Source: an uncultured bacterium
Lineage (GTDB): Bacteria; Omnitrophota; Omnitrophia; Omnitrophales; Aquincolibacteriaceae
NCBI GenBank assembly: GCA_964445745.1
Contig: CAYULU010000005.1
Coordinates: 211 to 64,210 of the forward strand
Direction: 5' to 3'
Length of the DNA stretch: 64,000 bases
Program-made: the position numbers and the translations under genes
In this document: in pieces, positions 1 through 64,000 of the stretch
How the letters are laid out: each line of letters opens with the position of its first letter
How positions within the stretch are numbered: the stretch's first letter is position 1
The notes under the pieces: model-generated
Seen by the model: only the letters and a program-made list of their open reading frames with translations
Database searches by the model: none
What the model was told of the DNA's origin: nothing

Positions 1-498
1 AACATACGCTACTACACCAGCGGATTTCTTGAAAACGTGCCCCTTCGCACACTGAAATTGCGTCCTCTTTATAAGTCCGCCATATGGTCCAATCATGGTA
101 AGCCCGGTTCCTTCCAACTGCTTTATCATCCATTCTCGGTTTCTTACTGATGTTAATGGTGCTTTCGGAGCTCGTATGCCAGCTTTCTTTGCTGCGTCCA
201 AACCTGCCTCTACATATTCCCATTCTAGATTAACAACTTCAACTCCTCCTAAAAACGGAATGTCTGCCAAAGGCGTTGCTCCCCAAAAAGCAGCTTCGGC
301 TAAATAGGGATCAGGAACCTCAATGTATGTCTTGAGTTTCCATTTCTGCCCGGTTTCTTTGACAACCTTGCCAGCATGTTCCTCGTAATTTCTATTATGC
401 TGAGCCAGCCTTTTTTCCGGCTTAAGAACGGTTACTCCAATCTTTACCAGATTGGGGTCAGAGGGGTGCACCAATACATATAGATAGCCTGGCTTCAT
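1..498 (-). CDS. GIY-YIG/T5orf172-like domain protein; C-terminal part lies outside the window, 166 N-terminal codons present
   Basis: My own minus-strand translation from the ATG at 498-496 gives MKPGYLYVLVHPSDPNLVKIGVTVLKPEKRLAQHNRNYEEHAGK...QFQCAKGHVFKK. The frame stays open to position 1, so it is absent from the ORF track (no stop in the window). The N-terminal GYLYV..KIG.T...R..QHN pattern is typical of T5orf172/GIY-YIG-superfamily modules. Confidence 0.55.
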   Translation of the reverse strand, partial: MKPGYLYVLVHPSDPNLVKIGVTVLKPEKRLAQHNRNYEEHAGKVVKETGQKWKLKTYIEVPDPYLAEAAFWGATPLADIPFLGGVEVVNLEWEYVEAGLDAAKKAGIRAPKAPLTSVRNREWMIKQLEGTGLTMIGPYGGLIKRTQFQCAKGHVFKKSAGVVAYV

Positions 499-534
499 CT
501 CGCTCTTTAATACCTTGCCGAATTAAGAGGAACT

Positions 535-608
535 CGCGCCCGGCAGGAATCGAACCTGCAACCCTTTGCTCCGAAGGCAAATGCTCTATCCAATTGAGCT
601 ACGGGCGC
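535..608 (-). tRNA. tRNA-Arg (anticodon TCG)
   Basis: The reverse complement folds by hand as a 74-nt cloverleaf: GCGCCCG TA GCTC AATTGGATA GAGC A TTTGC CTTCGGA GCAAA GGGTT GCAGG TTCGATT CCTGC CGGGCGC G. CCA is not encoded. Confidence 0.9.
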
Positions 609-610
609 AT
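570..610. repeat. att-type direct repeat, copy 1 (inside the intact tRNA-Arg; covers the tRNA 5' end through the anticodon loop plus 2 nt upstream)
   Basis: The 41 bp tccgaaggcaaatgctctatccaattgagctacgggcgcat recur at 6247-6287 with one mismatch (a580 versus g6257). Confidence 0.8.
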
Positions 611-667
611 AATAAAATTTGGCAATAATTATAGAGTAGAAGCGGGAGAAAGACAGATAAATTCTGT

Positions 668-1747
668 TTAATTACAGGAGGCAGGTTCAGGAACTTCAGG
701 AGCAGTCTGGACGGCCTTTTTATTGACCTCTGGGTTCGAAGTAGGTTCGCATGTGAGAATGGCATCAAGAGACTTAACGGCATTCACCTGAAGCTTTTTT
801 GAAGTATGGGCATAGATCATAGTGGTTTTTATATCTGAATGACCGAGAATCTCCTTTATTGTGATCAGGTCCGTGCCTTGTATGTTCAATTGTGTGGCGC
901 AGGTATGCCTCAAATCATGGAAGCGGAAATCCTTAATCCCTGCGGCTTTCAATGCGGCCATAAAACGTCGTCTAACGTCCCTCCACGGATCTCCGTTTCG
1001 ATTGATAAAGACGTAAGGGCAATCAGGCTGTTTGCGAATACTCATCAAGGCCTGCCGGGCCTGCTCATTCATCGGGACTTCTCTTTTCTTTCCGCTTTTG
1101 GTAACGAGTAAATGGATGATGCCTTGCTTGAAGTCGATATCTTGCCATTTCAAATTAAGCAATTCGCCTCTTCTCATTCCAGTACATATTGCAATGATAA
1201 TGAGAGGTTTAATTTCATCTGGTGCACTTTGAATCAGCTTCACAATTTCTTCCTTATCAAGAAATCTGATCTTGTGGTTTTCTTCCTTGAAGAAATTGAC
1301 ATCATTAACCGGATTTGTGCCATCAAACTCTTTCCACTTGATGGCCTTGTTGAAGATGGCCTTGAGGCAGGTCAACGCTCTGTTGGCTGTGGCAGGGCAA
1401 ACCTTTTCCTTGAGCCGTTCAGCCTTGAACCGTTCGATCATTACTGGCGTAATCTCATGCAGGTACTTACCAGCAAAATGTCTCTTCAAGATTTCTACCT
1501 GACCAACAGCCGCAATGGATCGGTGGTTGACCTTGCAGTGGAGGTTAAGATATCGATCCGCAAAATCCTCAAAGCGAACCTGCTTGGTTTTTTTGACATC
1601 CAAGAACCTGTTCTCGGCTATCTCGGTCTGGATCTTCGCCCAAGCACTGTCTGCAAGGGCTTTGTATGGTCCTACCTTCTTGCGGTATCTGTGGCCATTG
1701 AAGCGGTAATCGAGCCTGTAATAGCCATTTTTGTAAACAACACCCAT
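668..1747 (-). CDS. int: Tyrosine recombinase / phage-type integrase
   Basis: 359 aa. Catalytic motifs are visible: TGMRRGEL (Arg), HDLRHTCAT (His-x-x-Arg) and GHSDIKTTMIYAH (His, Tyr). It lies adjacent to the tRNA-Arg. Confidence 0.9.
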   Translation of the reverse strand: MGVVYKNGYYRLDYRFNGHRYRKKVGPYKALADSAWAKIQTEIAENRFLDVKKTKQVRFEDFADRYLNLHCKVNHRSIAAVGQVEILKRHFAGKYLHEITPVMIERFKAERLKEKVCPATANRALTCLKAIFNKAIKWKEFDGTNPVNDVNFFKEENHKIRFLDKEEIVKLIQSAPDEIKPLIIIAICTGMRRGELLNLKWQDIDFKQGIIHLLVTKSGKKREVPMNEQARQALMSIRKQPDCPYVFINRNGDPWRDVRRRFMAALKAAGIKDFRFHDLRHTCATQLNIQGTDLITIKEILGHSDIKTTMIYAHTSKKLQVNAVKSLDAILTCEPTSNPEVNKKAVQTAPEVPEPASCN

Positions 1748-1782
1748 AAGGACCTCCTTTCTCTTGCCTTTAAGGCAAAGGA

Positions 1783-2034
1783 TTATATGAGACTGTTTTT
1801 CTCATCTAAATGAAAACCTTGAGAAACCGGAACGGCTTGTTTTTTGGTCCACACCTCGATTTGTCGAAGGTCAAACCTGACCGCCCTTCCAAAGCGGTAG
1901 CAGGGTATCTTACCCATATGAACCCATGCCCGGATGGTGGGCTCCGACAGGCACAGATACACTGCCACCTCCTTGGAGGTCAGGAACCTCTTATAGGGCT
2001 CCTTTTTGCTGTCAATACTGTCAATGGTGTCCAT
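1783..2034 (-). CDS. Excisionase/AlpA-like helix-turn-helix DNA-binding protein
   Basis: 83 aa. LTSKEVAVYLCLSEPTIRAWVHMGKIPCYRFGRAVRFDLRQIEVW matches the excisionase-family HTH pattern. It is located directly upstream of int on the same strand. Confidence 0.7.
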   Translation of the reverse strand: MDTIDSIDSKKEPYKRFLTSKEVAVYLCLSEPTIRAWVHMGKIPCYRFGRAVRFDLRQIEVWTKKQAVPVSQGFHLDEKNSLI

Positions 2035-2064
2035 TGGCGTAGACCAGAAGTGACAGAATTGACA

Positions 2065-3468
2065 CTAATTAGGGGTGGGGTATCCAAACCTTTCTTGGGT
2101 TAATGCAATGCTTTCAGAACTGACCCATCTACCTCTTTGGATTTTTGCACCAATCACAACTCGATCTTCCTTTCCAATTTGAAGATGCTCAAGCATTCGG
2201 CCAACACTCTGCTTAGAAAGATATGGCGGGATTGTTGCATTCACATCAGGATTTCTATCAACCCCTATTTCTTCAAGATAGGCTTTGTAGATGCTCTCGA
2301 AGGAATAAAACCGTTCATCGCCGGCCACCTTCTGAGCATCATCTTCTGAGAGACTGCCTACAACAGAAAATAGTCTGTAGAGATTGTCATTCTCAAAAGA
2401 TAGTTCTTTGTTTTCTTTGATCTTCTCCTTGGCCAATTGAAGCATTTCAGCAAAGCAGTCCTTGCCTAGCAAATGGGCCATAGCCAAAATGGGAAGCCAG
2501 TTAGACTGGTCATAGCCATAAATGCCCAGGTCCATTTTCTTTATGGTCTTCTTTGCCTCACGAACTTCCTTCCAATGATTCATAAGGTAAACATAGAGCT
2601 TGTCCCTCAGTATTGTGATTTTGGAAGATTGAGGGTTTACTTCTCTTTGCGCTTGTTTCTTTTGAGAGGGTGTTAAAATCAGCTTGATCGAACGGTTCAG
2701 TAATGCTGTTTCCTTGATCCCTCGAATATTGGCTATCATCTTGGGAGAATAAAGCTGGAACTCATCATGGACAAAACTGTTGTCCTTCAACTGCTTCATC
2801 CGGATTACACTTGCCCCCGGCTTATACCCACCCAATAAAAAATTTATCTGACTACAGTGGTCGCCGAATCCTGAGATTCTTTCATTTTCATCCAAAATAA
2901 GAACCCCCCTAGAGGCATGGATCATTCGGAACAAACCAGAATCTGATATGTTCGCCATTAGTTTTCCATTGAAGCATATAGGAGCTGCCAATTCTCCAGT
3001 CTTTGATTTTCCAGAGCCGGAAGACCCATTCAGAAAAATAATGGGGTATCCTTTAAACAATGGGAAAAAATAGGTCCCTATAATCCACAGAGGGATAAGT
3101 GTGTATAATCGACTATCTGCATAATCCAGGTAGTGCTTATACAAATCCTCTAACTCGTTGAAAACTTCCTTGAGAGTAAAATCTTCGTTCGAATTCAACC
3201 AAGTGTTAATACTGTCTCTGCTCCATCTGCCCTCAACATACACACCGGAAATTTCAGAAAGCAACCCACGCTCTTCCAATGCTTCCTTGCTAAGAACAAA
3301 ATGGTCTTTGTCGCTAACAATAACCCAATATTTTTTCCCTATTCCTTCTGCTGTTTTTGTGTGCAAACTTGCAGTCACATACGCCTTTCCACCTTTAAAA
3401 TCCAATGCCGGATGGAAATCCTTAACTTCCCCCTCAAAAATTTCTGCTTCTGCTTTATGGCTTTTCAT
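2065..3468 (-). CDS. P-loop NTPase, replication/mobilisation-type protein of integrative elements (family not resolved)
   Basis: 467 aa. Walker A is LNGSSGSGKSKTGE and the Walker B-like motif is GVLILDENE. Its position after xis/int is typical of element replication or primase-helicase-type proteins. Confidence 0.55.
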   Translation of the reverse strand: MKSHKAEAEIFEGEVKDFHPALDFKGGKAYVTASLHTKTAEGIGKKYWVIVSDKDHFVLSKEALEERGLLSEISGVYVEGRWSRDSINTWLNSNEDFTLKEVFNELEDLYKHYLDYADSRLYTLIPLWIIGTYFFPLFKGYPIIFLNGSSGSGKSKTGELAAPICFNGKLMANISDSGLFRMIHASRGVLILDENERISGFGDHCSQINFLLGGYKPGASVIRMKQLKDNSFVHDEFQLYSPKMIANIRGIKETALLNRSIKLILTPSQKKQAQREVNPQSSKITILRDKLYVYLMNHWKEVREAKKTIKKMDLGIYGYDQSNWLPILAMAHLLGKDCFAEMLQLAKEKIKENKELSFENDNLYRLFSVVGSLSEDDAQKVAGDERFYSFESIYKAYLEEIGVDRNPDVNATIPPYLSKQSVGRMLEHLQIGKEDRVVIGAKIQRGRWVSSESIALTQERFGYPTPN

Positions 3469-4018
3469 ATCTACCCCCTCAGAGTTGTTGAAAGTTGGAC
3501 TGCGAATTTCAACAAAAAAGGCCCTATCGGGATGATGGTTCCCAATAAGGCCTAAAAATACAAAAGGAGAGCCGAGATGGGTATCATCCCGTGTGTCACT
3601 CTCCTTTCTCTGAGTTTTAAAGAACTTTCGTCTTGGTAGGAATTATTTCTCCTGAATCACATTTCGTTCAGGCGACGTTTTCTGTAAGTTCTTCGACACT
3701 AAACTTTGTTAAGTTTTTAAAGAGCATTTGTTTGTTGTGGTAACAATTATAACATGGGGTCATATATGACCAGTCAAGGGCTTTTTGAAATAAAACTTAA
3801 AATTTTTTTGGCAATGGTGGTTTAAAGCAGAGTGTTTTTGGCCGTTAGACGGCTGCGTATGCCAGCCTTGAGGGTGGAATGGGATAATCTGCCTGTATGT
3901 GGTTTTCGCTGGCTATAACTGGTCTTTTTGTAAAAAGAAGAGCTGGAATTGCCTTTCTTTTACCGTTTTTGGGCAAACAAGCCTTTTTTATCCCGTTTTT
4001 GGGGATAGCAATAGCCCT

Positions 4019-4351
4019 TTAATGGCCCATATTTAACTTAACATTTCCACCATAATCCTCGGGTCTGCCATAGAAGGAAAGCTTATCATTATCAAATACA
4101 ACCAGATAATAGATCTCATCGTTCCATCCTTGGGCATGAACTGAGAGGCGGTCTACTACCACGTAATTCCAAACTTCACGGATAACATTGTTCTCTTTAG
4201 AAACGGAAGCCTTTCTTAAATTTTTTTCCCCAAGAATCCTAAAGACTTCTGCCTTAGGCATATCTATTTGAACCTGATCAAGATTACCTCTAGACATGGA
4301 TGCGCAACCACTTAACCCAAAACATAACAATAAAACTATTAGATTTTTCAC
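4019..4351 (-). CDS. Small lipoprotein, BamE/SmpA-OmlA-like
   Basis: 110 aa. The signal peptide carries a lipobox (LLLCFGLSGC). The mature part begins with the ..MPKAEVFRILGE.. pattern seen in BamE-like lipoproteins. Confidence 0.55.
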   Translation of the reverse strand: MKNLIVLLLCFGLSGCASMSRGNLDQVQIDMPKAEVFRILGEKNLRKASVSKENNVIREVWNYVVVDRLSVHAQGWNDEIYYLVVFDNDKLSFYGRPEDYGGNVKLNMGH

Positions 4352-4363
4352 GTGGCCTCCTTT

Positions 4364-4753
4364 TTAAAAACCGCCTTCCCAAGACTCCTTTTCCCAGTCA
4401 ATTGCCTTCAAATGTTTTTGTGCTTCGATATAGGGATCTGCATCAGTTTCTTGAAGCCATACCAAATTTAAGTAATTTCCACAGAATGGACAACACGTTC
4501 CAATGTGTGCATAAACGACATCTTCCGGGAGAGGTTCCTTAAGGTCTAATTCCGTTATACCTATCATGTGAACCGGCCTATCATTCCCGAAATACCTTCT
4601 GCAATGTTCCGGAATTCTTCTTTCAATGATATTTTTTTTGGCAACAATTCCTCCACAAGGAGAGCCGTCGTGTGTGCCCTCTATATGAATGTTAAAAATA
4701 TAAATACTTTCACCTTTATGGCTGCCAATAAGCTTACGCATTTTCGTTACCAC
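4364..4753 (-). CDS. Hypothetical Cys/His-rich protein (island cargo)
   Basis: 129 aa ORF. It overlaps the upstream gene by 20 nt, which implies an operon. It contains SPCGG...HC...CCPFCG, a possible zinc-binding arrangement. I recognise no family. Confidence 0.45.
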   Translation of the reverse strand: MVTKMRKLIGSHKGESIYIFNIHIEGTHDGSPCGGIVAKKNIIERRIPEHCRRYFGNDRPVHMIGITELDLKEPLPEDVVYAHIGTCCPFCGNYLNLVWLQETDADPYIEAQKHLKAIDWEKESWEGGF

Positions 4754-5237
4754 CCCTTACCTCTTTAAACTGCTCTTTTGTTTGGCCAATGATTTCAACG
4801 GCATTCGTTCCACCAGATAAGCATAAAGCTTTAAAGTCGTACTCCTTGAGATTGTTTTTTGCTTTCCAAGCCAAAAATTCTTCATGAGAGGCGGGATGAA
4901 GAGGTGAATTCCCATTCAAGCTTATCAAAGGGGTCTGTGGTTCGATTTCTTTTAGATAGGCTGTCGCATCTTCTTTTTTAAAAAAATGGGCAACGTGAAA
5001 AAGAGGATAACGAGTGCAATTTCTGTAGAATGCAACGCACCAGATGTGATCATCTGGAGGGTGCTCATGGTAAATCGTTGTCCAAATTACACCATTTTCA
5101 TCAGGCTTGGTTTTAACCGTTGCCGGACAAAGGCATAAAAGAGAAAGGCGATCGTCATAATATTCCTGCCCTCGGAAACAGATTGTCCGCCTCCTGTTAC
5201 CATCCCCAGATATGTTTTCTTCTCGTGATTTTAGCAA
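4734..5237 (-). CDS. Hypothetical protein (island cargo)
   Basis: 167 aa ORF on the same strand, overlapping the downstream gene. I recognise no family. Confidence 0.45.
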   Translation of the reverse strand: MLKSREENISGDGNRRRTICFRGQEYYDDRLSLLCLCPATVKTKPDENGVIWTTIYHEHPPDDHIWCVAFYRNCTRYPLFHVAHFFKKEDATAYLKEIEPQTPLISLNGNSPLHPASHEEFLAWKAKNNLKEYDFKALCLSGGTNAVEIIGQTKEQFKEVRGGNENA

Positions 5238-5272
5238 ATAGCCTTTTTTATCCAGTTTTTAGGGATAAATCC

Positions 5273-5740
5273 TTATTGATTTTTCTCGCCTTCCTTCAAA
5301 AAATCTTCCACAGAAACAGACTCACTTTTTTCTATAGCCGCTTTATGAGCAGATAGGGCGGCAATCCGTCCTTTTTCGAGTTTTGCCTCATAGAACAAAG
5401 AAGCTACCGTTGCCCAAAAACCAACCCCACCACTCAAAAGTTCCTTTTCTCTCGGATCTTCTTCTTTCCAATCTTTCATCTTTTTTTTCATCTTCCCATA
5501 CTCCAAGGGGCTAGAGGCGAAAGACACCTTCGCAATTCTGGCTATGCCTTTTTCCTCCTTACCTATTCGGTCCTCATCCTCCACAGCCCAAACGTTCCCG
5601 GTTATACTGTTATATTTGTGCGACAAAACTCCTCCTGCGGTAACCGTGTATTGCCATTTTGGGGCTACCACATAGAACACTACTCCGGCAAATAGAATCA
5701 GAGACGCTCCCAAGATAAACCGTTTTACCCATTCATTCAT
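5273..5740 (-). CDS. Hypothetical membrane-anchored protein (island cargo)
   Basis: The ORF track gives 5273-5770 with a GTG start. The internal ATG at 5740 is preceded by aaaaagggag (an RBS) and yields MNEWVKRFILGASLILFAGVVFYVV, an N-terminal TM helix. Confidence 0.5.
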   Translation of the reverse strand: MNEWVKRFILGASLILFAGVVFYVVAPKWQYTVTAGGVLSHKYNSITGNVWAVEDEDRIGKEEKGIARIAKVSFASSPLEYGKMKKKMKDWKEEDPREKELLSGGVGFWATVASLFYEAKLEKGRIAALSAHKAAIEKSESVSVEDFLKEGEKNQ

Positions 5741-5847
5741 GATGGCTCCCTTTTTTGAGAATTCTATCACCGCCTATAATCGGCGTAAATGAAAACACCG
5801 ACCATCTGCGGTGTTAAGAAAAGGCCATAAACCCCACAATATGGCCC

Positions 5848-6060
5848 ATGGCAGATATCAATCGACAGTTCGGAAAGAGGTTGAGGCAATTAAGGTTGAA
5901 GCATAAGCTTACCCAGGAACAATTAGCCCAGCTTTCTGAAGTGGATTACAAATACATCCAGCGCCTTGAGGGAAGTACGCCTTCTTCTCCTACCCTAAAT
6001 ATCCTCGAAAAGATTTCCAAGGTCTTCAAACTCAGTATTTCCAAGCTACTGGACCTCTAA
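5848..6060 (+). CDS. XRE/Cro-CI family helix-turn-helix transcriptional regulator
   Basis: 70 aa. FGKRLRQLRLKHKLTQEQLAQLSEVDYKYIQRLEG is the classic HTH_3 pattern. It is divergent from the cargo operon. Confidence 0.8.
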   Translation: MADINRQFGKRLRQLRLKHKLTQEQLAQLSEVDYKYIQRLEGSTPSSPTLNILEKISKVFKLSISKLLDL

Positions 6061-6246
6061 TAACTCCTATCCTTTGAGGCCGGATAATACCCTTCGTGTC
6101 CAATAAGTGTCCAAAACGGAGGTGCGATCAAATCTCTGCATCACACACCATATCACTCAATATCAAAGGCTCGCTAGGAGGCAATAAGGGGTGGAAAAGC
6201 GATTTGCGAGGAATTACAATGGGTTAGGAATTTTCGATTCGAAGTA

Positions 6247-6287
6247 TCCGAAGGCAGATGCTCTATCCAATTGAGCTACGGGCGCAT
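6247..6287. repeat. att-type direct repeat, copy 2 (orphan copy of the tRNA-Arg 5' half)
   Basis: 40/41 identical to 570-610. The sequence to its left (6225-6246) cannot complete an anticodon stem, T-arm or acceptor stem, so this is a fragment and not a tRNA. Confidence 0.8.
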
Positions 6288-6426
6288 TTTAAATTTTCAG
6301 ATCTTCATTGAAATGGAATCTTCTAAGTAGCCGTCAGAAATTATGATGAGGAAAACTCACTACCCGCTGGTACCTAGGATGGAGATCGTATCCTGAAACT
6401 TCACTTTAAGGCAAGAAAGAATTTTT

Positions 6427-7254
6427 GTGAATTTTTTTAAAAACAAATACACAGTTATCTTGAGCCTTATTTTTTTTATTTGCGGATGTGCCACAACGGC
6501 GGAGCGGGGGATTGACGTGGAGGCGGCGAGTCAGGGTCCGTCGAATTATGATGAGTATGCCGTGGGGGCGAAAATTCATCAGGAGATCCTCTCGCGGTTT
6601 CATCCTTACACGGATCCCAAAGTTGTGAAGTATGTGAGCCATGTTGGGACGAACCTGGCAGCTCATGCCAGCCGGAAAGACCTTCGCTATCAATATACCA
6701 TTCTCTATGATGAGAAGATTTATGCGACATCAGCGCCCGGCGGACACATCTATGTGACGACCGGAATGCTCAATTTCTTGCAAAATGAGGCGGAGCTTGC
6801 CGCTATTCTTGCGCATGAGATCGGAAGGCTTCAATACAAGGATCCTCGGTTTACGCAAACCGATGATGTGCTGAATGTTGCCACGCAGGCAGGTTCCCAG
6901 ATTGCGCCGATGTTTGGTCCTGTCGGATCGCTTGCCGCTCTTGGGCTCGTCTTGCTCAAGGCGTATGTTGACAGTACGCAGTTGACGCCTGATGAATTGC
7001 TTATCGAAAGTGACCGGCGGGCGATGGATTATTTGCTTAAATCGGGTTATGACCCCCAGTCGCTGATGGATACCCTCGAATATTTTTTACGGGCAGGGGA
7101 GAAATCTGTGCCGCTATTTTATGATTATTATCAATCACGGCCGATTACGGAATCGAGAGTTTTGGCCGTCCGTAAAGGATTTCAAAAACTTCCGCTTTCT
7201 GATAAAGAGCTCAAAACTCGACCGCTCGAATACCAAGAGGTAACAAAAGGGTGA
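6427..7254 (+). CDS. M48-family (BepA/Ste24-like) peptidase homologue, lipoprotein, with a degenerate HExxH motif
   Basis: 275 aa. The lipobox is LIFFICGC. The M48-like core is GGHIYVTTGMLNFLQNEAELAAILAHEIGRLQYKD. The motif reads H-E-I-G-R (codons 6814-6828), with Arg where the second zinc-binding His is expected. Confidence 0.65.
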   Translation: MNFFKNKYTVILSLIFFICGCATTAERGIDVEAASQGPSNYDEYAVGAKIHQEILSRFHPYTDPKVVKYVSHVGTNLAAHASRKDLRYQYTILYDEKIYATSAPGGHIYVTTGMLNFLQNEAELAAILAHEIGRLQYKDPRFTQTDDVLNVATQAGSQIAPMFGPVGSLAALGLVLLKAYVDSTQLTPDELLIESDRRAMDYLLKSGYDPQSLMDTLEYFLRAGEKSVPLFYDYYQSRPITESRVLAVRKGFQKLPLSDKELKTRPLEYQEVTKG

Positions 7255-7288
7255 GAGAGATTTACAAGAAAGCATACTAAAAAACTGA

Positions 7289-7351
7289 TGCGGCTAGAGG
7301 GAGTTGAACCCCACCCCTTGCGGGACAAGATCCTAAGCCTTGCGTGTCTGC
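7289..7351 (-). pseudogene. tRNA-Leu(TAG)-like fragment lacking the 5' acceptor arm and a proper D-arm
   Basis: The reverse complement GCAGACACGCAAGGCTTAGGATCTTGTCCCGCAAGGGGTGGGGTTCAACTCCCTCTAGCCGCA parallels the intact tRNA-Leu from the D-loop to the 3' end. No sequence able to pair with TAGCCGC exists upstream, and the T-stem has lost one G. Confidence 0.5.
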
Positions 7352-7379
7352 ACTGGTTCCAAAGAATTTTTGAATTCAC

Positions 7380-7461
7380 TGCGGCCGGAGGGACTTGAAC
7401 CCCCATCCCTTACGGGACAAGATCCTAAGTCTTGCGCGTCTGCCAATTTCGCCACGGCCGC
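7380..7461 (-). tRNA. tRNA-Leu (anticodon TAG), class II with long variable arm
   Basis: Reverse complement: GCGGCCG TG GCG AAATTGGCAGA CGC G CAAGA CTTAGGA TCTTG TCCCGTAAGGGAT GGGGG TTCAAGT CCCTC CGGCCGC A. Confidence 0.9.
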
Positions 7462-7711
7462 AATGAATTCGAAAACTGGCTTTTTAATAGTATAAGAAAT
7501 CAGTGCAGTTTTGGCCTCAATTATTTTTTAATTATGGCAGGACTGCCAGTTTCGCCATAGCCGCATAATTGTTTAAAAATTTCAGTACCCAAAAACGATA
7601 TTGTTCCATCTTTCAAAACATGGAGATCGCGGCCGATTTTACCATGGCCGAATATTTTTAGTGTTGGTTGTTTCCCTGCTTCAATGCCGGGGGGCCATTA
7701 CGAATAAAAAA

Positions 7712-7784
7712 ATGCGCCCTGAAGGACTTGAACCTTCGACCCAGTGATTAAGAGTCACTTGCTCTACCAACTGAGCTAAGGGCG
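7712..7784 (-). tRNA. tRNA-Lys (anticodon CTT)
   Basis: Reverse complement: GCGCCCT TA GCTC AGTTGGTA GAGC A AGTGA CTCTTAA TCACT GGGTC GAAGG TTCAAGT CCTTC AGGGCGC A. Confidence 0.9.
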
Positions 7785-7904
7785 CGAGATAAGGGTACGC
7801 GAAGAAGACCTGTCGAAAAAGCGTCGTCATTCTACTTAAGGAACCGGAACTTTACAAGATATTCGAAACAAATTCCAGAAAAATTCCGGGGGACCTAGAA
7901 AAGT

Positions 7905-7933
7905 TTGACAGTGTCTGGGGGCTTTGGTATACT
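7905..7933 (+). promoter_or_regulatory. Sigma70-type promoter for rplM-rpsI
   Basis: TTGACA (7905-7910), a 17-nt spacer, then TATACT (7928-7933). It lies about 180 nt upstream of the rplM ATG. Confidence 0.6.
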
Positions 7934-8113
7934 TTGCAAACTTTTTCAGGGTACTTTGAGTCGCAGGAAGATAGTCCTCCTAGCTGATTTCCCCCTAATA
8001 CATTTATAAAACAAAGAAAGGATGCCTCGTTGTTTTCTTCTTGAAACAGCAAATGGGGCTGGTTTCGGCAAGTCATTTGTTTCAAATGACAGAAACGGGT
8101 GAGGCCGTTATTT

Positions 8114-8545
8114 ATGAAAACTTTTATTCCTAAAGATAAAGATATTAATCGCAAGACTTACCTCATTGATGCATCCGGCAAGACCCTTGGTCGCTTGGCA
8201 ACCCGAGCCGCGTCTCTTCTCATCGGGAAGGGAAAAGCTTGTTTCTCTAAAGACCAGCTTGTGGGGGATCAGGTGATTGTGATCAATGCCGCGAAAATTT
8301 ACGTGACGGGCAAAAAGAAACAGCAAAAGGTTTATACCCGGTATACGGGATTTGCGGGGGGCATTCGCAGTATCACTCTTGAAAAGTTGTTAGAAAAAAA
8401 ACCGGCGGATGTTATTACCAAGGCGGTAACCCGAATGCTTCCCAAGAACCGAATGGGAGATGTCATGGCAAAGCGTCTTCGGGTTTTCCCCGGTGCTGAA
8501 TATAATCATAAAGCTCAAAAACCAATTACGATTGAGGTTTCATAA
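8114..8545 (+). CDS. rplM: 50S ribosomal protein L13
   Basis: MKTFIPKDKDINRKTYLIDASGKTLGRLATRAASLLIGKGK... is canonical L13. The ATG at 8114 is preferred over the upstream alternative start at 8099. Confidence 0.95.
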   Translation: MKTFIPKDKDINRKTYLIDASGKTLGRLATRAASLLIGKGKACFSKDQLVGDQVIVINAAKIYVTGKKKQQKVYTRYTGFAGGIRSITLEKLLEKKPADVITKAVTRMLPKNRMGDVMAKRLRVFPGAEYNHKAQKPITIEVS

Positions 8546-8547
8546 TT

Positions 8548-8940
8548 ATGGCAACTACATCGATTTACGCGACCGGCCGAAGAAAATCTGCGATTGCACG
8601 TGTTTGGCTGTTCCCTGGGCAGAAAGGGTTTACTGTCAATGGGCAAGATTCTGACAAGTATCTTAAACGTGCAAACCTTCAAATGATCGTGGAGCAGCCG
8701 CTTAAGGCCATGAACCTTCTCGGGCAGGTTCGGATTCGCGCTCGTGTCGAGGGCGGAGGAACTGCAGGACAGGCGGGTGCGATACGGCTTGGTATTGCCA
8801 GGGCTCTTCTTGGATTGAATGCTGAAAGCCGATCCCCGTTGCGGAAGGGTGGATACCTCACACGTGATCCTCGCGAGAAAGAGCGTAAAAAGGCAGGCCG
8901 CAAAGGTGCTCGCCGCCGCTTCCAGTACACAAAGCGGTAA
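8548..8940 (+). CDS. rpsI: 30S ribosomal protein S9
   Basis: 130 aa. ATGRRKSAIARVWL...GGGTAGQAGAIRLGIARAL...RDPREKERKKAGRKGARRRFQYTKR is canonical S9 and follows rplM directly. Confidence 0.95.
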   Translation: MATTSIYATGRRKSAIARVWLFPGQKGFTVNGQDSDKYLKRANLQMIVEQPLKAMNLLGQVRIRARVEGGGTAGQAGAIRLGIARALLGLNAESRSPLRKGGYLTRDPREKERKKAGRKGARRRFQYTKR

Positions 8941-9047
8941 TCCGGTTTTCTTATGGAGTTTTCTTCCAACCGAGAACCCATTGGAAAACGATATGCTTTT
9001 TCGGGTGTTTGTTACGACAAATGTTTGAAATGCACCTCTGTGAATTT

Positions 9048-9203
9048 ATGAATCATCCCACTCTTCAGTATGCCTGGCCGCGAAACTTGATTCTAATCGG
9101 GATAATTTTTTTTACGGCTTGGGTGTGCTCAGGTTGTCAGCAGTTTTTGCAGGATTATAATTATTCCCCGATCGGCGCTTCTCAGTTCAGCGACAATTAT
9201 TAA
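9048..9203 (+). CDS. Possible small secreted protein or lipoprotein (weak call)
   Basis: MNHPTLQYAWPRNLILIGIIFFTAWVCSGCQQ... has a signal-peptide-like N-terminus with an atypical lipobox. No family is recognised. Confidence 0.3.
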   Translation: MNHPTLQYAWPRNLILIGIIFFTAWVCSGCQQFLQDYNYSPIGASQFSDNY

Positions 9204-9214
9204 GAACATCCGTC

Positions 9215-11776
9215 TTGTTTGCGGAAGAGGGACCGGATTTTGTGACAGAAGGATCTGTTTTTGCTAAACCATCACCTGTCGGGAAAACGAAGACATGGAA
9301 AAAAAGTTTTCGTTTTTTTCTTTTTCTTTTTTTTGCGCTCCTCATCTATGTTGGTTTTGTCTGGTTTCAGGCCAATCGGCTGTTAAGATCCGAAAAAACC
9401 CAGAACCATTTTATTGAGAAAATTCAACTTGTTTCCGGGGGGGTCTTGACTCACGGAGGTTTAGAAGTTGGATTTTCCCCAAATCCGACTCTAACGTTTC
9501 TGAATCCGAAGCTTACTTTCGCCAATCATCCTGCGGTCATCGAATCTGAAAAACTCTGTCTCGATTTTAATATCATTTCAATTGCCTGGGGCCGTACGGA
9601 ACCCTCCGAGATTTATGCTTTTGGTGTGAAATTTAACACTTCAATTCCGGCCTTTCCGGGTTTAGAAGAGATCCAGCTACAAAACGCTGTTCTTAAGATG
9701 GGCGCCATTCGCTCTGGTCTTGCGATTCCCGTTCAGATGTCAGGCGATGTGGGCAGTCAACCGCAGGCATTTGATGTGAAGGGACATTTCGTCATCCCTT
9801 CACTGGAAAGACTTGAATGGGACCAGGTCAGCATGCGACTTCTCTTCAATTTCAAGGATCTTCCGATTGCCAGTGCCGTCGCTCATGCTTCGGAACGCCC
9901 TCCTTTTTTCATTTTTAAGGGTGGTTTTTTAAACGGATCTTTCGAAACAAAAAAACAGAAGGGATCCGGAGAACTGGATTTTGCGGGTACCGGTAAAGTT
10001 CGCAAAGTGAGTTACGAAATTCGCAGTGAAAAGGATATAACAGTACCGCTTGCTTTCGATGTGGAGATGGATCTTTCAGGCGTCTGGAATGCTGTTCAGG
10101 AAGAGTTGAAGATCAATAAATCTCAATTTCGGCTTCCTTTTGGATCTCTCGAAACCAACGGGAGTTTAAAGTTGGGAACCGGGGAAATCCCGAGTTTCTA
10201 CTTTTTCGCGAAAGATCTGGTTCTTGAAAAGATGGTTGCTTATTGGCCCGGCATTGAAAATATTCTTCCTTTTAAAATCGGTTTTTCCGGTGCGAGTCAA
10301 TGGATCTTAAATCTCGAAGGTACACTTGACCACCTGCGAATCCATCTTAATGTTGATTTTAAGCAAACTCTTTTCACGTATGGCCAGTATTTTACGAAAC
10401 CCAAGGATATTCCGCTTAACGCGACTTTCGACTATCTCATTCGAAAGGGTTCGACGCTATCAGGAGATTTTTCAGTCCGATTCCAGGAAATGTCTCTCAA
10501 GGGAAATTTGACGGATCTGGACATGGGGACGGGCACGGGGCAGTTAAACCTTCTCACCAACAAATTTTCGATGGCGGGGTGGGAATCGTATATTCCGATG
10601 CTTCAAGGTTTCAAGATTGACGGAGACGCCAAGATCCTTGCGAACTGGAAGGGAGACCTTCGAGCCTTGGAAAAAGCTGATAAAATTTTGCATGTTACGA
10701 TCGGAAAAGGATCTTGGGCGGACGTAGACGGAAAGGGGATCCGGAATGCAGATCTTTCTCTTGATTATAGCCCGCTGATGCTCGAAGGTCGGCAGATGAA
10801 GTTTGATCTGGGGAAATCACCTGTTGTTGCGGATCTCAAGATAGCGGGGACGGGGGAGCAGAAAGAATCTTTTTTCCATCTTTCAGCAGGCGAATTAAAT
10901 CTTAATGAAGCCTGGGATTCTGTAAGAGCGCTTTTCCAGCGCAAAACCGAGACTGCCCCCAAAGATTTTTGGGATGATATCAAGACGACAGTCCATGGCC
11001 TTTTCCCCTCGGGGCAGACGGTCCAGAATTTTTCAGTTGATATTTCAAACACGGACCGGATTTGGAATATATCGAAACTCCACGCTCAGATTTATAGCGG
11101 AGTGCTGGATCTTTCCGGTTGGGTGGATCCAACGATGCAACCGGCTCAGTACCAATCTGAGGGCGAAATCAAAGGTCTTAATCTTGACCTCTTTTTGAAT
11201 CGGGCGGGTTTGGAAAAACAATGGTTTGGGGGTTCAACGATCCTGAAGTTTTCCGTCAATGGAAGCGGCTGGGGGAGAGACGCGTGGACCTCTTCGCTTA
11301 AAGGACGGGGACAATTAAATCTTACCGAAGGGCAGTTCGGTTTTATGGATCCTATTGGCGTCTTATCGTCCATCGAGCCCTTGAGCTCCCTTGGATCCAG
11401 AATGAAGTCGCCCAACTCCTTTAACGAGCTTGATTTTAATTGGGTCCTTGCCAACGGGAAAGTGGAGACGGAAGATTTTCTCATCAAAAGTTCGGATTAT
11501 GTGGTGGACGGTGAAGGAACGCTTGGTTTTGATGGTTTGCTAAACCTGCGATGGGACGTATTTCTTCCGACTTCTCTGGCGGCGGAAATTTTCCCTGGGA
11601 TGGCAGAGACTTTTCACAAGGAAACCAGCGCCCATCTGGGGCCGATCACATTGCTCATCTCAGGATTGGCCGATTCTCCTCACATTAAACCTGATCCGGC
11701 CCGGGCGGAAGAGTTGATACAAATGATCCGCGAGGAAAAAGCTCGATCGCTGATTTACGAGCTTGTGCTGGATTAA
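9215..11776 (+). CDS. AsmA-family protein (inner-membrane-anchored, envelope lipid/OMP assembly family)
   Basis: 853 aa. It has one N-terminal TM helix (FRFFLFLFFALLIYVGFVWF), a long beta-rich body and an AsmA-like C-terminal pattern (DFLIKSSDYVVDGEGTLGFDGLLNLRWDVFLP). The start is non-ATG (TTG at 9215) and therefore uncertain. Confidence 0.55.
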   Translation: MFAEEGPDFVTEGSVFAKPSPVGKTKTWKKSFRFFLFLFFALLIYVGFVWFQANRLLRSEKTQNHFIEKIQLVSGGVLTHGGLEVGFSPNPTLTFLNPKLTFANHPAVIESEKLCLDFNIISIAWGRTEPSEIYAFGVKFNTSIPAFPGLEEIQLQNAVLKMGAIRSGLAIPVQMSGDVGSQPQAFDVKGHFVIPSLERLEWDQVSMRLLFNFKDLPIASAVAHASERPPFFIFKGGFLNGSFETKKQKGSGELDFAGTGKVRKVSYEIRSEKDITVPLAFDVEMDLSGVWNAVQEELKINKSQFRLPFGSLETNGSLKLGTGEIPSFYFFAKDLVLEKMVAYWPGIENILPFKIGFSGASQWILNLEGTLDHLRIHLNVDFKQTLFTYGQYFTKPKDIPLNATFDYLIRKGSTLSGDFSVRFQEMSLKGNLTDLDMGTGTGQLNLLTNKFSMAGWESYIPMLQGFKIDGDAKILANWKGDLRALEKADKILHVTIGKGSWADVDGKGIRNADLSLDYSPLMLEGRQMKFDLGKSPVVADLKIAGTGEQKESFFHLSAGELNLNEAWDSVRALFQRKTETAPKDFWDDIKTTVHGLFPSGQTVQNFSVDISNTDRIWNISKLHAQIYSGVLDLSGWVDPTMQPAQYQSEGEIKGLNLDLFLNRAGLEKQWFGGSTILKFSVNGSGWGRDAWTSSLKGRGQLNLTEGQFGFMDPIGVLSSIEPLSSLGSRMKSPNSFNELDFNWVLANGKVETEDFLIKSSDYVVDGEGTLGFDGLLNLRWDVFLPTSLAAEIFPGMAETFHKETSAHLGPITLLISGLADSPHIKPDPARAEELIQMIREEKARSLIYELVLD

Positions 11777-11801
11777 AACGAAAAGAAAAAGGGCCGTTAT
11801 T

Positions 11802-12503
11802 TTATTTTTCTCGCCGAAGTAGACTCAATAATGCCCGTGCCGCTTTAAGCTCCGATTCCTTTTTAATCTTGTGAAAACCGGAAGCTTTCCGCTTTCGGTC
11901 GACAGAAACAACCGTGGTGACTCCCTTCGAACTGGATTTGTGAACGTAAACGGGGAGTTTTTTCCATTTTTTCAGCGTAAGCTCCTGCAACGTACTTTTT
12001 GGATTGGGATCTAGCCGGAAAAGTTTTTTGGGGTCAAAATACTCTGCATAATGCTTGAGAATAAAAGCTTCTGTTTTTTTTCTTCCGAGATCAAAGAAAA
12101 TTGCGGCAAAAACCGCCTCGAGAGCGTCGGTCATAAGCTTGTGCTTGTAGGGGGTGGCCATAGCCTGGTGCAGACTTCTTCCGAGTCGCATGAATCCGTG
12201 GAGCCGCAATTTTTCGGCGATCCTTCCGAGGACCCTCTGTGAAACAAGGATCGAGCGGAGTTTAGAGAGCATGCCTTCATTGGCTTGCGGGAAATCAGCG
12301 TAAAGTTGCTGACAAATGACTTCGTTCAGGATGGAGTCCCCAAGAAATTCAAGGCGGTCAAAATCGGCCAGCTTTTCTGTGAATTGATTTTCGTTTCTGA
12401 AAGAAGGATGTGTCAGGGCCGCGTCAAAAAGGGATAGATTTTTCACGGAAAGCCCGAGCCCTTTACGAAGTTTGGCTTTGGTGAGTTTTAGCGTCTTGGT
12501 CAT
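11802..12503 (-). CDS. rnc: Ribonuclease III
   Basis: 233 aa. It has the RNase III signature FDRLEFLGDSILNEV and a C-terminal dsRBD-like region. Confidence 0.9.
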   Translation of the reverse strand: MTKTLKLTKAKLRKGLGLSVKNLSLFDAALTHPSFRNENQFTEKLADFDRLEFLGDSILNEVICQQLYADFPQANEGMLSKLRSILVSQRVLGRIAEKLRLHGFMRLGRSLHQAMATPYKHKLMTDALEAVFAAIFFDLGRKKTEAFILKHYAEYFDPKKLFRLDPNPKSTLQELTLKKWKKLPVYVHKSSSKGVTTVVSVDRKRKASGFHKIKKESELKAARALLSLLRREK

Positions 12504-12631
12504 AAGTGGTTTAACATAATGTTTTCACGCAGGACTGTCAATTATAAAATAGCGTAAGTAACTATAGAGTATAGAGTTATGAATAATGCAGCCCTCTTTT
12601 GCTAATTCAAAAGTTGTCGTAACTTCTTAAA

Positions 12632-12660
12632 TTGACAAAGGATAGAGCTATTTCTATAAT
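12632..12660 (+). promoter_or_regulatory. Consensus sigma70-type promoter of the arg operon
   Basis: TTGACA (12632-12637), a 17-nt spacer, then TATAAT (12655-12660). Both hexamers match the consensus perfectly. Confidence 0.7.
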
Positions 12661-12672
12661 ACCTGTCTACGT

Positions 12673-12710
12673 AAAAGGACAGTCGACCAAGAGACTGTCC
12701 TTTTGTTTCC
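12673..12710 (+). promoter_or_regulatory. Terminator-like leader hairpin between the arg promoter and argC (candidate attenuator or operator)
   Basis: A perfect 12-bp stem, aaaaggacagtc (12673-12684) paired with gactgtcctttt (12693-12704), has an 8-nt loop and is followed by gtttcc. It starts about 6 nt after the predicted TSS. No convergent upstream gene exists that it could terminate. Confidence 0.5.
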
Positions 12711-12733
12711 GAAAAGGAGAATCATTGAGTCAA

Positions 12734-13759
12734 ATGTTGAACTGTGCTGTATTAGGCGCGACGGGATATACAGGATCTGAACTCACCAGGTTGTTGCTTG
12801 CCCACCGAAGTGTCCGAATCACTCATCTGACAACACGGCAGGAAAAACATATCCCGCTGGCCGAGGTTTTGCCATCGATCCCCAAGGACGTGGACCTTCA
12901 TATTACCCCTTATGATTTTGAAGATGTCAAAAAGAAGGCCGACCTTGTGTTTCTTTGCTTACCTCATACAGAAGCCATGACGACGGGAGATCTTTTCTTT
13001 CAGGCCGGTAAAATCGTGATCGATCTTTCCGCGGATTTCCGGCTGAAAAATCCGGCCCTTTATCCCAAGTGGTACGGGGTCGAGCATGCCTTTCCCGCGA
13101 GACTCCGACAGGCAGTTTACGGTTTGTGCGAAGTGAACCGGGAAAAAATCAAAAAGGCGGATTTGATCGCTAATCCCGGGTGTTATCCGACGGGGCCGTC
13201 CCTTGCCCTTTGGCCGCTTTTTAAGAAAAAAATGATCCGAACGGATTCCGTCATTATTAATGCTGCGTCGGGGGTTACTGGTGCTGGAAGAAAACTGGTG
13301 ACGGCGACTCAGTATTGTGAGGTGAATGAAAATTACAATGCCTACAGAGTGAACCGGCACCAACACATTCCCGAGATTGAACAGAATTGTTCCGAAGCCG
13401 CGGGCAGGGAAGTGCTCATTACTTTTGTCCCGCATCTTCTGCCGGTTTCACGAGGTATCCTTTCGACGATCTACGTCGAACCTTCCCAAAAAACATTGAC
13501 TGAGGAATCTATCCGAAAGGTGCTGGAGGCAGTTTACTCCCAGGACCCTTTTGTCAGGATTAAGCCCGCGGGGCAATTCCCGAGTCTCAAGGATGTCCGA
13601 GGGACGAACTTTTGCGACATTGGTGTTTCCCTGGATTCCCGCACGGGGCGACTGGTGATCCTTACGGCCATTGATAATCTTTTGAAAGGTGCTTCAGGCC
13701 AGGCAGTTCAAAACATGAACATTCGTTGTGGTTTCCCCGAGGGAGCGGGGCTTGTCTGA
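12734..13759 (+). CDS. argC: N-acetyl-gamma-glutamyl-phosphate reductase
   Basis: MLNCAVLGATGYTGSELTRLL...NPGCYPTG (active-site Cys region). The ATG at 12734 is preceded by aaaaggaga. The longer ORF-track start at 12632 lies inside the promoter. Confidence 0.9.
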   Translation: MLNCAVLGATGYTGSELTRLLLAHRSVRITHLTTRQEKHIPLAEVLPSIPKDVDLHITPYDFEDVKKKADLVFLCLPHTEAMTTGDLFFQAGKIVIDLSADFRLKNPALYPKWYGVEHAFPARLRQAVYGLCEVNREKIKKADLIANPGCYPTGPSLALWPLFKKKMIRTDSVIINAASGVTGAGRKLVTATQYCEVNENYNAYRVNRHQHIPEIEQNCSEAAGREVLITFVPHLLPVSRGILSTIYVEPSQKTLTEESIRKVLEAVYSQDPFVRIKPAGQFPSLKDVRGTNFCDIGVSLDSRTGRLVILTAIDNLLKGASGQAVQNMNIRCGFPEGAGLV

Positions 13760-14983
13760 ATGATGAAAAAAACTTTTTGGAAAAAAGAAAAAAATGGTTC
13801 GGTGACGTCGCCCATCGGGTTTGTGGCGGGAGGAATTCACTCCGGGATCAAGAAGAAAAAAAAGAAATATGACGTGTCGCTGATCTTTTCAAAGACTCCC
13901 TGTGTTGCGGCTGGGACGTTCACCACCAATCGCGCCAAGGCGTGGCCGGTTCTCCACTCAATGAAAGTGGTCAATGGTTCGCGACACCATGCCATCATCG
14001 GGACGAGCGGGAATGCCAATTGCCTGAATGGAATGATCGGAAAGAAAACAGTCGATGAAATTACCTGGGAGACCGCAAAGCATCTCGATATCCTGCCGCA
14101 GGAAGTGCTGATAGCCCAGACCGGGATTATCGGTGTCCCGTTTCCAATCACACGGGTCAAGCGTGCCATTCCGAAGCTGGTCGCAAGACTTTCCGAAAAA
14201 GGGGGACACGGGGCCGCTAAGGGGATTTTGACGACAGATCTCTCCAATAAGGAAATAGCGATTTCGCTCGAGCTAGGCGGGAAAAAAGTGACGATCGCGG
14301 CTTGCGCCAAAGGGGCGGGGATGGTGCATCCGAATATGGCGACGATGCTTTGCTTTATCACGACGGATTGTGCGATTACCAAGGCCATGTTGCGGCGGGC
14401 GGTTCGGCACGCGGCCGATGACACCTTCAACACCATGGCGATCGATAATGACATGAGTACCAACGATATGGTTCTTTGCCTTGCCAACGGGTTGGCGCGA
14501 AATCCTGCGATCACCAAAGTCGGCAAGGATTACTGGATGTTTCGGGAGGCGCTTGAGGAAGTCATGCGTTACATCGCTCACGAAATGGTGAAAGACGGAG
14601 AGGGCGTGACTCATGTGTGCCACCTCCAACTTTCCGGCGCCAAAACTCCGACGGATGCCGAGCGGGTTGCCCGGCAGATTGCGAACTCAATGCTTTTCAA
14701 GACGATGCTGGCAGGTTCCAACCCTAATTGGGGCCGGATTGCGGCGGCTGTGGGAGCGAGCGGAGTCGATTTCAACCCGAATCATCTGAGTATTTCGTTT
14801 GGTGATGCCGAGGTTTTACACCAGGGGAAACTGCGGGTTCTGAATATCCCGAAGGCGCGACGAATTCTCCAAAAGAAAGAGTATTCGATTTTCGTCAAGA
14901 TCGGAAAAGGACGTGGCCGGGCGGATTTTATAACGTCTGATTTGACGACGAAATATGTTTTAATCAACGCCGCATATTCCTAA
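13760..14983 (+). CDS. argJ: Bifunctional ornithine acetyltransferase / N-acetylglutamate synthase
   Basis: 407 aa. The autoprocessing region is HPNMATMLCFITTDCAI, and the C-terminus TSDLTTKYVLINAAYS is typical of ArgJ. Confidence 0.9.
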   Translation: MMKKTFWKKEKNGSVTSPIGFVAGGIHSGIKKKKKKYDVSLIFSKTPCVAAGTFTTNRAKAWPVLHSMKVVNGSRHHAIIGTSGNANCLNGMIGKKTVDEITWETAKHLDILPQEVLIAQTGIIGVPFPITRVKRAIPKLVARLSEKGGHGAAKGILTTDLSNKEIAISLELGGKKVTIAACAKGAGMVHPNMATMLCFITTDCAITKAMLRRAVRHAADDTFNTMAIDNDMSTNDMVLCLANGLARNPAITKVGKDYWMFREALEEVMRYIAHEMVKDGEGVTHVCHLQLSGAKTPTDAERVARQIANSMLFKTMLAGSNPNWGRIAAAVGASGVDFNPNHLSISFGDAEVLHQGKLRVLNIPKARRILQKKEYSIFVKIGKGRGRADFITSDLTTKYVLINAAYS

Positions 14984-15072
14984 AAGAAAGGGGATAGGGG
15001 TAGAGGATAGGGAACAGAAATTCGAAAAGAATTTTCTAAACCCTAAATGCTAGATCCTATACGTTAGCAAAA

Positions 15073-15927
15073 ATGCAGCAACTTATCGAAAAAGCCAGTG
15101 TTCTGATTGAGGCGCTTCCCTACATCCAGAAATTTCGCGGGAAAGAAGTTTTGATCAAGTATGGAGGTGCCGCGCTTACCTATCAGGAAGTGCGCGACAT
15201 GGTGCTCCAGGATCTTGTTTTTATGAGCTATGTCGGGATTCGCCCCATTTTAATTCACGGCGGCGGGAAATTTATCACCGAAAACATGAAGAAAAAAGGA
15301 ATCCAAAGCCAGTTTATCAACGGTCTTCGCGTGACAGATAAGTCTGCGATTTCGGTGGTTCATGATACTTTGGCTGAATTGAACCGGAGTATTGTGCGTG
15401 ACATTGAGCGGCTGGGGGGGGCGGCGGTAGGCCTTTCCGGGTTTGATGCCGAGGTTCTGAATGTTGTCAAGCATACGGAAAACGGTGACGTTGGTTTTGT
15501 CGGTGATGTCTCGTCCGTAAACACCATTCCGATCAAGGAATTAACGGAGTTTGGACGAATTCCCGTGATTTTTCCGGTCGGGAAGGGGCCGGATGGTGAA
15601 ATGTACAATGTGAATGCCGATGAAGCGGCCGCGAACATTGCGGCGGCCATGCAGGTCCAGAAATTTATGGTGCTGACGAATGTGAAAGGTATTTTGCGGG
15701 ATGCCACGAATGATGAAACTCTTATTCCGTCCCTTCACGTCAATGACACTCAGATGCTGATCGATCAGGGTATTATCTCGGGCGGTATGATTCCGAAAGT
15801 GAAAGCTTGTATCGATGCCCTTCAGGGTGGAGTTCAGAAAGCACACATCATTGACGGTCGTACGACGCATGCCTTACTACTTGAGATTTTTACCGATCAA
15901 GGTATTGGTACGGAAATAACTTTATAA
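15073..15927 (+). CDS. argB: Acetylglutamate kinase
   Basis: 284 aa. LIKYGGAAL...ILIHGGG...NVNADEAAANIA are amino-acid kinase family motifs. Confidence 0.9.
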   Translation: MQQLIEKASVLIEALPYIQKFRGKEVLIKYGGAALTYQEVRDMVLQDLVFMSYVGIRPILIHGGGKFITENMKKKGIQSQFINGLRVTDKSAISVVHDTLAELNRSIVRDIERLGGAAVGLSGFDAEVLNVVKHTENGDVGFVGDVSSVNTIPIKELTEFGRIPVIFPVGKGPDGEMYNVNADEAAANIAAAMQVQKFMVLTNVKGILRDATNDETLIPSLHVNDTQMLIDQGIISGGMIPKVKACIDALQGGVQKAHIIDGRTTHALLLEIFTDQGIGTEITL

Positions 15928-16003
15928 CGTAAGGTACAGAGGGAACAGCCAAGGATGGCGAGTTTTTTCTGCGGCCTTCGTTGTCCACAAAGTGACAGGA
16001 AAT

Positions 16004-17209
16004 ATGAAAACCACAGGCGTACAAAAACTCTATAGCGAATTTATATTGCCAACCTACACTCAAATGCCGATCTGCATTGTGAAAGGGAAAGGCTCGCGTG
16101 TGTGGGATCTGGAAGGCCGCGAGTATCTGGATTTTTTCCCGGGGTGGGGAGTTTCAGCTTTGGGACATTGTCCTCCCATGGTGATGAATGCGATTAAACG
16201 CCAGGTGCGAACGTTGATTCATATCCCCAATAATTTTCTCAATGTGAAACAGGCGGAACTGGCAAGCGTGATTTCGGAGGCTTCCTACCCGGCGCGCGTA
16301 TTTTTTTGCAATTCCGGCGCTGAAGCCAACGAAGGCGCCATCAAGTTTGCCAAAAAGTACGGGAGCGAGACCGGGCGCTATGAAATCATTACGATGAAGC
16401 GATCTTTTCACGGCAGGACTTTAGCGGCGATGACGGCGACGGGACAGGAAAAGTTCCATCATGGTTTTGAACCTCTCATGGAGAAGTTTTTTCACGCGGA
16501 CTTCAATGATCTCGATTCTGTGAAGCGGTTAATAACGCCCAGGACCATCGCGATCATGCTCGAGCCGATTCAGGGAGAGGGCGGCATTCATGTCGCCAAA
16601 CCCGAATTTATGGAAGGGCTTCGGAAACTTTGCGATGAAAGAGACATGCTTCTGATACTCGATGAAGTCCAGACGGGGATGGGGCGGACCGGGAAGATGT
16701 TTGCTTATCAGCATTATCGGGGGATTGAGCCGGATATACTGACTCTCTCGAAGGCCCTGGGTGGTGGCGTTCCGATTGGCGCGTTTGTTGTGAACCGGAA
16801 AATCCGGAAGGAAGTTCTTTCAGCTGGCATGCATGGTTCGACCTTCGGTGGTAGCCCGCTCGTCTGTGCGGCAAGTCTTGCTGTCTTCAAAACGATCCGC
16901 AAGGAAAGACTGCTGACCCATGCGGTGAAAATGGGAGAGCTCCTCATGGCCGAGTTTGAAAAAATGCGGAGAAAATATCCGGTCATTGAAGAGACTCGGG
17001 GAAGAGCGCTCATGGTTGCGCTGAAGCTTAAGGAACCCTCCGCTCCTTACGCTCAGGAAGCAAGGACCCAGGGGCTCCTGATTAATAGCACGCAAGGCGA
17101 TGTGCTCCGGTTCCTTCCGGCCCTGACGGTATCTGCAAAAGAAATCCGGAAAGCGATTGGCATTTTGAATAAAGTGTTTGAAAAGTTATCCAGGAAAAAA
17201 GAAGGTTGA
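16004..17209 (+). CDS. argD: Acetylornithine aminotransferase (class III PLP)
   Basis: The motifs FFCNSGAEANEGAIKFA...LILDEVQTGMGRTGKMFA...LSKALGGG include the PLP lysine context. The ATG at 16004 follows aggaaat; an alternative GTG lies at 15992. Confidence 0.85.
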   Translation: MKTTGVQKLYSEFILPTYTQMPICIVKGKGSRVWDLEGREYLDFFPGWGVSALGHCPPMVMNAIKRQVRTLIHIPNNFLNVKQAELASVISEASYPARVFFCNSGAEANEGAIKFAKKYGSETGRYEIITMKRSFHGRTLAAMTATGQEKFHHGFEPLMEKFFHADFNDLDSVKRLITPRTIAIMLEPIQGEGGIHVAKPEFMEGLRKLCDERDMLLILDEVQTGMGRTGKMFAYQHYRGIEPDILTLSKALGGGVPIGAFVVNRKIRKEVLSAGMHGSTFGGSPLVCAASLAVFKTIRKERLLTHAVKMGELLMAEFEKMRRKYPVIEETRGRALMVALKLKEPSAPYAQEARTQGLLINSTQGDVLRFLPALTVSAKEIRKAIGILNKVFEKLSRKKEG

Positions 17210-18138
17210 TGATGCTCAACTCACTGATTTCCATCCAGGATCTTCGCCCCGAGGAGATTGAAAAACTCTTCGAGCTGGCAACGGAACTCAAGCAAAGGCC
17301 GCAAGATTTCCGGAACGCCCTTGAGGGACGGATTTTTGGATTTATTTTTGAAAAACCTTCCACGCGGACCTGGGTGTCGTTCCAGGCAGGGATTTTTTCA
17401 ATGGGAGGGGGCGTGATCTACCTCGGACCGGAAGATATTAAACTTGGAATCCGGGAAGAAGTTCGGGATGTCGCGCGGGTGCTCAATCGTTATCTGGCGG
17501 GAGTTGTGATGCGTACCTTTTCCCACTGGACTATCACGGAATTCCGGGATTATTTTGAAAAGCCCGTGATCAACGGGTTAAGTGATAAGGAACATCCTTG
17601 CCAGGCCCTGGCTGATTATATGACTCTCTATGAAAAAATCCCGGCTGGGAAAGATCCTGTGTTGGCTTTTGTCGGTGATGGCAACAACGTGCTTCACTCA
17701 CTTCTTCTGGTGGCCGCAAAACTGGGGGCGAACATCCGTTATGCAACGCCGAAAAAGTATCAGCCGGATCCAAAGATTGTGCGGATGGCGCGGGGGATCG
17801 CCGCAAAAACGGGGGGCGCCATCCAAGGTTTTTTTGACCCGGTGGAGGCTGTGAAGAATGCGGATGCTATCTACACGGACGTCTGGGTCAGTATGGGGGA
17901 GGAGGCAATTCGGAAGAAAAAATTGAAAGATTTTCAGGGCATGCAAGTGAATAAGGAGCTCGTGGCGAAGGCCAAAAAAGGGGCTCTGATTATGCACTGT
18001 CTGCCGGCGCATCGGGGAGAAGAGATTACGGACAGTGTGATGGAGAGTAAAAGTTGTGTGGTGTTTGACGAAGCCGAAAATCGGCTTCATATTCAGAAAG
18101 CTATTTTACTTTATCTTTGTAATCAAGGAGCCATTTAA
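17206..18138 (+). CDS. argF: Ornithine carbamoyltransferase
   Basis: 310 aa with the motifs FEKPSTRTWVSF, HPCQALAD and HCLPAHRGEE. Its start overlaps the argD stop (ATGA). Confidence 0.9.
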   Translation: MMMLNSLISIQDLRPEEIEKLFELATELKQRPQDFRNALEGRIFGFIFEKPSTRTWVSFQAGIFSMGGGVIYLGPEDIKLGIREEVRDVARVLNRYLAGVVMRTFSHWTITEFRDYFEKPVINGLSDKEHPCQALADYMTLYEKIPAGKDPVLAFVGDGNNVLHSLLLVAAKLGANIRYATPKKYQPDPKIVRMARGIAAKTGGAIQGFFDPVEAVKNADAIYTDVWVSMGEEAIRKKKLKDFQGMQVNKELVAKAKKGALIMHCLPAHRGEEITDSVMESKSCVVFDEAENRLHIQKAILLYLCNQGAI

Positions 18139-19340
18139 TGAAAAAAGTGATCTTGGCATATTCGGGCGGTCTCGATACTTCCTGTGCGGTAAAATGGTTG
18201 CAGGAGCAGTATGGGCTTGACGTGATCTGCTTCTCGGCTTTCATCGGAGAAGTCAAAAATAAAACGAAGATCATTCGTCGGGCCGAAGCTGCGGGCGCCC
18301 TCAAGACGTTGGTCGTGGACCTTAAAGAAGAGTTTGCAAAGGAGTACATTATGCCGGCCCTTTGGGCCCACGCGAGGTATGAGGGAAAATATCCGCTTGC
18401 AACGGCGCTGGGAAGACCGTTGATTGCGAAGCGGTTGGTGGAAGTTGCGGAACAGGAGGGTGCGGATTACGTGGCGCATGGGTGTACGGGGAAGGGGAAC
18501 GATCAGGTTCGTCTCGAGGTCGGCATAAGATCACTCAATCCTGATCTCAAGATTATTGCGCCGCTCAGGGAATGGGAATTCAAGACGCGCGAAGAGGAAA
18601 TTGAATATGCGAAAGAGAGAAAGATCCCGATTGATGTAACGAAGAAAAGTATTTACTCCATTGACAAGAACATCTGGGGGATTGCGATCGAGGCTGGTAT
18701 TCTTGAAAACCCGATGCTTGAGCCGCCGGAAGAAGCGTATGTGATGACGAAGGCTTGTGACAAGACCCCGAAGAGCCCGCGGTATCTAGAGATCGGTTTT
18801 GAAAAGGGAGTCCCGGTTCAGCTAGACGGGAGACGAATGCCGCTTGTCATGATGATCGAAAAGCTGAATGTGATCGCGGGGGAATATGGTGTTGGGCGTT
18901 TTGATATGATCGAGAACAGGCTGGTCGGGATCAAGAGCCGCGAGGTTTATGAGGCACCGGCGGCCGATGTGTTGCTTAAGGCCCATGAAGAGCTCGAAGG
19001 GTTTGTGATGGATCGGGAGTTTCTTCACTACAAGAGGGTGTTAAGTGAAAAATATTCCGAACTTGTCTATTTCGGTCTCTGGTTTACGCCGCTTAAAAAG
19101 GCCCTCGATTCATTTTTTGAATCCAATCAATCCCGGGTAACCGGAAAGGTGCGGATCAAATTGGACCGGGGACATGCCCTCTGCGTGGGCCGGGAATCTA
19201 AATTTGCGCTTTATCAGGAAAAGCTTGCGACCTATTCGCAAGGTGACATTTTTGACCGGAAGGCGGCAACCGGTTTTATGAAAATTTGGGGTCTTCCGTA
19301 CGAAGGCATGTATAAAAATCAGCGGGGGCGTAGAGCGTAG
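18138..19340 (+). CDS. argG: Argininosuccinate synthase
   Basis: 400 aa with AYSGGLDTS (PP-loop) and HGCTGKGNDQVR. It overlaps the argF stop in a TAATG arrangement. Confidence 0.95.
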   Translation: MKKVILAYSGGLDTSCAVKWLQEQYGLDVICFSAFIGEVKNKTKIIRRAEAAGALKTLVVDLKEEFAKEYIMPALWAHARYEGKYPLATALGRPLIAKRLVEVAEQEGADYVAHGCTGKGNDQVRLEVGIRSLNPDLKIIAPLREWEFKTREEEIEYAKERKIPIDVTKKSIYSIDKNIWGIAIEAGILENPMLEPPEEAYVMTKACDKTPKSPRYLEIGFEKGVPVQLDGRRMPLVMMIEKLNVIAGEYGVGRFDMIENRLVGIKSREVYEAPAADVLLKAHEELEGFVMDREFLHYKRVLSEKYSELVYFGLWFTPLKKALDSFFESNQSRVTGKVRIKLDRGHALCVGRESKFALYQEKLATYSQGDIFDRKAATGFMKIWGLPYEGMYKNQRGRRA

Positions 19341-19477
19341 AAGATTTTTTCCGCTGTGTTAAAAGCCCTGTGCCAGAGGCGGTTTCACAAGTATTTTCGA
19401 TCCATTATTTTCTTAGGCGTTGAAAAATAAAGAACAGGTTTTTTAAAAGACGGATTCCAAGCGGTAAGGTGATTGAT

Positions 19478-20854
19478 ATGACAAAAAAACTTTGGGGAGG
19501 GCGGTTCAAAAAAGGAATGCATCCGGCGCTCCAGTGTTTTAGCTATTCTCTGAAGACGGACAAAGAACTTTTTGAATCGGAGGTTCTTGTTAATGAGGCG
19601 TGGGCGAAAATGCTCGCCAAAACCGGAATCATTACGGAAAAAGAATCCCACGCAATCCGGAAAGGTCTCGCCACAGTTGCCAAGATGCTAGAGGGACAGG
19701 ATCTGTCCTTGTATGCAGATCGCTATGAAGATATTCACACCCTCATGCAGTCTGAGCTTGAAAGGAAGGCGGGCGCGGTTGCTAAGAAACTGCACACCGG
19801 CCGGAGTCGGAACGATCTTGTCGTGACCTCTACAAGGATCTACCTTAGGGAGAAGGTGCTTGTCACTCAATATGAGATCCAACGACTTCAGAAGGCCCTG
19901 ACGACTGCGGCTCGACGGGCCCACGATTTGATTGTTCCGGGGATGACTCATTTGAGGAAGGCCCAGCCTGTCCTGCTTGCCCATCACCTTCTTGCTTATG
20001 TCGAAATGCTTGAGGAAGACAGGCTACGGTTTTGTGATTTGATGAAACGTGTGAACGTCATGCCGATGGGGTCCGCGGCGCTTGCCGGGTCGGCACTTCC
20101 GATAGATCAAAAGTTTCTGGCAAAAGAGCTTGGGTTTGAAAAGATCGCAACCAACAGTATGGCCGCGGTGAGCGATCGCGGGTTTTTGGCGGAGTTTTTG
20201 GCGGATCTGTCGATTCTCTGGATGCATCTTTCGCGTCTTGCGGAAGATTTTATTCTCTGGAATTCAGAAGCGTTCGGCTATGTGGAACTGGACGATTCGT
20301 TTGCGACCGGGTCAAGCCTTATGCCGCAGAAAAAAAATCCGGATGTTTTTGAGCTTGTGAGGGGGAGAAGCGGGGTCATCTTTGGATATCTTCAGGCGAT
20401 GCTAACCATCCAGAAGGGGCTGGCGCTGTCCTACAACCGGGATCTCCAGGAAGACAAACCGGGAGTTTTTGACGCGATCCACAAAACGACAACCGCCCTT
20501 GCGGTCTTGAGCCTGACGGTTGATTCCCTAAGATGGAATAAGAAAAACATTCTCGGTTCGCTGGAGGATGACACCCTTTTTGCAACGGACATCCTTGAAT
20601 ATTTGGTGCGGAAGAAGGTTCCGTTTAGCGAATCGCACGCTATCGTGGGGAAGGCCGTTCGTTATGCGGCAGACTCAGGAAAGAAGTTACGGGAATTTTC
20701 TTTAAATGACTGGAAAAAATTTTCAACGCGGATCGGAGCCGAGGTTTTTGACCTGTTTGATGCGGCGGCATCTGTCAAAGGAAAAAAAACAATCGGGAGT
20801 ACACATCCGGATCAGGTTGAAAAACAGCTGAAACGGTGGGAACGCTGTCTTTGA
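19478..20854 (+). CDS. argH: Argininosuccinate lyase
   Basis: MTKKLWGGRF...TGRSRNDLV...GSSLMPQKKNPD is the fumarate-lyase signature. An alternative GTG start lies at 19469. Confidence 0.9.
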   Translation: MTKKLWGGRFKKGMHPALQCFSYSLKTDKELFESEVLVNEAWAKMLAKTGIITEKESHAIRKGLATVAKMLEGQDLSLYADRYEDIHTLMQSELERKAGAVAKKLHTGRSRNDLVVTSTRIYLREKVLVTQYEIQRLQKALTTAARRAHDLIVPGMTHLRKAQPVLLAHHLLAYVEMLEEDRLRFCDLMKRVNVMPMGSAALAGSALPIDQKFLAKELGFEKIATNSMAAVSDRGFLAEFLADLSILWMHLSRLAEDFILWNSEAFGYVELDDSFATGSSLMPQKKNPDVFELVRGRSGVIFGYLQAMLTIQKGLALSYNRDLQEDKPGVFDAIHKTTTALAVLSLTVDSLRWNKKNILGSLEDDTLFATDILEYLVRKKVPFSESHAIVGKAVRYAADSGKKLREFSLNDWKKFSTRIGAEVFDLFDAAASVKGKKTIGSTHPDQVEKQLKRWERCL

Positions 20855-20889
20855 TTTGCCGGATCATCAGGGAGATGAGGTGAAAAGTC

Positions 20890-22170
20890 ATGCTTCGAGG
20901 TGAGTTTCAGGGAGAGTCCCGCATGCACGATTTTTATTATGACAAGAAGGGTGACCTTTGTTGTGAAAAGGTGCCGCTCAAGAAGATCCTCAAAAAAACC
21001 GGTACCCCAGCCTATATTTACAGCTCCAGGACGATTTCAGAACATCTTGCGAAGATTCAGAAGGCATTCCGATCCGTTCGGCCCCTCATTTGCTACTCAG
21101 TAAAAGCGAATTCCAATCTTGCGGTTCTTAAAACTCTGGTCAAAAACGGAGCCGGGCTTGATATTGTGTCGGGAGGTGAGCTTTTTCGGGCGAAGAAGGT
21201 CCGATGTCGGGGAGGGAAGATCGTTTATGCAGGCGTCGGAAAAACGGATGAGGAAATTCGTGAGGCGATTCGTGCGCGGATCCTTCTTTTCAATGTCGAG
21301 TCGTTGCCAGAGCTGGAGCGGATCCATCAGATTGCGAAGGCGATGCGAACACAGGTGAATGTCTCACTCCGGATCAATCCTAATGTGGATCCGCACACGC
21401 ATGATTACATCACAACAGGAAGAGCTGAAACCAAGTTTGGAATTGACTTTGACCGGGCTCGTTCCATTTATCTTGAGAGCAAAAAGATGACCCATGCAAA
21501 ACTTTGTGGTTTGCATGTTCATATTGGTTCCCAGATCGAAACCGGGGAGCCTTTTGTTGAAGCGTTTCGTAAAATTCTGGAATTTGTTGATGACTTGGAG
21601 TTGGCGGGGATCAAGATCAAATTCCTGAACTTGGGTGGCGGGCTTGGTGTGATCTATAGCGATGAAAACCCTCAGACGGCGGATGAGTTTGCCAGAAAAA
21701 TCTTGCCCCTTTTTAAGAAACGGAAATATCAGATTATTTTTGAGCCTGGCAGATTTATCATGGCGAATGCCGGTGTGCTGGCCGCGAAGGTTCTTTACGT
21801 CAAAGAGACGGCTGTGAAAAAATTTCTGATTACCGATGCAGGTATGAATGATCTCATTCGCCCGGCTTTTTATAATGCCTACCATGGAATTTGGCCGGTC
21901 TGCAAGCACGAGCATGTCGCTCGGTGGGTTTATGATGTTGTCGGCCCGATTTGTGAGAGCGGAGATTTTTTTGCAAAAGACCGTGAGCTTCCCGAAATGA
22001 AATCCGGAGATTCCCTGGCGGTGATGACCTCAGGCGCTTATGGGTTTACAATGAGCTCGAATTATAATTCTCGCCGGCGTGCGTGCGAGGTGCTTGTGAG
22101 GGGATCCTCTTTCCGGGTGGTTCGTCAACGTGAAACCTACCAGGATCTTGTCCGGGGGGAAAAGGTTTGA
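20890..22170 (+). CDS. lysA: Diaminopimelate decarboxylase
   Basis: The motifs YSVKANSNLAVL (PLP Lys), HVHIGSQI, NLGGGLGV and GPICESGDFF are present. An alternative ATG lies at 20923. Confidence 0.85.
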   Translation: MLRGEFQGESRMHDFYYDKKGDLCCEKVPLKKILKKTGTPAYIYSSRTISEHLAKIQKAFRSVRPLICYSVKANSNLAVLKTLVKNGAGLDIVSGGELFRAKKVRCRGGKIVYAGVGKTDEEIREAIRARILLFNVESLPELERIHQIAKAMRTQVNVSLRINPNVDPHTHDYITTGRAETKFGIDFDRARSIYLESKKMTHAKLCGLHVHIGSQIETGEPFVEAFRKILEFVDDLELAGIKIKFLNLGGGLGVIYSDENPQTADEFARKILPLFKKRKYQIIFEPGRFIMANAGVLAAKVLYVKETAVKKFLITDAGMNDLIRPAFYNAYHGIWPVCKHEHVARWVYDVVGPICESGDFFAKDRELPEMKSGDSLAVMTSGAYGFTMSSNYNSRRRACEVLVRGSSFRVVRQRETYQDLVRGEKV

Positions 22171-22270
22171 CCCCTCACCGAGGATGAATACTGGAAAGTT
22201 TCTGTTTAATATGGTTGAAGGCAACGCTAATTTGTTGTAGCATCCCCACCTATTTATTAAATTAAAAACG

Positions 22271-22307
22271 AAGGACAGTCTTTTTCGCACAAGGGACTGT
22301 CCTTTTT
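22271..22307 (+). terminator. Intrinsic-terminator-like hairpin after lysA, in the leader of hss
   Basis: The stem pairs aaggacagtc (22271-22280) with gactgtcctt (22295-22304) and is followed by a T-run. The stem sequence is the same as in the argC leader hairpin. Confidence 0.55.
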
Positions 22308-22334
22308 GCTCAACCGCAAAAGTCAGGGGAAAAA

Positions 22335-23846
22335 ATGGAAACATTATTTCATTATCCGAAAGTTTCAGCTCGCATTCCTAACACCCGTGTGTCATTTGGC
22401 GGGAAAGTTCTCATCATTGGTTGCGGGGGCGTGTCACAGTGTGCCGTCCCGCTGATCCTTCGTCACTTTGATATGCCGGCAAAAAAAATTACGATCATGG
22501 ATTTTGTCGACAATCGTGCGCGGGTGAAAGACGCTCTGAAAAAGGGTGTGCGATACGTCTTCGACAGAGTTACTGAAGCGAATTACAAAACGCTTCTCGC
22601 GGAATATGTGGGTTCGGGGGACATGATCATCGATCTCGGCTGGAATATCGGGTGCTGGGAGATCCTGGATTGGTGTCGGACGAATCAGGTGCTTTACGTG
22701 AACACTTCTGTGGAAGAGTGGGACCCCTACCGTGATGACAAACGGACCGATCCGACGAAATATACTTTGTATGCCCGGCAAATGAATCTCCGGAAACAAA
22801 TCGAAAAAAAATGGGGCAGTGAAAAAGGCACCACGGCGATTGTGGACCACGGCGCAAACCCGGGGCTCGTATCCCATTTCACGAAAAAGGCGTTGATTGA
22901 TATTGCAAGAAAGATTATTCGGGAGAAGCCACGGGATTCTCGCGTGAAAAATCTTGAACGTTTTCTTGGAGAAAAAAACTTTGCAAAACTCGCGCAGATA
23001 ACAGGCGTCAAGGTCATCCATATCAGTGAGCGTGATACGCAGGTGACGGATGCTCCGAAGCAAGTGAACGAGTTTGTGAACACCTGGTCGATCGAAGGGT
23101 TTTATGAAGAGGGTGTTGCCCCGGCGGAGATGGGTTGGGGAACTCACGAGAGAACACTTCCCGAAGACGGCTATGAACACAAAGCGGGTCCCCAAAACCA
23201 GATTTGTCTGGGAACGCTCGGGATGAACACGTTTGTCCGTTCCTGGGTGCCTTGCGGAGAGATCAACGGGATGGTGATTCGTCATGGCGAGGCGTTTAGT
23301 ATTTCGGATCGCCTGACGGTCTGGAAAAATGGGAAGGCTGTTTACCGACCGACGGTTCACTACGCTTATTGCCCGTCAGATTCCGCCATTCTATCGCTCC
23401 ATGAACTCAGGATGCGGCAGTACAAGATGCAGGAAAAACAGCGGATCCTTTCCGATGATATTATTGACGGGCGGGACGAGCTCGGAGTTCTTTTAATGGG
23501 GCATGACTTCAAATCCTGGTGGTGCGGTTCACTCCTTGATATTCACACGACCCGGAAGCTGGTTCCCCATCAGCAGGCGACGACCTTGCAGGTTGCGGTG
23601 TCGGTTGTGGCGGCCGCGCTCTGGATGATCCAAAATCCACGGGAAGGGTTTTTGCTTCCGGATGATATCGACCATGAATCCATCCTGAAGTTCGCAACTC
23701 CTTATATCGTGCCTCTTGTGTCGATCCCTTCGGATTGGACGCCGCTCAAGAATCTTAACCAGAAATATCTCAAGTTTAAGGCCAAGGTCCCCAAGGAGTC
23801 CGATCTTTGGCAGTTCAATTCTTTCCTTGTGGACGAAAGAGTTTAG
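22335..23846 (+). CDS. hss: Homospermidine synthase (bacterial HSS, saccharopine-dehydrogenase-like fold)
   Basis: 503 aa. The N-terminal Rossmann region GKVLIIGCGGVSQCAVPLILRHFDM..ITIMDF, its length and the overall pattern parallel bacterial homospermidine synthases as I remember them. An ornithine decarboxylase gene is adjacent. Confidence 0.7.
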   Translation: METLFHYPKVSARIPNTRVSFGGKVLIIGCGGVSQCAVPLILRHFDMPAKKITIMDFVDNRARVKDALKKGVRYVFDRVTEANYKTLLAEYVGSGDMIIDLGWNIGCWEILDWCRTNQVLYVNTSVEEWDPYRDDKRTDPTKYTLYARQMNLRKQIEKKWGSEKGTTAIVDHGANPGLVSHFTKKALIDIARKIIREKPRDSRVKNLERFLGEKNFAKLAQITGVKVIHISERDTQVTDAPKQVNEFVNTWSIEGFYEEGVAPAEMGWGTHERTLPEDGYEHKAGPQNQICLGTLGMNTFVRSWVPCGEINGMVIRHGEAFSISDRLTVWKNGKAVYRPTVHYAYCPSDSAILSLHELRMRQYKMQEKQRILSDDIIDGRDELGVLLMGHDFKSWWCGSLLDIHTTRKLVPHQQATTLQVAVSVVAAALWMIQNPREGFLLPDDIDHESILKFATPYIVPLVSIPSDWTPLKNLNQKYLKFKAKVPKESDLWQFNSFLVDERV

Positions 23847-23852
23847 ACGAGA

Positions 23853-25034
23853 ATGAAACAGCCGATTCTATTGAACGGGAATACGCCTCTTTTAAATAAG
23901 CCAGTCAAGCCCGCCGAATTGTCCGGAGTGGAGAATTTGATTCGGCAAATGCTCAAGAAATACAAGACCCCGTTCATGATCATCCGGAAAAGTGTTCTTG
24001 AAAAACAATTTACCCGTTTCCAGAAAGCCTTTCCCCAAGTGACTCCGTATTATGCCATTAAAGCGAATCCTCATCCGAGGATCGTTAAGTTTTTTGCGGG
24101 GCTTGGGACCTATTTTGACGTAGCGAGTGCCGCGGAAATGAAACTGGTTTTAAAACAGGGTGCAAAGCCGAGCCATATTATTTTTGCGAACACGATTAAA
24201 TCCAAAGAGGACCTTATCACGGCGCGGAAGCGTCGTGTCCGGTTGATGACATTTGATAATGAGGCCGAGCTTTATAAAATGGCGGAAAGTTATCCCGGAG
24301 CGCATGTGATCCTTCGTATCCGGGTGGCAAACCGGGGGAGCGTGGTTCAACTGTCGCTCAAGTTTGGAGCGGAACCCGACCAGGGTTTTTATCTGTTAAG
24401 AAAAGCGAAGGGGCTTGGCCTCGTCCCTAAAGGGGTGAGTTTCCACGTAGGATCTCAGTCCACCAATGTTGAAAATTATCTTCAGGCGCTCGAGCTCACC
24501 GCGGGAATTTTTAAAGAATCGAGGGAAAACGGTATGCCGCTTTCGATTGTGGATATCGGCGGGGGATTTCCCATTCAGCATTTTGATAACGAGATTGGCA
24601 TCAACTTTGAGCGCATGGCGGTTCAAATTCGAAGGCAGATGAGGGATCTTTTTCCAAAATCGACTCAGTTTATAGCGGAGCCGGGGCGTTTTTTTGCGGG
24701 ACCGGCGGGGGTGCTGGTGACCCAGGTTGTCGGCAAGGCCTTCAGAGATCATAAAAACTTCTATTATTTAAATGACGGGATTTACCAGGATTTTTCAGGA
24801 ATGATGTTTGATCATTGCAAATATGAGTTTAAGACCCTGCGGCGCGGACAAAAATACATGAGTGTATTTGCGGGCCCCACTTGTGACTCACTCGATATCC
24901 TTTCCTCCAATGAAGAAGTTCCCGAACTCTTTGTGGGCGATGTGGTTTATGTCAAAAATATCGGTGCTTATTCCTCCGCGAGTGCCGTTCCCAACTTTAA
25001 CGGTTTCGAGCCTGCCCGTATCATCCTTGTCTGA
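23853..25034 (+). CDS. Ornithine (or Orn/Lys/Arg) decarboxylase, alanine-racemase-fold PLP enzyme
   Basis: 393 aa with the motifs YYAIKANPHP (PLP Lys), FHVGSQ, DIGGGFP and GPTCDSLD. Substrate specificity is inferred from context only. Confidence 0.75.
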   Translation: MKQPILLNGNTPLLNKPVKPAELSGVENLIRQMLKKYKTPFMIIRKSVLEKQFTRFQKAFPQVTPYYAIKANPHPRIVKFFAGLGTYFDVASAAEMKLVLKQGAKPSHIIFANTIKSKEDLITARKRRVRLMTFDNEAELYKMAESYPGAHVILRIRVANRGSVVQLSLKFGAEPDQGFYLLRKAKGLGLVPKGVSFHVGSQSTNVENYLQALELTAGIFKESRENGMPLSIVDIGGGFPIQHFDNEIGINFERMAVQIRRQMRDLFPKSTQFIAEPGRFFAGPAGVLVTQVVGKAFRDHKNFYYLNDGIYQDFSGMMFDHCKYEFKTLRRGQKYMSVFAGPTCDSLDILSSNEEVPELFVGDVVYVKNIGAYSSASAVPNFNGFEPARIILV

Positions 25035-25039
25035 AGATA

Positions 25040-26233
25040 ATGACTAGGTCCACATCTTCGAAGACTTCTAGAAAATCAAATTCCTGGTTGATTCTCGTTA
25101 TGGCCCTGCCTTTTTTAGGGGTGGGTTTGTTTATGGGGGGAGTGCTGACGAAACATGTTTTGATTTCTCAGAAGGCGAGCACTTGGCCGATGGCAGACGC
25201 TCGTATTCTGGATGTCAAACTTTCTACGAGCCATGGTAAAGGCGGTACCGCTTATGAGACAAAAGCTAGGTACGAATATCTATGGCAAGGAAGGCGCTAT
25301 GAAAATACCAGGGTGGGGATAGAATCGGGCAGTGACAATATTGGGAGGACTCAACTAGAGCGCTTTAATCTCATAAAGGAACATTATGAAACGAATGTTC
25401 CCATGCTGTGCCGTGTCAATCCGGATCACCCTTCAGATGCAATATTATTCTCTGCAATCCGGACTGAACTTGCCCTTTTTTTCTTGGGGTTTGCCGTAGT
25501 TTTCTCGGGAGCGGGTTTGGGACTTATGACGGTATCGTTTATGCGAATCTCCGGGAATAAAACAACGCGGGATCTGCTTGCGATTCATCCCGGCCAGCCG
25601 TGGGTCGCTCGCAAAACATGGCGAACATCGTCAATTCTTTTTACTGAAGCAAAAAAGCGTTGGACGCTCCTGGGAATCACTTTGATTTGGAACATGTTTG
25701 CGCTGGTTTTTTTATTCCTTTTGTCCGACGGATTTAGAACGCTCCCCATAGATATCGGGGCGATCTTGGTCGGTCTGTTTGTTTTAATCGGAATTTTCCT
25801 GATGGGGCAGACCCTTCTGCAGTATCTACGCTATCAGCGTTTTGGTCCGATCCGGTTTGATCTTAACCCGTTTCCCGGACATATCGGTGGCGAGGTGGGC
25901 GGAAACATCCGGATTTCTAAGCGTCTGGATCCCTTCGTGATTCCTGAGGCTTATTTGACGTGCTACCGACTGCGTGTGACAGGATCCGGTAAAAACAGGC
26001 GAATGGTCAGAGATACCCTTTGGTCAGATCAGGCAGAGCGACCCACGATCCGCTCCCGAGGTAGTGATGACGCGATCATTCCGGTCCGATTTCAGGTACC
26101 TGGCGATCTCCCTTCGGCGTCGGTAGAACGTTTCGGGGACGGTGATATCATGTGGGAGCTTTCTTTCCGGATGAAAGTAAAGGGGCCGGATCTTGTGGCG
26201 ACATTTGATATCCCGGTTTTTAGCATCCGATAA
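25040..26233 (+). CDS. DUF3592-type multi-pass membrane protein
   Basis: 397 aa. An N-terminal TM helix is followed by W.MADARILDVKLSTSHGKGGTAYETKARYEYLWQGRRYENTRVG, the DUF3592 beta-domain pattern. Several more TM helices and a C-terminal soluble domain follow. Confidence 0.55.
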   Translation: MTRSTSSKTSRKSNSWLILVMALPFLGVGLFMGGVLTKHVLISQKASTWPMADARILDVKLSTSHGKGGTAYETKARYEYLWQGRRYENTRVGIESGSDNIGRTQLERFNLIKEHYETNVPMLCRVNPDHPSDAILFSAIRTELALFFLGFAVVFSGAGLGLMTVSFMRISGNKTTRDLLAIHPGQPWVARKTWRTSSILFTEAKKRWTLLGITLIWNMFALVFLFLLSDGFRTLPIDIGAILVGLFVLIGIFLMGQTLLQYLRYQRFGPIRFDLNPFPGHIGGEVGGNIRISKRLDPFVIPEAYLTCYRLRVTGSGKNRRMVRDTLWSDQAERPTIRSRGSDDAIIPVRFQVPGDLPSASVERFGDGDIMWELSFRMKVKGPDLVATFDIPVFSIR

Positions 26234-26439
26234 AAAACTGAGACAAACAGGATGGGATTCATTCCTTTTTTTACGGTTCTGGATTGGTAAAGGAAACCGC
26301 CCGCTCAAAGACGGATAAGTGAATTCTTGATTGCCACTCCCGAGGGGCCATCGGTTCGTTGATGTTTCCCGTTCCCCGTTTCTCGGTTCTTTGATACAAT
26401 ACGCCCTCTTCTAACTAGCGGAATGATAAGGAGTTATGT

Positions 26440-27252
26440 ATGCCGATTTCAATTCCTTTTTATAAGATGGTCGCCTCAGGCAATGATTTTGTAGTGGTTG
26501 ATAACCGACGTAAGGTAGTACGGAATGTGTCTGCTTTTACGCGCAAGATTTGCTCACTGCATCAGGGGGCTGGTGCTGATGGTGTGTTGCTTTTCGAAGG
26601 TTCCTCCCGGGCAGATTTTAAAATGAGGATTATCAATTCTGACGGATCTGAAGCGGCGGCGTGCGGAAACGGATTTCGCTGTATTGCTCTTTATGCGCGG
26701 GAGATTATGAAGAGACCTCCGGCCATGAAATTTGAATCTGGCTCCGGGTTGATTGAAGCTAGCGTCAGAACGGGTGGCGTGGTGAGGGTCCAACTGGTCA
26801 AACCGAAAATTTTTGAAATGAATGGAACGGCTGAGGTGCTTGGCCGCCGAATCCATTATTCTTTTCTTGATACCGGAGTGCCACACGCGGTAATTTTTGT
26901 TGAGGGGATCTCAAAACTGGATGTGGTGGGTATCGGGCGTGCCCTGCGGTATCATAAACGATTTAAGCCTGCAGGTACGAACGTCAATTTTGTCGAAATA
27001 AAAAATGCCAAAGAAATAATGGTTCGAACTTATGAACGCGGAGTGGAAAACGAGACACTCGCCTGTGGCACCGGGTCGACCGCCTCGGCAGTTGCAAGCG
27101 TTCTGAGAGGCTATGTGAAGGCTCCCGTTACGGTGCGGACGCGAGGTGGTGAACCCCTCATGATTGATATGGAATCAAAAGACGGCGAGATCCAAAAAAC
27201 TTTTTTACAAGGCAAGACTAGATTCGTCTATAAAGGAGAATACTTTTTATGA
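26440..27252 (+). CDS. dapF: Diaminopimelate epimerase
   Basis: 270 aa with FYKMVASGNDFVVVDN, NSDGSEAAACGNG and ACGTGSTA, which contain the two catalytic Cys residues. Confidence 0.9.
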   Translation: MPISIPFYKMVASGNDFVVVDNRRKVVRNVSAFTRKICSLHQGAGADGVLLFEGSSRADFKMRIINSDGSEAAACGNGFRCIALYAREIMKRPPAMKFESGSGLIEASVRTGGVVRVQLVKPKIFEMNGTAEVLGRRIHYSFLDTGVPHAVIFVEGISKLDVVGIGRALRYHKRFKPAGTNVNFVEIKNAKEIMVRTYERGVENETLACGTGSTASAVASVLRGYVKAPVTVRTRGGEPLMIDMESKDGEIQKTFLQGKTRFVYKGEYFL

Positions 27253-35753: not shown

Positions 35754-38537
35754 TTGGATGCGATTGAACTTCGTGGCGTTAAAACCCACAACCTCAAAAA
35801 TCTTCAACTGAAACTCCCTCGACGAAAACTTTATGTCGTGACAGGAGTCTCCGGCTCAGGGAAGTCTTCTCTGGCTTTTGATACCCTTTATGCGGAAGGC
35901 CAGCGGCGCTATCTGGAGTCGGTTTCCGCCTATGCCCGCCAGTTTCTTGAGCGAATGCCTAAACCCGATGTAGAGTTTTCTTCCGGGATTCCCCCTGCGC
36001 TTGCGATTCAGGCGAAAAACGTTGTAAGTAATGCACGCTCAACCGTCGGGACACAAACCGAGATCAATGATTATCTCCGGGTTGCTTTTGCGCGTGCAGG
36101 AAGATTGATCTGCCCTGAGTGTGAAATCGAAGTTGAAGGATATGATCCTGTCAGTGTCACCCGTCGACTTGTTCAGGATTTTTTAGAGAAAATGGTACGG
36201 ATCGTGGCCCTTGTCCCGCTCGGAAAAACAGGAATGAAATATCTTTCGGAAAATGTCAGGGAACTTGAGAGGCAGGGGTTCAGTGAGTTTTTCAGTGAGG
36301 GGGAATGGAAAAGTGGGGATTCCCTGCTGTCAGCGAAGCTGAAATTTTCTGAACTGCGCGTGAGCATAGACACGTTGCTGGTGAACGAAAAAAACAGGGA
36401 ACGTTTGACCGATTCTCTGGAGCTTGGATTTCGATATGGCAAAGGCAATGTCCAGGTCTGGTGCCAAGATCGAGAACTGAAATTTTCGGAAATTCTTCAG
36501 TGTGTGTCTTGCGGGAAAAAGTTTCCTGAGCCAGTCGCTAATCTTTTTTCATTTAACAGCCCTCTCGGCGCGTGTCCTGCTTGCCAGGGGTTTGGACGGG
36601 TGATCACGATCGACAGGGATCTTGTGGTCCCGGACGCCTCAAAATCGATCCGTGAAGGTGCGATTGAACCATGGACCAAGGCCAGTACGCGGTGGGAACA
36701 GGGGCAATTGCTGGATTTTTGTGCCCGTAAACGAATTCCGGTTAAAAGGCCTTGGGCAACACTTAAAAAGGTGTATCAAAAATGGATCTTCGAGGGATTC
36801 CCGGGAGACGATTATTTCAGTCTTCGTGATTTTTTTGATTATCTCAATAAAAAAATCTACAAAATGCATGTCAGGATTTTTTTAAACCGTTACCGGGGTT
36901 ATGTTCCCTGTACGGCCTGTCACACGAGCCGGCTTAAACCGGATGCGATGAATTACCGGCTGGGAGGAAAGACGATTGCGGACGTTCAAGCCCTTCCGAT
37001 TGACCGGTTGCTTGAATTTCTTGAAACGATCCGTCTGTCTCCGGAAGAAAAAGAAAAGATGGGGCCGGTCCATGAGGAATTGATCCATCGCATCCGTTTC
37101 CTGAAAGAGGTTGGTTTAGGCTATCTGACCCTTGACCGTATGTCACGAACGCTGTCTGGCGGGGAAGTCCAGCGAATTCACCTTGCGAGTTCGCTGGGGT
37201 CGGCCCTTGTGGACACCCTTTATGTTCTGGATGAACCGAGCATCGGTCTTCATGAGCGGGACAATCAAATGCTGATTACGCTTCTCAAGAAGCTTCGTGA
37301 TCTCGGGAATACGGTGGTGGTGGTTGAGCACGATCGAACCATGATCCAGTCCGCTGATGAAGTGATTGATCTTGGCCCCGGAGGGGGCGCCGGGGGAGGC
37401 CAGTTGATTTTTCAGGGAAGTATCGATGACCTCAAGGCGTGCCAGCAATCTTATACGTCACGTTACCTTTCAGGAAAAGAAAAACTGCAACGAGCTTTCC
37501 GCCCCGCGCAGGAAAAAACGCAGAAAATCCTAATTGAAGGTGCATCAGCGCACAATCTCAAGAAAATTTGTGTTGAAATACCGCTGGGACGACTGGCTGT
37601 CCTGACAGGAGTTTCGGGATCTGGGAAAAGCACCTTACTTTACAATATTCTTTATAACCATTACCTGAAATCCAAGGGCCAGCCGGTATCCCAGGACGAG
37701 CTTGGAAATGTAAAAAGGATTGTGGGATTTGAAGGTGTCCGGAATATGGCGCTGGTCGATCAGTCCTCTCTGGGGCGGTCGCCGCGTTCCAATCCCGCGA
37801 CTTATACCAAGGCATTTGAAGAGGTGCGGAAAATTTTCGCATCGACTCAGCAGGCCAAGCGGGCAGGTTTTGATGCCGGCTATTTTTCCTTTAACTCGGA
37901 AAAAGGGCGCTGTCCGGTTTGTAAGGGCGATGGCGCGGTCAAGATCGAAATGCATTTTCTTGCGGACATCTTTGTTCCGTGCGAAGCGTGTCAAGGCCGG
38001 CGGTTTAAAAATGAAGTTCTGGCAATTGAATACCAGGGATTGAATATTGACAAAGTTCTTCAACTTACGATTGATGAAACCGTGGATTTTTTTCAGGCAC
38101 GCAAAGGTATTGTCGATAAACTGGAGCCTCTGAGAAAGATCGGTCTTGGTTATCTTAAACTCGGCCAGCCAACTTTGACCCTCTCCGGGGGTGAGGCGCA
38201 ACGTCTTAAGCTGGCCTGTGAAATGGCCGAACCGTTCTCAGGGGCCACACTGTATCTTCTGGATGAGCCGACGACAGGGTTGCATGAGAGGGATATTCAT
38301 CATCTGCTGACTGCCTTTGATGAGCTTCTCGCCCGGGGACACTCTCTTTTTGTCATTGAGCACCATATGGGAGTGATTGCTCTGGCGGATTATGTGATTG
38401 ATCTCGGGCCGGAGGGAGGCGAGGATGGAGGCGAAATTATTTATCAAGGAGATGTGGAAGGTTTGCTGGGATGCAGTCGGTCTCATACCGGACAGTGTCT
38501 TAAGAAGTACCTTACTGGTTTGGGTGGGGCGGATTGA
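35754..38537 (+). CDS. uvrA: Excinuclease ABC subunit A
   Basis: 927 aa. The N-terminus reads IELRGVKTHNLKNLQLKLPRRKLYVVTGVSGSGKSSLAFDTLYAEGQRRY, with a second ABC module (LTGVSGSGKSTL) and zinc-finger Cys pairs. The start is TTG, the only in-frame start after the upstream stop. Confidence 0.95.
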   Translation: MDAIELRGVKTHNLKNLQLKLPRRKLYVVTGVSGSGKSSLAFDTLYAEGQRRYLESVSAYARQFLERMPKPDVEFSSGIPPALAIQAKNVVSNARSTVGTQTEINDYLRVAFARAGRLICPECEIEVEGYDPVSVTRRLVQDFLEKMVRIVALVPLGKTGMKYLSENVRELERQGFSEFFSEGEWKSGDSLLSAKLKFSELRVSIDTLLVNEKNRERLTDSLELGFRYGKGNVQVWCQDRELKFSEILQCVSCGKKFPEPVANLFSFNSPLGACPACQGFGRVITIDRDLVVPDASKSIREGAIEPWTKASTRWEQGQLLDFCARKRIPVKRPWATLKKVYQKWIFEGFPGDDYFSLRDFFDYLNKKIYKMHVRIFLNRYRGYVPCTACHTSRLKPDAMNYRLGGKTIADVQALPIDRLLEFLETIRLSPEEKEKMGPVHEELIHRIRFLKEVGLGYLTLDRMSRTLSGGEVQRIHLASSLGSALVDTLYVLDEPSIGLHERDNQMLITLLKKLRDLGNTVVVVEHDRTMIQSADEVIDLGPGGGAGGGQLIFQGSIDDLKACQQSYTSRYLSGKEKLQRAFRPAQEKTQKILIEGASAHNLKKICVEIPLGRLAVLTGVSGSGKSTLLYNILYNHYLKSKGQPVSQDELGNVKRIVGFEGVRNMALVDQSSLGRSPRSNPATYTKAFEEVRKIFASTQQAKRAGFDAGYFSFNSEKGRCPVCKGDGAVKIEMHFLADIFVPCEACQGRRFKNEVLAIEYQGLNIDKVLQLTIDETVDFFQARKGIVDKLEPLRKIGLGYLKLGQPTLTLSGGEAQRLKLACEMAEPFSGATLYLLDEPTTGLHERDIHHLLTAFDELLARGHSLFVIEHHMGVIALADYVIDLGPEGGEDGGEIIYQGDVEGLLGCSRSHTGQCLKKYLTGLGGAD

Positions 38538-38629
38538 AACCCGTGCGATATTTTTTCCTTCTTCTGGAAGGATGTTCCCTGCCATTTGATCTCTTTCGGA
38601 TTCTAAGGTATCTTTTAGCAGGTGACTCG

Positions 38630-39103
38630 ATGACTAAAAAATGGTGTTTCTTAATATTGATTACGGTTTTGTCGGTAGCCAATGTGGCGTCCATCCGGCG
38701 TGCGGAGGATCCCATCCGTAACACCCAGACCAGCCCGATCGCATTTCAACAAAAAATGGAAGAAGAAAAGGACGGGAAGAAAGGGCCTCTTTTATACCAT
38801 GTTAAATATAATCCGGAAGATTCGTTTTTGACGGGCTCACCGGTTCTCCCTGAAGAAAAAGCTAAAGAGGATTCGGTATCCCCTTACTCAAGAGCCGGGG
38901 AGCTGGACTGGTGGGAAGAACCCGATTTACCGGCTGAAAGTGATGCTGAGATTCATTCAAACCAGGATCTTGGCAAGATGGAAGAAGGTTATTGGAGCGG
39001 GAATGTGATCACGGAGAACGGGGAGACGGGATCCGGTATCGATAATGAGATCGAGGAGAACGTTAATTCGGCGAGCTCGCAGGCTGAGGAGGAGTTGTGG
39101 TGA
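38630..39103 (+). CDS. Hypothetical acidic secreted protein
   Basis: The internal ATG at 38630 gives MTKKWCFLILITVLSVANVASIRRAEDP, which looks like a signal peptide. The remainder is E/D-rich and low-complexity. The ORF-track start at 38534 overlaps uvrA. Confidence 0.4.
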   Translation: MTKKWCFLILITVLSVANVASIRRAEDPIRNTQTSPIAFQQKMEEEKDGKKGPLLYHVKYNPEDSFLTGSPVLPEEKAKEDSVSPYSRAGELDWWEEPDLPAESDAEIHSNQDLGKMEEGYWSGNVITENGETGSGIDNEIEENVNSASSQAEEELW

Positions 39104-39326
39104 CATCTCTCTAAGAAGAAATCGTTACCGGATTTTTCCCTATCTTTGTGGGTCGGGAGTGCCGGTTGAGCTTTTTCGAAATAACCCAGTCAGCTTAAAA
39201 TCTCTAATCGTTGAAATAGCAGTGTAAATCAGAAAGCCTTATCGCTATAATACAGCCCAAGTTTACCTGCCGAAATCGGGTTCCCCCGGGCATGTGACCA
39301 AAGAGTAAAAAGGAGAGTGAATTACT

Positions 39327-40982
39327 ATGATGTCGTGGCGCCGTTTAAAATTATTTTGGATGGATCATTGGTTGAAATTTACGATTGTTTTTGCGGCGGT
39401 TGTTTTGATCGTTCTGTCCGTTTGGGGGATGGCTTCTCTCGAAAGCTATTATCGGAATATTACGCTGGCTCAGCTCCCTCTTCAAATCCTCATGGTGACG
39501 ATCAATGCCGTGATTTTTGTGTATCTTTATATGGTCATCTTTCGCGGGGGGTTCGCGAAGCTGGACAAGAAAAACATTAAGGCGCAAAACGTTAACGTCA
39601 AATTTTCGGATGTTATTGGAATTGATGAGGCCAAGGACGAATGTTGGGAAGTGGTGCAATTGATCAAGGATCACGTTCGCCTCAAGAAGATTGGTGGCAA
39701 AATTCTTCGCGGGATCCTCATGATGGGGCCTCCCGGTTGCGGAAAGACATATCTTGCCAAGGCGATCGCCACCGAGGCGGGAATGCCGTTTCTCTCGATG
39801 GCAGCGAGCGAATTCAACGAGATCTTTGTGGGTGTGGGAGCCAGCCGTGTCCGGAAACTTTTCCAGAAGGCCCAGCGAATGGCTTATGGTTACGGCGGGT
39901 GCATCGTGTTTATCGACGAGTTGGATGCGATGGGACAAAGACGTACTTTTAATCAGTTTGGAAGTGGTGAGGGGAACACCACCCAGAACCAGCTTCTTGT
40001 TGCCATGGATGGTCTCGGAGAAAGATCTGAAAACATCATTGTCATCGGAGCGACGAATGCTGCCGAAGATGTCCTGGATCCTGCCCTTCTCCGCCCCGGA
40101 CGTTTTGACAGAAAGGTTTATATAAAAAAGCCAAATCTTGAAGGCAGGGAGGCGCTTTTCCGCTATTACCTCAGTAAGGTGAAATTCGAAGCGTCGGTCG
40201 ATTGTAAACGCCTGGCGAGAAAGGCGATCGATAAATCGCCTGCGGATATCGAAAATATTGTTAAGGAATCGGCGCTGATCGCGACCCGAAATAAAAGGGA
40301 TTCGATTACGCTTAAGGACATCTCCGAGGCCATTGAGCGAATTGAGCTTGGGGTCAAACAACGATTAACGGTCAATGTCAAGGAACGCGAAATGACGGCC
40401 TATCACGAGACGGGCCATCTGATGGTGACCTATCTTCTGCATCCCCGTGATGATGTTTTTAAGGCATCAATTATTCCGAGGAAAATGTCTCTGGGTGTTG
40501 TTCACCCGACGCCGATCGAGGAATGGCACTCCAAGGATCGCGAGTCGTTGCTTGCCGATGTTAAAGTGTGTGTTGCGAGCTATGTTGCTGAAAAGCTCAA
40601 GTTTGGAACGACGACCACGGGGGTCGGGGGTGGTCCGGGGAGTGATTTTTACACGGCGTCTAACATTGCCAACGCCATGGTGTGGCGGTTTGGCATGGGG
40701 CCATCAGGGATGGTCGGGGATTACAGCGTTAATGCCCAACTGCTTTCTGAGGATTTGAAGACGCGGCTTAATCAGGATGTTGAGAAGATTCTCAAGGATT
40801 GCATGGCGGATGTTGAAGTGCTCCTTAAAAAGGAAAACGATCTCTTTGAGCGTTTTGCCCATGAACTGATCACAAAGAGTGAACTTGATTATGATGAGAT
40901 CGAAGCGATTTTCATGGAGTACGGGAAGATCAACCCGCGCCGGATCTCGTCGACCCAAGGCGGCTCTGCGTCGGCCGCTTAA
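39327..40982 (+). CDS. ftsH: FtsH-family AAA+ zinc metalloprotease paralogue lacking the periplasmic domain
   Basis: 551 aa with Walker [14 protein letters not shown], Walker B IVFIDELD, an SRH region and the zinc motif HETGHLMV. Two N-terminal TM helices are separated by only about 15 residues. Confidence 0.85.
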
Positions 40983-40996
40983 GTTTCTTTATGACT

Positions 40997-41052
40997 CAAA
41001 AGACATTTGACACCCTGTTACGAAAAAGGTGTCAGATGTCTTTTGTTTTTTT
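40997..41052 (+). terminator. Strong intrinsic terminator after ftsH
   Basis: An 18-bp stem pairs caaaagacatttgacacc (40997-41014) with ggtgtcagatgtcttttg (41028-41045), with one G-U pair, and is followed by T7 (41046-41052). Confidence 0.75.
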
Positions 41053-42385
41053 AGCTTTATGGATGACGGGGATATTGATCTCCGGATGTACCCCTCCGAG
41101 TTACAGTGGCGATGAGCTCAAACAAGCGGTTATCGAAATTACCCGGAAAGAGTACGGTATCGAACATTGTGACGTCAAGATTGTGGGGACGACCTTTGGA
41201 GTTTTTCTCCCGCTCTCCCAACTTTTCTCCATGGATTTTAAAGAAGCGATCCTTTCCGGACAGGTAACCGACATGGAGCAGCTTTTCCAGCCCACCGAAG
41301 AAGCGATCGACAAGATTGAAGATGTGCTGTTTTCAATGTCTCGGGTGATTCTCTCCACGGACCGGAAAATCGATTTTTATTTTCTCCAGGCGACTGATAT
41401 TGAAAAAACGGGAATGGAGATCAATTTTATTGGGCACAGTGATGACATCAAGAGAGTCCGTTTTTGGGACATCCCAAGGAGCGAATACCGGAAACGCATC
41501 ATCCATGAAATGCAGTTGAACCGTCCTGTGCTTTGGCATCGACCGGTCAAACAGTTCTTTAATGACTTAAACGAAAAAACACGTTCCGAACTGAAACTTC
41601 TTTACTTCAAGGGCCTCGATGACGCCAAATGGGAAGAGGAATTTTTCCTGACTTCAAAGACAGGGGCTTCTGACGAAAGGGGTGCGAGGATTTGGGAAGT
41701 GATGGATGTTCGTAGTTTGCCCGTCCAGGATCAGGAGGTGGTTGTTTATGTGAAAGTTAGTGCCAAGCCGCGGGATGGACAGGGCGTTCCTCAGGCTTTG
41801 GATTATCTTTTCCAAATATCGACGCAAGGGGATCAGGAAAAGATCGACCGCATTACCCCGATGAGTATTTTGGACCAAACGTCGGCGGGCCTTGATGCTC
41901 CCATGACCCGGGACATGATTTATTCAAGCTTGGATCGATGGGACGAGGAATTCAGTGTGCCGGATATGACTCTCGGTGAGTTTCTTGCGATGCAGCTTTC
42001 GCGGAGGATGCAGATGACAATTTCACAGGACGAACGGGTTTACAATACCTTCTCCGGAATTAAGGCCGTATTTCAGCATGTTGAAGGTGACCCCGGACAT
42101 TTTATTTTTCACATGACCGCTCCCTTGAAAGATATTCGGCAGAAATCCTATACTTTGGATCAAGGAGTGAATGAGGATGTGATCTACGTCTGGAACCTGG
42201 CGACCCGTGAGTTTGTGGATGTCCTTCGTAGCTATAGCTTTAAAGATTGGGAGTTTTTAAGTTTTAGCCTGACCCAGGCGCCATCCTACACCTGGAGTGC
42301 CAACCGGCAGGATCTCGAACTTTACCGGCGCATGAAAAAACCGTTACAAGATATTTTGATCCTTACCCCTCAGGTTGCTTCCTAG
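41036..42385 (+). CDS. Hypothetical lipoprotein
   Basis: The internal ATG at 41036 gives MSFVFLALWMTGILISGCTPP, a signal peptide with a lipobox. The ORF-track start at 40991 lies inside the 5' arm of the ftsH terminator. I recognise no family. Confidence 0.55.
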   Translation: MSFVFLALWMTGILISGCTPPSYSGDELKQAVIEITRKEYGIEHCDVKIVGTTFGVFLPLSQLFSMDFKEAILSGQVTDMEQLFQPTEEAIDKIEDVLFSMSRVILSTDRKIDFYFLQATDIEKTGMEINFIGHSDDIKRVRFWDIPRSEYRKRIIHEMQLNRPVLWHRPVKQFFNDLNEKTRSELKLLYFKGLDDAKWEEEFFLTSKTGASDERGARIWEVMDVRSLPVQDQEVVVYVKVSAKPRDGQGVPQALDYLFQISTQGDQEKIDRITPMSILDQTSAGLDAPMTRDMIYSSLDRWDEEFSVPDMTLGEFLAMQLSRRMQMTISQDERVYNTFSGIKAVFQHVEGDPGHFIFHMTAPLKDIRQKSYTLDQGVNEDVIYVWNLATREFVDVLRSYSFKDWEFLSFSLTQAPSYTWSANRQDLELYRRMKKPLQDILILTPQVAS

Positions 42386-42415
42386 CAGGTTTGATATTCT
42401 TTTCGCGGGTCGGTC

Positions 42416-42444
42416 TTGAGAGCCTGATGAATTTCTGCTATCAT
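42416..42444 (+). promoter_or_regulatory. Sigma70-type promoter of hrcA-grpE
   Basis: TTGAGA (42416-42421), a 17-nt spacer, then TATCAT (42439-42444). The hrcA ATG is only 10 nt after the -10 element. Confidence 0.5.
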
Positions 42445-42454
42445 ACGCCCTCTT

Positions 42455-43243
42455 ATGGAAATCCTTACTCCCAGACAAGCAGACATCCTGAAGGGTGTCG
42501 TCGAAGCTCATATTGAGACCAGTGATCCTGTCGGGTCTCATTATATTATCAGGAAGTATGCGCTTCCCATTTCCTCTGCCACCATCCGGAACGAAATGGG
42601 GGTGCTTGAAGAAATGGGATATTTAACGCATCCTCATACTTCGTCGGGGCGAGTGCCTACGGACTCGGGGTACCGTTATTATCTGGACCATTCCTCGTTC
42701 GCTGATGTGATGCCGGAGTCTCTATGTTTGCAGGTGGCACGAGAACTTAACCAGAAGTACCAGGAGCAGCGGGCTGTCGAGGTTTTTCTTGAAAATGTCA
42801 CTTCCATGCTTTCTTCCATGACCCATGAGATAGGACTTTCTTTATCGATGGCGCCGGAACACGGCCTTGATCAGAAAATTGATGGTCTCCGGCTTTCGCT
42901 TCAGGGGCTGACCCATATTCTTGAGAAACCGGAATTTCAAGATATCAACAAGCTTCGCACACTTTTAAAAACTCTGGAAGAAAAGATTGTCCTTAAACAA
43001 TGGTTGCTCAAGCAGGCGCGGGAATCCCAAATTTCGGTTTCTGTTGGCCGGGAACATGAAAGCCAGGCGCTTGAGAATTGTGCCATTGTCACAGCACGTT
43101 ACTCAGCCGGAGAACTGGGAACCGGCGTTATCGCCATACTGGGCCCTAAACGGATGCCTTACCGGAAGCTTGTTCCGCTCGTTTCCCAGGTTGCAGAACT
43201 TATGGAAACCTTTTTTACCGAACACGAGGAGTTTGATTCATGA
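42455..43243 (+). CDS. hrcA: Heat-inducible transcription repressor HrcA
   Basis: 262 aa. LTPRQADILKGVVEAHIETSDPVGSHYI...SSATIRNEMGVLEEMGYLTHPHTSSGRVPTDSGYRYY is canonical HrcA, with a C-terminal GVIAILGPKRMPY. It is shorter than typical HrcA. Confidence 0.85.
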   Translation: MEILTPRQADILKGVVEAHIETSDPVGSHYIIRKYALPISSATIRNEMGVLEEMGYLTHPHTSSGRVPTDSGYRYYLDHSSFADVMPESLCLQVARELNQKYQEQRAVEVFLENVTSMLSSMTHEIGLSLSMAPEHGLDQKIDGLRLSLQGLTHILEKPEFQDINKLRTLLKTLEEKIVLKQWLLKQARESQISVSVGREHESQALENCAIVTARYSAGELGTGVIAILGPKRMPYRKLVPLVSQVAELMETFFTEHEEFDS

Positions 43244-43875
43244 ATTCTCATTTCAAGAAGGACCCGGCGCATGCTGAGGCGAGTACCCCCAACCCGGATT
43301 CAAAAGTCTCTCCGGAAAAAGAAAGCCGCGCCCCGGAAAGTAATGACGGGGTGACGACCGAATGTGAGAGACTCCAAAAACGCGTGGAAGAACTGGAAGG
43401 ACTTCGCGAGAAGTTTTTGCATGCGGCTGCTGATTTTGAAAATGCCAAAAAGCGGAATACCCGGGAGAAAGAGGAGTTCATCAAGTTTAGTCAGGAACGG
43501 ATTCTCCGCGATATGCTTCCCGTGCTTGATAATTTTGAGCGGGCCGTCGCACACACTTCTACGGCGGAACTTTCTGAATCAAATGCGGAAAAGCTCCGGA
43601 CCAATTTTAAAAATATGGCCGCAGGCGTTCAAATGGTACAAAAACAGTTTACCGATACCCTCAAAAAATACGGACTGAGCCGACTGAAAACGGTTGGCGA
43701 AAAATTTGACCCCAATTGCCATGAGGCTGTGGCGCATGTCGCGGGGGACGGCGACGAGGATGTGATTGTTGATGAGATTGAGGCGGGGTACATGATTCAT
43801 GACCGGTTACTCAGGGCCGCCAAAGTTAGGGTGCGGACCGCTCCTCCCCAGGAAAAACAGGACGAAATCACCTAA
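43240..43875 (+). CDS. grpE: Nucleotide exchange factor GrpE
   Basis: 211 aa with FLHAAADFENAKKRNTREKEE...LPVLDNFERA...GYMIHDRLLRAAKVRV. It overlaps the hrcA stop. Confidence 0.9.
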   Translation: MNSHFKKDPAHAEASTPNPDSKVSPEKESRAPESNDGVTTECERLQKRVEELEGLREKFLHAAADFENAKKRNTREKEEFIKFSQERILRDMLPVLDNFERAVAHTSTAELSESNAEKLRTNFKNMAAGVQMVQKQFTDTLKKYGLSRLKTVGEKFDPNCHEAVAHVAGDGDEDVIVDEIEAGYMIHDRLLRAAKVRVRTAPPQEKQDEIT

Positions 43876-43895
43876 AAATCAGGGGGACGATTTAC

Positions 43896-43939
43896 GGACA
43901 ACGCTCCACGATCTATAGATTCTATGCGTTGTCCTTTTT
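43896..43939 (+). terminator. Intrinsic terminator after grpE
   Basis: ggacaacgc (43896-43904) pairs with gcgttgtcc (43926-43934) and is followed by T5. The loop contains the self-complementary atctatagat. Confidence 0.6.
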
Positions 43940-43962
43940 CGTTTTCCGTTACTCCAAATTAA

Positions 43963-45060
43963 ATGATGAAGAAACGCGATTATTATGACGTGTTGAGTGT
44001 CGGGCGTCAGGCAAGTGAGGATGAGCTTAAAAAGGCTTACCGGAAGCTTGCCCTCCAGTATCACCCTGATCGGAATCCCGGCAACAAGGAGGCTGAAGAA
44101 AAATTTAAGGAAGCCGCCGAGGCCTATGCTGTCCTGAGCGATTCAGAAAAGCGTTCCCGGTACGACCAGTTTGGTCACAGTTTGGGAGGCCAGGGATTTT
44201 CAGGGTTTGAGGGCTTTCAGGATGCCTTTGGGGGATTTAGCGATATTTTTGGTGACCTTTTTGAGGATTTTTTGGGAGGGAGCGGCAGTCGACGTTCCAG
44301 AGGTCGGGGACGTCGCGGGGCTGACCTTGAGTATGCCGTTGAAATCAGTTTAGAAGAAGTTTTGGGTGGGAAGGCCATGGAGATTGAGGTCCCGCGCCGA
44401 GAAACATGCGCCGAATGCCAGGGGAGCGGTGCGGAAAAAGGTTCCAAGAAAAAGGTTTGTGAGAGTTGCGGGGGAAGGGGCGAAGTTCGAATTAGCCAGG
44501 GGTTTTTTACCATGCGCCAAACTTGCCCACGGTGCGGCGGAGAAGGCGAGTCGATCGAAAAACGTTGTCCCGTATGTAAGGGGGAAGGCCGCGTCAACAA
44601 AGTTCGAAAACTTCAGGTTAAAATCCCTCCCGGGATTGAGGACGGATCCAGGCTTCGGATGACGGGGGAAGGCGAGGCGGGTCAGGGAGGTGCTTCCCGC
44701 GGAGATTTTTATATTCATGTAAGAGTGAAGAAACACAAAAGATTTGAGCGTCAGGGGCAGGATCTCTATGTGGAAAATCTGATCCCTTACACGGTCGCTG
44801 TCCTGGGAGGGAAAGTGGAGATTGAGACCTTGACTGGGACGACCGAAATGAAAATCGATTCGGGAACTCCGTCCGGGAAAATCCTCAAAATTAAAAATGA
44901 AGGAGTCCCTGCGTATGGGGTTCCGGATCGGCGCGGGGATCTTTACGTTCGTGTCCAGGTTGAGGTTCCGGTTAAGCCGTCCAAGCAAGAGCGGGAGTTA
45001 ATTGAAAAGCTTGCGGCTGAAAGAGGAGATCCGGTGGCTGTTAAAAAGAGTTTTTTCTAA
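43963..45060 (+). CDS. dnaJ: Molecular chaperone DnaJ (type I: J-domain, G/F region, four CxxCxGxG zinc-finger repeats)
   Basis: 365 aa with DYYDVLSV...[13 protein letters not shown], a G/F-rich linker, and the repeats [24 protein letters not shown] and CPVCKGEG. Confidence 0.95.
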
Positions 45061-45096
45061 TCAAGTCTCATTTCGGGGGCGACCATAGGTGGAACT

Positions 45097-45519
45097 GTGG
45101 AGTATTTTGATTATCAATATAGAGTGATTTATGCGGATACTGATCGGATGGGTGTGACTTATTATGGTCACTATTTCCGGTTTTTTGAAGCGGGACGTAA
45201 TGAGTATTTTCGTGCGCTTGGTTTGCCGTATACCGAATGCGAAAGAAAAGGTGTCTTTCTGCCTGTGGGCGAGGCACATGCCAAGTATATTGCGCCCTCC
45301 ACGTATGATGACGAATTGATCGTTCGCACCAGCGTAAGCCATTTGGGTGCCAGCACGATTAAGTTCCAGTATCAGGTGATTAAAAAAGATTCGGGGAAGG
45401 TTATTACGACCGGAGATACGTTGCATGTTTTTGTGGATAAGACTTTGCGGCCCTGCCGAATCCCGGATGAAATCAGGAACAAGGTGACGGTGTACACTTT
45501 ATTGCGCAAGAAGACCTGA
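45097..45519 (+). CDS. YbgC/4HBT-family acyl-CoA thioesterase
   Basis: 140 aa. YRVIYADTDRMGVTYYGHYFRFFEAGRNEYFRALG is the hotdog-fold 4HBT pattern. The start is GTG. Confidence 0.75.
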   Translation: MEYFDYQYRVIYADTDRMGVTYYGHYFRFFEAGRNEYFRALGLPYTECERKGVFLPVGEAHAKYIAPSTYDDELIVRTSVSHLGASTIKFQYQVIKKDSGKVITTGDTLHVFVDKTLRPCRIPDEIRNKVTVYTLLRKKT

Positions 45520-45600
45520 GTGAACGGTTTCGGGCAGGAGAGGGTTTGCGTCTGACGAAAATTTGACGTTGAGTGTGTCACCATGAAAAAGGGGAATGAA

Positions 45601-46641
45601 ATGAATGAAAGCATCAAGGTGTCAGTGCTTGGGGACGGTGGCTGGGGAACGGCGCTTGCGCTTGTGAACGCAAGGCGCGGGAATAAGGTTTATCTGTGGT
45701 CTGTTTTCCCCGCGTATGCCAGGCACCTTGATAAAAAGCGGGAAAATAGCAAGTTTCTCCCCGGCATCAAACTTCCCAAAACGCTTCACATTACGTCAAA
45801 TCTTAACGAAGCGGTTGCAGCGGCCGATGTTATTGTTCTAGCGATCCCGACTCAGCATCTTCGGAGTGTCCTCATCCACCTTAAAAAATTGTCGCACCAA
45901 GGAAAAATTTTTGTCAGCGCCACGAAAGGGATCGAAAATAAAACCTGTCTCCGTCCTTCTGAAATTGTATATCAGGTCCTGGGGCGAAGTGTTCGACTGG
46001 TCGTTCTTTCCGGGCCTTCACACGCCGAAGAGGTTGCCCGAGGAATTCCGACGTTGACGGTGGCGGCTTCCAAAGATTCCAGAGTGGCGACATTTGTCCA
46101 AGAGTATTTTCGTGATCCTCAGTTTCGTGTTTATGTTCAAAGCGACGTCGTCGGCGTCGAGCTTGGCGGAGCCCTGAAGAATGTGATCGCGATTGCGGCC
46201 GGGGTTTGTGACGGTCTCAAATTTGGGGATAACACCAAGGCCGGTCTCATGACCCGTGGAATTTATGAAATGGTCCGGCTCGGAGTGAAGTTCGGTGCAA
46301 ATCCGGGGACCTTTTTCGGGCTTTCCGGGATCGGGGATCTTATCACCACGTGCTCATCCCGGCACGGCCGTAATCTTTATGTCGGCCGTGAGCTTGGAAA
46401 AGGGCGCACGATGAAGGCGATTTTGGGTGAAATGGCGATGGTGGCCGAGGGTGTGGGGACGGCGCTCAGCGTACATCAGCTTTCGGGGAAATACCCGGAT
46501 CTGCAACTTCCGATTATGGACGAGGTCTATAAAATGCTTTTCAAGGATAAATCCCCGAGGGATGCTGTTTCGACTCTTCTGTCACGAACGCCCTACGATG
46601 AGTGGAAGGCATTCGATCTTTCGTCCTTCAAGTCGAAATAA
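45601..46641 (+). CDS. gpsA: NAD(P)H-dependent glycerol-3-phosphate dehydrogenase
   Basis: MNESIKVSVLGDGGWGTALA...LSGPSHAEEV...ALKNVIAIAAG. The ATG at 45601 follows aagggga; an alternative ATG lies at 45583. Confidence 0.9.
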   Translation: MNESIKVSVLGDGGWGTALALVNARRGNKVYLWSVFPAYARHLDKKRENSKFLPGIKLPKTLHITSNLNEAVAAADVIVLAIPTQHLRSVLIHLKKLSHQGKIFVSATKGIENKTCLRPSEIVYQVLGRSVRLVVLSGPSHAEEVARGIPTLTVAASKDSRVATFVQEYFRDPQFRVYVQSDVVGVELGGALKNVIAIAAGVCDGLKFGDNTKAGLMTRGIYEMVRLGVKFGANPGTFFGLSGIGDLITTCSSRHGRNLYVGRELGKGRTMKAILGEMAMVAEGVGTALSVHQLSGKYPDLQLPIMDEVYKMLFKDKSPRDAVSTLLSRTPYDEWKAFDLSSFKSK

Positions 46642-46646
46642 AAAAA

Positions 46647-46678
46647 AGCCCCGATTCTCATTGCGAGAAATCGGGGCT
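46647..46678. terminator. Hairpin terminator between the convergent gpsA and FadL-like genes
   Basis: agccccgatt (46647-46656) pairs with aatcggggct (46669-46678). An A-run lies upstream, which reads as T8 after the hairpin on the minus strand, so it best fits the FadL-like gene. The T-tract on the plus strand is weaker. Confidence 0.65.
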
Positions 46679-46704
46679 GAATTTCTAGTCAGTTCTAACC
46701 GCGC

Positions 46705-48096
46705 TTACAATCCCGCAGAATTCATTGCGATCGAGGGAGATTCGATTGCGTGCCCCTTATCACCAAATGCTCTCGGGAAAATGTCGTCCCATTTCAGGGT
46801 CATGCTGATCGTAAAGGCCTGAGAGTAAGAAGAGTATCGGCCATCGACTGAGGTGCCCAGGCTTTCGCTAATTTCATTATTGATTCGACGTTTGAAGTAG
46901 AATGAATTGTAATAACTTAATTCAGCTGTCAGGTGTTTGTTGATTTCGTAGGCTGCGCCAATGCTGAGCGAAAGGAAGTTTGAAGAAGGGATCGCTGGTG
47001 TAAAGTGAGTTTTTGGCACGGGCGTCCAATAAAACCAACTTCCGCCTCGAAGTGTTAACTTATCTGTCAACTTATGACTTGCTCCGAGTTGAATCCCAAA
47101 ACTGTCTGTCCAGTCTTTGTCGGCCGACCGGATGGCGTCTAAAATGGCATCATCCATGGCATTTCCAGATGGAGATGTTACGAAGTAAACGCGTTTGTGG
47201 GTGGACCACCGGGACCATGTAAAATCTACTTCGTAATGGGTTTTGGGGGTTGGTTGATAGGCGTAAGCCCAAGTCATATTCATCGGAAGCGAAAGTTTTG
47301 TCTCGACATCCGTCTCATAGTTTCTTAACCCTGCTCCTCCGATCCATCCCGGGATGTTGGAGTTTTCAACTTTGACCTTTCCTTTTAGATCGACAACGAC
47401 AGGACTTCTGAAATAATAGCCGAGACGGTGTTTTTCTTTGATTTTAATCAAGGCACCCATTTGCCATCCCCAGTGGTCTCCAGCGGTGTTGATTCGAACT
47501 TGACCGTCAGGGAGTCCGGGAATAATAGCTTGGTTAGGATAAGCCTGGATTCCGCCAAAATCATAAACACGGTAATACATTGGACCGCCGCCGATATTAA
47601 ACCAGTCGGTGACTTTGATCGCGGCGGTAGGTTTTACCGTGAACATTTTGAGATAATTTTTCCATCCGGTGTAGTGGACGGCAGGGTCGCTTGAATTATA
47701 TTTATTCATTAGACCGAAGGGAGAATCGCTCCCGACGCCGAAAGTCACACGATCACAAAAGATCTTTCCGGGGTTGATGGTAAGGTAACTTGTGGGTATC
47801 ATCGCAAGGGTTCCGGAACTTCGGGTTGAGCCAGTCGTATCGTTGTCTTTAAAAGTCATCAGGCTGATAAAGTTCGCATTGCTTTGAAATTGTATTCCGG
47901 GAAGGTCGGCGATACCGGCCGGGTTATAAGAAATGGCTGCTGGTTCGTCAGGAGTTGCCGTGACGGCACCCCCGGTGCCAAGTTGCTTGGCGCTGAAGGA
48001 CGCGTTTTCAAGGCCTCCTGATCCGACTGCCCAGGCGGACGAAAAGGGTAGAATTGCCAAGCTTAGCATGACGACGATGGTGAGAAGCTTCTTCAT
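46705..48096 (-). CDS. FadL/OmpP1/TodX-family outer-membrane transport protein for hydrophobic compounds
   Basis: 463 aa. The signal peptide is followed by GSGGLENASFSAKQLGTGGAVTATPDEPAAISYNPAGIADLPG, the characteristic N-terminal hatch pattern of the family. Confidence 0.75.
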   Translation of the reverse strand: MKKLLTIVVMLSLAILPFSSAWAVGSGGLENASFSAKQLGTGGAVTATPDEPAAISYNPAGIADLPGIQFQSNANFISLMTFKDNDTTGSTRSSGTLAMIPTSYLTINPGKIFCDRVTFGVGSDSPFGLMNKYNSSDPAVHYTGWKNYLKMFTVKPTAAIKVTDWFNIGGGPMYYRVYDFGGIQAYPNQAIIPGLPDGQVRINTAGDHWGWQMGALIKIKEKHRLGYYFRSPVVVDLKGKVKVENSNIPGWIGGAGLRNYETDVETKLSLPMNMTWAYAYQPTPKTHYEVDFTWSRWSTHKRVYFVTSPSGNAMDDAILDAIRSADKDWTDSFGIQLGASHKLTDKLTLRGGSWFYWTPVPKTHFTPAIPSSNFLSLSIGAAYEINKHLTAELSYYNSFYFKRRINNEISESLGTSVDGRYSSYSQAFTISMTLKWDDIFPRAFGDKGHAIESPSIAMNSAGL

Positions 48097-48326
48097 TATG
48101 GAACTCCCTTGGTGAATGATGGTTATCTAATGTAAAAAGTTTCTATGCACACCTGACCTATTTATCGGATTATAGATAATTTCCTTCATGCTAAAATTAT
48201 AAAATATTATGCTTTCGTGATAAAAATGATAGATCTTATTATTTAATGCTATATTAAAGACTTTATTGACTTGCAAATCAAGTAATTGTCAGTTATAGTT
48301 GCTTTAGAAATAGGAGATTGAAATCG

Positions 48327-48521
48327 ATGTCTTCTGATGAACTCGAAGTCCGGCTTTTGAATATTAAGGACAAAAAACTTGCAACGGAGGTTCGTCGATT
48401 CCTTCTGAACCTCTTTCTCCTTTTTGACGGTCAGCCGCCTGTCCATATACAAAGCCATATCAATGAGATCTTCGATATCCTCGAGACTCAACAACGGGCC
48501 GGAAAAGTAGTTCTCTCATAA
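48327..48521 (+). CDS. Possible small protein (64 aa) upstream of the giant gene (weak call)
   Basis: The ATG at 48327 is preceded by taggagat at good spacing. A weak A/T-rich hairpin plus T-runs follows at about 48572-48605. It competes with an antisense ORF at 48249-48494. No family is recognised. Confidence 0.3.
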   Translation: MSSDELEVRLLNIKDKKLATEVRRFLLNLFLLFDGQPPVHIQSHINEIFDILETQQRAGKVVLS

Positions 48522-48718
48522 CTCAAGTAGTTCCTTGTGCGGGCCTTCCTCAATCTCGAAGTTCGTTTATTAGTAGAAAAGTATCTACTTTTAAAGTTTT
48601 TTAAAAAAAATAATCATGTTTCTTCTACCCATCCCGTTCTTAGCTGGCTATCTTGTAATTCGTGAAATGGTTTCACCTGGATCTTGGGACATTTCAAAAT
48701 GACAAGGAGAGCTCGGCA

Positions 48719-51700
48719 ATGAAAGAAGGGCAAGAGGCGTCTAAGGGAAATACAGAATTTCAAGATTCATTAAAAATGCTGATCCAGCATGTGCGCCAAA
48801 AGATGAGCTGGAGAAAACCTGAAAAAGGGTCTCGTGTTTCCAGGAAGATTAAGCGAATGTCGGAAATTTCCAAGCTCCCCGCGCCTTTTGTAATGGCCAA
48901 ACAAGACGGAAAAAAATTTTTCCGAAGTGTCGCTTTGCTAACGGTGTTCTTTTTTACCTGGAATCAGCTAGGATTTTCGGATGGAACGCTTTTGCTGGAT
49001 TACGAGGTTCCGTTTCAAACCTATGTCTCCTCGGCTGGCGGGGGAGATTCGGATTCAGTTCCACAGGGTTTACTCCCGGATCAGCGATCCCATGAAGATT
49101 TTGGCGCAGAAAGTTTGAGCTTTATTGCAGGAAATTCGCCACTTTCAGCTCCTGATTCTACCAGGCCGGATGAACCGGTCCAGGATTCCGGTATCCGCTC
49201 CCTTGAGGGGTCTCAGTCCGTGACGGCCGGGACTGACGAATGGACGCTTGTGTATCGGGATGTTTCTCTTGAACTTCGCGGAGTGAACACGAATACGGTT
49301 GAAGCGGTTAGTGGGCATTACTACCGCGACACCTACGGCAATCCGTTCTATTACACCGATTACAATTATCGGGGCGGTCTGTTTATGCAAAAGACCGGAA
49401 CGACTTCGGATCTGCATACTTTCCGAGGTTTTATGGAAGTGGACCTTTCAGCGTTGTATGAAGAAGACGTTGATCCGGAGCAAATCGCGCGAGTGGAACT
49501 TGTGTTTGACACTGTTTCGGCAAAGTCCGGTTCTTATGCTTTTTCAATTTATGACATGAATGCGAATGAAGACGGACTTTTCCCATCGGGCAGTGCTTCG
49601 GCCGGGACGCATTACACCGGAAGTTCCTCTTTGGTTCAAAGCGTCAAGAAGAAAACATTCAAAAAAAACGTCTCTCAGCAGAGCACGGTTGACGTCACAG
49701 AATCGGTGCTTCGTGATCTGCGAGCCGGGAAATTGTGGACGGGATTTTTCGCCACGCCTGACTCCACGATGCCGAAGATCCAGCTTTCCAATATCCGGCT
49801 CAAGGTCACCTACGGGAAACTGGTACCGCCTGTGACGGGTACAATCGCGATTAATTCAGGCACCACTTATACTTCGTCCCGCACAGTGAAACTGAATCTT
49901 TCCGCAACGGATAACGGCAGTGGAATGGGGGTTGGTGGGATGAGTTTTTCGAACGACAACATCCACTGGACCTCAATCACCCCCTATGCGAAATCCAAGT
50001 CCTATGAACTGCCGTCCGGGGACGGTGAGAAGACGGTTTATGTCCGTTATTATGATGAAGCCGGCAATGTGAGTGAGACGTATTCCACCTCGATCATTTT
50101 AGACACGAGAGGCCCGAAGGGAAAGATGACGGTAAACGGCGGAGAGAAATACATTCATGAGACTACCGTCACACTGAATCTTTCCGCGATGGATGACGGC
50201 TCGGGAGTGGGGAAGATGTGTTTTTCCTCGGATGGTACTTTCTGGACGGAGGTGGAAGACTATGCGGAGACGAAGGAGTGGACGTTCCCGTCCGGCGACG
50301 GTTACAAGAAGGTGTATGTAAAATTCCAGGACAAATCGGGTCGATGGTCGGTTGTGTCCGGGGTCAAAGTGAAGCTGGACACCCAGATTCCGACGGGCAG
50401 TATCAAAATCAATGCAGGCGCGGCGTATACCTCGTTCTCCAAAGTGAAACTGAATTTTACGGGATCGGATAAGGGAAGCGGAATGTCAGGGGTGAGTTTT
50501 TCTTTTGACGGAACGAACTGGGAGCCGCTGGTTCGTTTTGTATCGTCCAAGTCTGTGGTCTTGCCTGCCGGGGACGGGGTGAAGACGGTTTATGTAAAGT
50601 TTTATGACAAGGCGGGGAATGCAAGCCCTGTTTATTCAGATACGATTATTATGGATACGCTCCCGCCGACCGGGACCGTGGAGGTGAATGGTGGCGCCCG
50701 ATTTATTAATCAGCCAGATGTTACTTTAAATCTCAACGCGGTGGATGAAGGTTCGGGTCTCAGCAAGATGCGTTTTTCGAGTAATGGAACGACCTGGACG
50801 AGCGCGGAGAACTATTCGGAGACGAAGGCGTGGACCTTTCCGTCCGGGGACGGTGCCAAGAAAGTGTACGTAAAATTCCAGGACAATAGAGGCCGGTGGT
50901 CGTCGGTTACATCGGTGACAGTGACCCTGGATACGGTTGCTCCGTTGGGCTCGATTGCGATGAACGGCGGTGCGGCGTATACGAACAATCGCGAGGTGAT
51001 GTTGACCTTGTCGGGGACGGATAACGCGAGCGGTGTCTGTCAAATGAGTTTCTCAACCAACGGTACCACGTGGAGTATGGCAGAGGCCTATCAAACCACG
51101 AAATCCTACGTGCTTCCTTCCGGAGACGGGCGGAAGACGGTGTATGTCCGCTATTACGACACGGCTGGAAATGTGAGTATGGTCTATTCCAAATCCATTA
51201 TTTTGGACGTGACCCCGCCGGCGGTTGTCATTGATGTCGAGACGCCAAGTTTGATCAATGTCAAAACGATGATGATCAATTACACGTCGGATGCCATTGC
51301 GAAAACCAAGACATTTGCAGATCTGAAGGAAGGCGAGAATACACTTTCGATCATAGAAAACGACTCTGCCGGAAACCAGGCCATTGCAACCTGGCAAGTG
51401 GTGGTTGACACGATGGCTCCCGCGCTTGTGATTGACGCGACCACACCGAGCTTGATCAATGTCAAGACGTTGACGGTAAACTACACTTTGGACGGGGTTT
51501 TGAAAACGAAGACGTTTTCCGGGCTTTTGGAAGGTGAAAACACGCTTGTGATTACGGAAACGGATCTCGTGGGTAACTCATCGACCACAATCTGGAAAGT
51601 CGAAGTCGATACGATTGCTCCTTCTGGGACGATTGTACTGAACGACGGAGAGTCAGAAACGGGGTCCTGTTCTGTGACCGTTTATGTCAATGTTACGGAT

Positions 51701-54700
51701 AATCGGGTGCTGAAAGATATCCGGTTTTCAACTGACGGTGGCGTGACCTGGTCGGCATGGGAGGCGCATGCTTTTGTGAAGACAGTGACGTTGCCCGAAG
51801 GAGAAGGCGAGAAAGAAGTGCTCTGTCAGGTGCGCGATGAAGCGGGGAATGTCGCCCATTTTTCAGATACGATCCAGTATGCAGTGACGCCACAACTGCA
51901 ATTTCTTTCAGATCCAGTTGTGAACGATCCTCTTTATACGCTCCGCTATATTGTGGATGATAAGGAGCGTGAGGAAACGTGGTTGCTCCAACCCGGAGAA
52001 AACCGGCTGATCGTAAAAACAGGAGTAGCTTCTTCCCAGCGTTTTTTTGAATATGCCGTGACGCTTGACCGGATGGAAGACCCGCTTTCCCCCATGCCGG
52101 AGGTCCCGGTTTTGTCGAATGACCTGGTTTCCATGACTGCTACAAACGGGCTGATTCTGAAATATTCCCGAGGGGAGCTTGTCGCGATTGAAAAGTCAGG
52201 GGCATACACACTCTATCCGACGGAATTCGATTCTCAAAACGAACTTGTCGACGGACTTCTTGTGTTTGCCGATGGCGGTAAACTGCTCTATGAAAACGGT
52301 AGGGCTGCTTATCGCTTAAGCGAGGCCGGTGAGCTGACCACGTACAATGCTGACGGGACTGTCGCGTGTGTCGCATTGGCGGATGGCAAAAAGGTTCGCT
52401 TCGCGTACCGGTATGGTGATGCGGGGGAAATCCTTTCGATCATAAGTTATGACGAAGATGCTACAGGGTTTTATGGAAGCGATTCGAAACCTTTCTGGAT
52501 CAAAAAAAATGACGGAACGGTCATGACCTACCATGAAGGTTTCCTGAAATCCTACCAGGATTCTGCGGGAAATGTTTTTCACTACCAAGTGTCCTCCCTT
52601 TATGAATCGGAACAGCTGACGGGGTATCGATCCGACCTTGCTTTTGTAAGCGTACCTGATGATGGCGAATTAATTCCGTTAGCGGTAGTGCTTGCCAATC
52701 CTAATGATTATGTGTCTGTCCGGGCCACGTTGGAAAACGATTTGTCTCTGACGATGGAGTATGACGTAGCCGGTATGATGAAAAAGGTGGTGTCCGGGTC
52801 GGGAGAAGTACTTGAACTTCAAAAAGGTTTACCGGTTTCTTTTACAAACCAAGCGGGGGAGACTTTGACGGTCCGGACGGATCTTTCAGAAAACCAAGAG
52901 CTTCTTTCCATTTCTTTAGGGGGGAGCAATATTCAGCAGGAATATGACGGCGATGGAAATCTGACGGGGATTCGTTTAAACGATGGTACGACCTTCAGAA
53001 TCCGGGAGCTTGGACTTGATCGTATCGTTCTTGAGGACGGGAGTGATTTGAGTGAGCTTGTTTGGAACGGGAGCCGTTTGACGGGTTTTCGGAAGACGGA
53101 TCCGGACGGAAGGGTTGAGATCTACCAGAACTCCAGGATGACGGAACGCATCGAACCAGACGGCAGTCAGACGTTTTTTGTTGATGACTCCGGCGCCAGG
53201 GAGCCTGAAGAAATCCTGACTTCAGATGGTCGAACTTACCAGGTGATCAGGTTTCCGAACGCGGAAGGGTTAACTCAGAGGTTAGCCCAACTTAAGAGCG
53301 TCGATCTTCCCGACGGAACCCGGATCGAAATTGAGGATGGGAAACCGGTCCGCTACATTCAGACCCGACAGATCCAGATCGAAGCTTTTGAGGTCCCTGA
53401 ACTTGTAACAGGGGAATCATTTGTACCGTTGATCGAGCTCCCCGACGCGCAGCTCCGGTCTCTTACCGTGAATTCGGACGGTTTTATTTATAGCGGCGAG
53501 ATCCTTTTTAATGATGGCACTCAATATTTGATCGAGAACAACAAAATCGCGAGGCAAATAGCCCCCGACGGACAATTTGTGGAATTTTCGAAAGAAATAA
53601 CATCCGTGCCGCCGCAACCAGGTGTTCCTCCGGAACCGCTGACGGAACCGGAGATGGAATACCGGAATCATTTGATTGAGTCACAGATGGATTATTTCGT
53701 GGATGGGGCCGGGATTCAAACTGCTACGGGTTTCCCGGTGGATAACTATCAGGGAGAAAACGATCAGCTGTCCGATTACAGCCAGTCTACTTTGGTTGGA
53801 TTTTGGGCGGAAATTCTCGCGGCGATTGCCACGGGGGATTATCAAACCTCCAGGATGACTCAGACTCAGGCATTTGAAAGGCTTGATCAGCTCCTTATCA
53901 ACTACCGGGAAGTTCAGAAACAGGTGGGATGGAACGGGATGGTTGCTTTTTTCAAAATGGTGGAAATCGAGGAGCCTGTGCTTGATTCTCTGGGGGAACC
54001 CACGGGTGAAACCCGAAACGTGATCCATTATCAAAACTGCTTCAACCAGTACGGGTTTGGAGATGCGGTCAATCTTTCGGTCAGTCTGGCCAGTGTGATC
54101 GGCGCCTTGCGAGGAAAGAATTGGGAACTGGAGAGTGCCGCTACTTGTGCCCGGATCCTCTCCTCGGCGAATGAAATCCTCGAGGCGCAGGAACCCGGAT
54201 ACGCGGCATTTTACGATCCTGTGAAAAAACGATTTCATGGCGCCTATGCCCAGGATCGTTCGACGGGGACATGGTCATTTGTGAAAGATTACTACATTGA
54301 CCGGGTTTTCAATGAGTTTCGGCCCGGCGTGGCCTGGGTCGCGGCAAAGTATCCGCAATATCAGCAAGCCTTTGAGAATCTTGATGTTACGCTTCGCGAT
54401 TACCAAGCTGGTGACGGAACCCAGATGGAAATCGCCGCGCCTTTTGACGGGGGAGCGTTCCAGATGTTTTGGCCGCTCATTCATGTGGATGAGACCCGGT
54501 ATCCGGAGTTTGAGACTGCGCTTCGGAATTTCCTTTATGCCCAGGCAGATTTTACAAGCCAGAACGGGATTCCCGGATTGCTTTCGGCAGGAGACCGTCC
54601 GGGCTCGGGCTACGAAGGAAAGATCGGTCTTTCGTCCGCGGCCGAAGCCGATGACCTGAAGTTCGATGACATTGGTTCTCTTTACGGGACGGCGTCCGCT

Positions 54701-57700
54701 TTCGGGGTGGCACCGCATTACACGCTTCAATTTTTTAAAAATATTGAAACAGCATTCCCCGAGATTCTGACTAGCACAGGTTTTGTGGACGCGATCCGGA
54801 TGCAAACAGTGACTTCCACGGACCCGGTGACGAAGGAGACGGTTACAAAAGAAGAACCGGTTTTTTCAACGCAATATTTTGGTGTCGATCAGGCGTCTTT
54901 TATCCTTTCTCTTCTTAAGACGAGCCAAAAATATTTTGATCAATATTTGAACCAGGAGGGGATAAAGCAGGAATTCGACGGCTTGTACGAGTCGATCCAG
55001 CTTAATTTGAAGCCGGCAAATTCCGGAGGCCTTTCCGTTCCGCCGGCATGGGGGGATTCTTTGGCACAGCTTTATGACGGTGACAGTCTTGCCCCGGATG
55101 GTCTCTCGGCACCGCTTGTCCGTGAAGCGAGCTTTGTCCCCGTTATCTTTGATCCGGAATTGGGTTCCGGGAGAATATTTAATTATCGTCAGGAGAGCGA
55201 AACATTTCATCACAGTGAGATTGAGTTCGGGGAAGAACCTGATGTCAGAAGCCTGGGGGTTCAGGAATATCTGATGCTTCCGGGGCGAGCAGACGTTGGC
55301 CGGGCTTTGCTAGGAGGGTATCAGCTGGATCTTTATAACCAGGCTGGCGCTTCAGGTGTTTTCTACGCGCCTGACCAAGGCTATGCGGAAAGCATGCTGA
55401 TGCGCGACCCGGAGATGGGTGAGGTCCGGCGCGTGATTTTTAATTTCCAGCAACCCGCCCACGCGGTTGGACTCTGGAATAATTACCGGGCGAATCAAAT
55501 AGATATTGGCCAGTTTGATTTTTTGTCGATCCCGGTGCGCGTGGAAGACGATACTCCCGAGAACCTCCGGTTGAAATTTGAGTTTAAGGGGACCGGAAAT
55601 ATTTTTGTGACGGACACGCTCCGGCACGGCTGGCAATACATCACGATCCCGGTGGCGAAGCCTGTGACTGGAAAGGCTTATGAGATTGCCACGGTGATTC
55701 AGTCGGTCGACGGCCAGCCCGTCAAAGGCGGACTTTATCTTGGGCCGCTCTCGGGTTTTAAGGTTCGAACGTCCAATGAGCTGGAGTGGAGTACGATGCT
55801 TGGAAAAACGGCGATTGAGATGCAGACCCTTATCCGGAGCAAGATCGCGACCCAGGCCTTGGGAGCCGGCTTGAAAACCGTCGAGGAAGTCCTGGAAGAT
55901 TTCACTCTGGATTCGAAAGGAAATTTGATCGATGGAACCTTGAGGCGAGCCGACGGAAGTATTCAGTATTTTCGTGACGGACTGATGACGAAATGGATTT
56001 TCCGGAACGGCCGGACGGTGCTTTACGAAAAGGGGATCGCGAATTTTATCGTGGATCTTTCTCGCGGCAGGCTTGAAACGGGACGGTTCTATTACGATCA
56101 GGATCTTAAAGGGGACATTCATTCCTTTAATATCCAGGATAATGAACGGAAGCGAATCTTCGGAGCGGATGGGACACTCCAGACACTTGTCCAGGACGGA
56201 CAATTTGTGGATTTTGAAAACGGAGAGATTGCTTCGATCCGGACTCCTCAGGGAACCTTGACTGATCTGGAGTTTGCGGATGATGGAAGCCTTCTTAAGG
56301 CCCATGCCGTGATGAATGACGGACGCACTTTTGATATTGATCAAAAGACGGAACAAAGCGTGGATATGGGAAATGGGGTTACATTGTATTACCAGGGACT
56401 GGTGATCACGGCGGTTGAAACTTCGCAGAACGGAAGGACCGACCTGGCCTACACTTACGACTCTATGGGGCGAATCACGGGAGTGAACGCGACATTTACG
56501 GATCAGGAGCAAACCCGGACACTCTCGTTTTTCGAATATATCCAGCGGCCGGAACGTTTGCTTGAAAAAAGTCATCTCATGGGAAGTGCGTTTGATGTTT
56601 TCTCCGTGGCGGGAGTTGGCGGTTTTAGTGTGGGGACCTTGGCCAATGGCGAGATCACCTGGGGACTGGGAGGTGATTATGGGTACGATTCCAAGGCCCG
56701 GTACCGGTTTAAATATCTTTCCGAATCCGGTCCGACGCTTGGCATGTGCATGAGCCATACCGACTCTCCGCTCCAGATCTCGGATTACGGATTTCTAAGT
56801 TTGACCGTCCGCCAGGATCCCTCGATGAACTGGAACCAGGATTTTGTGCTGAAGCTAAAGTCGCCGTCCTACAAGACCCTTTACACCTTCAGCCTTGATA
56901 GCACGGTAAACGGTGATCAGACTTTCTGGTTCTCGCTGGAGGATAAGGCCGGGCTTGAGGGGGAGATCACGCTCGAAGTGATCCGGCAAAAAGAAGGCGT
57001 CGGCAAAACCGGAACAATTTATCTCAAAGACCTCTCCTACATGAATATTAAAAATTTAGAGCACCCGATCTGGGAGAATGAACTTGGAATTCTTTCGTCC
57101 CAGATCCGGAACTTCAAAATTGAGTCGGATAACCTTACGGATGTGGGAGCAGGGATCGCGACGAAAGAAGCGGTCCGTTATGAGGCCCTCGTGCCATACC
57201 TGGATACCCCGACCCGGATTTTTTATACCGATACTCAAGGTTCCGAGAATCAACTTGTTAACTTTACCCGTTTAGACGGAAGTCAGGTTGAGCTTGAGGG
57301 CGAACACGTGAGCCGTCTGATTCTTCCTGACGGAACCGTTAACGAATATTCGTCCAACTTTCAAAACTCGACCCAGGGAACGATCGAAGGGCCCGGCGAG
57401 GTCCTTGGAGGAACTTTTGACTACAGGTATGGGGCGCTTCGCCGGATAACCCAGGCGGACGGACGGCAATATGATCTTTCCTACGAATTTGACATGGACG
57501 GGCAAGAGATCACCGTCTTTAAAGATGTCCTGAGCGGGGAAGAACGAAGATTCAGGGATGGAAAACTCGTGAGCGCACAGGATGAAAGCGGTCTCCGGAC
57601 GGATTACGAGTATCATGACGGGACATTGATTGGGGCGGAAATGACCTACCGCGACCGGGTCCTGAACAGCACCCAGTATGCTTATCAGAATGAAGGGACC

Positions 57701-60700
57701 CAGGTTACGGATGAGCGGGGGACGACCTGGTTTTACGATACAAACGGGACATTGATCAAGCATCTGACGAAGGAGGGACTTCTTTATGAATATTCCGAAT
57801 ATGTTCAACCGCTTGAAGCTGGCCAGACCGTTGATTTTCAAGATTACAAAAGCGCGCTTTACGCCGCGAGCGGTTTAAAGGCCGTTAGCCTCAAAGGGTA
57901 CCAGGCCCCGGACGGCTCATGGATCATTTTTGAGGGGGACCAAGGATCCGAAGTTCATCTAGCCTCGGGCACCGTGGCGGTCAATCTCGTATTTGACGAA
58001 GATCAGCGAATCAAAACCGGACAAATCCAGTTTGCGGACGGATTGATCCTTGAAATCGAAGACTACGTTCCGGTCCGGGGACGGCTTGCGGGTGGTTTGT
58101 CATTCGACCAGCCGTTGCCTCAAGCGTCGGCGTATGAAATCGTGCAGGATGAGGAGGGCGGGTTCCTCGGGTTTCAATGCAAGGTTGGGGACTACACGAT
58201 GGCTTATAACGCGGCCGGAGAGCTTGTCCGGGCCGAGACCGGTACGGGTGTTTCTCATCATTTCACCTACACAAAAGACACTCAGGGGCGCTTGACTGCG
58301 GCGACAGAGACGGTGCTTACCCAGGTTGCTTTTAACGGTGTTCCGTTTCCCAAAGAGCTTGAACTTCTTGCCGAGCCAGATCAGAAGATTCTCGATTCCG
58401 GAAAAGAAATTGCACGCCATGAAGGAAGCGGTTTCCTGGTCGGAGTTTACAAGGAAGCCCTGAATCAATGGGATGTTTATTCAGGGAGTTTTTCGTCCCA
58501 AGTAGACCGGACAGGGCTTGAGCATTTTCTATCTGGCATCAAGGCCGGTGAATCGGTGGCCGTGGTAGTTTCCGATTCTTCATTTTCCAAGGCTGGAGAC
58601 ACGATCTTTTCGATTTTCGAAGGGCTTGGGGCAGGACAGGTTCGACAGGCGGTGTCGGCGAACCGGAAATGGACTTTTTTCGGGAATGAGAGATTGAATG
58701 CGGGAGAAGGAAGGGAAGCGATGGACCAGGTTTCCTTTTCAACCGTAACGGAAAGCGTAACAACTTACTCGGCCGACCCTGATTCTAATTCGACTTTTCG
58801 GGATGCTCCGCTGCTCCTGGGTTTTGAAGTGCAGGTATCCCAGGCCTACGATACATTTCTCAAAGAGTACCAGTCGCTCAAACTGGATCGCGACCTTCAG
58901 CGGATGACCGTTTATGACGCGAAAAACGAGATGATTTATACACAGCGGCTTGACGGGCTCAGCTCTTTTTACGAGTTCGGTAAAGTGCGAGAGACTTTCG
59001 ATGAGAACGGGAATCTTTTGAGCCTCCATGAATATGGTTGTCTGTCTGGGGCCGGAGCAGTACCGCCTTGCCAAAATTCCGAAGACATTGCGCTGTCCAG
59101 GATTACGCTTGTCAAGGCACGTCAGGATTTAGAAACCGAGGTGCAGGATGCTTCCGTAAAAATTGCGCAGGCCAAATTCGACGCGCTTTATAAACTGGCC
59201 TGGCAGGATGATGTGGCGTGTCTCCAGATCAAGGAAAGTGTGGATGCGGGTGTTGTGGAAATCAATCGTCAAATTTCGAGTCTCGAGTCTCAGCGATATC
59301 AGACCGTCAAACAATGCCGCCGGGTTGTCTTCTGGAAGCATTGTGAAGAGCATACCTACGAAGTGCCCGGGGTCCAGAGCGCGATTAACGGGCTTGTGAG
59401 CCAGCGGGCTGACTTGATCCGGACCGGGGAAGAACAGCTTGCGGCCATCCCCGGAGCCATGGCTGAAAAACAGCTTGAGATTGAACAGACAACCGCTGAA
59501 AAAATGGCGGAGCTTGAGGCACAAAAGCAAAGCGTTATGCTGGATCTTCTCCATCAGGAAATGGAACCGATTCTCACAGATTTTTACAGGCGAATTCTCG
59601 GGCGAGACGTTTCTGATGAGGAATTTGACGATTGGGTGGATCGTTTTAAGGTGGCGGAAGAGATCGATACTTTGACTCTTGAGACGGAACTCTCTGAATC
59701 ACCGGAACGGGGCATGCGCGAAGCGGAGAAGGCCTTGATCCTTCAAGGGGTTCGGGATTTTCTGGGCGACTATCTCGCGTCTTCCGTTGAGGAGAGGGCT
59801 TTGATGCTTCAGGAACTTCGCCTGGATACCTCGGAGGTAGTCGATTTTGATTTAACCGATGTGGACGCCATACTTGCCTGGCTTGAAAGCCGGGATCTTC
59901 ACTTTGGCCAGTCCGCATTTCTCTCCTTAAAGAAGATGCTCGCGGCAAGCGGTGCGGAGGTTTTGATGGCGGTGTTGGGCCGGGAATCAATCCTGATTGA
60001 TATCTTGACTGGGACAATCCACAAATTTACGGAAGGGGATCTTCTCATTTCCATGTTCGCGCTCGATCGGGCCGCGTTGATTCACGCCCGGGATTTTGCG
60101 GTGGTGAGGTATTCCTTTGAGGATTTGAAGCATTTGTATCAATCCGCCTGCGGATCTCAGACGCCGGTCTGCGGTATCCGGGTCATTGCTCATATCGGAG
60201 AAGACCATTTTGTGCTCGTCAAGAGTGTGACGGAGACGGAGGTCACTTATGAGGAAACCGGCAAAGGGATGGAGGGTTCGGATGTTACTGTGACCCGGGA
60301 CCAATTTCTCAGTGTGTGGAACGCGAAAGGCGATTCGGGATACCTGATGGTGGACGAATCTCAAGTGATTTCGGAGAAGCGGCTTTCGGATCGGGAGGCC
60401 ATGCGGGTCCGCGGGGCATTTTTTATTATATTCTTTTTTGTTGCGTCGATTATTTTAACGGTAGTGAGTGTTGCCGTCTCTTTTTTCAGTCCCACGCTGG
60501 GCAAGATTCTCGGCTATGCGGCCCTGGTGGCCGGGATTATCGGGATCGTGGCAAGCCTGGGCCAGCTGGTGATTCAGGGTCTGCAGATGGCCTTTTCGAA
60601 TGTCGCAGCGCAGGGGTTTTTCTCCACGATGACCCAGGGGATCATAAACCTCGGGAAAGTGATCTGGGAGTCGGTGAAATCGGTGGGGCGGTTTGTTCTG

Positions 60701-63079
60701 GAAGGGTTCCAGTTTTTGAAGGGTGGTTTTACCGGAGGGTTTGGAAGTTTCGGAGCCGGGATTACGGACATGCGAGGTTTTCTTTTTGACGGGGCTCGTG
60801 TGCTTGCGGACGGCACGCGGGAATTTACATTTTCGCAGATCGCGGCACGACAGCTTGTGACGGCAGGGCTTACGTCGGGCGTTTCGGTTGGGCTGGAAGG
60901 ACTCGGGATTGATTCGCGGATTGCGGGGCTCGTCGGTGTTTTTGCGGGGGGCGGGTTTTTGGGGATCGGTACATCAGTTTCCGGATTTCTGAAAAGCGGT
61001 CTTCAACAGCTTGTTTTGCAAGGTGTTTCCGAAATGGCGGTTCACATCGGTCTTCCGCCCCCGGTGTCGGGCGCGCTTTCGCTGATCGCGACCCAAAGCC
61101 TCAGCGCATTTTTTGATCCCACGCTTACTCTCAAAGCCGCTCTTATCGATATTGCCCCCACCGCCGCCCAGATGTTGACCCTGGGCGGCCTTGAACTCCT
61201 CGGCCGATCCATGGGTCTTGATCCCCAGCTTGCATCTCTCATCGGATTGCCCGTTGCCGCAGCAGTAGGAGGCGTTACAAAAGATCTTTTAAATCCAAAC
61301 GGTATGACATCCTTGTGGCAATCCATCCAAAATGCCATCCTGAGTTGCGAAGTGGCAGGTGGCATTCTTTCTTTAGGCGCTTCGATCGCAGTTCATGAAT
61401 TAGGACTGGATCAATCGCTGCTTGGATCTTTATCCAGTCGTCTTGTTGCCGGTGCGTTTAGTGATTTCCTGGCGTCACCGGGTAAATTCAATTTTGTTGA
61501 TAGTATTATCAAGTCAGTAGATGGATCTTTTTACGAGTTCTTTGACCCGGCATTTCTTCCTATGCTTTTCGAAACAGTCATGGATCATGGTTTGGCGGAT
61601 GGGATCGAGCAATACGCTATCATGCTTTTCACAAAGGAAACAATCAATGAGATCGCATCTTCAGGTATGAATCTGGGTCAGTGGATCGCAAGAGGATTGC
61701 CGGCAGCTGAAGATGTTGTTTATCAAGGGGAACAAGCCAAACGTCTCCGTCTTGTCCAGAACGGAAAATCCATCAATTTTGTTTACCAGCCCAAAGGTGA
61801 AAAATTAGAATTGCAGGCAATCTATGAAGAATATTCCAACGGCCGCAAGCCCCGGCTTGTTGAATTCACCACGGATGATGAGGGCAGGATTACGCAAGTC
61901 ATGATCATCGAGCAAATGGCGGATGGGACCTTTCGGCAGGATGTTCTTACGCCGACGGGGAATATCAAGGAAGTGATTCTCCGGGATTGGAACGATGAGG
62001 TGTATGGAAAAGTATCTTACAATGCGGCCGGTGAACTTGAATTCACAAATTATAACCTTGGCATTTCTGATTATCTTACGGCGGATGGGCGTTTCAGGTT
62101 TGATTTTACGACGGCTCCGGATTTTCAGGACATGAGTCAGCTTATTTACGATTTTAATACGAATTTGAAACCCGAGGATATCGCTCAGTTAACGGCCTTT
62201 TCTTATGGGAATGGTTTCTGGAATGCTCATCAGTCGCCGGATTCTATTTCAACGATTATGAATGCTTTTATCGATGACCGGCTGGTCGATAACGCGAAGA
62301 CAGGGACGCCTGCGGTCGTGCTCTTTGAAGCTAATGGAGAAATCGCTCGGGACCGGCACGGAAACATCCTCACTACGGTAGCGCTTCCCGTAACACTCTA
62401 TGAAGAAACCAGTTTAGTGGGAAATATTCTTCGCTGGTCTGCGGGAACGTGGTTTGGGGTTCCTACGATGCGTGACGAAGTCGAAAGAGAATTAATTCGT
62501 TATTTGGACCTTATTGAGTTGAACCAGAGAGAATTTAATCTCGATCCCAACATGGATTTTGTCCACTTTGCCCATTCAGGGGATTTCCAGCCCATGATTG
62601 AAGCGCTGGAACATATGCCGGATGAGTACCGTTCCCTCATCAAAACGCTTGTGGTTTACGAGGGGCCTTATGTGGGCGACGGAATTATCAATGATCCGTA
62701 TCTTGAAACGCTTATTCGTGTGCGTGGTGTAAAACCTGGTTTTGAGGTGCCGTTTCTTGAGCATCAAGATTTCCAGATCACCGATCAGAATGGTAATGTC
62801 AAAGCTATTCTAAACCAGTACAATATCGAAATTGCTGGAGCGAACCATAACGACTTCAGCTATGATCCGTCATTCACGTACAGTTGCGCTGAAGAGCGAG
62901 AGATTGCCAGAAAAACGAGTTTATTTATGAGAGATTTGCAACTCCAAGCCAATAATGTTTCACGGCTAGACTTGTTCCTCAAAACGAATACTGTGGGCGG
63001 AGTGACTTATGATAAAAAAACGAAACTTATTTCGGTAAATCCTTTGATGTATAAATCCCCCTTTGGAGACAGACAGTGA
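48719..63079 (+). CDS. Giant membrane-anchored mosaic surface protein or toxin-like protein (about 4,786 aa from ATG 48719; 4,805 aa from GTG 48662)
   Basis: A single uninterrupted ORF. The ATG at 48719 is preceded by aaggagag. The N-terminal TM anchor is FFRSVALLTVFFFTWNQLGF. Downstream modules, in order:
- eight Ig-like repeats
- dispersed YD/RHS-like repeats (YTYDSMGRITGV, EYDGDGNLTGIRL, YEFDMDGQEITV)
- a glucan-hydrolase-like alpha/alpha-barrel region
- a DUF4214 motif (DFYRRILGRDVSDEEFDDWV)
- a C39-like domain
- a glycine-rich hydrophobic block
- a C-terminal hydrolase-like module. Confidence 0.85.
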   Translation: MKEGQEASKGNTEFQDSLKMLIQHVRQKMSWRKPEKGSRVSRKIKRMSEISKLPAPFVMAKQDGKKFFRSVALLTVFFFTWNQLGFSDGTLLLDYEVPFQTYVSSAGGGDSDSVPQGLLPDQRSHEDFGAESLSFIAGNSPLSAPDSTRPDEPVQDSGIRSLEGSQSVTAGTDEWTLVYRDVSLELRGVNTNTVEAVSGHYYRDTYGNPFYYTDYNYRGGLFMQKTGTTSDLHTFRGFMEVDLSALYEEDVDPEQIARVELVFDTVSAKSGSYAFSIYDMNANEDGLFPSGSASAGTHYTGSSSLVQSVKKKTFKKNVSQQSTVDVTESVLRDLRAGKLWTGFFATPDSTMPKIQLSNIRLKVTYGKLVPPVTGTIAINSGTTYTSSRTVKLNLSATDNGSGMGVGGMSFSNDNIHWTSITPYAKSKSYELPSGDGEKTVYVRYYDEAGNVSETYSTSIILDTRGPKGKMTVNGGEKYIHETTVTLNLSAMDDGSGVGKMCFSSDGTFWTEVEDYAETKEWTFPSGDGYKKVYVKFQDKSGRWSVVSGVKVKLDTQIPTGSIKINAGAAYTSFSKVKLNFTGSDKGSGMSGVSFSFDGTNWEPLVRFVSSKSVVLPAGDGVKTVYVKFYDKAGNASPVYSDTIIMDTLPPTGTVEVNGGARFINQPDVTLNLNAVDEGSGLSKMRFSSNGTTWTSAENYSETKAWTFPSGDGAKKVYVKFQDNRGRWSSVTSVTVTLDTVAPLGSIAMNGGAAYTNNREVMLTLSGTDNASGVCQMSFSTNGTTWSMAEAYQTTKSYVLPSGDGRKTVYVRYYDTAGNVSMVYSKSIILDVTPPAVVIDVETPSLINVKTMMINYTSDAIAKTKTFADLKEGENTLSIIENDSAGNQAIATWQVVVDTMAPALVIDATTPSLINVKTLTVNYTLDGVLKTKTFSGLLEGENTLVITETDLVGNSSTTIWKVEVDTIAPSGTIVLNDGESETGSCSVTVYVNVTDNRVLKDIRFSTDGGVTWSAWEAHAFVKTVTLPEGEGEKEVLCQVRDEAGNVAHFSDTIQYAVTPQLQFLSDPVVNDPLYTLRYIVDDKEREETWLLQPGENRLIVKTGVASSQRFFEYAVTLDRMEDPLSPMPEVPVLSNDLVSMTATNGLILKYSRGELVAIEKSGAYTLYPTEFDSQNELVDGLLVFADGGKLLYENGRAAYRLSEAGELTTYNADGTVACVALADGKKVRFAYRYGDAGEILSIISYDEDATGFYGSDSKPFWIKKNDGTVMTYHEGFLKSYQDSAGNVFHYQVSSLYESEQLTGYRSDLAFVSVPDDGELIPLAVVLANPNDYVSVRATLENDLSLTMEYDVAGMMKKVVSGSGEVLELQKGLPVSFTNQAGETLTVRTDLSENQELLSISLGGSNIQQEYDGDGNLTGIRLNDGTTFRIRELGLDRIVLEDGSDLSELVWNGSRLTGFRKTDPDGRVEIYQNSRMTERIEPDGSQTFFVDDSGAREPEEILTSDGRTYQVIRFPNAEGLTQRLAQLKSVDLPDGTRIEIEDGKPVRYIQTRQIQIEAFEVPELVTGESFVPLIELPDAQLRSLTVNSDGFIYSGEILFNDGTQYLIENNKIARQIAPDGQFVEFSKEITSVPPQPGVPPEPLTEPEMEYRNHLIESQMDYFVDGAGIQTATGFPVDNYQGENDQLSDYSQSTLVGFWAEILAAIATGDYQTSRMTQTQAFERLDQLLINYREVQKQVGWNGMVAFFKMVEIEEPVLDSLGEPTGETRNVIHYQNCFNQYGFGDAVNLSVSLASVIGALRGKNWELESAATCARILSSANEILEAQEPGYAAFYDPVKKRFHGAYAQDRSTGTWSFVKDYYIDRVFNEFRPGVAWVAAKYPQYQQAFENLDVTLRDYQAGDGTQMEIAAPFDGGAFQMFWPLIHVDETRYPEFETALRNFLYAQADFTSQNGIPGLLSAGDRPGSGYEGKIGLSSAAEADDLKFDDIGSLYGTASAFGVAPHYTLQFFKNIETAFPEILTSTGFVDAIRMQTVTSTDPVTKETVTKEEPVFSTQYFGVDQASFILSLLKTSQKYFDQYLNQEGIKQEFDGLYESIQLNLKPANSGGLSVPPAWGDSLAQLYDGDSLAPDGLSAPLVREASFVPVIFDPELGSGRIFNYRQESETFHHSEIEFGEEPDVRSLGVQEYLMLPGRADVGRALLGGYQLDLYNQAGASGVFYAPDQGYAESMLMRDPEMGEVRRVIFNFQQPAHAVGLWNNYRANQIDIGQFDFLSIPVRVEDDTPENLRLKFEFKGTGNIFVTDTLRHGWQYITIPVAKPVTGKAYEIATVIQSVDGQPVKGGLYLGPLSGFKVRTSNELEWSTMLGKTAIEMQTLIRSKIATQALGAGLKTVEEVLEDFTLDSKGNLIDGTLRRADGSIQYFRDGLMTKWIFRNGRTVLYEKGIANFIVDLSRGRLETGRFYYDQDLKGDIHSFNIQDNERKRIFGADGTLQTLVQDGQFVDFENGEIASIRTPQGTLTDLEFADDGSLLKAHAVMNDGRTFDIDQKTEQSVDMGNGVTLYYQGLVITAVETSQNGRTDLAYTYDSMGRITGVNATFTDQEQTRTLSFFEYIQRPERLLEKSHLMGSAFDVFSVAGVGGFSVGTLANGEITWGLGGDYGYDSKARYRFKYLSESGPTLGMCMSHTDSPLQISDYGFLSLTVRQDPSMNWNQDFVLKLKSPSYKTLYTFSLDSTVNGDQTFWFSLEDKAGLEGEITLEVIRQKEGVGKTGTIYLKDLSYMNIKNLEHPIWENELGILSSQIRNFKIESDNLTDVGAGIATKEAVRYEALVPYLDTPTRIFYTDTQGSENQLVNFTRLDGSQVELEGEHVSRLILPDGTVNEYSSNFQNSTQGTIEGPGEVLGGTFDYRYGALRRITQADGRQYDLSYEFDMDGQEITVFKDVLSGEERRFRDGKLVSAQDESGLRTDYEYHDGTLIGAEMTYRDRVLNSTQYAYQNEGTQVTDERGTTWFYDTNGTLIKHLTKEGLLYEYSEYVQPLEAGQTVDFQDYKSALYAASGLKAVSLKGYQAPDGSWIIFEGDQGSEVHLASGTVAVNLVFDEDQRIKTGQIQFADGLILEIEDYVPVRGRLAGGLSFDQPLPQASAYEIVQDEEGGFLGFQCKVGDYTMAYNAAGELVRAETGTGVSHHFTYTKDTQGRLTAATETVLTQVAFNGVPFPKELELLAEPDQKILDSGKEIARHEGSGFLVGVYKEALNQWDVYSGSFSSQVDRTGLEHFLSGIKAGESVAVVVSDSSFSKAGDTIFSIFEGLGAGQVRQAVSANRKWTFFGNERLNAGEGREAMDQVSFSTVTESVTTYSADPDSNSTFRDAPLLLGFEVQVSQAYDTFLKEYQSLKLDRDLQRMTVYDAKNEMIYTQRLDGLSSFYEFGKVRETFDENGNLLSLHEYGCLSGAGAVPPCQNSEDIALSRITLVKARQDLETEVQDASVKIAQAKFDALYKLAWQDDVACLQIKESVDAGVVEINRQISSLESQRYQTVKQCRRVVFWKHCEEHTYEVPGVQSAINGLVSQRADLIRTGEEQLAAIPGAMAEKQLEIEQTTAEKMAELEAQKQSVMLDLLHQEMEPILTDFYRRILGRDVSDEEFDDWVDRFKVAEEIDTLTLETELSESPERGMREAEKALILQGVRDFLGDYLASSVEERALMLQELRLDTSEVVDFDLTDVDAILAWLESRDLHFGQSAFLSLKKMLAASGAEVLMAVLGRESILIDILTGTIHKFTEGDLLISMFALDRAALIHARDFAVVRYSFEDLKHLYQSACGSQTPVCGIRVIAHIGEDHFVLVKSVTETEVTYEETGKGMEGSDVTVTRDQFLSVWNAKGDSGYLMVDESQVISEKRLSDREAMRVRGAFFIIFFFVASIILTVVSVAVSFFSPTLGKILGYAALVAGIIGIVASLGQLVIQGLQMAFSNVAAQGFFSTMTQGIINLGKVIWESVKSVGRFVLEGFQFLKGGFTGGFGSFGAGITDMRGFLFDGARVLADGTREFTFSQIAARQLVTAGLTSGVSVGLEGLGIDSRIAGLVGVFAGGGFLGIGTSVSGFLKSGLQQLVLQGVSEMAVHIGLPPPVSGALSLIATQSLSAFFDPTLTLKAALIDIAPTAAQMLTLGGLELLGRSMGLDPQLASLIGLPVAAAVGGVTKDLLNPNGMTSLWQSIQNAILSCEVAGGILSLGASIAVHELGLDQSLLGSLSSRLVAGAFSDFLASPGKFNFVDSIIKSVDGSFYEFFDPAFLPMLFETVMDHGLADGIEQYAIMLFTKETINEIASSGMNLGQWIARGLPAAEDVVYQGEQAKRLRLVQNGKSINFVYQPKGEKLELQAIYEEYSNGRKPRLVEFTTDDEGRITQVMIIEQMADGTFRQDVLTPTGNIKEVILRDWNDEVYGKVSYNAAGELEFTNYNLGISDYLTADGRFRFDFTTAPDFQDMSQLIYDFNTNLKPEDIAQLTAFSYGNGFWNAHQSPDSISTIMNAFIDDRLVDNAKTGTPAVVLFEANGEIARDRHGNILTTVALPVTLYEETSLVGNILRWSAGTWFGVPTMRDEVERELIRYLDLIELNQREFNLDPNMDFVHFAHSGDFQPMIEALEHMPDEYRSLIKTLVVYEGPYVGDGIINDPYLETLIRVRGVKPGFEVPFLEHQDFQITDQNGNVKAILNQYNIEIAGANHNDFSYDPSFTYSCAEEREIARKTSLFMRDLQLQANNVSRLDLFLKTNTVGGVTYDKKTKLISVNPLMYKSPFGDRQ
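49825..51890 (+). repeat. Array of eight tandem Ig-like domain repeats inside the giant ORF (coding repeats)
   Basis: Repeat units begin at about 49825, 50112, 50388, 50664, 50941, 51217, 51418 and 51620. The consensus is P.G.I.INGGA.YT....V.L.L.A.D..SG...M.FS.DG..W...E.Y...K...LPSGDG.K.VYV...D.AGN. Confidence 0.8.
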
Positions 63080-63960
63080 AAAACTTTTTTGGGGGAGGTG
63101 TGTGTGGGTGTGTTTTCCTAGCTTTTTTTTTCCTTTTTTTCTGTTCATCTCTTGAGGCGAAGTCGCCAATGTCAGATGCCGACTATCAACAGGTTCTGAA
63201 TGATCAGGCCGACTATCATAGCTTTTTGAGAGAAGCTGACCGATGGGAGTGCCAACGCGATTATGGGCGCGCAGTTTTTTTTCATGAAAAAGCTTTCTTT
63301 ATGGCGAAGGGAAGTAGCTTGGAGCCGGTTTCGCGTGGTGAGTTGGCAAGGCTGTATGAGTTGGATGGGCAATATGAAAAAGCTTTAGAAGAGATCGACT
63401 GGTTCCTGGTTAAGTCAAACAAATCTTCCCCCCTGTGGGATAGATTTGTAGATTCAAGACAACGACTCCTTCAGAAAATCGAAGCGCAGATGCGAGGAGA
63501 AAAAATTGAAGAGCCGAATTCTGCAAACGTTGTTTCTCAACAGAAGCAATTAATTCGGAGAATATCGGATTTCCACACAGCGGGTTATGACGATCAAAAG
63601 CAATTTCTCGAAAAAGAGCTTCCCGAGGGTACGGATATCCTGCGGCTGTCCAAACGGGCAATGCTGGCTGAGCATGCGGGGAATTTTAAGGACGCTAAAG
63701 GGTTTTACGAACAGCTACTGGCTCAAAAAGAGGGTGTTGCGGCCGTGTACGGGGAAGCTGCTTGGGTAATGCTCCATCCTGCTGTTCAGCGCATGTCTGA
63801 ATTGACCGGAGATGAGACGCGAGAAAAAGAGATGCTCGTTTGGATTCGTGATTATATGTTAGCCCCAGATGGACAACACCATAAGTATCTTAACGGGCTA
63901 ATGCCGCCTGTTCAGGGCCATCTCAAGGAACGTCTCAAAAAGTTTGGTCTCAATTCTTAG
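63076..63960 (+). CDS. Secreted helical-repeat (TPR-like) protein, translationally coupled to the giant gene
   Basis: 294 aa. Its GTG start overlaps the giant-gene stop (GTGA). The signal-peptide-like N-terminus is GGGVCGCVFLAFFFLFFCSSLEA. The remainder is predicted helical, with TPR-like YxxA/L spacing by eye only. Confidence 0.6.
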   Translation: MKNFFGGGVCGCVFLAFFFLFFCSSLEAKSPMSDADYQQVLNDQADYHSFLREADRWECQRDYGRAVFFHEKAFFMAKGSSLEPVSRGELARLYELDGQYEKALEEIDWFLVKSNKSSPLWDRFVDSRQRLLQKIEAQMRGEKIEEPNSANVVSQQKQLIRRISDFHTAGYDDQKQFLEKELPEGTDILRLSKRAMLAEHAGNFKDAKGFYEQLLAQKEGVAAVYGEAAWVMLHPAVQRMSELTGDETREKEMLVWIRDYMLAPDGQHHKYLNGLMPPVQGHLKERLKKFGLNS

Positions 63961-64000
63961 AACTGTACCGGGTACCGCGGGGACAGGTTGAAATGAAATC

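Follow-up and report, generated by a model that had tools for sequence, protein, structure and literature searches.

The analysed sequence (hereafter, the window) is a 64-kb stretch of DNA from an uncultured Omnitrophota bacterium, and its beginning is occupied by an integrative element of ~6.4 kb (Table 1). The whole element is ~6416 bp long and continues for ~162 nt and a second 7-bp core beyond window position 1. This outer part was read from a Logan contig (L016), which agrees with window 1-6276 at 100% identity and extends beyond the start of the window by 185 nt. The T5orf172 gene, whose last 29 nt are off the window, is complete there (L016 5779-6306) and is followed by an attP arm of ~130 nt up to the second junction.

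Table 1. Position of the element, its genes and its attachment-site features in the window.
Feature	Position	Strand	Basis or remark
Integrative element, visible part	1..6246	-	Identity with L016; start of homology with L001
T5orf172/GIY-YIG-like cargo gene, 175 aa	1..498	-	Pfam T5orf172, 5.6e-06
Complete element-borne tRNA-Arg(TCG), replacement copy	535..608	-	Rfam, 72.5 bits; inside the element
TATAAT (-10-like) box	628..633	-	19 nt upstream of the element tRNA; compared upstream regions
Tyrosine integrase	668..1747	-	Pfam Phage_integrase (PF00589), 5.7e-39, and Int_N; phrog_1 integrase, 1e-84
Excisionase-like HTH_17 protein, putative recombination directionality factor	1783..2034	-	Pfam HTH_17, 6.3e-11; PHROG excisionase
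Replicative helicase-like ATPase (predicted), 467 aa	2065..3468	-	AlphaFold2 and Foldseek; Walker A GSGKS conserved
Four small ORFs	4019-4351, 4364-4753, 4734-5237, 5273-5770 (4019..5770)	-	Called likewise in L016 and L017
XRE-family HTH regulator, putative repressor	5848..6060	+	Pfam HTH_3, 2.8e-11; PHROG transcriptional repressors
P' arm with a pair of TTGGACAC arm-type sites (11-nt spacing)	6096..6114	-	~135-150 nt from the core; motif scan
attL copy of the 7-bp common core, CTTCGGA	6247..6253	-	Anticodon loop of tRNA-Arg(TCG); attB, attL, attR and reconstructed attP compared
Displaced host tRNA-Arg 5' part (positions 1-31) with 2 nt of native upstream flank	6254..6287	-	Identical to the native gene of L001

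Directly upstream of the integrase gene (int) lies the HTH_17 putative excisionase gene. The N-terminus of the integrase gives a weak match to Arm-DNA-bind_2 (E 0.014, 15.8 bits, below the cut-off of 22). For the 467-aa protein, no match was found by sequence searches in Pfam, PHROG, NCBIfam or PDB. Its AlphaFold2 model (pLDDT 83) was matched by Foldseek to MCM, the helicase region of NrS-1, PriRep1, SCCmec Cch and the SaPI5 primase-helicase, and homologues of the protein are fused to Toprim_2 or Prim-Pol; fold comparison suggests that it is a replicative helicase-like protein. The four small ORFs have no matches in Pfam, PHROG or NCBIfam. PHROG matches of the element are confined to the integrase, the excisionase, the regulator and the endonuclease-like domain, and no virion, packaging or lysis genes, by which a temperate phage would be recognized, were found in the 6.4 kb. 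A search of IMG/VR with the integrase gave no relative above 38% identity. In all, 3149 homologues of the integrase were counted at E below 1e-20.

A complete tRNA-Arg(TCG) gene is found on the minus strand both by ARAGORN (534-609) and by Rfam (535-608). It is located 59 nt after int, between int and the T5orf172 gene, and there is no other tRNA-Arg in the 64-kb window. Its 5' part is repeated at the other side of the element. The repeat search grouped 570-620 and 6247-6297 in a wider family (D2) with 92% identity, and in the direct repeat core, 40 of the 41 positions of 570-610 and 6247-6287 are identical. Because both copies are tRNA-Arg sequence, such a match within 6 kb is far beyond chance. 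An earlier note on this DNA had described the 41-bp repeat, its extent (2 nt of upstream flank and the tRNA from position 1 to position 38, where the anticodon loop ends), and the placement of the orphan copy upstream of the tRNA gene on the far side of int; repeat search and sequence agree with it on all of these. The single mismatch (window 580/6257) corresponds to pair 28:42 in the anticodon stem. It had been supposed to break a base pair in the orphan copy, but the host gene has C28-G42, so that its own pair is intact, and the element tRNA has U28-A42, a compensatory change. Compared with the host gene, the element tRNA shows 4 differences in 74 positions, namely this pair (A at position 42) and two bases of the T-loop (TTCGATT in the element). 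Therefore, both halves of the element tRNA are foreign to the host gene. The TATAAT box in front of it keeps its position across related elements (upstream regions of L016, L018, L026, L022, L027 and L021) and was recognized only through this comparison; a strict scan gave no full sigma-70 promoter for the element tRNA, and a promoter and terminator scan of 400-900 gave no match.

The nature of the orphan copy became clear from a related Omnitrophota genome (L001), which retains an empty site. At the place of the orphan copy, the tRNA-Arg(TCG) of L001 is intact; it lies 139 nt upstream of a peptidase gene whose product is 93% identical to that of the window. The orphan sequence 6247-6287 is identical to this native gene at 41 of 41 positions, in accordance with the earlier view that it is the displaced host 5' half, and it is still joined to the host upstream region (6288-6426) beside the peptidase gene. 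The anticodon loop has its first base at 6247, and precisely there homology between the window and L001 begins. Thus, attB lies within the host tRNA gene. The other junction was found in L016. After the T5orf172 gene, the contig reads ...ATAGAGCAGAATA-CTTCGGA-GCAGAGGGTTGCAGG, and this end (...AGAATA-CTTCGGA-GCAGAGGGTTGCAGG) is the host tRNA 3' half, carrying the host-type G42 and not the A42 of the element. The host 3' half of this genome, of which 22 nt are seen, on the Logan contig outside the window, is located ~0.8 kb beyond the intact tRNA and ~165 nt beyond the window start. attP and attB have only the 7-bp anticodon loop CTTCGGA in common, and 7 bp is the usual size of the overlap region of tyrosine recombinases. 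ARAGORN finds no tRNA at attL, and the P arm at attR has neither an acceptor nor a D arm. The host halves give a valid tRNA when they are rejoined, whereas attL alone does not.

These junctions support the earlier claim that an integrative element resides at tRNA-Arg, but not the boundaries given to it. The 41-bp repeat had been taken as the att duplication; the true core is only 7 bp, and L001 provides an empty site with different junctions, the observation that the earlier note itself had named as a refutation. The intact tRNA is not at the edge of an island, since its 3' neighbour is the T5orf172 gene and the attP arm, not host DNA, and the far end of the element is ~165 nt outside the window.

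Putative integrase-binding sites are consistent with the outer boundaries. The motif TTGGACA occurs only 5 times in the 64-kb window (motif scan), and pairs of TTGGACAC with 11-nt spacing are found inside both element ends (L016 163/174 and 6313/6324), ~105-150 nt either side of the attP core. The position of the pairs in both arms is conserved across 8 elements; matching pairs are found in L018, L022, L028, L112 and L113. Neither the last ~210 nt of int nor the spacer before the element tRNA contains such a site with up to one mismatch. The attP junction of the excised circle is predicted to be ...GAGCAGAATA-CTTCGGA-TACTTCGAATCG, ending in ...AGAATA before the core. The 21-mer GCAGAATACTTCGGATACTTC, expected at this junction, had 0 matches in IMG/VR, and its two matches in JGI metagenomes were set aside as chance, because they are in unrelated high-GC coding DNA without similarity in the flanks.

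The same layout was found in three related elements (L018, L021 and L022), each of which has an internal tRNA matching the isotype and the anticodon of the disrupted gene. L018 has an integrase 77% identical to that of the window, a different host tRNA and different cargo. L018 and L020 independently show the same attR as L016. In L021, both junctions and the element tRNA are on one 85-kb contig, and in L022, attR is followed by host genes. The cargo between the tRNA and attR varies among the elements. attR of L021 is called a tRNA by ARAGORN, with a defective D arm; therefore, non-reconstitution of the host tRNA is less clear-cut in this element.

The best explanation, which we consider probable, is that an element of ~6.4 kb inserted in the anticodon loop of the host tRNA-Arg(TCG) gene, split the gene, and carries a complete replacement tRNA. 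This rests on what the sequences show: the anatomy of the element, the empty site and the two junctions, the pairs of arm sites, and the fact that related elements repeat the layout in different hosts. In this process, the anticodon loop would have been the place of recombination; the anticodon stem would act as inverted core sites of attB, and the paired TTGGACAC sites would act in the arms of attP. Since attP has no usable tRNA half, integration would split the host gene; the 5' part would stay beside the peptidase gene, the 3' part would come to lie beyond the window start, and neither junction would be a tRNA. The loss would be compensated by the complete cognate tRNA-Arg(TCG), which the element brings directly downstream of int with its own -10 box. 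The 41-bp repeat appears because the leftover host half-gene matches the element's own tRNA. That the 5' half and the promoter of the working tRNA are provided by the element was one of two options in the earlier note, and this part stands; the note's use of the tRNA as an attachment junction does not, because the 3' half is also foreign. Int and Xis probably catalyse the recombination, the element tRNA is likely to be expressed and needed, and the element may still be mobile. The idea that the split halves work together as a split tRNA was rejected for want of supporting evidence, and we know of no split-tRNA pathway in bacteria.

An unlikely alternative is that the locus is a composite of two insertions and is not mobile as a unit. 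A 5'-side element (610-6246) would have rebuilt the tRNA, and a later or older integrase-less fragment, consisting of a tRNA 3' half, the T5orf172 gene and a relic int end, would have entered the same anticodon loop, making the intact tRNA a patchwork of two foreign halves. Indeed, the P arm resembles a relic int 3' end followed by a decayed tRNA 5' half and might represent what is left of a second element; tandem relics are known at such sites (e.g., L021 3877-3913), and the variable cargo between the tRNA and attR also fits. However, the same order is found in four elements with integrase identities of 59-77% in different host genomes, sitting in differently sequenced host tRNA-Arg genes of two isoacceptors (TCG and TCT), and therefore it has propagated as a unit. 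In addition, it is the whole 6.4 kb that lies between the perfect arm-site pairs, not the inner 5.7 kb, and U28 and A42 make a coherent pair in the intact tRNA. Very improbable is the model of the earlier note, in which the intact tRNA is attR, made of an element 5' half and a host 3' half, and the repeat bounds a 5.7-kb island (610-6246). Its geometry fits the window taken alone, some members of the same integrase family (L028, L029, L112 and L113) integrate in this way, and Islander contains 159 islands with a 5' fragment (PMC4383910). At this locus, L001 and L016 refute it: the intact tRNA has a 3' half of non-host type (A42 and the TTCGATT T-loop), the flank past it is T5orf172 and not the ROK-kinase gene that flanks the empty site beyond the tRNA in L001, a separate host 3' half is present ~0.8 kb further on, and there are no arm-type sites upstream of the intact tRNA. 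An assembly or binning artefact, in which the element or its tRNA junctions are a metagenomic chimera, is scarcely credible even though all the sequences are metagenome assemblies and contigs break at tRNA repeats, since the NCBI MAG contig of the window and Logan contigs from two separate runs agree 100% over 6.1-6.3 kb, the overlap of either junction with any alternative path is shorter than a 31-mer, which makes de Bruijn chimeras impossible there, and neither the independent attR of L018 and L020 nor the two ends of L021 on one long contig would be expected from it.

The reversed geometry proposed in the earlier note, in which the 5' half of the tRNA is duplicated at the junctions, does not apply to the element in the window, but it does exist in distant integrase relatives. 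They have 5'-half repeats at tRNA-Thr (L028, 39/39 identical), tRNA-Gln (L029, 41/41), tRNA-Arg-CCG (L112, 40/41) and tRNA-Met (L113, 40/40), with no displaced 3' half at any of the four sites, and these elements rebuild the host tRNA from an element-supplied 5' half. The P arms of the gene-splitting elements are collinear with the int 3' end and the tRNA 5' half of the tRNA-rebuilding relatives (alignment A1), suggesting that the P arm descends from this module. A joint reading, to which we give an even chance, is that a large lineage of Omnitrophota integrases acts at the 5' side of tRNA genes, and that the gene-splitting mode arose by duplication of the module of int 3' end and tRNA, followed by division of labour. 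Throughout the lineage, int would be upstream of the tRNA and co-oriented with it, and the rebuilding members would supply the 5' half and the promoter, some of them for a whole host tRNA operon (Thr-Tyr-Gly in L028). After duplication, one copy would have kept the integrase coding sequence and a complete tRNA, and the other would have kept only the arm sites and the core, decaying as a gene. Imprecise excision and deletion in a tandem array were considered as routes by which a complete tRNA entered the element, and the data favour no scheme. If the joint reading is true, tRNA-dependent lysogeny has in this lineage a non-viral, mirror-image counterpart whose evolutionary intermediates have survived, and some of the "5'-fragment islands" in databases are misread split-tRNA insertions.

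The element is a non-phage case of a known arrangement. The closest known example is the tRNA-dependent lysogeny of actinobacteriophages such as Fionnbharth (K4), Cluster L, Gaia, and Gordonia CQ2/DL phages (Guerrero-Bustamante and Hatfull, mBio 2024, PMC10865867), and similar cases were reported for the Lactobacillus johnsonii prophage Lj965 and Sinorhizobium prophage-like sequences (PMC11476347). In both systems, a tyrosine integrase (lambda-like in the phages and probably so here) is combined with arm-type site pairs flanking the attP core, attB is inside a host tRNA gene, the common core is so short (8-17 bp in phages vs 7 bp here) that no tRNA is rebuilt, a cognate tRNA of the same anticodon is carried, and close integrase relatives use the ordinary tRNA-rebuilding mode. 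For the phages, genetic experiments have demonstrated that the tRNA is required (PMC10865867); for the present element, such a requirement is predicted. The evolution of the tRNA-carrying mode from tRNA-rebuilding integration was left open in the same paper (PMC10865867), and an integrase family that keeps both modes and a relic attP arm bears directly on it. The present carrier differs from the phages in being 6.4 kb long, with Int, a putative Xis, a putative replicative helicase and an XRE regulator, and in residing in an uncultured Omnitrophota bacterium; since it has no virion genes, the term "lysogeny" does not apply to it. To our knowledge, disruption and replacement of a host tRNA have so far been proved by experiment only in actinobacteriophages. 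With the element in the window, the range of this strategy widens to an uncultured phylum and to a small replicative element that is not a phage, and the element offers a compact integration module made of a 7-bp core and a self-supplied tRNA. It does not overturn current understanding.

Integration in the anticodon loop of tRNA genes reportedly forms one of the sublocation classes of Williams (2002), with P22, HP1 and L5 as examples. Classical attP sites contain the 3' part of the tRNA, loop included, and restore the gene at attL. The element shares with them crossover in the 7-nt loop and an anticodon stem that serves as symmetric core-binding sites, but its attP carries neither tRNA half in working form. 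Elements of the PICI/SaPI and SCCmec types are similar in their small size and Int-Xis-regulator module, and the predicted fold of the helicase resembles the SaPI5 primase-helicase and SCCmec Cch; they differ in that no homology at the sequence level and no genes for packaging or helper interaction were recognized here.

Among tRNA-associated islands, those with a displaced 5' fragment are a known minority class (159 of 3919 islands in Islander; PMC4383910), and L028, L029, L112 and L113 fit this class. The locus in the window looks like a member: int is flanked by a tRNA gene on one side and, upstream of that gene, by a co-oriented 5' fragment on the other. However, the intact tRNA here did not arise at a junction, the host's 3' half has also been displaced, and the tRNA gene that the 5' fragment matches belongs to the element. 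Thus, for annotation, a tRNA gene, an upstream 5' fragment and an integrase need not bound an island; Islander-type logic, like the earlier note, would misplace the element end by 0.8 kb and misassign the tRNA.

From sequence comparison, the locus most probably represents a non-phage tRNA-splitting integration in Omnitrophota, putatively compensated by a tRNA that the element itself carries. The earlier note had described a direct repeat of the tRNA-Arg 5′ half around the integrase region, and this observation was confirmed by ARAGORN, Rfam and a repeat search of the window. The two copies lie at 570-620 and 6247-6297, and their core (570-610 versus 6247-6287, 40/41 identical) covers tRNA positions 1-38 and 2 upstream bases, the extent originally claimed. 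The reading as an integrative element at tRNA-Arg also holds, but the att duplication and the 5.7-kb bounds attached to it do not.

Features of the element and its right flank (window coordinates unless L016 is named)
Feature	Position	Strand	Remark
T5orf172/GIY-YIG-like gene	1-498 within window	minus	full gene at L016 5779-6306
tRNA-Arg(TCG)	534-609 (ARAGORN); 535-608 (Rfam)	minus	Rfam 72.5 bits
Tyrosine integrase (int)	668-1747	minus	PF00589 at 5.7e-39
HTH_17 excisionase-like gene	1783-2034		
467-aa ORF	2065-3468		
Four small ORFs			between the repeat copies
XRE regulator	5848-6060	plus	
M48 peptidase gene	6427-7254		right of orphan copy

With the peptidase protein as query against one-genome-per-species contigs, 13 Omnitrophota loci were obtained, and in nine of them the peptidase gene is closely preceded by a tRNA-Arg(TCG), without an intervening island. 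In the closest empty site, L001 (UBA1443; peptidase 93% identical at the protein level), an intact tRNA-Arg occupies 9789-9862. It is separated from the peptidase gene by 139 nt, which is also the distance from the orphan repeat copy to this gene in the window. The orphan copy matches the L001 tRNA-Arg gene at 41/41 positions, and window 6247-7351 is collinear with L001 9824-10928 in BLASTN. Since the alignment starts at 6247, homology begins with the first anticodon-loop base. Left of the L001 tRNA, a putative ROK-kinase gene was read by eye, and at the same place in the window, from 498, stands the T5orf172/GIY-YIG-like gene instead; thus, the DNA adjoining the 3′ end of the intact tRNA is not host flank. 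Comparison with an empty site, the check proposed in the earlier note, therefore gave different junctions, with the break inside the anticodon loop.

The far end of the element was reached by exact look-up of the integrase, which found two Logan contigs, L016 and L017 (runs SRR11845624 and SRR11845625). Over window 1-6276 the identity of L016 is 100%, and the contig extends 185 nt past the window start. Its sequence beyond the T5orf172 gene is CAAATAGAGCAGAATA, CTTCGGA, GCAGAGGGTTGCAGG: the anticodon loop, then the 3′ anticodon stem and variable region of the host type. Pair position 42 is G, as in L001 and unlike the window's intact tRNA. This host 3′ half amounts to 22 nt, on one Logan contig only for the window's genome. 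When the empty site (attB), the junctions at the orphan copy (attL) and beyond the window start (attR) and the element tRNA were compared side by side, the element was seen to lie within the anticodon loop of the host tRNA-Arg, attP and attB having only the 7-bp CTTCGGA in common. The 5′ part of the split gene is window 6254-6287, the 3′ part lies ~165 nt outside the window, and the whole element is ~6416 bp. ARAGORN accepted the rejoined host halves as a gene and called no tRNA at attL by itself. The junction 21-mer expected of an excised attP circle had no match in IMG/VR, and its two matches in JGI metagenomes were due to chance, in coding DNA with dissimilar flanks; no attP circle was found.

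Compared with the host gene, the intact tRNA has 4 changes in 74 positions, namely C28 to U with G42 to A, a compensatory pair, and two T-loop bases. Both its halves are therefore foreign, and the intact tRNA-Arg belongs to the element; the repeat mismatch, once thought to break an anticodon-stem pair, is one side of this covarying 28:42 pair. The intact tRNA gene starts 59 nt past the int stop codon and is preceded, at a distance of 19 nt, by a TATAAT box (628-633). In five relatives (L018, L021, L022, L026 and L027) a similar -10-like box is found 18-26 nt upstream of the element tRNA, and a strict sigma-70 scan found no complete promoter for the element tRNA.

The 64-kb window contains five copies of TTGGACA. 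Two of them, 11 nt apart (6096-6114) form a pair ~135-150 nt inside attL, and an equivalent pair lies at L016 6313/6324, 116-127 nt inside attR; with up to 1 mismatch, no arm sites were detected over the final ~210 nt of int or between int and the element tRNA. With arm sites on both sides of the core, the layout is that of a lambda-like attP, bracketing the whole 6.4 kb instead of the 5.7-kb interval proposed at first. The integrase N-terminus has a sub-threshold match to Arm-DNA-bind_2.

The integrase has 3149 homologues at E < 1e-20, with matches of named source mostly carrying an Omnitrophota label, and 12 genomic contexts were examined. L018 (integrase 77% identical) has the window's layout: at the contig start, the 5′ half of another host's tRNA-Arg(TCG) adjoins a homologous end of the element. 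Int, an entire element-borne tRNA-Arg(TCG) and two unrelated cargo genes are present, and the contig finishes with GCAGAATA, CTTCGGA and the host 3′ half. Its host halves (1-38; 8624-8653) have anticodon stems 5′ TCAGC versus 3′ GCAGA; the A29/A41 mismatch could reflect decay of unused halves or mixed strains in the assembly. L021 (59%) has the same layout with both junctions on one 85-kb contig, in the order host tRNA-Arg(TCT) 5′ half, element, restriction-modification cargo, a complete element tRNA-Arg(TCT) that is clearly different, attR and host 3′ half. ARAGORN calls a 73-nt tRNA-Arg at this attR junction (13239-13311) because the attP arm at the attR end (P arm) keeps a matching acceptor strand. 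Upstream of the current L021 element, an older truncated tRNA-Arg(TCT) 5′ fragment (3877-3913) is followed at 4137-5536 by an integrase fragment of 90 aa, along with a Fic gene; this arrangement is a relic of an earlier tandem insertion. L022 (59%) is also of the window type (int, tRNA-Arg(TCT), DUF2321 gene, attR, host genes). L026 and L027 end inside the tRNA after int, and L030 and L111 have a tRNA gene after int and far ends beyond the range covered.

Four other elements, with integrases of 49-50% identity, rebuild the host tRNA by supplying its 5′ half: L028 (tRNA-Thr), L029 (tRNA-Gln), L112 (tRNA-Arg-CCG) and L113 (tRNA-Met). Each has a 39-41-nt 5′-half repeat at the far end (identical except in L112, 40/41) and a complete tRNA directly before host genes, and no displaced 3′ half was found in these four contexts. 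The int 3′ coding end of L028 and of L113 contains the arm sites, which encode MDTIW there. A host cluster of tRNA genes (Thr-Tyr-Gly) begins next to the L028 element (10001-11386), with 24 nt between the integrase stop and tRNA-Thr; since the element supplies the tRNA-Thr 5′ half, the cluster must be transcribed from a start within the element, either in int or ahead of it. The window's integrase belongs to a lineage acting on the 5′ side of tRNA genes.

The two modes may be connected through the P arm. Four elements that split the host tRNA and four that rebuild it were anchored on the core and aligned (A1). In the splitters, the P arm is collinear with what in the rebuilders is the int 3′ end and the tRNA 5′ half, in the common order arm-site pair, GTTGTTGTAACTCATTGA-like block, tRNA 5′ half and core. 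In L113 and L112 the block is formed by the int stop region, and in the window's element it reads TTCTTGTAACTCATTTAG. The tRNA 5′ half is intact in rebuilders and decayed in splitters; only ATAGAGCA is left of it, in register, in the window's element, and L021 also preserves the acceptor strand. The working int has lost its 3′-end arm sites in the window's element, in L018 and in L022, and the fourth splitter, L021, keeps a degenerate pair there. This pattern fits an origin of splitters via module duplication, then division of labour.

It is improbable that the locus is a composite of two insertions, not mobile as one unit: the order recurs in four elements from different hosts, in host tRNAs of differing sequence and in two isoacceptors; the arm sites enclose the unit as a whole; and the 28:42 pair is coherent inside the intact tRNA. 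This rival is harder to dismiss than the model of the earlier note. An assembly artefact is unlikely, since three independent assemblies (the NCBI MAG and two Logan runs) agree, the junction k-mers cannot derive from shared 30-mers, and L021 has both junctions on a single long contig. The earlier model, in which the intact tRNA joins an element 5′ half to a host 3′ half, describes the four rebuilders and is refuted at the window locus, where the 3′ half and flank of the intact tRNA are foreign and a separate host 3′ half is present.

As for the kind of element that splits the tRNA here, a PHROG search found no virion, packaging or lysis genes in it, and no close integrase was found in IMG/VR. 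The 467-aa protein had no profile or PDB sequence matches (Pfam, PHROG, NCBIfam, PDB); its homologues include 626-785-aa proteins, four (782-785 aa) with Toprim_2 and one (636 aa) with Prim-Pol. Its AlphaFold2 model (pLDDT 83) matches MCM, the NrS-1 helicase region, PriRep1, SCCmec Cch and the SaPI5 primase-helicase at Foldseek probability 1.0, a predicted resemblance to replicative helicases. The most fitting description is that of a replicative integrative element of small size, either satellite-like or of the integrated-plasmid type. Between element tRNA and attR, the cargo is T5orf172/GIY-YIG-like here and DUF2321 or two unknown ORFs in relatives, and this slot adjoining attR seems to take variable cargo; in L021, a BglII/MT-A70 restriction-modification pair lies between int and tRNA, not next to attR. 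Exactly 30 nt separate the start of L016 from the point of divergence at attL, and L018 likewise reaches exactly 30 nt into the host side of attR, as expected with k=31 assembly if empty and occupied sites coexist in the samples concerned, which hints that the elements are polymorphic in populations; the other end of L016, 22 nt, is outside this pattern.

The same logic is known as tRNA-dependent lysogeny (Guerrero-Bustamante and Hatfull, mBio 2024, PMC10865867). In these phages, a tyrosine integrase uses an attB inside a tRNA gene, the core of 8-17 bp does not rebuild the tRNA, a phage-borne cognate tRNA is needed for lysogen survival, and arm-type site pairs flank the core on either side; close relatives do rebuild the tRNA, and Lj965 of Lactobacillus johnsonii is cited as a likely case (PMC10865867). 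Similar substitutions appear in a Sinorhizobium study (PMC11476347). The window's element shares four defining features with this system, and unlike those phages it lacks the feature of being a temperate phage. Displaced 5′ fragments are a known minority of islands (159/3919 in Islander; PMC4383910), and Islander-type pipeline logic would interpret the window locus as the earlier note did.

Farther right, tRNA-Leu(TAG) lies at 7380-7461, and a 63-nt diverged copy of its 3′ part (7289-7351, minus strand; ~88-91% identity), not called as a tRNA by Rfam, stands 28 nt downstream of the intact gene. The syntenic place in L001 has a single intact tRNA-Leu. The copy looks like the scar of a classical 3′-side integration, nearly all deleted, or a small tandem duplication.

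What the first reader, a model, noticed from the sequence alone, without database searches (positions are those of the whole stretch)
59870..60360. C39/papain-like domain in which the expected nucleophile Cys is Ser
The segment LAWLESRDLHFGQSAFLSLKKMLAASG ... IAHIGEDHFVLVKSVTETEVTYEE ... FLSVWNAKGDSGYLMV follows the layout of peptidase C39-like domains: Q-x-C-G/A near an N-terminal helix, then the His in an H-F/Y-V-V-L strand.

The nucleophile position is Ser (TCC at 59912-59914). The putative His (CAT at 60206-60208) is retained.

Degenerate C39-like domains are known to act as substrate-binding modules, as in the HlyB CLD. Alternatively this could be a Ser-His autoprocessing site placed exactly before the hydrophobic block.
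Basis: partly seen in the sequence, partly recalled or inferred. Interest (0 to 1): 0.55.

Follow-up and report, generated by a model that had tools for sequence, protein, structure and literature searches.

The report
Serine-variant C39 protease with built-in substrate
Near the end of a 4,805-residue Omnitrophota surface protein sits a bacteriocin-leader-type (C39) protease domain whose catalytic cysteine is naturally a serine, followed 55 residues later by what looks like its own cleavage signal just before a membrane anchor, which gives a precise, testable site where such giant proteins may cut themselves.

Summary
Window 59891-60355 (residues 3744-3898 of the ORF at 48662-63079) folds as a C39 peptidase domain. 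Ser3751 occupies the nucleophile position, His3849 the catalytic His and Glu3865 the catalytic Asp position.

This is a family trait, not a degenerate one-off. Among 164 related domains, almost all in giant Omnitrophota proteins:
- the nucleophile column is Ser 142, Cys 13, Val 1;
- His is 160/161;
- the acidic residue is Glu 82, Asp 77;
- an H-F-G motif at -4 to -2 accompanies Ser (136/142) but rarely Cys (1/13).

This matches the double-glycine leader that C39 peptidases cleave (LSxxELxxIxGG). Gly(-2) is invariant (151/151) and position -1 is Ala or Ser. A transmembrane hairpin follows directly.

Best explanation (about 0.55): a Ser-His-Glu C39 variant that cuts its own chain once, after Gly3918-Ala3919. 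This would separate the roughly 3,900-residue ectodomain from a membrane-embedded, lipase-like C-terminal module that varies between homologues. A non-catalytic, CLD-like latch remains possible.

C39 domains in Omnitrophota giant proteins are already published. I found no description of the Ser switch or the cis leader. Verdict: new variant of a known kind.

The parts
48662..63079 (+). Giant ORF (4,805 aa) that carries the domain. It has an N-terminal signal-like segment, Ig-like (Big) domains, RHS/YD repeats, an ILEI domain and coiled-coil regions, followed by the module described here.
   Evidence: ORF list; Pfam scan of the whole protein; homologues in Omnitrophota MAGs.
48911..48982 (+). 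Signal-peptide-like or signal-anchor-like segment, KKFFRSVALLTVFFFTWNQLGFSD (aa 84-107). It implies that the bulk of the protein, including the C39-like domain, lies outside the cytoplasm. This is an inference.
   Evidence: Direct reading of the translation. No signal-peptide predictor was available.
59852..59890 (+). Extra N-terminal helix (aa 3731-3743) that precedes the C39 core and is absent from ComA and PCAT1.
   Evidence: Secondary structure of the AF2 model, helix 15-27.
59891..60355 (+). C39-fold peptidase-like core (aa 3744-3898).
   Evidence: Foldseek against the PDB; hhalign against ComA; profile against PCAT1; Pfam PF03412 in all aligned homologues.
59900..59908 (+). H-F-G motif (His3747-Phe-Gly3749) at positions -4 to -2 from the Ser. 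It is specific to the Ser-type members.
   Evidence: HFG is present in 136/142 Ser-type domains and 1/13 Cys-type domains.
59912..59914 (+). Ser3751 (TCC), at the nucleophile position on the N-cap of core helix alpha1.
   Evidence: Column counts Ser 142, Cys 13, Val 1. hhalign pairs it with ComA Cys17, at low per-residue confidence. The model helix 34-46 starts at Ser35. Codons in 60 loci are TCN 58 and AGY 2.
59999..60013 (+). Family-specific insertion motif (L-I-D-I-L-T-G) with near-invariant Asp3780 and invariant Gly3784. It has no counterpart in ComA.
   Evidence: Asp 152/155 and Gly 155/155. It appears as a 13-residue insertion relative to ComA in hhalign.
60206..60208 (+). His3849 (CAT), the catalytic His equivalent, at the start of a beta-strand.
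   Evidence: His 160/161. It aligns with the His of PCAT1's 'LAHFVV' strand (matched by position) and with His96 of ComA.
60254..60256 (+). Glu3865 (GAA), at the position of the third triad residue (the Asp of the 'DP' motif in C39).
   Evidence: Column counts Glu 82, Asp 77. It aligns with ComA Asp112 and the Asp of PCAT1's 'ADPGKG' motif.
60383..60418 (+). Double-glycine-type leader-like motif, L3908-S-D-R-E3912-A-M-R-V3916-R-G3918-A3919. The predicted scissile bond is Ala3919|Phe3920 (60418|60419).
   Evidence: Logo over 151 homologues: L/I(-12), S/T(-11), E/Q(-8), I/V(-4), R/K(-3), Gly(-2) 151/151, Ala 95 / Ser 52 at -1. Of 94 regex matches in family proteins, 92 lie at this spot, against 0 expected by shuffling. 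It is the only match in all six frames of the window. In the AF2 model positions -10 to -5 are helical and pLDDT is about 94. The consensus is taken from PMC6959990 and PMC1538908.
60419..60586 (+). Transmembrane hairpin: aa 3920-3942 and 3947-3975, joined by a short loop.
   Evidence: Kyte-Doolittle 19-residue means of 2.9 and 2.3. The 22 residues after the motif are hydrophobic (mean above 1.5) in 109/151 homologues.
60587..62164 (+). Gly/Ala/Leu-rich amphipathic block with repeated 'G-L-D/N-P-x-L-A-x-L-x-G'-like units, plus a linker region. In paralogues the conserved sequence ends and the variable C-terminus begins inside this block.
   Evidence: Composition Gly 13 %, Leu 13 %, Ala 10 %. 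P0005 and P0004 are 94 % identical up to 'GLPISAAVGGLV' and unrelated afterwards.
62165..63076 (+). C-terminal alpha/beta-hydrolase (lipase/cutinase-like) domain. Candidate catalytic residues are Ser4639 (H-S-G) and His4729 (G-A-x-H-x-D).
   Evidence: AF2 model with pLDDT 73. Foldseek hits are lipases, cutinases and dienelactone hydrolases at probability up to 0.99 but TM-score only about 0.4. Invariant columns.
63076..63960 (+). Downstream gene for a TPR protein whose start overlaps the giant gene's stop. TPR genes also follow both paralogues in Omnitrophus fodinae. Its role is unknown; immunity or chaperone functions are possible.
   Evidence: Pfam TPR_14; gene neighbourhood of locus L061.

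Best explanation
The segment is a C39-fold peptidase domain in which the thiol nucleophile has been replaced by serine. The candidate triad is Ser3751-His3849-Glu3865, supported by a Ser-specific H-F-G motif.

Proposed mechanism (inferred):
1. The domain binds, in cis, the leader-like helix encoded about 45 residues downstream (L3908...V3916).
2. It places Gly3918-Ala3919 in its narrow active-site cleft.
3. It cuts its own chain once, between Ala3919 and Phe3920, directly in front of the first helix of a transmembrane hairpin.

The cut would separate the roughly 3,900-residue N-terminal ectodomain (Ig-like domains, RHS repeats, the protease and the leader) from an 886-residue C-terminal module. 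That module has a TM hairpin, a glycine-rich amphipathic block and a lipase-like alpha/beta hydrolase, and it is exchangeable between homologues as in polymorphic toxins.

Ser rather than Cys would suit an enzyme that works outside the cytoplasm, where a thiol is easily oxidised. A slow Ser-based papain-fold catalyst is sufficient for a single-turnover cis cleavage.

Shown: the fold, the residue equivalences, family-wide conservation, the leader-like motif and its position.
Inferred: catalysis, the exact scissile bond, the topology, and the biological role of the fragments.
For: Fold:
- Top Foldseek PDB hits are PCAT1, LahT150, ComA and StbD-CT, at probability 1.00 and TM-score (target-normalised) 0.65-0.70 for the isolated domains.
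- The HlyB CLD (3ZUA) is not among the top 50 hits.

Residue equivalence:
- hhalign of the family against ComA gives probability 95.6 %, E=1.1e-8.
- It pairs Ser with Cys17, His with His96 and Glu with Asp112. The ComA sequence was verified against PDB 8hf7.
- The family profile against PCAT1 pairs the same His and acidic positions.

Selection on the triad:
- Nucleophile column Ser 142, Cys 13, Val 1; His 160/161; acidic residue Glu 82, Asp 77.
- P0145 carries 'HFGEC' in the same sequence context.
- Ser codons are TCC 26, TCG 26, TCT 3, TCA 3, AGY 2. Ser is therefore kept while the codon drifts and even switches codon family.
- HFG co-varies with Ser.

Cis substrate:
- The motif [LI]-[ST]-x-x-[EQ]-[AT]-x-x-[IV]-[RK]-G-[AS] is present in 151 homologues, with Gly(-2) invariant.
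- It matches the published leader consensus, L(-12)xxxE(-8)L(-7)xxxxG(-2)G(-1) with a hydrophobic residue at -4 (PMC6959990) and LSxxELxxIxGG / G(G,S,A) (PMC1538908).
- 92 of 94 regex matches lie at this position, against 0 expected by shuffling.
- It is also kept in about 30 homologues where no hydrophobic segment follows. It is therefore not simply a membrane-flanking motif.
- In the AF2 model, positions -10 to -5 are helical, as in the CtA and LahT leaders. The segment has pLDDT about 94, and confidence collapses right after Gly-Ala.

Precedents:
- A C39 domain auto-processes in cis at Gly-Gly in the CdiA-like toxin StbD, but only under reducing conditions.
- Some papain-fold enzymes retained measurable activity after a Cys-to-Ser mutation (PMC10318531).
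Against: - No biochemical evidence exists. Ser-for-Cys replacement usually cripples papain-fold peptidases.
- The canonical oxyanion Gln, six residues before the nucleophile, is absent. That position is Asp here and S/N/D/G across the family.
- Non-catalytic C39-like domains can apparently also retain the His (from memory of the HlyB CLD literature, not checked here), so conservation of His is not proof of activity.
- The Ser-to-Cys17 pairing in hhalign has low per-residue confidence. Pfam's C39 model never aligns to the N-terminal half of these domains. The equivalence therefore rests on helix order and spacing, the AF2 model, and the Ser/Cys-only column.
- I could not read model coordinates. 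The docking of the leader into the groove and the Ser-His distance are not measured.
- Position -7 is Ala or Thr rather than the Leu that is important in PCAT substrates.
- The Arg/Lys-rich flank before TM1 would, by the positive-inside rule, argue for a cytoplasmic location. That would weaken the redox rationale for Ser.
Confidence: 0.55

Rival explanations
1. Catalytically dead C39-like domain (CLD-type). It binds the downstream leader-like helix in cis without cutting it, acting as a latch or pseudo-substrate. This would hold the ectodomain against the membrane hairpin, or would chaperone or position the hydrophobic segment during membrane insertion.
For: - The thiol is missing and the canonical oxyanion Gln is absent.
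- CLDs of RTX exporters are established substrate-binding, non-proteolytic C39 relatives (PMC6363468).
- The high-confidence AF2 placement of the leader segment is equally compatible with stable binding.
Against: - A pure binding module has no need to restrict the nucleophile column to Ser or Cys (155 of 156), nor to keep His (160/161) and Asp/Glu (159 of 162 aligned).
- It also has no obvious need for the Ser-specific HFG motif.
- Substrates of CLD transporters are not processed at a double-glycine leader. Here the Gly-Ala/Ser site is the most conserved feature of the linker, at 4.3 and 3.2 bits.
- The domain resembles active PEP domains more than the HlyB CLD. 3ZUA is absent from the sequence hits and from the top 50 fold hits.
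Confidence: 0.25
2. An active peptidase whose real substrates are other proteins, either prey or competitor proteins or co-secreted precursors. This would resemble the Tox-PL-C39 toxin domains and StbD-CT, which cleaves GyrB and ParE at Gly-Gly. The adjacent motif would be incidental or only an autoinhibitory plug.
For: - C39-type domains act as toxins in polymorphic toxin systems (PMC3482391). StbD-CT is among the fold hits and cleaves target proteins.
- Some relatives carry 2-4 Cys-type copies per protein, most of them without a following leader motif.
Against: - In the Ser-type members the domain is not at the C-terminal, variable, toxin position. It lies in the conserved region upstream of the variable part.
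- The leader-like motif is tied to the domain in 92 of 94 occurrences.
- No other leader-like sequence exists in the 64-kb window.
- A Ser-based papain fold is expected to be a poor multi-turnover enzyme (inference).
Confidence: 0.12
3. The segment is not a papain-fold domain at all. The 'HFGQSA' region would be a SeqA-N / ribbon-helix-helix-like helix-loop-helix, and the C39 resemblance would be a chance match limited to the His strand.
For: - The family profile hits the SeqA N-terminal domain (1xrx) at E=4e-4 over 41 residues: 'HIGESA' against 'HFGQSA'.
- The window domain alone scores below Pfam's threshold.
Against: - The AF2 model (pTM 0.83) matches C39 structures over 148-186 aligned columns.
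- hhalign covers 123 columns, including alpha1 to alpha3.
- Family members pass the PF03412 gathering score.
- The order and spacing of helices and strands follow ComA and LahT: nucleophile to alpha2 is 18 residues here against 17 in ComA, with His on one beta-strand and the acidic residue at the end of the next.
Confidence: 0.03

Closest known systems
Peptidase domains of peptidase-containing ABC transporters (PCAT/AMS): ComA, PCAT1, LahT150. MEROPS C39, Pfam PF03412.
   Same: - Same fold.
- His and the acidic residue sit on consecutive strands, and the nucleophile sits at the N-cap of helix alpha1.
- The substrate signal has the same layout: hydrophobic residues at -12 and -4, acidic or amide at -8, Gly at -2, a small residue at -1, and positions -10 to -4 helical.
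   Different: - The nucleophile is Ser, not Cys. An H-F-G motif precedes it in place of the Gln at -6. The third residue is Glu as often as Asp.
- There is a 13-residue 'LIDILTG' insertion and an extra N-terminal helix.
- The domain is not fused to an ABC transporter. It is embedded at residue ~3750 of a giant protein.
- The substrate motif lies in the same chain, C-terminal to the domain.
- Position -7 is Ala/Thr, not Leu. Position -3 is Arg/Lys. Position -1 is Ala/Ser, not Gly.
- The domain is probably extracytoplasmic.
C39-like domain (CLD) of RTX type I secretion ABC transporters (HlyB)
   Same: A C39 fold without the catalytic Cys. In CLDs this fold binds the substrate polypeptide.
   Different: - CLD substrates are not cleaved and have no double-glycine leader.
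- Here the nucleophile column is restricted to Ser/Cys and a Gly-Ala/Ser leader is conserved.
- There is no ABC transporter context.
- The HlyB CLD is not among the sequence or fold hits.
StbD-CT, the C39 peptidase toxin of a CdiA-like protein (PDB 8ssm; bioRxiv 10.64898/2026.05.07.723447)
   Same: A C39 domain inside a very large surface or exported protein that cleaves its own chain in cis at a Gly-Gly-type site next to the domain. It is a fold hit at rank 4.
   Different: - StbD uses Cys and is active only when reduced.
- Its cleavage site lies N-terminal to the domain.
- The StbD domain is itself the C-terminal toxin. Here the domain lies upstream of a TM hairpin and a separate C-terminal enzyme.
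Releasing peptidases of polymorphic toxin systems (Zhang et al. 2012, PMC3482391)
   Same: - The architecture is repeats (RHS/YD), then a processing peptidase, then a variable C-terminal module.
- Paralogues share 94 % identity up to a breakpoint and then carry unrelated C-termini, with a small gene downstream.
   Different: - The releasing peptidases illustrated in that paper's Figure 2 are HINT, ZU5, PrsW, caspase and MCF1-SHE; its table also names PVC-metallopeptidase and Tox-PLOTU. C39 appears there as a toxin domain (Tox-PL-C39).
- No immunity gene has been identified here.
- No recognised secretion-system marker was found.
Papain-fold families with a conserved Ser in place of Cys: menin, APC5867/PF09641, DUF2145, DUF2272, DUF3750 (PMC10318531)
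   Same: A natural Cys-to-Ser replacement at the nucleophile position with the rest of the active site retained. Activity is unproven in those families too.
   Different: - Those families are unrelated to C39.
- None comes with an identifiable cis substrate motif.
- C39 is not listed among the Ser-containing families in that survey.
C39 domains reported in giant Omnitrophota proteins (West-Roberts et al. 2023, bioRxiv 10.1101/2023.11.21.568195; 2026 preprint 10.64898/2026.06.07.730766)
   Same: Same phylum and the same kind of host protein. Those authors already proposed that C39 domains may cleave giant proteins into pieces.
   Different: In the passages I retrieved by keyword from those papers there is no mention of the Ser replacement, the HFG motif or a cleavage-site motif. 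They state that information about cleavage points is lacking.

Membership tests
Peptidase C39 (PF03412; bacteriocin/leader-processing peptidase) | Papain-like alpha+beta fold with the compact C39 (PEP) topology | tested here: met
   AF2 model pTM 0.83. Foldseek top hits are PCAT1, LahT150 and ComA at probability 1.00. hhalign probability is 95.6 %.
Peptidase C39 (PF03412; bacteriocin/leader-processing peptidase) | Score above the Pfam gathering threshold | tested here: inconclusive
   The window domain scores 12.8 bits against a 22-bit cut-off. Family members P0011, P0012, P0016, P0145 and P0141 score 23-70 bits. Matches cover only profile positions ~45-130.
Peptidase C39 (PF03412; bacteriocin/leader-processing peptidase) | Catalytic Cys at the N-terminus of helix alpha1 | tested here: not met
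   Ser3751 (TCC) in the window. The family column is Ser 142, Cys 13, Val 1.
Peptidase C39 (PF03412; bacteriocin/leader-processing peptidase) | Catalytic His on the central strand | tested here: met
   His3849 aligns with ComA His96 and the His of PCAT1's 'LAHFVV' strand. It is present in 160/161 family members.
Peptidase C39 (PF03412; bacteriocin/leader-processing peptidase) | Asp, usually in a 'DP' motif, on the next strand | tested here: met
   Glu3865 is at that position. The family column is Glu 82, Asp 77, a conservative replacement.
Peptidase C39 (PF03412; bacteriocin/leader-processing peptidase) | Gln six residues before the nucleophile (the proposed oxyanion residue) | tested here: not met
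   Position -6 is Asp3745 in the window and S/N/D/G across the family. A conserved His-Phe-Gly occupies positions -4 to -2 instead.
Peptidase C39 (PF03412; bacteriocin/leader-processing peptidase) | Substrate with a double-glycine-type leader | tested here: met
   A leader-like motif is present in cis at aa 3908-3919 and conserved in 151 homologues. Actual cleavage was not tested.
Peptidase C39 (PF03412; bacteriocin/leader-processing peptidase) | N-terminal fusion to an ABC exporter (TMD plus NBD) | tested here: not met
   There is no ABC_membrane or ABC_tran hit in the giant protein. The domain sits at aa ~3750 of 4,805 and is followed by a TM hairpin and an alpha/beta hydrolase.
Peptidase C39 (PF03412; bacteriocin/leader-processing peptidase) | Proteolytic activity | not testable with these tools
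   This needs expression of the fragment and mutants, or proteomics.
C39-like domain (CLD) of RTX exporters | C39 fold lacking the catalytic Cys | tested here: met
   Ser replaces Cys, and the fold is confirmed.
C39-like domain (CLD) of RTX exporters | Substrate is bound but has no double-glycine cleavage site | tested here: not met
   A conserved Gly-Ala/Ser leader-like motif follows the domain.
C39-like domain (CLD) of RTX exporters | Part of an ABC transporter of a type I secretion system | tested here: not met
   There is no ABC transporter domain in the protein. The only ABC-type ATPase among the ten neighbouring genes scanned (30602-48096 and 63076-63960) is UvrA-like.
Polymorphic toxin with releasing peptidase | Repeats, then a peptidase, then a variable C-terminal module, with recombination-type breakpoints | tested here: met
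   RHS repeat hits. P0005 and P0004 are 94 % identical over 954 aa and then unrelated. Different C-terminal domains occur among homologues, including PF05708 in P0008.
Polymorphic toxin with releasing peptidase | Cognate immunity gene immediately downstream | tested here: inconclusive
   A TPR-protein gene follows in the window and after both O. fodinae paralogues. No known immunity family was identified.
Polymorphic toxin with releasing peptidase | Recognised trafficking domain (T5SS/T6SS/T7SS and similar) | not tested
   Only Pfam was run on the whole protein, and no secretion-system marker was seen.

The most novel reading that the evidence does not exclude
A whole clade of C39 peptidases in Omnitrophota has switched its nucleophile from Cys to Ser, with a co-evolved H-F-G motif. 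The clade works as a single-turnover, redox-insensitive cis-autoprotease outside the cytoplasm, functionally analogous to GAIN/SEA autoproteolysis in eukaryotic giant surface proteins. By cutting at a built-in double-glycine-type leader, it would release a giant ectodomain from a bacteriocin-like, membrane-inserting C-terminal effector that carries exchangeable enzymes. That would make these proteins self-processing 'giant bacteriocins' or polymorphic toxins used in predation.
Probability: 0.35. Interest if true: 0.78.

Novelty: new variant of a known kind. Interest (0 to 1): 0.62.

Why it matters
1. Whether and where giant Omnitrophota proteins are cut is an open question. The 2023 study that described them says cleavage points are unknown. 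This finding supplies one exact, conserved candidate bond (Gly-Ala/Ser | Phe before a TM hairpin) and the enzyme for it. Both can be tested with a ~270-residue construct and three point mutants, or by searching existing proteomes for the predicted neo-termini.

2. A natural, family-wide Cys-to-Ser switch in C39, with occasional Cys members in the same sequence context and a co-varying H-F-G motif, is a clean system for asking how a papain-fold active site is retuned for a hydroxyl nucleophile.

3. A redox-insensitive double-glycine protease paired with a portable leader tag could be useful for leader removal in peptide engineering under oxidising conditions.

4. The motif offers a sequence signature for annotating processing sites and module boundaries in hundreds of giant proteins.

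Tried and rejected
- The word-indexed homologue search with the domain alone found nothing. A phmmer search of the PDB with the single sequence gave only chance CodY hits. A longer query and profiles were needed.
- hhalign of the 13-sequence alignment against ComA aligned only the His/Asp half. The 164-sequence family profile extended it to the nucleophile helix, but with low per-residue confidence there.
- The SeqA N-domain similarity was considered as an alternative fold for the N-terminal part. It was rejected because of the full-length C39 structural match.
- I considered that the Gly-Ala motif is merely a membrane-interface feature. This was rejected because it is retained where no hydrophobic segment follows.
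- I looked for separate leader-bearing peptides in the window and found none.
- I looked for extra copies of the domain in the window and found none.
- The frameshifted relative P0001 turned out to differ by a single T in a homopolymer run within a short-read contig. It is not biologically informative.
- Literature searches for a Ser-type C39 found no description. The library is incomplete, so this is not proof of absence.


Full report
**1. The observation**

The finding lies inside one very long ORF, 48662-63079 on the + strand, 4,805 codons. TCC at 59912-59914 is Ser3751 in LHFGQSAFLSL, and CAT at 60206-60208 is His3849 in GEDHFVLV.

Taken alone, the segment is only a sub-threshold match to Pfam Peptidase_C39. 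It scores E=0.11 and 12.8 bits against a 22-bit cut-off, and only the His-containing half matches. A single-sequence search of the PDB gave noise.

**2. A large family, nearly all in giant Omnitrophota proteins**

- A search with the C-terminal 1,306 residues found 12 homologues. Some were already tagged PF03412, and some are named by NCBI as 'cysteine peptidase family C39 domain-containing protein' from Candidatus Omnitrophica.
- A profile of ten domain sequences (A1) was run against 1.84 billion cluster representatives. It found 562 proteins at E<=1e-3 and 172 at E<=1e-30, mostly 2,000-7,000 residues long.
- A scan of species-representative genomes returned 60 loci. Nearly all are from Omnitrophota MAGs or are labelled only 'uncultured bacterium'; about a dozen are labelled Planctomycetia. 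The closest are 86 % identical.
- All ten aligned members hit PF03412 (best E=2.5e-10), and several pass the gathering score.

**3. Fold and residue equivalences**

An AlphaFold2 model of residues 3717-3931, built from 13 sequences, has mean pLDDT 83 and pTM 0.83. Its best Foldseek matches in the PDB are all C39 peptidase domains:
- PCAT1 (6v9z, E=5e-4);
- LahT150 with bound leader (6mpz);
- ComA (5xe8, 3k8u; TM-score 0.65-0.70 normalised to the target);
- the C39 toxin domain of the CdiA-like protein StbD (8ssm).

The HlyB CLD does not appear among the sequence hits or the top 50 fold hits.

Sequence profiles give the residue equivalences:
- The family profile aligns His3849 with the His of PCAT1's 'LAHFVV' strand and Glu3865 with the Asp of its 'ADPGKG' motif; I take these to be PCAT1's catalytic His and Asp by position.
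- A profile of 164 family domains against ComA gives hhalign probability 95.6 %, E=1.1e-8 over 123 columns. It pairs Ser with Cys17, His with His96 and Glu with Asp112.

The per-residue confidence at the Ser/Cys pair is low, and Pfam's model never aligns to this N-terminal half. The equivalence therefore also rests on geometry:
- Ser35 of the model caps the first core helix (34-46).
- The spacing to the next helix is 18 residues, against 17 in ComA.
- His starts one beta-strand (133-140) and Glu ends the next (144-149), as described for LahT (Cys27 on alpha1, His101 on beta4, Asp117 on beta5; PMC6363468).
- Relative to ComA there is an extra N-terminal helix and a 13-residue insertion (LIDILTG) with near-invariant Asp and invariant Gly.

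**4. Do homologues carry Cys?**

Yes, a minority do, and this is informative. Over 164 aligned domains:

| Position | Residues observed |
|---|---|
| Nucleophile | Ser 142, Cys 13, Val 1 |
| Catalytic His | His 160, Lys 1 |
| Acidic residue | Glu 82, Asp 77 |

- One Cys member (P0145) has the same context, HFGEC.
- Across 60 genomic loci the Ser codon is TCC 26, TCG 26, TCT 3, TCA 3, AGT 1, AGC 1. Ser is thus held while the third codon position drifts. The two AGY cases need a passage through Cys or Thr, or a double change.
- The three residues before the nucleophile region, His-Phe-Gly at -4 to -2, are present in 136/142 Ser-type but only 1/13 Cys-type domains. These counts are not phylogenetically independent.
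- The Gln at -6 of canonical C39 enzymes is not conserved.

A column restricted to the two possible nucleophiles, an intact His and acidic pair, and a motif that tracks the hydroxyl variant together form the pattern expected of an active site that changed chemistry. It is not the pattern of a decayed active site.

**5.

About 45 residues after the last invariant domain residue, and immediately before the hydrophobic block, the window encodes L3908-S-D-R-E-A-M-R-V-R-G3918-A3919 at 60383-60418, followed by FFIIFFFVASIILTVVSVAVSFF.

The conservation over 151 homologues is as follows:

| Position | Residues | Information (bits) |
|---|---|---|
| -12 | L/I | 3.2 |
| -11 | S/T | 2.2 |
| -8 | E/Q | 2.2 |
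| -7 | A/T | 2.1 |
| -4 | I/V | 3.2 |
| -3 | R/K | 3.1 |
| -2 | Gly (151/151) | 4.3 |
| -1 | Ala 95, Ser 52 | 3.2 |
| +1/+2 | Phe, Phe/Trp | |

This is the layout of the double-glycine leaders that C39 peptidases cleave:
- L(-12)xxxE(-8)L(-7)xxxxG(-2)G(-1), with a specificity residue at -4 and positions -10 to -4 forming a short helix in the groove (PMC6959990; PMC6363468);
- LSxxELxxIxGG, with G(G/S/A) variants (PMC1538908).

Further support:
- A regular expression for the motif matches 94 times in 445,464 residues of family proteins. 92 matches are at the C-terminal edge of the domain, and none are expected in shuffled sequences.
- It occurs once in all six frames of the 64-kb window.
- It is kept in about 30 homologues in which no hydrophobic stretch follows, including Cys-type first copies. 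This argues for a recognition site rather than a membrane-interface feature.
- In the model, positions -10 to -5 are helical and Arg(-3)/Gly(-2) are in a beta-bridge state. pLDDT is about 94 through the linker and leader and collapses right after Gly-Ala.

I could not read the coordinates, so docking into the groove is inferred, not measured.

**6. Surroundings**

- Hydropathy shows a strong hairpin at aa 3920-3942 and 3947-3975. A Gly/Leu/Ala-rich amphipathic block with repeated G-L-D/N-P-x-L-like units follows.
- The last 304 residues model as an alpha/beta hydrolase (pLDDT 73). Foldseek hits are lipases, cutinases and dienelactone hydrolases at probability up to 0.99 but TM-score about 0.4. 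H-S-G and G-A-x-H-x-D motifs are invariant. This assignment is moderate.
- C-termini differ among homologues. P0008 carries PF05708 and P0005 carries another hydrolase.
- In Omnitrophus fodinae two paralogues on one contig are 94 % identical over 954 residues, which include the C39-like domain, the leader and the hairpin. They become unrelated inside the Gly-rich block, and transposase genes lie between the copies.
- The N-terminal part has Ig-like domains and RHS repeats. This is the logic of polymorphic toxins: repeats, a processing peptidase and an exchangeable C-terminal module (PMC3482391).
- A TPR-protein gene overlaps the stop codon in the window. TPR genes also follow both O. fodinae copies.
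- The N-terminus has a signal-like segment. If it is used, the domain is extracytoplasmic. The Arg/Lys-rich flank of TM1 argues the other way, so the topology is open.

**7. Mechanism proposed**

The domain is a Ser-His-Glu variant of C39. It binds its own downstream leader and cuts once after Gly3918-Ala3919. This would free the ectodomain, which keeps the protease and the leader, from the membrane-embedded C-terminal module.

Two precedents make this chemically and biologically reasonable:
- The C39 domain of StbD auto-processes in cis at Gly-Gly, but only when reduced. This shows why a thiol is a liability outside the cytoplasm.
- Some papain-fold enzymes retained measurable activity after a Cys-to-Ser mutation (PMC10318531). 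A single-turnover cis reaction does not need a fast enzyme.

I put this explanation at about 0.55. The main rival, at about 0.25, is a non-catalytic CLD-like latch that binds the leader without cutting. A trans-acting toxin or processing peptidase is at about 0.12. A non-papain fold is effectively excluded.

**8. What is known and what is new**

C39 domains in Omnitrophota giant proteins are published, as is the idea that they might cleave them (West-Roberts et al. 2023; a 2026 preprint lists a PF03412 architecture cluster). NCBI already names relatives as C39-domain proteins.

In the passages I retrieved by keyword from those papers, and in my literature searches, I found no description of the following:
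- the family-wide Ser nucleophile;
- the HFG motif;
- the cis double-glycine-type leader;
- the resulting predicted cleavage point.

The 2023 paper states that cleavage points are unknown. A survey of Ser-containing papain-fold families does not include C39. I therefore class this as a new variant of a known kind.

**9. Limits**

- There is no biochemical evidence.
- Residue-level structural superposition was not available.
- Only the best 150 of the 562 family representatives could be inspected.
- The counts are not corrected for phylogeny.
- The literature library is incomplete.

Noticed in passing
window ~59864-59985 (aa 3735-3775): The family profile's N-terminal helix-loop-helix ('DAILAWLESRDLHFGQSAFLSLKKML') matches the SeqA N-terminal oligomerisation domain (PDB 1xrx, '[26 protein letters not shown]') at E=4e-4. 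This is probably a local convergence on a G-x-S helix N-cap, but it is unexplained.
   Followed up: partly
P0009 aa ~845-1095 and about 10 other family members (alignment columns between helix alpha4 and strand beta3): Some homologues carry a 250-400-residue insertion inside the C39-like domain, between the nucleophile half and the His half. In P0009 it is a Laminin_G_3/concanavalin-like domain, PF13385, E=2.8e-19.
   Followed up: no
window 60481; L062 (Logan contig SRR34069004_506217): A public short-read contig is 99.7 % identical to window 60086-63130 but lacks one T in a T6 run at 60481. The gene caller therefore started the protein (P0001) in another frame (ORF 60316..). This is likely an assembly error or a strain indel just inside TM1.
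   Followed up: yes
L061 (Candidatus Omnitrophus fodinae ASOC01000009.1), genes at 1-924 and 10001-16435: Two paralogues (P0004, P0005) are 94 % identical over 954 aa, through the C39-like domain, leader and TM hairpin. They diverge completely after 'GLPISAAVGGLV' in the Gly-rich block. Transposase genes (Y1_Tnp/rve, IstB) lie between them. The pattern is like orphan or displaced C-terminal cassettes of polymorphic toxins.
   Followed up: partly
window 63076-63960 (+); L061 921-1457 and 17108-18097: A TPR-repeat protein gene follows the giant gene, and its start overlaps the stop codon. TPR-like genes also follow both O. fodinae paralogues. The gene could encode an immunity protein, a chaperone or an assembly partner.
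   Followed up: no
window 62165-63076 (aa 4502-4805): The C-terminal domain models as an alpha/beta hydrolase (lipase/cutinase-like). Ser4639 in H-S-G is invariant, and His4729 and Asp4731 in G-A-x-H-x-D are invariant. Pfam detects nothing there.
   Followed up: partly
P0032, P0110, P0141, P0152, P0153 (family members): A Cys-type sub-group ('V-I-N-C-A' instead of 'H-F-G-x-S-A') occurs in 2-4 copies per protein. The first copy keeps the Gly-Ala leader but is followed by non-hydrophobic sequence. Later copies have 'DHAV' at the His and no leader.
   Followed up: no
window ~59570-59650 (aa ~3640-3665, 'LTDFYRRILGRDVSDEEFDDWVDRFK'): A motif conserved in all homologues upstream of the domain ('YRRILGRDPS..E...W') resembles, from memory, the DUF4214 repeat. 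Pfam gave no hit at E<=1.
   Followed up: no
window 60587-61860 (aa ~3976-4400): The Gly-rich hydrophobic block contains at least four similar units: 'LEGLGIDSRIAGLVG', 'HIGLPPPVSGALS', 'SMGLDPQLASLIG' and 'HELGLDQSLLGSLS'. No known family matches, and only two segments reach classical TM hydrophobicity.
   Followed up: no
window 46705-48096 (-) and 30602-35323 (+): The upstream neighbours are a FadL/TodX-type outer-membrane channel on the opposite strand and a 1,573-aa protein with SdrD_B and FlgD-Ig-like domains. Housekeeping genes lie further upstream (gpsA, dnaJ, grpE, hrcA, ftsH-like, uvrA-like). The giant gene is therefore chromosomal, not on an obvious mobile element.
   Followed up: no

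Follow-up and report, generated by a model that had tools for sequence, protein, structure and literature searches.

Giant proteins of Omnitrophota, for which a link to predation has been made, are for the most part without annotation. The window analysed here, that is, the whole stretch of 64,000 nucleotides, belongs to a Candidatus Omnitrophota chromosome and carries a large ORF (Table 1), towards the end of which lies a long block rich in glycine and hydrophobic residues. The question that this locus raises is what this block is, as a preliminary description had likened it to the translocation or pore-forming regions of large toxins. The sequence reported there for positions 60410-61480 (plus strand) is indeed what the DNA encodes, and it corresponds to aa 3917-4273 of ORF 48662-63079.

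The GTG at 48662 is the mechanical start of this ORF, and the real start is possibly located further downstream. Pfam and NCBIfam searches recover Big_13, Big_3_2, four OmpL47-type barrels, RHS/YD repeats and ILEI, together with a weak match to Glycoamylase, and they find no SecA-like domain. The neighbouring genes (FadL, GpsA, DnaJ, FtsH, UvrA and arginine-biosynthesis genes) are housekeeping genes with no tail module, and the UvrA within the window shares 93% identity with its counterpart in Omnitrophica UBA1443. In a single-protein query of the GTDB species genomes, no close relative of the giant protein was found.

Directly downstream, a TPR-like protein is encoded. Its gene also stands beside the giant gene at loci L036 (48% identity, E 6e-79) and L037 (E 8e-5), is marginal at L035 and is absent at L038, and it overlaps the stop codon of the giant gene at three to four of the five loci. 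This protein is likely a conserved partner of the giant protein.

Table 1. Features of the giant gene and of the gene that follows it, in window positions.
Feature	Residues (aa)	Positions	Strand	Basis
Giant ORF (4,805 aa), containing the glycine-rich block		48662..63079	+	ORF list and translation
Signal-peptide-like segment KKFFRSVALLTVFFFTWNQLGFSDGT	84-109	48911..48988	+	read off translation
C39-like papain-fold domain	3735-3905	59864..60376	+	family profile against PDB; invariant columns
Double-glycine-leader-like motif LSDREAMRVRGA	3908-3919	60383..60418	+	column frequencies; directly abuts TM1
TM hairpin: TM1, six-residue loop SPTLGK, TM2		60419..60574	+	hydrophobicity; kept in close relatives
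TM1 FFIIFFFVASIILTVVSVAVSFF	3920-3942	60419-60487	+	hydrophobicity
TM2 ILGYAALVAGIIGIVASLGQLVI	3949-3971	60506-60574	+	hydrophobicity
Hydrophobic and amphipathic helical linker	3972-4069	60575..60868	+	AF2 secondary structure, mostly pLDDT <50
Four-fold helical repeat	U1 4070-4117, U2 4118-4172, U3 4173-4235, U4 4236-4290	60869..61531	+	hhalign, AF2, family profile
Motif strings of the preliminary description	4080-4098, 4183-4204, 4246-4264	60899-60955, 61208-61273, 61397-61453	+	translation
Post-repeat conserved region: short helices, then beta-hairpin stack	4291-4345, 4349-4464	61532..62053	+	AF2, tail profiles
Divergent alpha/beta-hydrolase	4496-4805	62147..63076	+	invariant residues, AF2, Foldseek
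TPR-like protein gene (294 aa, hydrophobic N-terminus)		63076..63960	+	start overlaps giant-gene stop; Pfam TPR_14

A four-repeat helical domain behind a transmembrane hairpin

The two TM helices lie where they had been placed beforehand, and both are strongly hydrophobic, with Kyte-Doolittle 19-mer maxima of 2.91 for TM1 and 2.30 for TM2 and crude sums on the Hessa scale of -3.4 and +0.2, respectively. On the latter scale, no other scanning window in the 4,805 aa falls below +3; those at aa 4087 (+3.2) and aa 4226 (+3.6) are marginal for insertion. In the N-terminal 3,900 aa, none falls below +5 and 0.15% fall below +7. After the hairpin comes a linker whose helix at aa 3986-4023 is strongly amphipathic (hydrophobic moment 0.50). 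In distant relatives, the equivalent region before the first repeat spans 107-276 aa, of which charged residues make up a median of 7%. When TM segments are crudely counted from the double-glycine-like motif to repeat 1, the result is 0, 1 or 2, and this count is set aside because glycine-rich segments defeat the hydrophobicity scale.

The block is composed mostly of small and hydrophobic residues (G 14.8%, L 14.3%, A 10.6%, S 9.8%) and is low in charge, as 10.6% of the residues in aa 3972-4273 are charged, compared with 23.2% in the remainder of the protein once the 357-aa block is taken out. A motif of the form G[LI]Dxx[LI]xxL[IVS]G had been read in it three times. The three strings are all present within a few bases of the positions given for them. 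Only the first two copies satisfy the pattern in its strict form, while copy 3 (GLDQSLLGSLSS) is one residue off. The number of copies, by contrast, has to be corrected from three to four, as a further copy, 'HIGLPPPVSGAL' / IGLPPPVSGALSL, in which aa 4130 is the G of GLP, had been overlooked. Each of the four units carries xG[VI]xxLGxxLG[LIV][D/P][P/S], after which comes a helix with many small residues. In this layout, the end of one helix is joined to a G-h-[D/P] cap that opens the next, and the helices modelled by AF2 begin directly after each D/P, at aa 4085, 4133, 4188 and 4252.

For the comparison of the units, 84-86 family sequences were each cut into four non-overlapping units, and the resulting profiles were aligned with hhalign. 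All six profile-profile comparisons are in register, with probabilities of 73-96.5% and E values from 8e-10 to 3e-5, which is a stronger test than shuffling. In 20,000 shuffles of the block, the strict motif occurs at least twice in 0 and at least once in 0.03%, and four matches to G[LIVM][DNP][PSQ] have P = 5e-5, although these P values are indicative only because the motifs were defined after inspection.

The label "glycine-zipper-like", which the preliminary description had also used, turns out to reflect an effect of composition. GxxxG occurs 8 times, compared with 7.66 +/- 2.33 in shuffles (P 0.52), [GAS]xxxGxxx[GAS] 7 times, compared with 6.42 (P 0.45), and GxxxGxxxG once, where 1.12 are expected. 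The proposal of a transmembrane glycine zipper was dropped, as spacing of the GxxxG type is found at the frequency that composition predicts. The AF2 model of the block is all-helical, with a mean pLDDT of 57 (56-72 in the repeat core) and a pTM of 0.36; the packing of the helices is not established because this model is weak.

Among 1.84 billion representative proteins, a profile of the block matches 176 clusters at E <= 1e-3 and 99 at 1e-10. Two other protein searches by word index, with alignments as queries, give 5 and 2 hits; for the glycine-rich alignment, the limit of 8,000 candidates was probably filled by low-complexity words. Most of the family proteins are 3,000-5,600 aa long, and in those above 2,500 aa the distance from the end of the block to the C-terminus has a median of 545 aa. 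Conservation in the block is position-specific down to about 20% identity and includes invariant residues. Moreover, the C-terminal order is fixed: C39-like domain, double-glycine-type motif, TM hairpin, four-repeat block, beta-hairpin sheet and Ser hydrolase.

The earlier remark that no known family can be assigned holds for the block of the window protein, since Pfam, NCBIfam, PHROGs and PDB sequence searches are empty. In effect, Pfam at E <= 10 yields nothing but a chance-level match to "Goodbye" (E 0.74), phmmer against PDB gives no relevant match, and Pfam, NCBIfam and PHROGs offer no family for the last 1,066 aa either. Searches of PDB sequences, whether with the single sequence or with family profiles, are informative for the C39-like domain alone. 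At the level of structure, Foldseek against PDB finds no solved structure that matches the helices of the block, and with the block-containing AF2 model, searched against PDB and BFVD, the beta-hairpin part alone is matched. A recognised transporter or other membrane-protein family, which could have explained the block in ordinary terms, is likewise missing from the Pfam, NCBIfam, PDB and fold matches for aa 3917-4273. The glycine-rich stretch is a real, conserved and previously undescribed four-repeat helical domain. As a side observation, PF27344 "MJECL34" is recorded for two distant relatives.

The domains on either side of the block

The upstream domain, called protease-like beforehand, is matched to C39 peptidase domains by its family profile, but a conserved Cys nucleophile is absent in 81 family members, and at every column of the domain Cys is found in at most 23% of these sequences. 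Against PDB C39 domains, the family profile reaches E 7e-7 for PCAT1, 0.005 for LahT150 and 0.25 for ComA; the Pfam Peptidase_C39 match has E 0.08 for the window protein as opposed to 1.6e-5 for its relative P0095. His3849 ("EDHFVLV") aligns with the His of "AHFVV" in PCAT1 and is invariant in the 81 sequences. The N-terminal part contains an invariant H3747-F-G-x-S3751-A, and the N-terminal 77 aa of the domain align to no solved C39 domain. HlyB is an example of a C39-like domain that lacks Cys.

Double-glycine leaders have the consensus LSxxELxxIxGG. The sequence between the C39-like domain and TM1, LSDREAMRVRGA, agrees with LSxxELxxIxG[GAS] except at -7, which is A/T and not Leu. In the 81 relatives, the preferred residues are L/I at -12 (94%), S/T at -11 (78%), E/Q at -8 (72%), I/V/L at -4 (99%), then R/K (94%), G at -2 (100%) and A/S at -1 (98%). 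Among 106 relatives, a strict regular expression recovers the motif in 70, and the majority of the others fit by eye. Judging from this pattern, the bond between G3918-A3919 and F3920 is a candidate cleavage site.

Beyond the repeats, the conserved region of short helices and beta-hairpins is the part of the tail that is most widely shared (about 93 of 118 tails). The beta-hairpins are modelled at a pLDDT of about 70-84, and the short helices at aa 4291-4345 below 50. Foldseek matches of the hairpins are weak and comprise OspA-like sheets and Rhs/teneurin in PDB, and MORN-repeat and YwqK-like proteins in BFVD.

The C-terminal domain had been described as enzyme-like, and this view is borne out by a confident AF2 model (pLDDT 86.3, pTM 0.88) and by listed Foldseek matches that are overwhelmingly alpha/beta-hydrolases. 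The best of them are the lipase 1JFR, cutinases and PETases (probability about 1.0, TM-score 0.33-0.48), and a thioesterase is also among the listed matches. Ser4639 ("AHSGD", S-G) and His4729 ("GANHNDF") are invariant in the family, and Ser4639 is the first helix residue after strand 137-143, at the strand-to-helix elbow of the model. The column of the triad acid holds Asp in 81% of relatives and Pro4692 in the window protein, where Glu4695 follows three residues on. Of 118 tails, 106 match the tail profile of the window protein and 12 are unrelated; P0006, for instance, ends in a different domain, Peptidase_C92. A polymorphic-toxin cassette was the first reading of these proteins, when close relatives seemed to diverge past the block, and it was downgraded once 106 of the 118 tails proved to be related.

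Possible roles of the repeat block

The block probably sits in or on a membrane. The best reading overall, to which we give a probability of about one half, is that it forms a helical module embedded in a membrane or facing lipid, at the core of a conserved domain that had not been described before and that belongs to the C-terminal cassette of surface proteins of the Omnitrophota type. The evidence for it includes the low charge of the block and its two scanning windows that are marginal for insertion, and also that the block is directly C-terminal to two strong TM helices, that the repeat helices have a low hydrophobic moment (0.08-0.22) and that the helices following the caps have Eisenberg mean hydrophobicities of 0.36-0.56. 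In this arrangement, the hairpin and the hydrophobic linker lead into four helix-turn-helix units in tandem, each about 50-60 aa long, in which a first helix ends in L-G and a G-h-D/P-P/S box caps the next helix, of some 20 residues and rich in small ones. The units would be buried in a lipid bilayer or lie against it, and the simplest candidate is the cytoplasmic membrane of the producer, beside the hairpin, although sequence cannot tell this membrane from that of a prey. There, they may form a tightly packed and possibly oligomeric bundle that would serve as anchor for the giant ectodomain and keep the esterase/lipase-like C-terminal domain at a membrane surface. The Cys-less C39-like domain may dock at, and perhaps cut, the G-A site where TM1 begins, which would connect the ectodomain with the membrane module or disconnect the two. 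Nevertheless, the repeat helices may not span the bilayer, because only TM1 and TM2 insert alone on the crude scale. In the translation, the stretch before TM1 is far more basic than the TM1-TM2 loop, in conflict with a simple topology under the positive-inside rule, and Foldseek against PDB and BFVD provides no structural relative that would fix the function of the block.

That the block could be the translocation or pore region of a toxin was proposed by analogy; no test showed a toxin pore, and homology neither excludes the idea nor lends it support. A delivery device of this kind, in which the C-terminal 886 aa, with TM hairpin, block and hydrolase, would leave the producer after cleavage at the G-A site and the block would enter the membrane of a prey and translocate or position the hydrolase, is a tentative reading that we consider unlikely. 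It would be akin to toxin translocation domains, glycine-zipper effectors and phage tape-measure proteins. The protein is laid out in parallel with the scheme of polymorphic toxins, where a releasing peptidase and a C-terminal toxin come after repeats (PMC3482391). RHS/YD repeats precede the block, a processing-type motif stands exactly at the junction with TM1 and the C-terminal domain is a lipase/cutinase-like hydrolase. The low charge and the two marginally hydrophobic helices of the block also agree with delivery, as do the glycine-rich hydrophobic segments with which Tde1 permeabilises membranes (PMC10240207) and the link to predation made for giant Omnitrophota proteins (10.1101/2023.11.21.568195). 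In addition, the exported TPR-like protein encoded directly downstream could be an immunity protein, a few relatives have another end domain (Peptidase_C92 in P0006, with 12 of 118 tails unrelated) and tape-measure PHROGs are matched by P0009 (E 1.5e-8) and P0006 (2.9e-5), with clean reversed and shuffled controls. By contrast, no known translocation or pore domain, such as those of large clostridial toxins, MARTX, diphtheria toxin (T domain) or colicins, is matched in Pfam, by phmmer against PDB or by Foldseek on the low-confidence model, the C39-like domain is devoid of a Cys nucleophile, the tail is mostly conserved and not swapped (106 of 118 share the profile of the window protein) and GxxxG is not enriched. 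Furthermore, the window protein has no PHROG match, that of P0009 is gone on trimming, and tblastn against 50,697 phage genomes is empty. It is improbable that these parts make up a self-processing membrane-insertion weapon of predatory Omnitrophota, in which the C39-like domain, through Ser3751/His3849 or a partner, would cut the site in cis, the TM hairpin and repeat block of the freed 886-aa unit would enter a prey membrane and bring the lipase-like hydrolase in with them, and the exported TPR protein would be an immunity protein or chaperone.

Conserved Gly/Pro turns in tandem helix-turn-helix repeats are typical of soluble scaffolds, and they count in favour of a periplasmic or extracellular helical-repeat domain that would be tethered by the hairpin and bind a partner, such as the TPR protein, the ectodomain, a glycan or a lipid. 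The presence of a conserved partner gene is consistent with this, and so is the fact that the repeat helices would not self-insert on the crude scale. Nevertheless, we regard a soluble scaffold as rather unlikely, given that a charge of 10.6% is atypical of a soluble surface, that near-zero hydrophobic moments are atypical as well and that AF2 returns no confident solenoid. We regard it as very improbable that the block is truly homologous to the hydrophobic central part of phage tape-measure proteins and was taken up into a giant protein of a cell. Matches to phrog_1272 are seen in five close relatives, over profile positions of about 764-1191 that overlap the block (E 1.5e-8 to 4.5e-3), and an alignment scan gives matches to it in 7 of 22 members, but the phrog_1272 match is lost for P0009 aa 66-620 alone, for which phrog_58 remains (E 0.0024). 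Moreover, the window protein has no match when the threshold is relaxed to E <= 10, three full-length relatives that are distant have none either, the 50,697 phage genomes yield nothing by tblastn to the module of the window protein or to P0009, the BFVD fold search gives no tape-measure match, and the gene stands among housekeeping genes, outside any tail module. Finally, a low-complexity hydrophobic spacer in which the motif recurs by chance would account for the strong bias towards G, L, A and S, but not for position-specific conservation to about 20% identity with invariant residues, for units that align in register or for the fixed place of the block in the architecture. The chances of this reading are negligible, and it was dropped because the 176-cluster family profile and the in-register repeats contradict it.

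In practical terms, a recurrent C-terminal cassette with clear boundaries is now defined, which turns about 1,070 unannotated aa into testable parts in at least 176 protein clusters, and a specific candidate cleavage site and catalytic residues are named for mutation. Membrane activity of the block would make it a new domain for membrane insertion and, if the reading as a weapon against prey membranes were true, a new class of protein-translocation or pore domain. Even without such activity, the block stands as a new domain family and as a marker of the membrane-anchored end in these giant proteins.

Comparison with known systems

C39 domains and C-terminal TM anchors have been described in giant Omnitrophota proteins (West-Roberts et al. 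2023 preprint, 10.1101/2023.11.21.568195; 2026 preprint 10.64898/2026.06.07.730766). The window protein resembles these proteins in phylum, great length, Ig-like and carbohydrate-related domains, C39 and TM segments near the C-terminus. It differs in that its 4,805 aa are below the "giant" cut-offs of both and in that it is without a SecA-like domain. In the passages of the two preprints that were consulted, there is no mention of glycine, of a double-glycine-like motif in cis or of a Ser-hydrolase end.

Polymorphic toxins and Rhs proteins (Zhang et al. 2012, PMC3482391) share with the window protein a signal-peptide-like segment, Ig-like and RHS/YD repeats, a papain-fold domain before a C-terminal enzyme and a small gene directly downstream. 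In the family of the window protein, however, the C-terminal domain is mostly conserved, the peptidase is without its nucleophile, the downstream gene encodes a TPR-like protein, and no known pre-toxin or toxin family is detected. Tape-measure segments of phages (phrog_1272, phrog_58) are similar in their long G/A/I/L-rich stretches and TM-like helices ahead of a C-terminal enzyme, whereas the profile matches are weak, unstable and absent for the window protein, and there is no phage context. With the glycine zippers of Tde1 and VacA (PMC10240207), the block has in common a hydrophobic region of small residues on an enzymatic domain, which is conceivably membrane-active. It differs from their 40-50-aa zippers in being about 300 aa long and built of a four-fold repeat of some 55 aa, with no homology detected.

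The closest parallel at the upstream border is with PCAT1, ComA and LahT: the C39-like domain matches PCAT1, with its His aligned, and directly precedes TM helices, although it lacks the conserved Cys and an ABC transporter domain. The motif [LI][ST]xx[EQ][AT]xx[IV][RK]G[AS], in turn, fits double-glycine leaders at -1, -2, -4, -8, -11 and -12; in those leaders, it stands at the N-terminus of a small exported peptide, whereas here it is found in cis, within a protein of 4,805 aa.

The block and its four-fold repeat

The glycine-rich hydrophobic block lies at 60410-61480 on the forward strand, corresponding to residues 3917-4273 of the giant protein. Its stop-free translation reproduces the sequence quoted in the preliminary description, and the two transmembrane and three motif strings named there were all found in their places (see table). 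The best-supported statement made here is structural: the block represents a new helical domain of low charge, built from four repeats. In effect, the strict motif said to occur three times fits two of its copies, the third being shifted by one residue, and there are four copies rather than three, as a further one, HIGLPPPVSGALSL, lies between copies 1 and 2 (G of its GLP at residue 4130). In distant relatives the residues found here are G-[IL]-D-P, as in the other copies. Two strict motifs appeared in 0 of 20,000 shuffles of the block, a result to be read in light of the motif having been defined after looking at the sequence. Because of this post hoc definition, a stronger test was run, in which an alignment of 84-86 family members was cut into four non-overlapping units and the unit profiles were compared by hhalign; all six pairs aligned in register, with probabilities of 73-96.5% and E values from 8e-10 to 3e-5. 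The unit consensus is approximately xG[VI]xxLGxxLG[LIV]DPx[ILV][ST]xL, after which comes a helix with many small residues.

Features of the giant protein and of the following gene (positions in the window, or aa of the giant protein)
Feature	Position	Strand	Details or basis
Giant ORF	48662-63079	+	4,805 aa; mechanical start GTG at 48662
C39-like domain and motif	59864-60418	+	family profile, invariant columns
TM1	aa 3920-3942	+	string located in translation
TM2	aa 3949-3971	+	string located in translation
Motif copies first described	aa 4080-4098, 4183-4204, 4246-4264	+	strings located in translation
Repeat units	aa 4070-4117, 4118-4172, 4173-4235, 4236-4290	+	family alignment
Beta-hairpin stack	61706-62053 (aa 4349-4464)	+	AF2, pLDDT ~70-84
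Alpha/beta-hydrolase domain	62147-63076	+	C-terminal 310 aa; AF2 pLDDT 86.3, pTM 0.88
TPR-like gene	63076-63960	+	294 aa, hydrophobic N-terminus

An AF2 model built from 22 sequences is all-helical over the block (mean pLDDT 57; 56-72 over residues 4035-4234). Each D/P directly precedes a helix start (residues 4085, 4133, 4188 and 4252), so the motif corresponds to a helix end, a Gly turn and an N-cap; as modelled, it is a structural junction, four times over. Structure prediction, which the preliminary description had proposed, thus gave a helical block at modest confidence, while Foldseek against PDB and BFVD returned no helical match, only the beta-hairpin region after the block being matched. 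Searches of the block against Pfam, NCBIfam, PHROGs and PDB sequences were empty, in agreement with the view that it cannot be assigned to a known family. Gly makes up 14.8% of the block, but GxxxG and zipper patterns are as frequent as in shuffled sequence; therefore, the earlier term "glycine-zipper-like" describes composition only.

Charged residues account for 10.6% of residues 3972-4273 compared with 23.2% elsewhere in the protein. Each repeat helix has 19-27 residues and a hydrophobic moment of 0.08-0.22, and the mean Eisenberg hydrophobicity of the helix following each cap is 0.36-0.56. On crude Hessa-scale sums, TM1 (-3.4) and TM2 (+0.2) are the only windows below +3 in the whole protein; the scale gives +3.2 and +3.6 for the windows at residues 4087 and 4226, and the N-terminal 3,900 residues contain none below +5. 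In relatives, the stretch from the pre-TM1 motif to the first repeat spans 107-276 residues (median 7% charged). These properties point to a repeat that is buried, either in lipid or within a tight oligomer, and not exposed to solvent; they do not show that the repeat helices span a bilayer. P0001, a fragment 98% identical, is wholly unlike the window sequence over TM1 in its first ~55 residues and near-identical thereafter, probably owing to a frameshift or assembly error in a short contig.

The conserved cassette and its genomic setting

Upstream of the block, a family profile of residues 3735-3922 matches the C39 peptidase domains of PCAT1 (E 7e-7), LahT150 and ComA with the catalytic His aligned. 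The proposed protease-like character is thus upheld by profile and His, but not by a conserved Cys: no Cys nucleophile column exists in 81 sequences (at most 23% Cys in any column), Gly3749 or Ser3751 being candidates for that position. The N-terminal part did not align to solved C39 domains. Invariant in the 81 members are H3747, F3748, S3751, A3752, S3797, H3849 and G3869, including an H-F-G-x-S-A signature, and G3749, D3780 and G3784 reach 99%. The 12 residues LSDREAMRVRGA, ending one residue ahead of TM1, are conserved as [LI][ST]xx[EQ][AT]xx[IV][RK]G[AS]. Double-glycine leaders have the consensus LSxxELxxIxGG, which this motif fits at six of seven positions. The cis arrangement is kept across the family, and it is unlikely that a C39-type recognition motif came by chance to stand directly between a C39-like domain and a TM helix.

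Beyond the block come short helices, modelled at low confidence, and the beta-hairpin stack, which bears a weak resemblance to single-layer sheets of the OspA type and to Rhs, MORN and YwqK repeats; taken together, they are conserved more widely than any other part of the tail. The C-terminal 310 residues were unrecognised by any sequence library searched. Their predicted fold, with Foldseek top matches to a Streptomyces lipase, cutinases/PETases and a Legionella protein, bears out the earlier enzyme-like reading; as modelled, this is a divergent, lipase/cutinase-like alpha/beta-hydrolase. Ser4639, at the strand-helix elbow of the model, and His4729 are invariant, while the usual Asp column holds Pro, with Glu4695 nearby. 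The TPR-like gene, whose start overlaps the giant gene's stop codon, recurs at two relatives' loci (L036, 48% identity; L037), marginally at L035 and not at L038; its product may serve as a partner, as a chaperone or for immunity.

A search with the last 1,066 residues found 12 relatives, and the three with a source name are all labelled Omnitrophica or Omnitrophota. The suggested look for the repeat in other giant proteins was fruitful: among 1.84 billion representative proteins, a block-only profile recovered 176 clusters at E <= 1e-3 (28 at E <= 1e-30), and 69 retrieved proteins exceed 2,500 residues (median 3,634, with a median of 545 from block end to C-terminus). The block is a conserved domain whose place in the protein is fixed; together with the TM hairpin ahead of it, it makes up a single conserved membrane-proximal module in a fixed C-terminal cassette. 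A first impression from the 12 relatives, freely swapped C-terminal domains, was largely wrong, because the window's tail profile matches 106 of 118 tails; the first ~180 residues are common to ~93 and the terminal enzyme domain to ~55-60, and there are exceptions, among them P0006 with Peptidase_C92. Two distant family members, P0095 (L035) and P0052 (L037), have Pfam PF27344 "MJECL34" on record, in each case downstream of the ILEI domain.

The window represents an ordinary stretch of chromosome and includes an arginine-biosynthesis cluster (~12632-20854) as well as genes for UvrA, FtsH, DnaJ, GpsA and an outer-membrane protein of the FadL type. UvrA shares 93% identity with its counterpart in Candidatus Omnitrophica bacterium UBA1443, and Omnitrophota genomes also supply the ~20 matches ranked next. 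Upstream on the giant ORF's strand lie an AsmA/YhdP-like protein (9215-11776, 853 aa) and a second large ORF with SdrD_B and FlgD_ig domains (30602-35323, 1,573 aa). The giant ORF's GTG precedes a signal-peptide-like segment (residues 84-109) by ~83 codons (48662-48990), and the true start is probably an internal Met codon, e.g., 'MSEISKLPAPFVMAKQDGKKFF'. A weak Pfam Glycoamylase match (E 0.082; best stretch residues 2002-2084, within ~1690-2230, ~53700-55300) suggests that the ectodomain includes a glycoside-hydrolase-like domain; distant relatives have Glyco_hydro_2_C/CBM30 or Glucodextran_B instead.

Possible roles and known counterparts

Most plausibly (probability about 0.5), the block would be a module for anchoring and positioning that lies within the membrane of the producer or on its surface. 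On its topology, the signs conflict: the basic stretch ahead of TM1 suggests, by the positive-inside rule, a cytoplasmic location, whereas an extracytoplasmic one is suggested by the signal-like segment near the N-terminus and by the kinds of domain present in the first 3,800 residues. A soluble scaffold is improbable, and a low-complexity artefact hardly credible. The toxin-like reading raised in the preliminary description, in which the block would enter the membrane of a target and so deliver the hydrolase, is tentative and rather unlikely. The order of parts resembles polymorphic toxins (PMC3482391), a processing-type motif (a candidate cleavage site only), a C-terminal hydrolase and a predicted exported gene downstream are present, membrane-active glycine-rich segments are known (PMC10240207), and there is literature on predatory Omnitrophota (10.1101/2023.11.21.568195); nevertheless, homology support is nil and a nucleophile Cys is missing from the peptidase domain.

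Homology to phage tape-measure proteins is very doubtful. Relatives do match PHROGs "tail length tape measure protein" families, phrog_1272 being hit by 7 of 22 members (best E 3.5e-9); in P0009 the match covers residues 108-610, overlapping the block (E 1.5e-8), weaker matches come from four further close relatives, and reversed and shuffled P0009 give none. However, the match vanishes when residues 66-620 of P0009 are searched alone, is absent in three distant full-length relatives and in the window protein even at E <= 10, and tblastn against 50,697 phage genomes was empty. The lead is thus treated as a resemblance, not membership.

C39 domains and TM regions are described in two preprints on Omnitrophota giant proteins (10.1101/2023.11.21.568195; 10.64898/2026.06.07.730766), in which term searches gave no mention of the four-repeat block or a cis double-glycine-like site. 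Among known kinds, the block is akin to the hydrophobic membrane modules of large surface and toxin proteins, and the cis motif arrangement to C39/double-glycine recognition.
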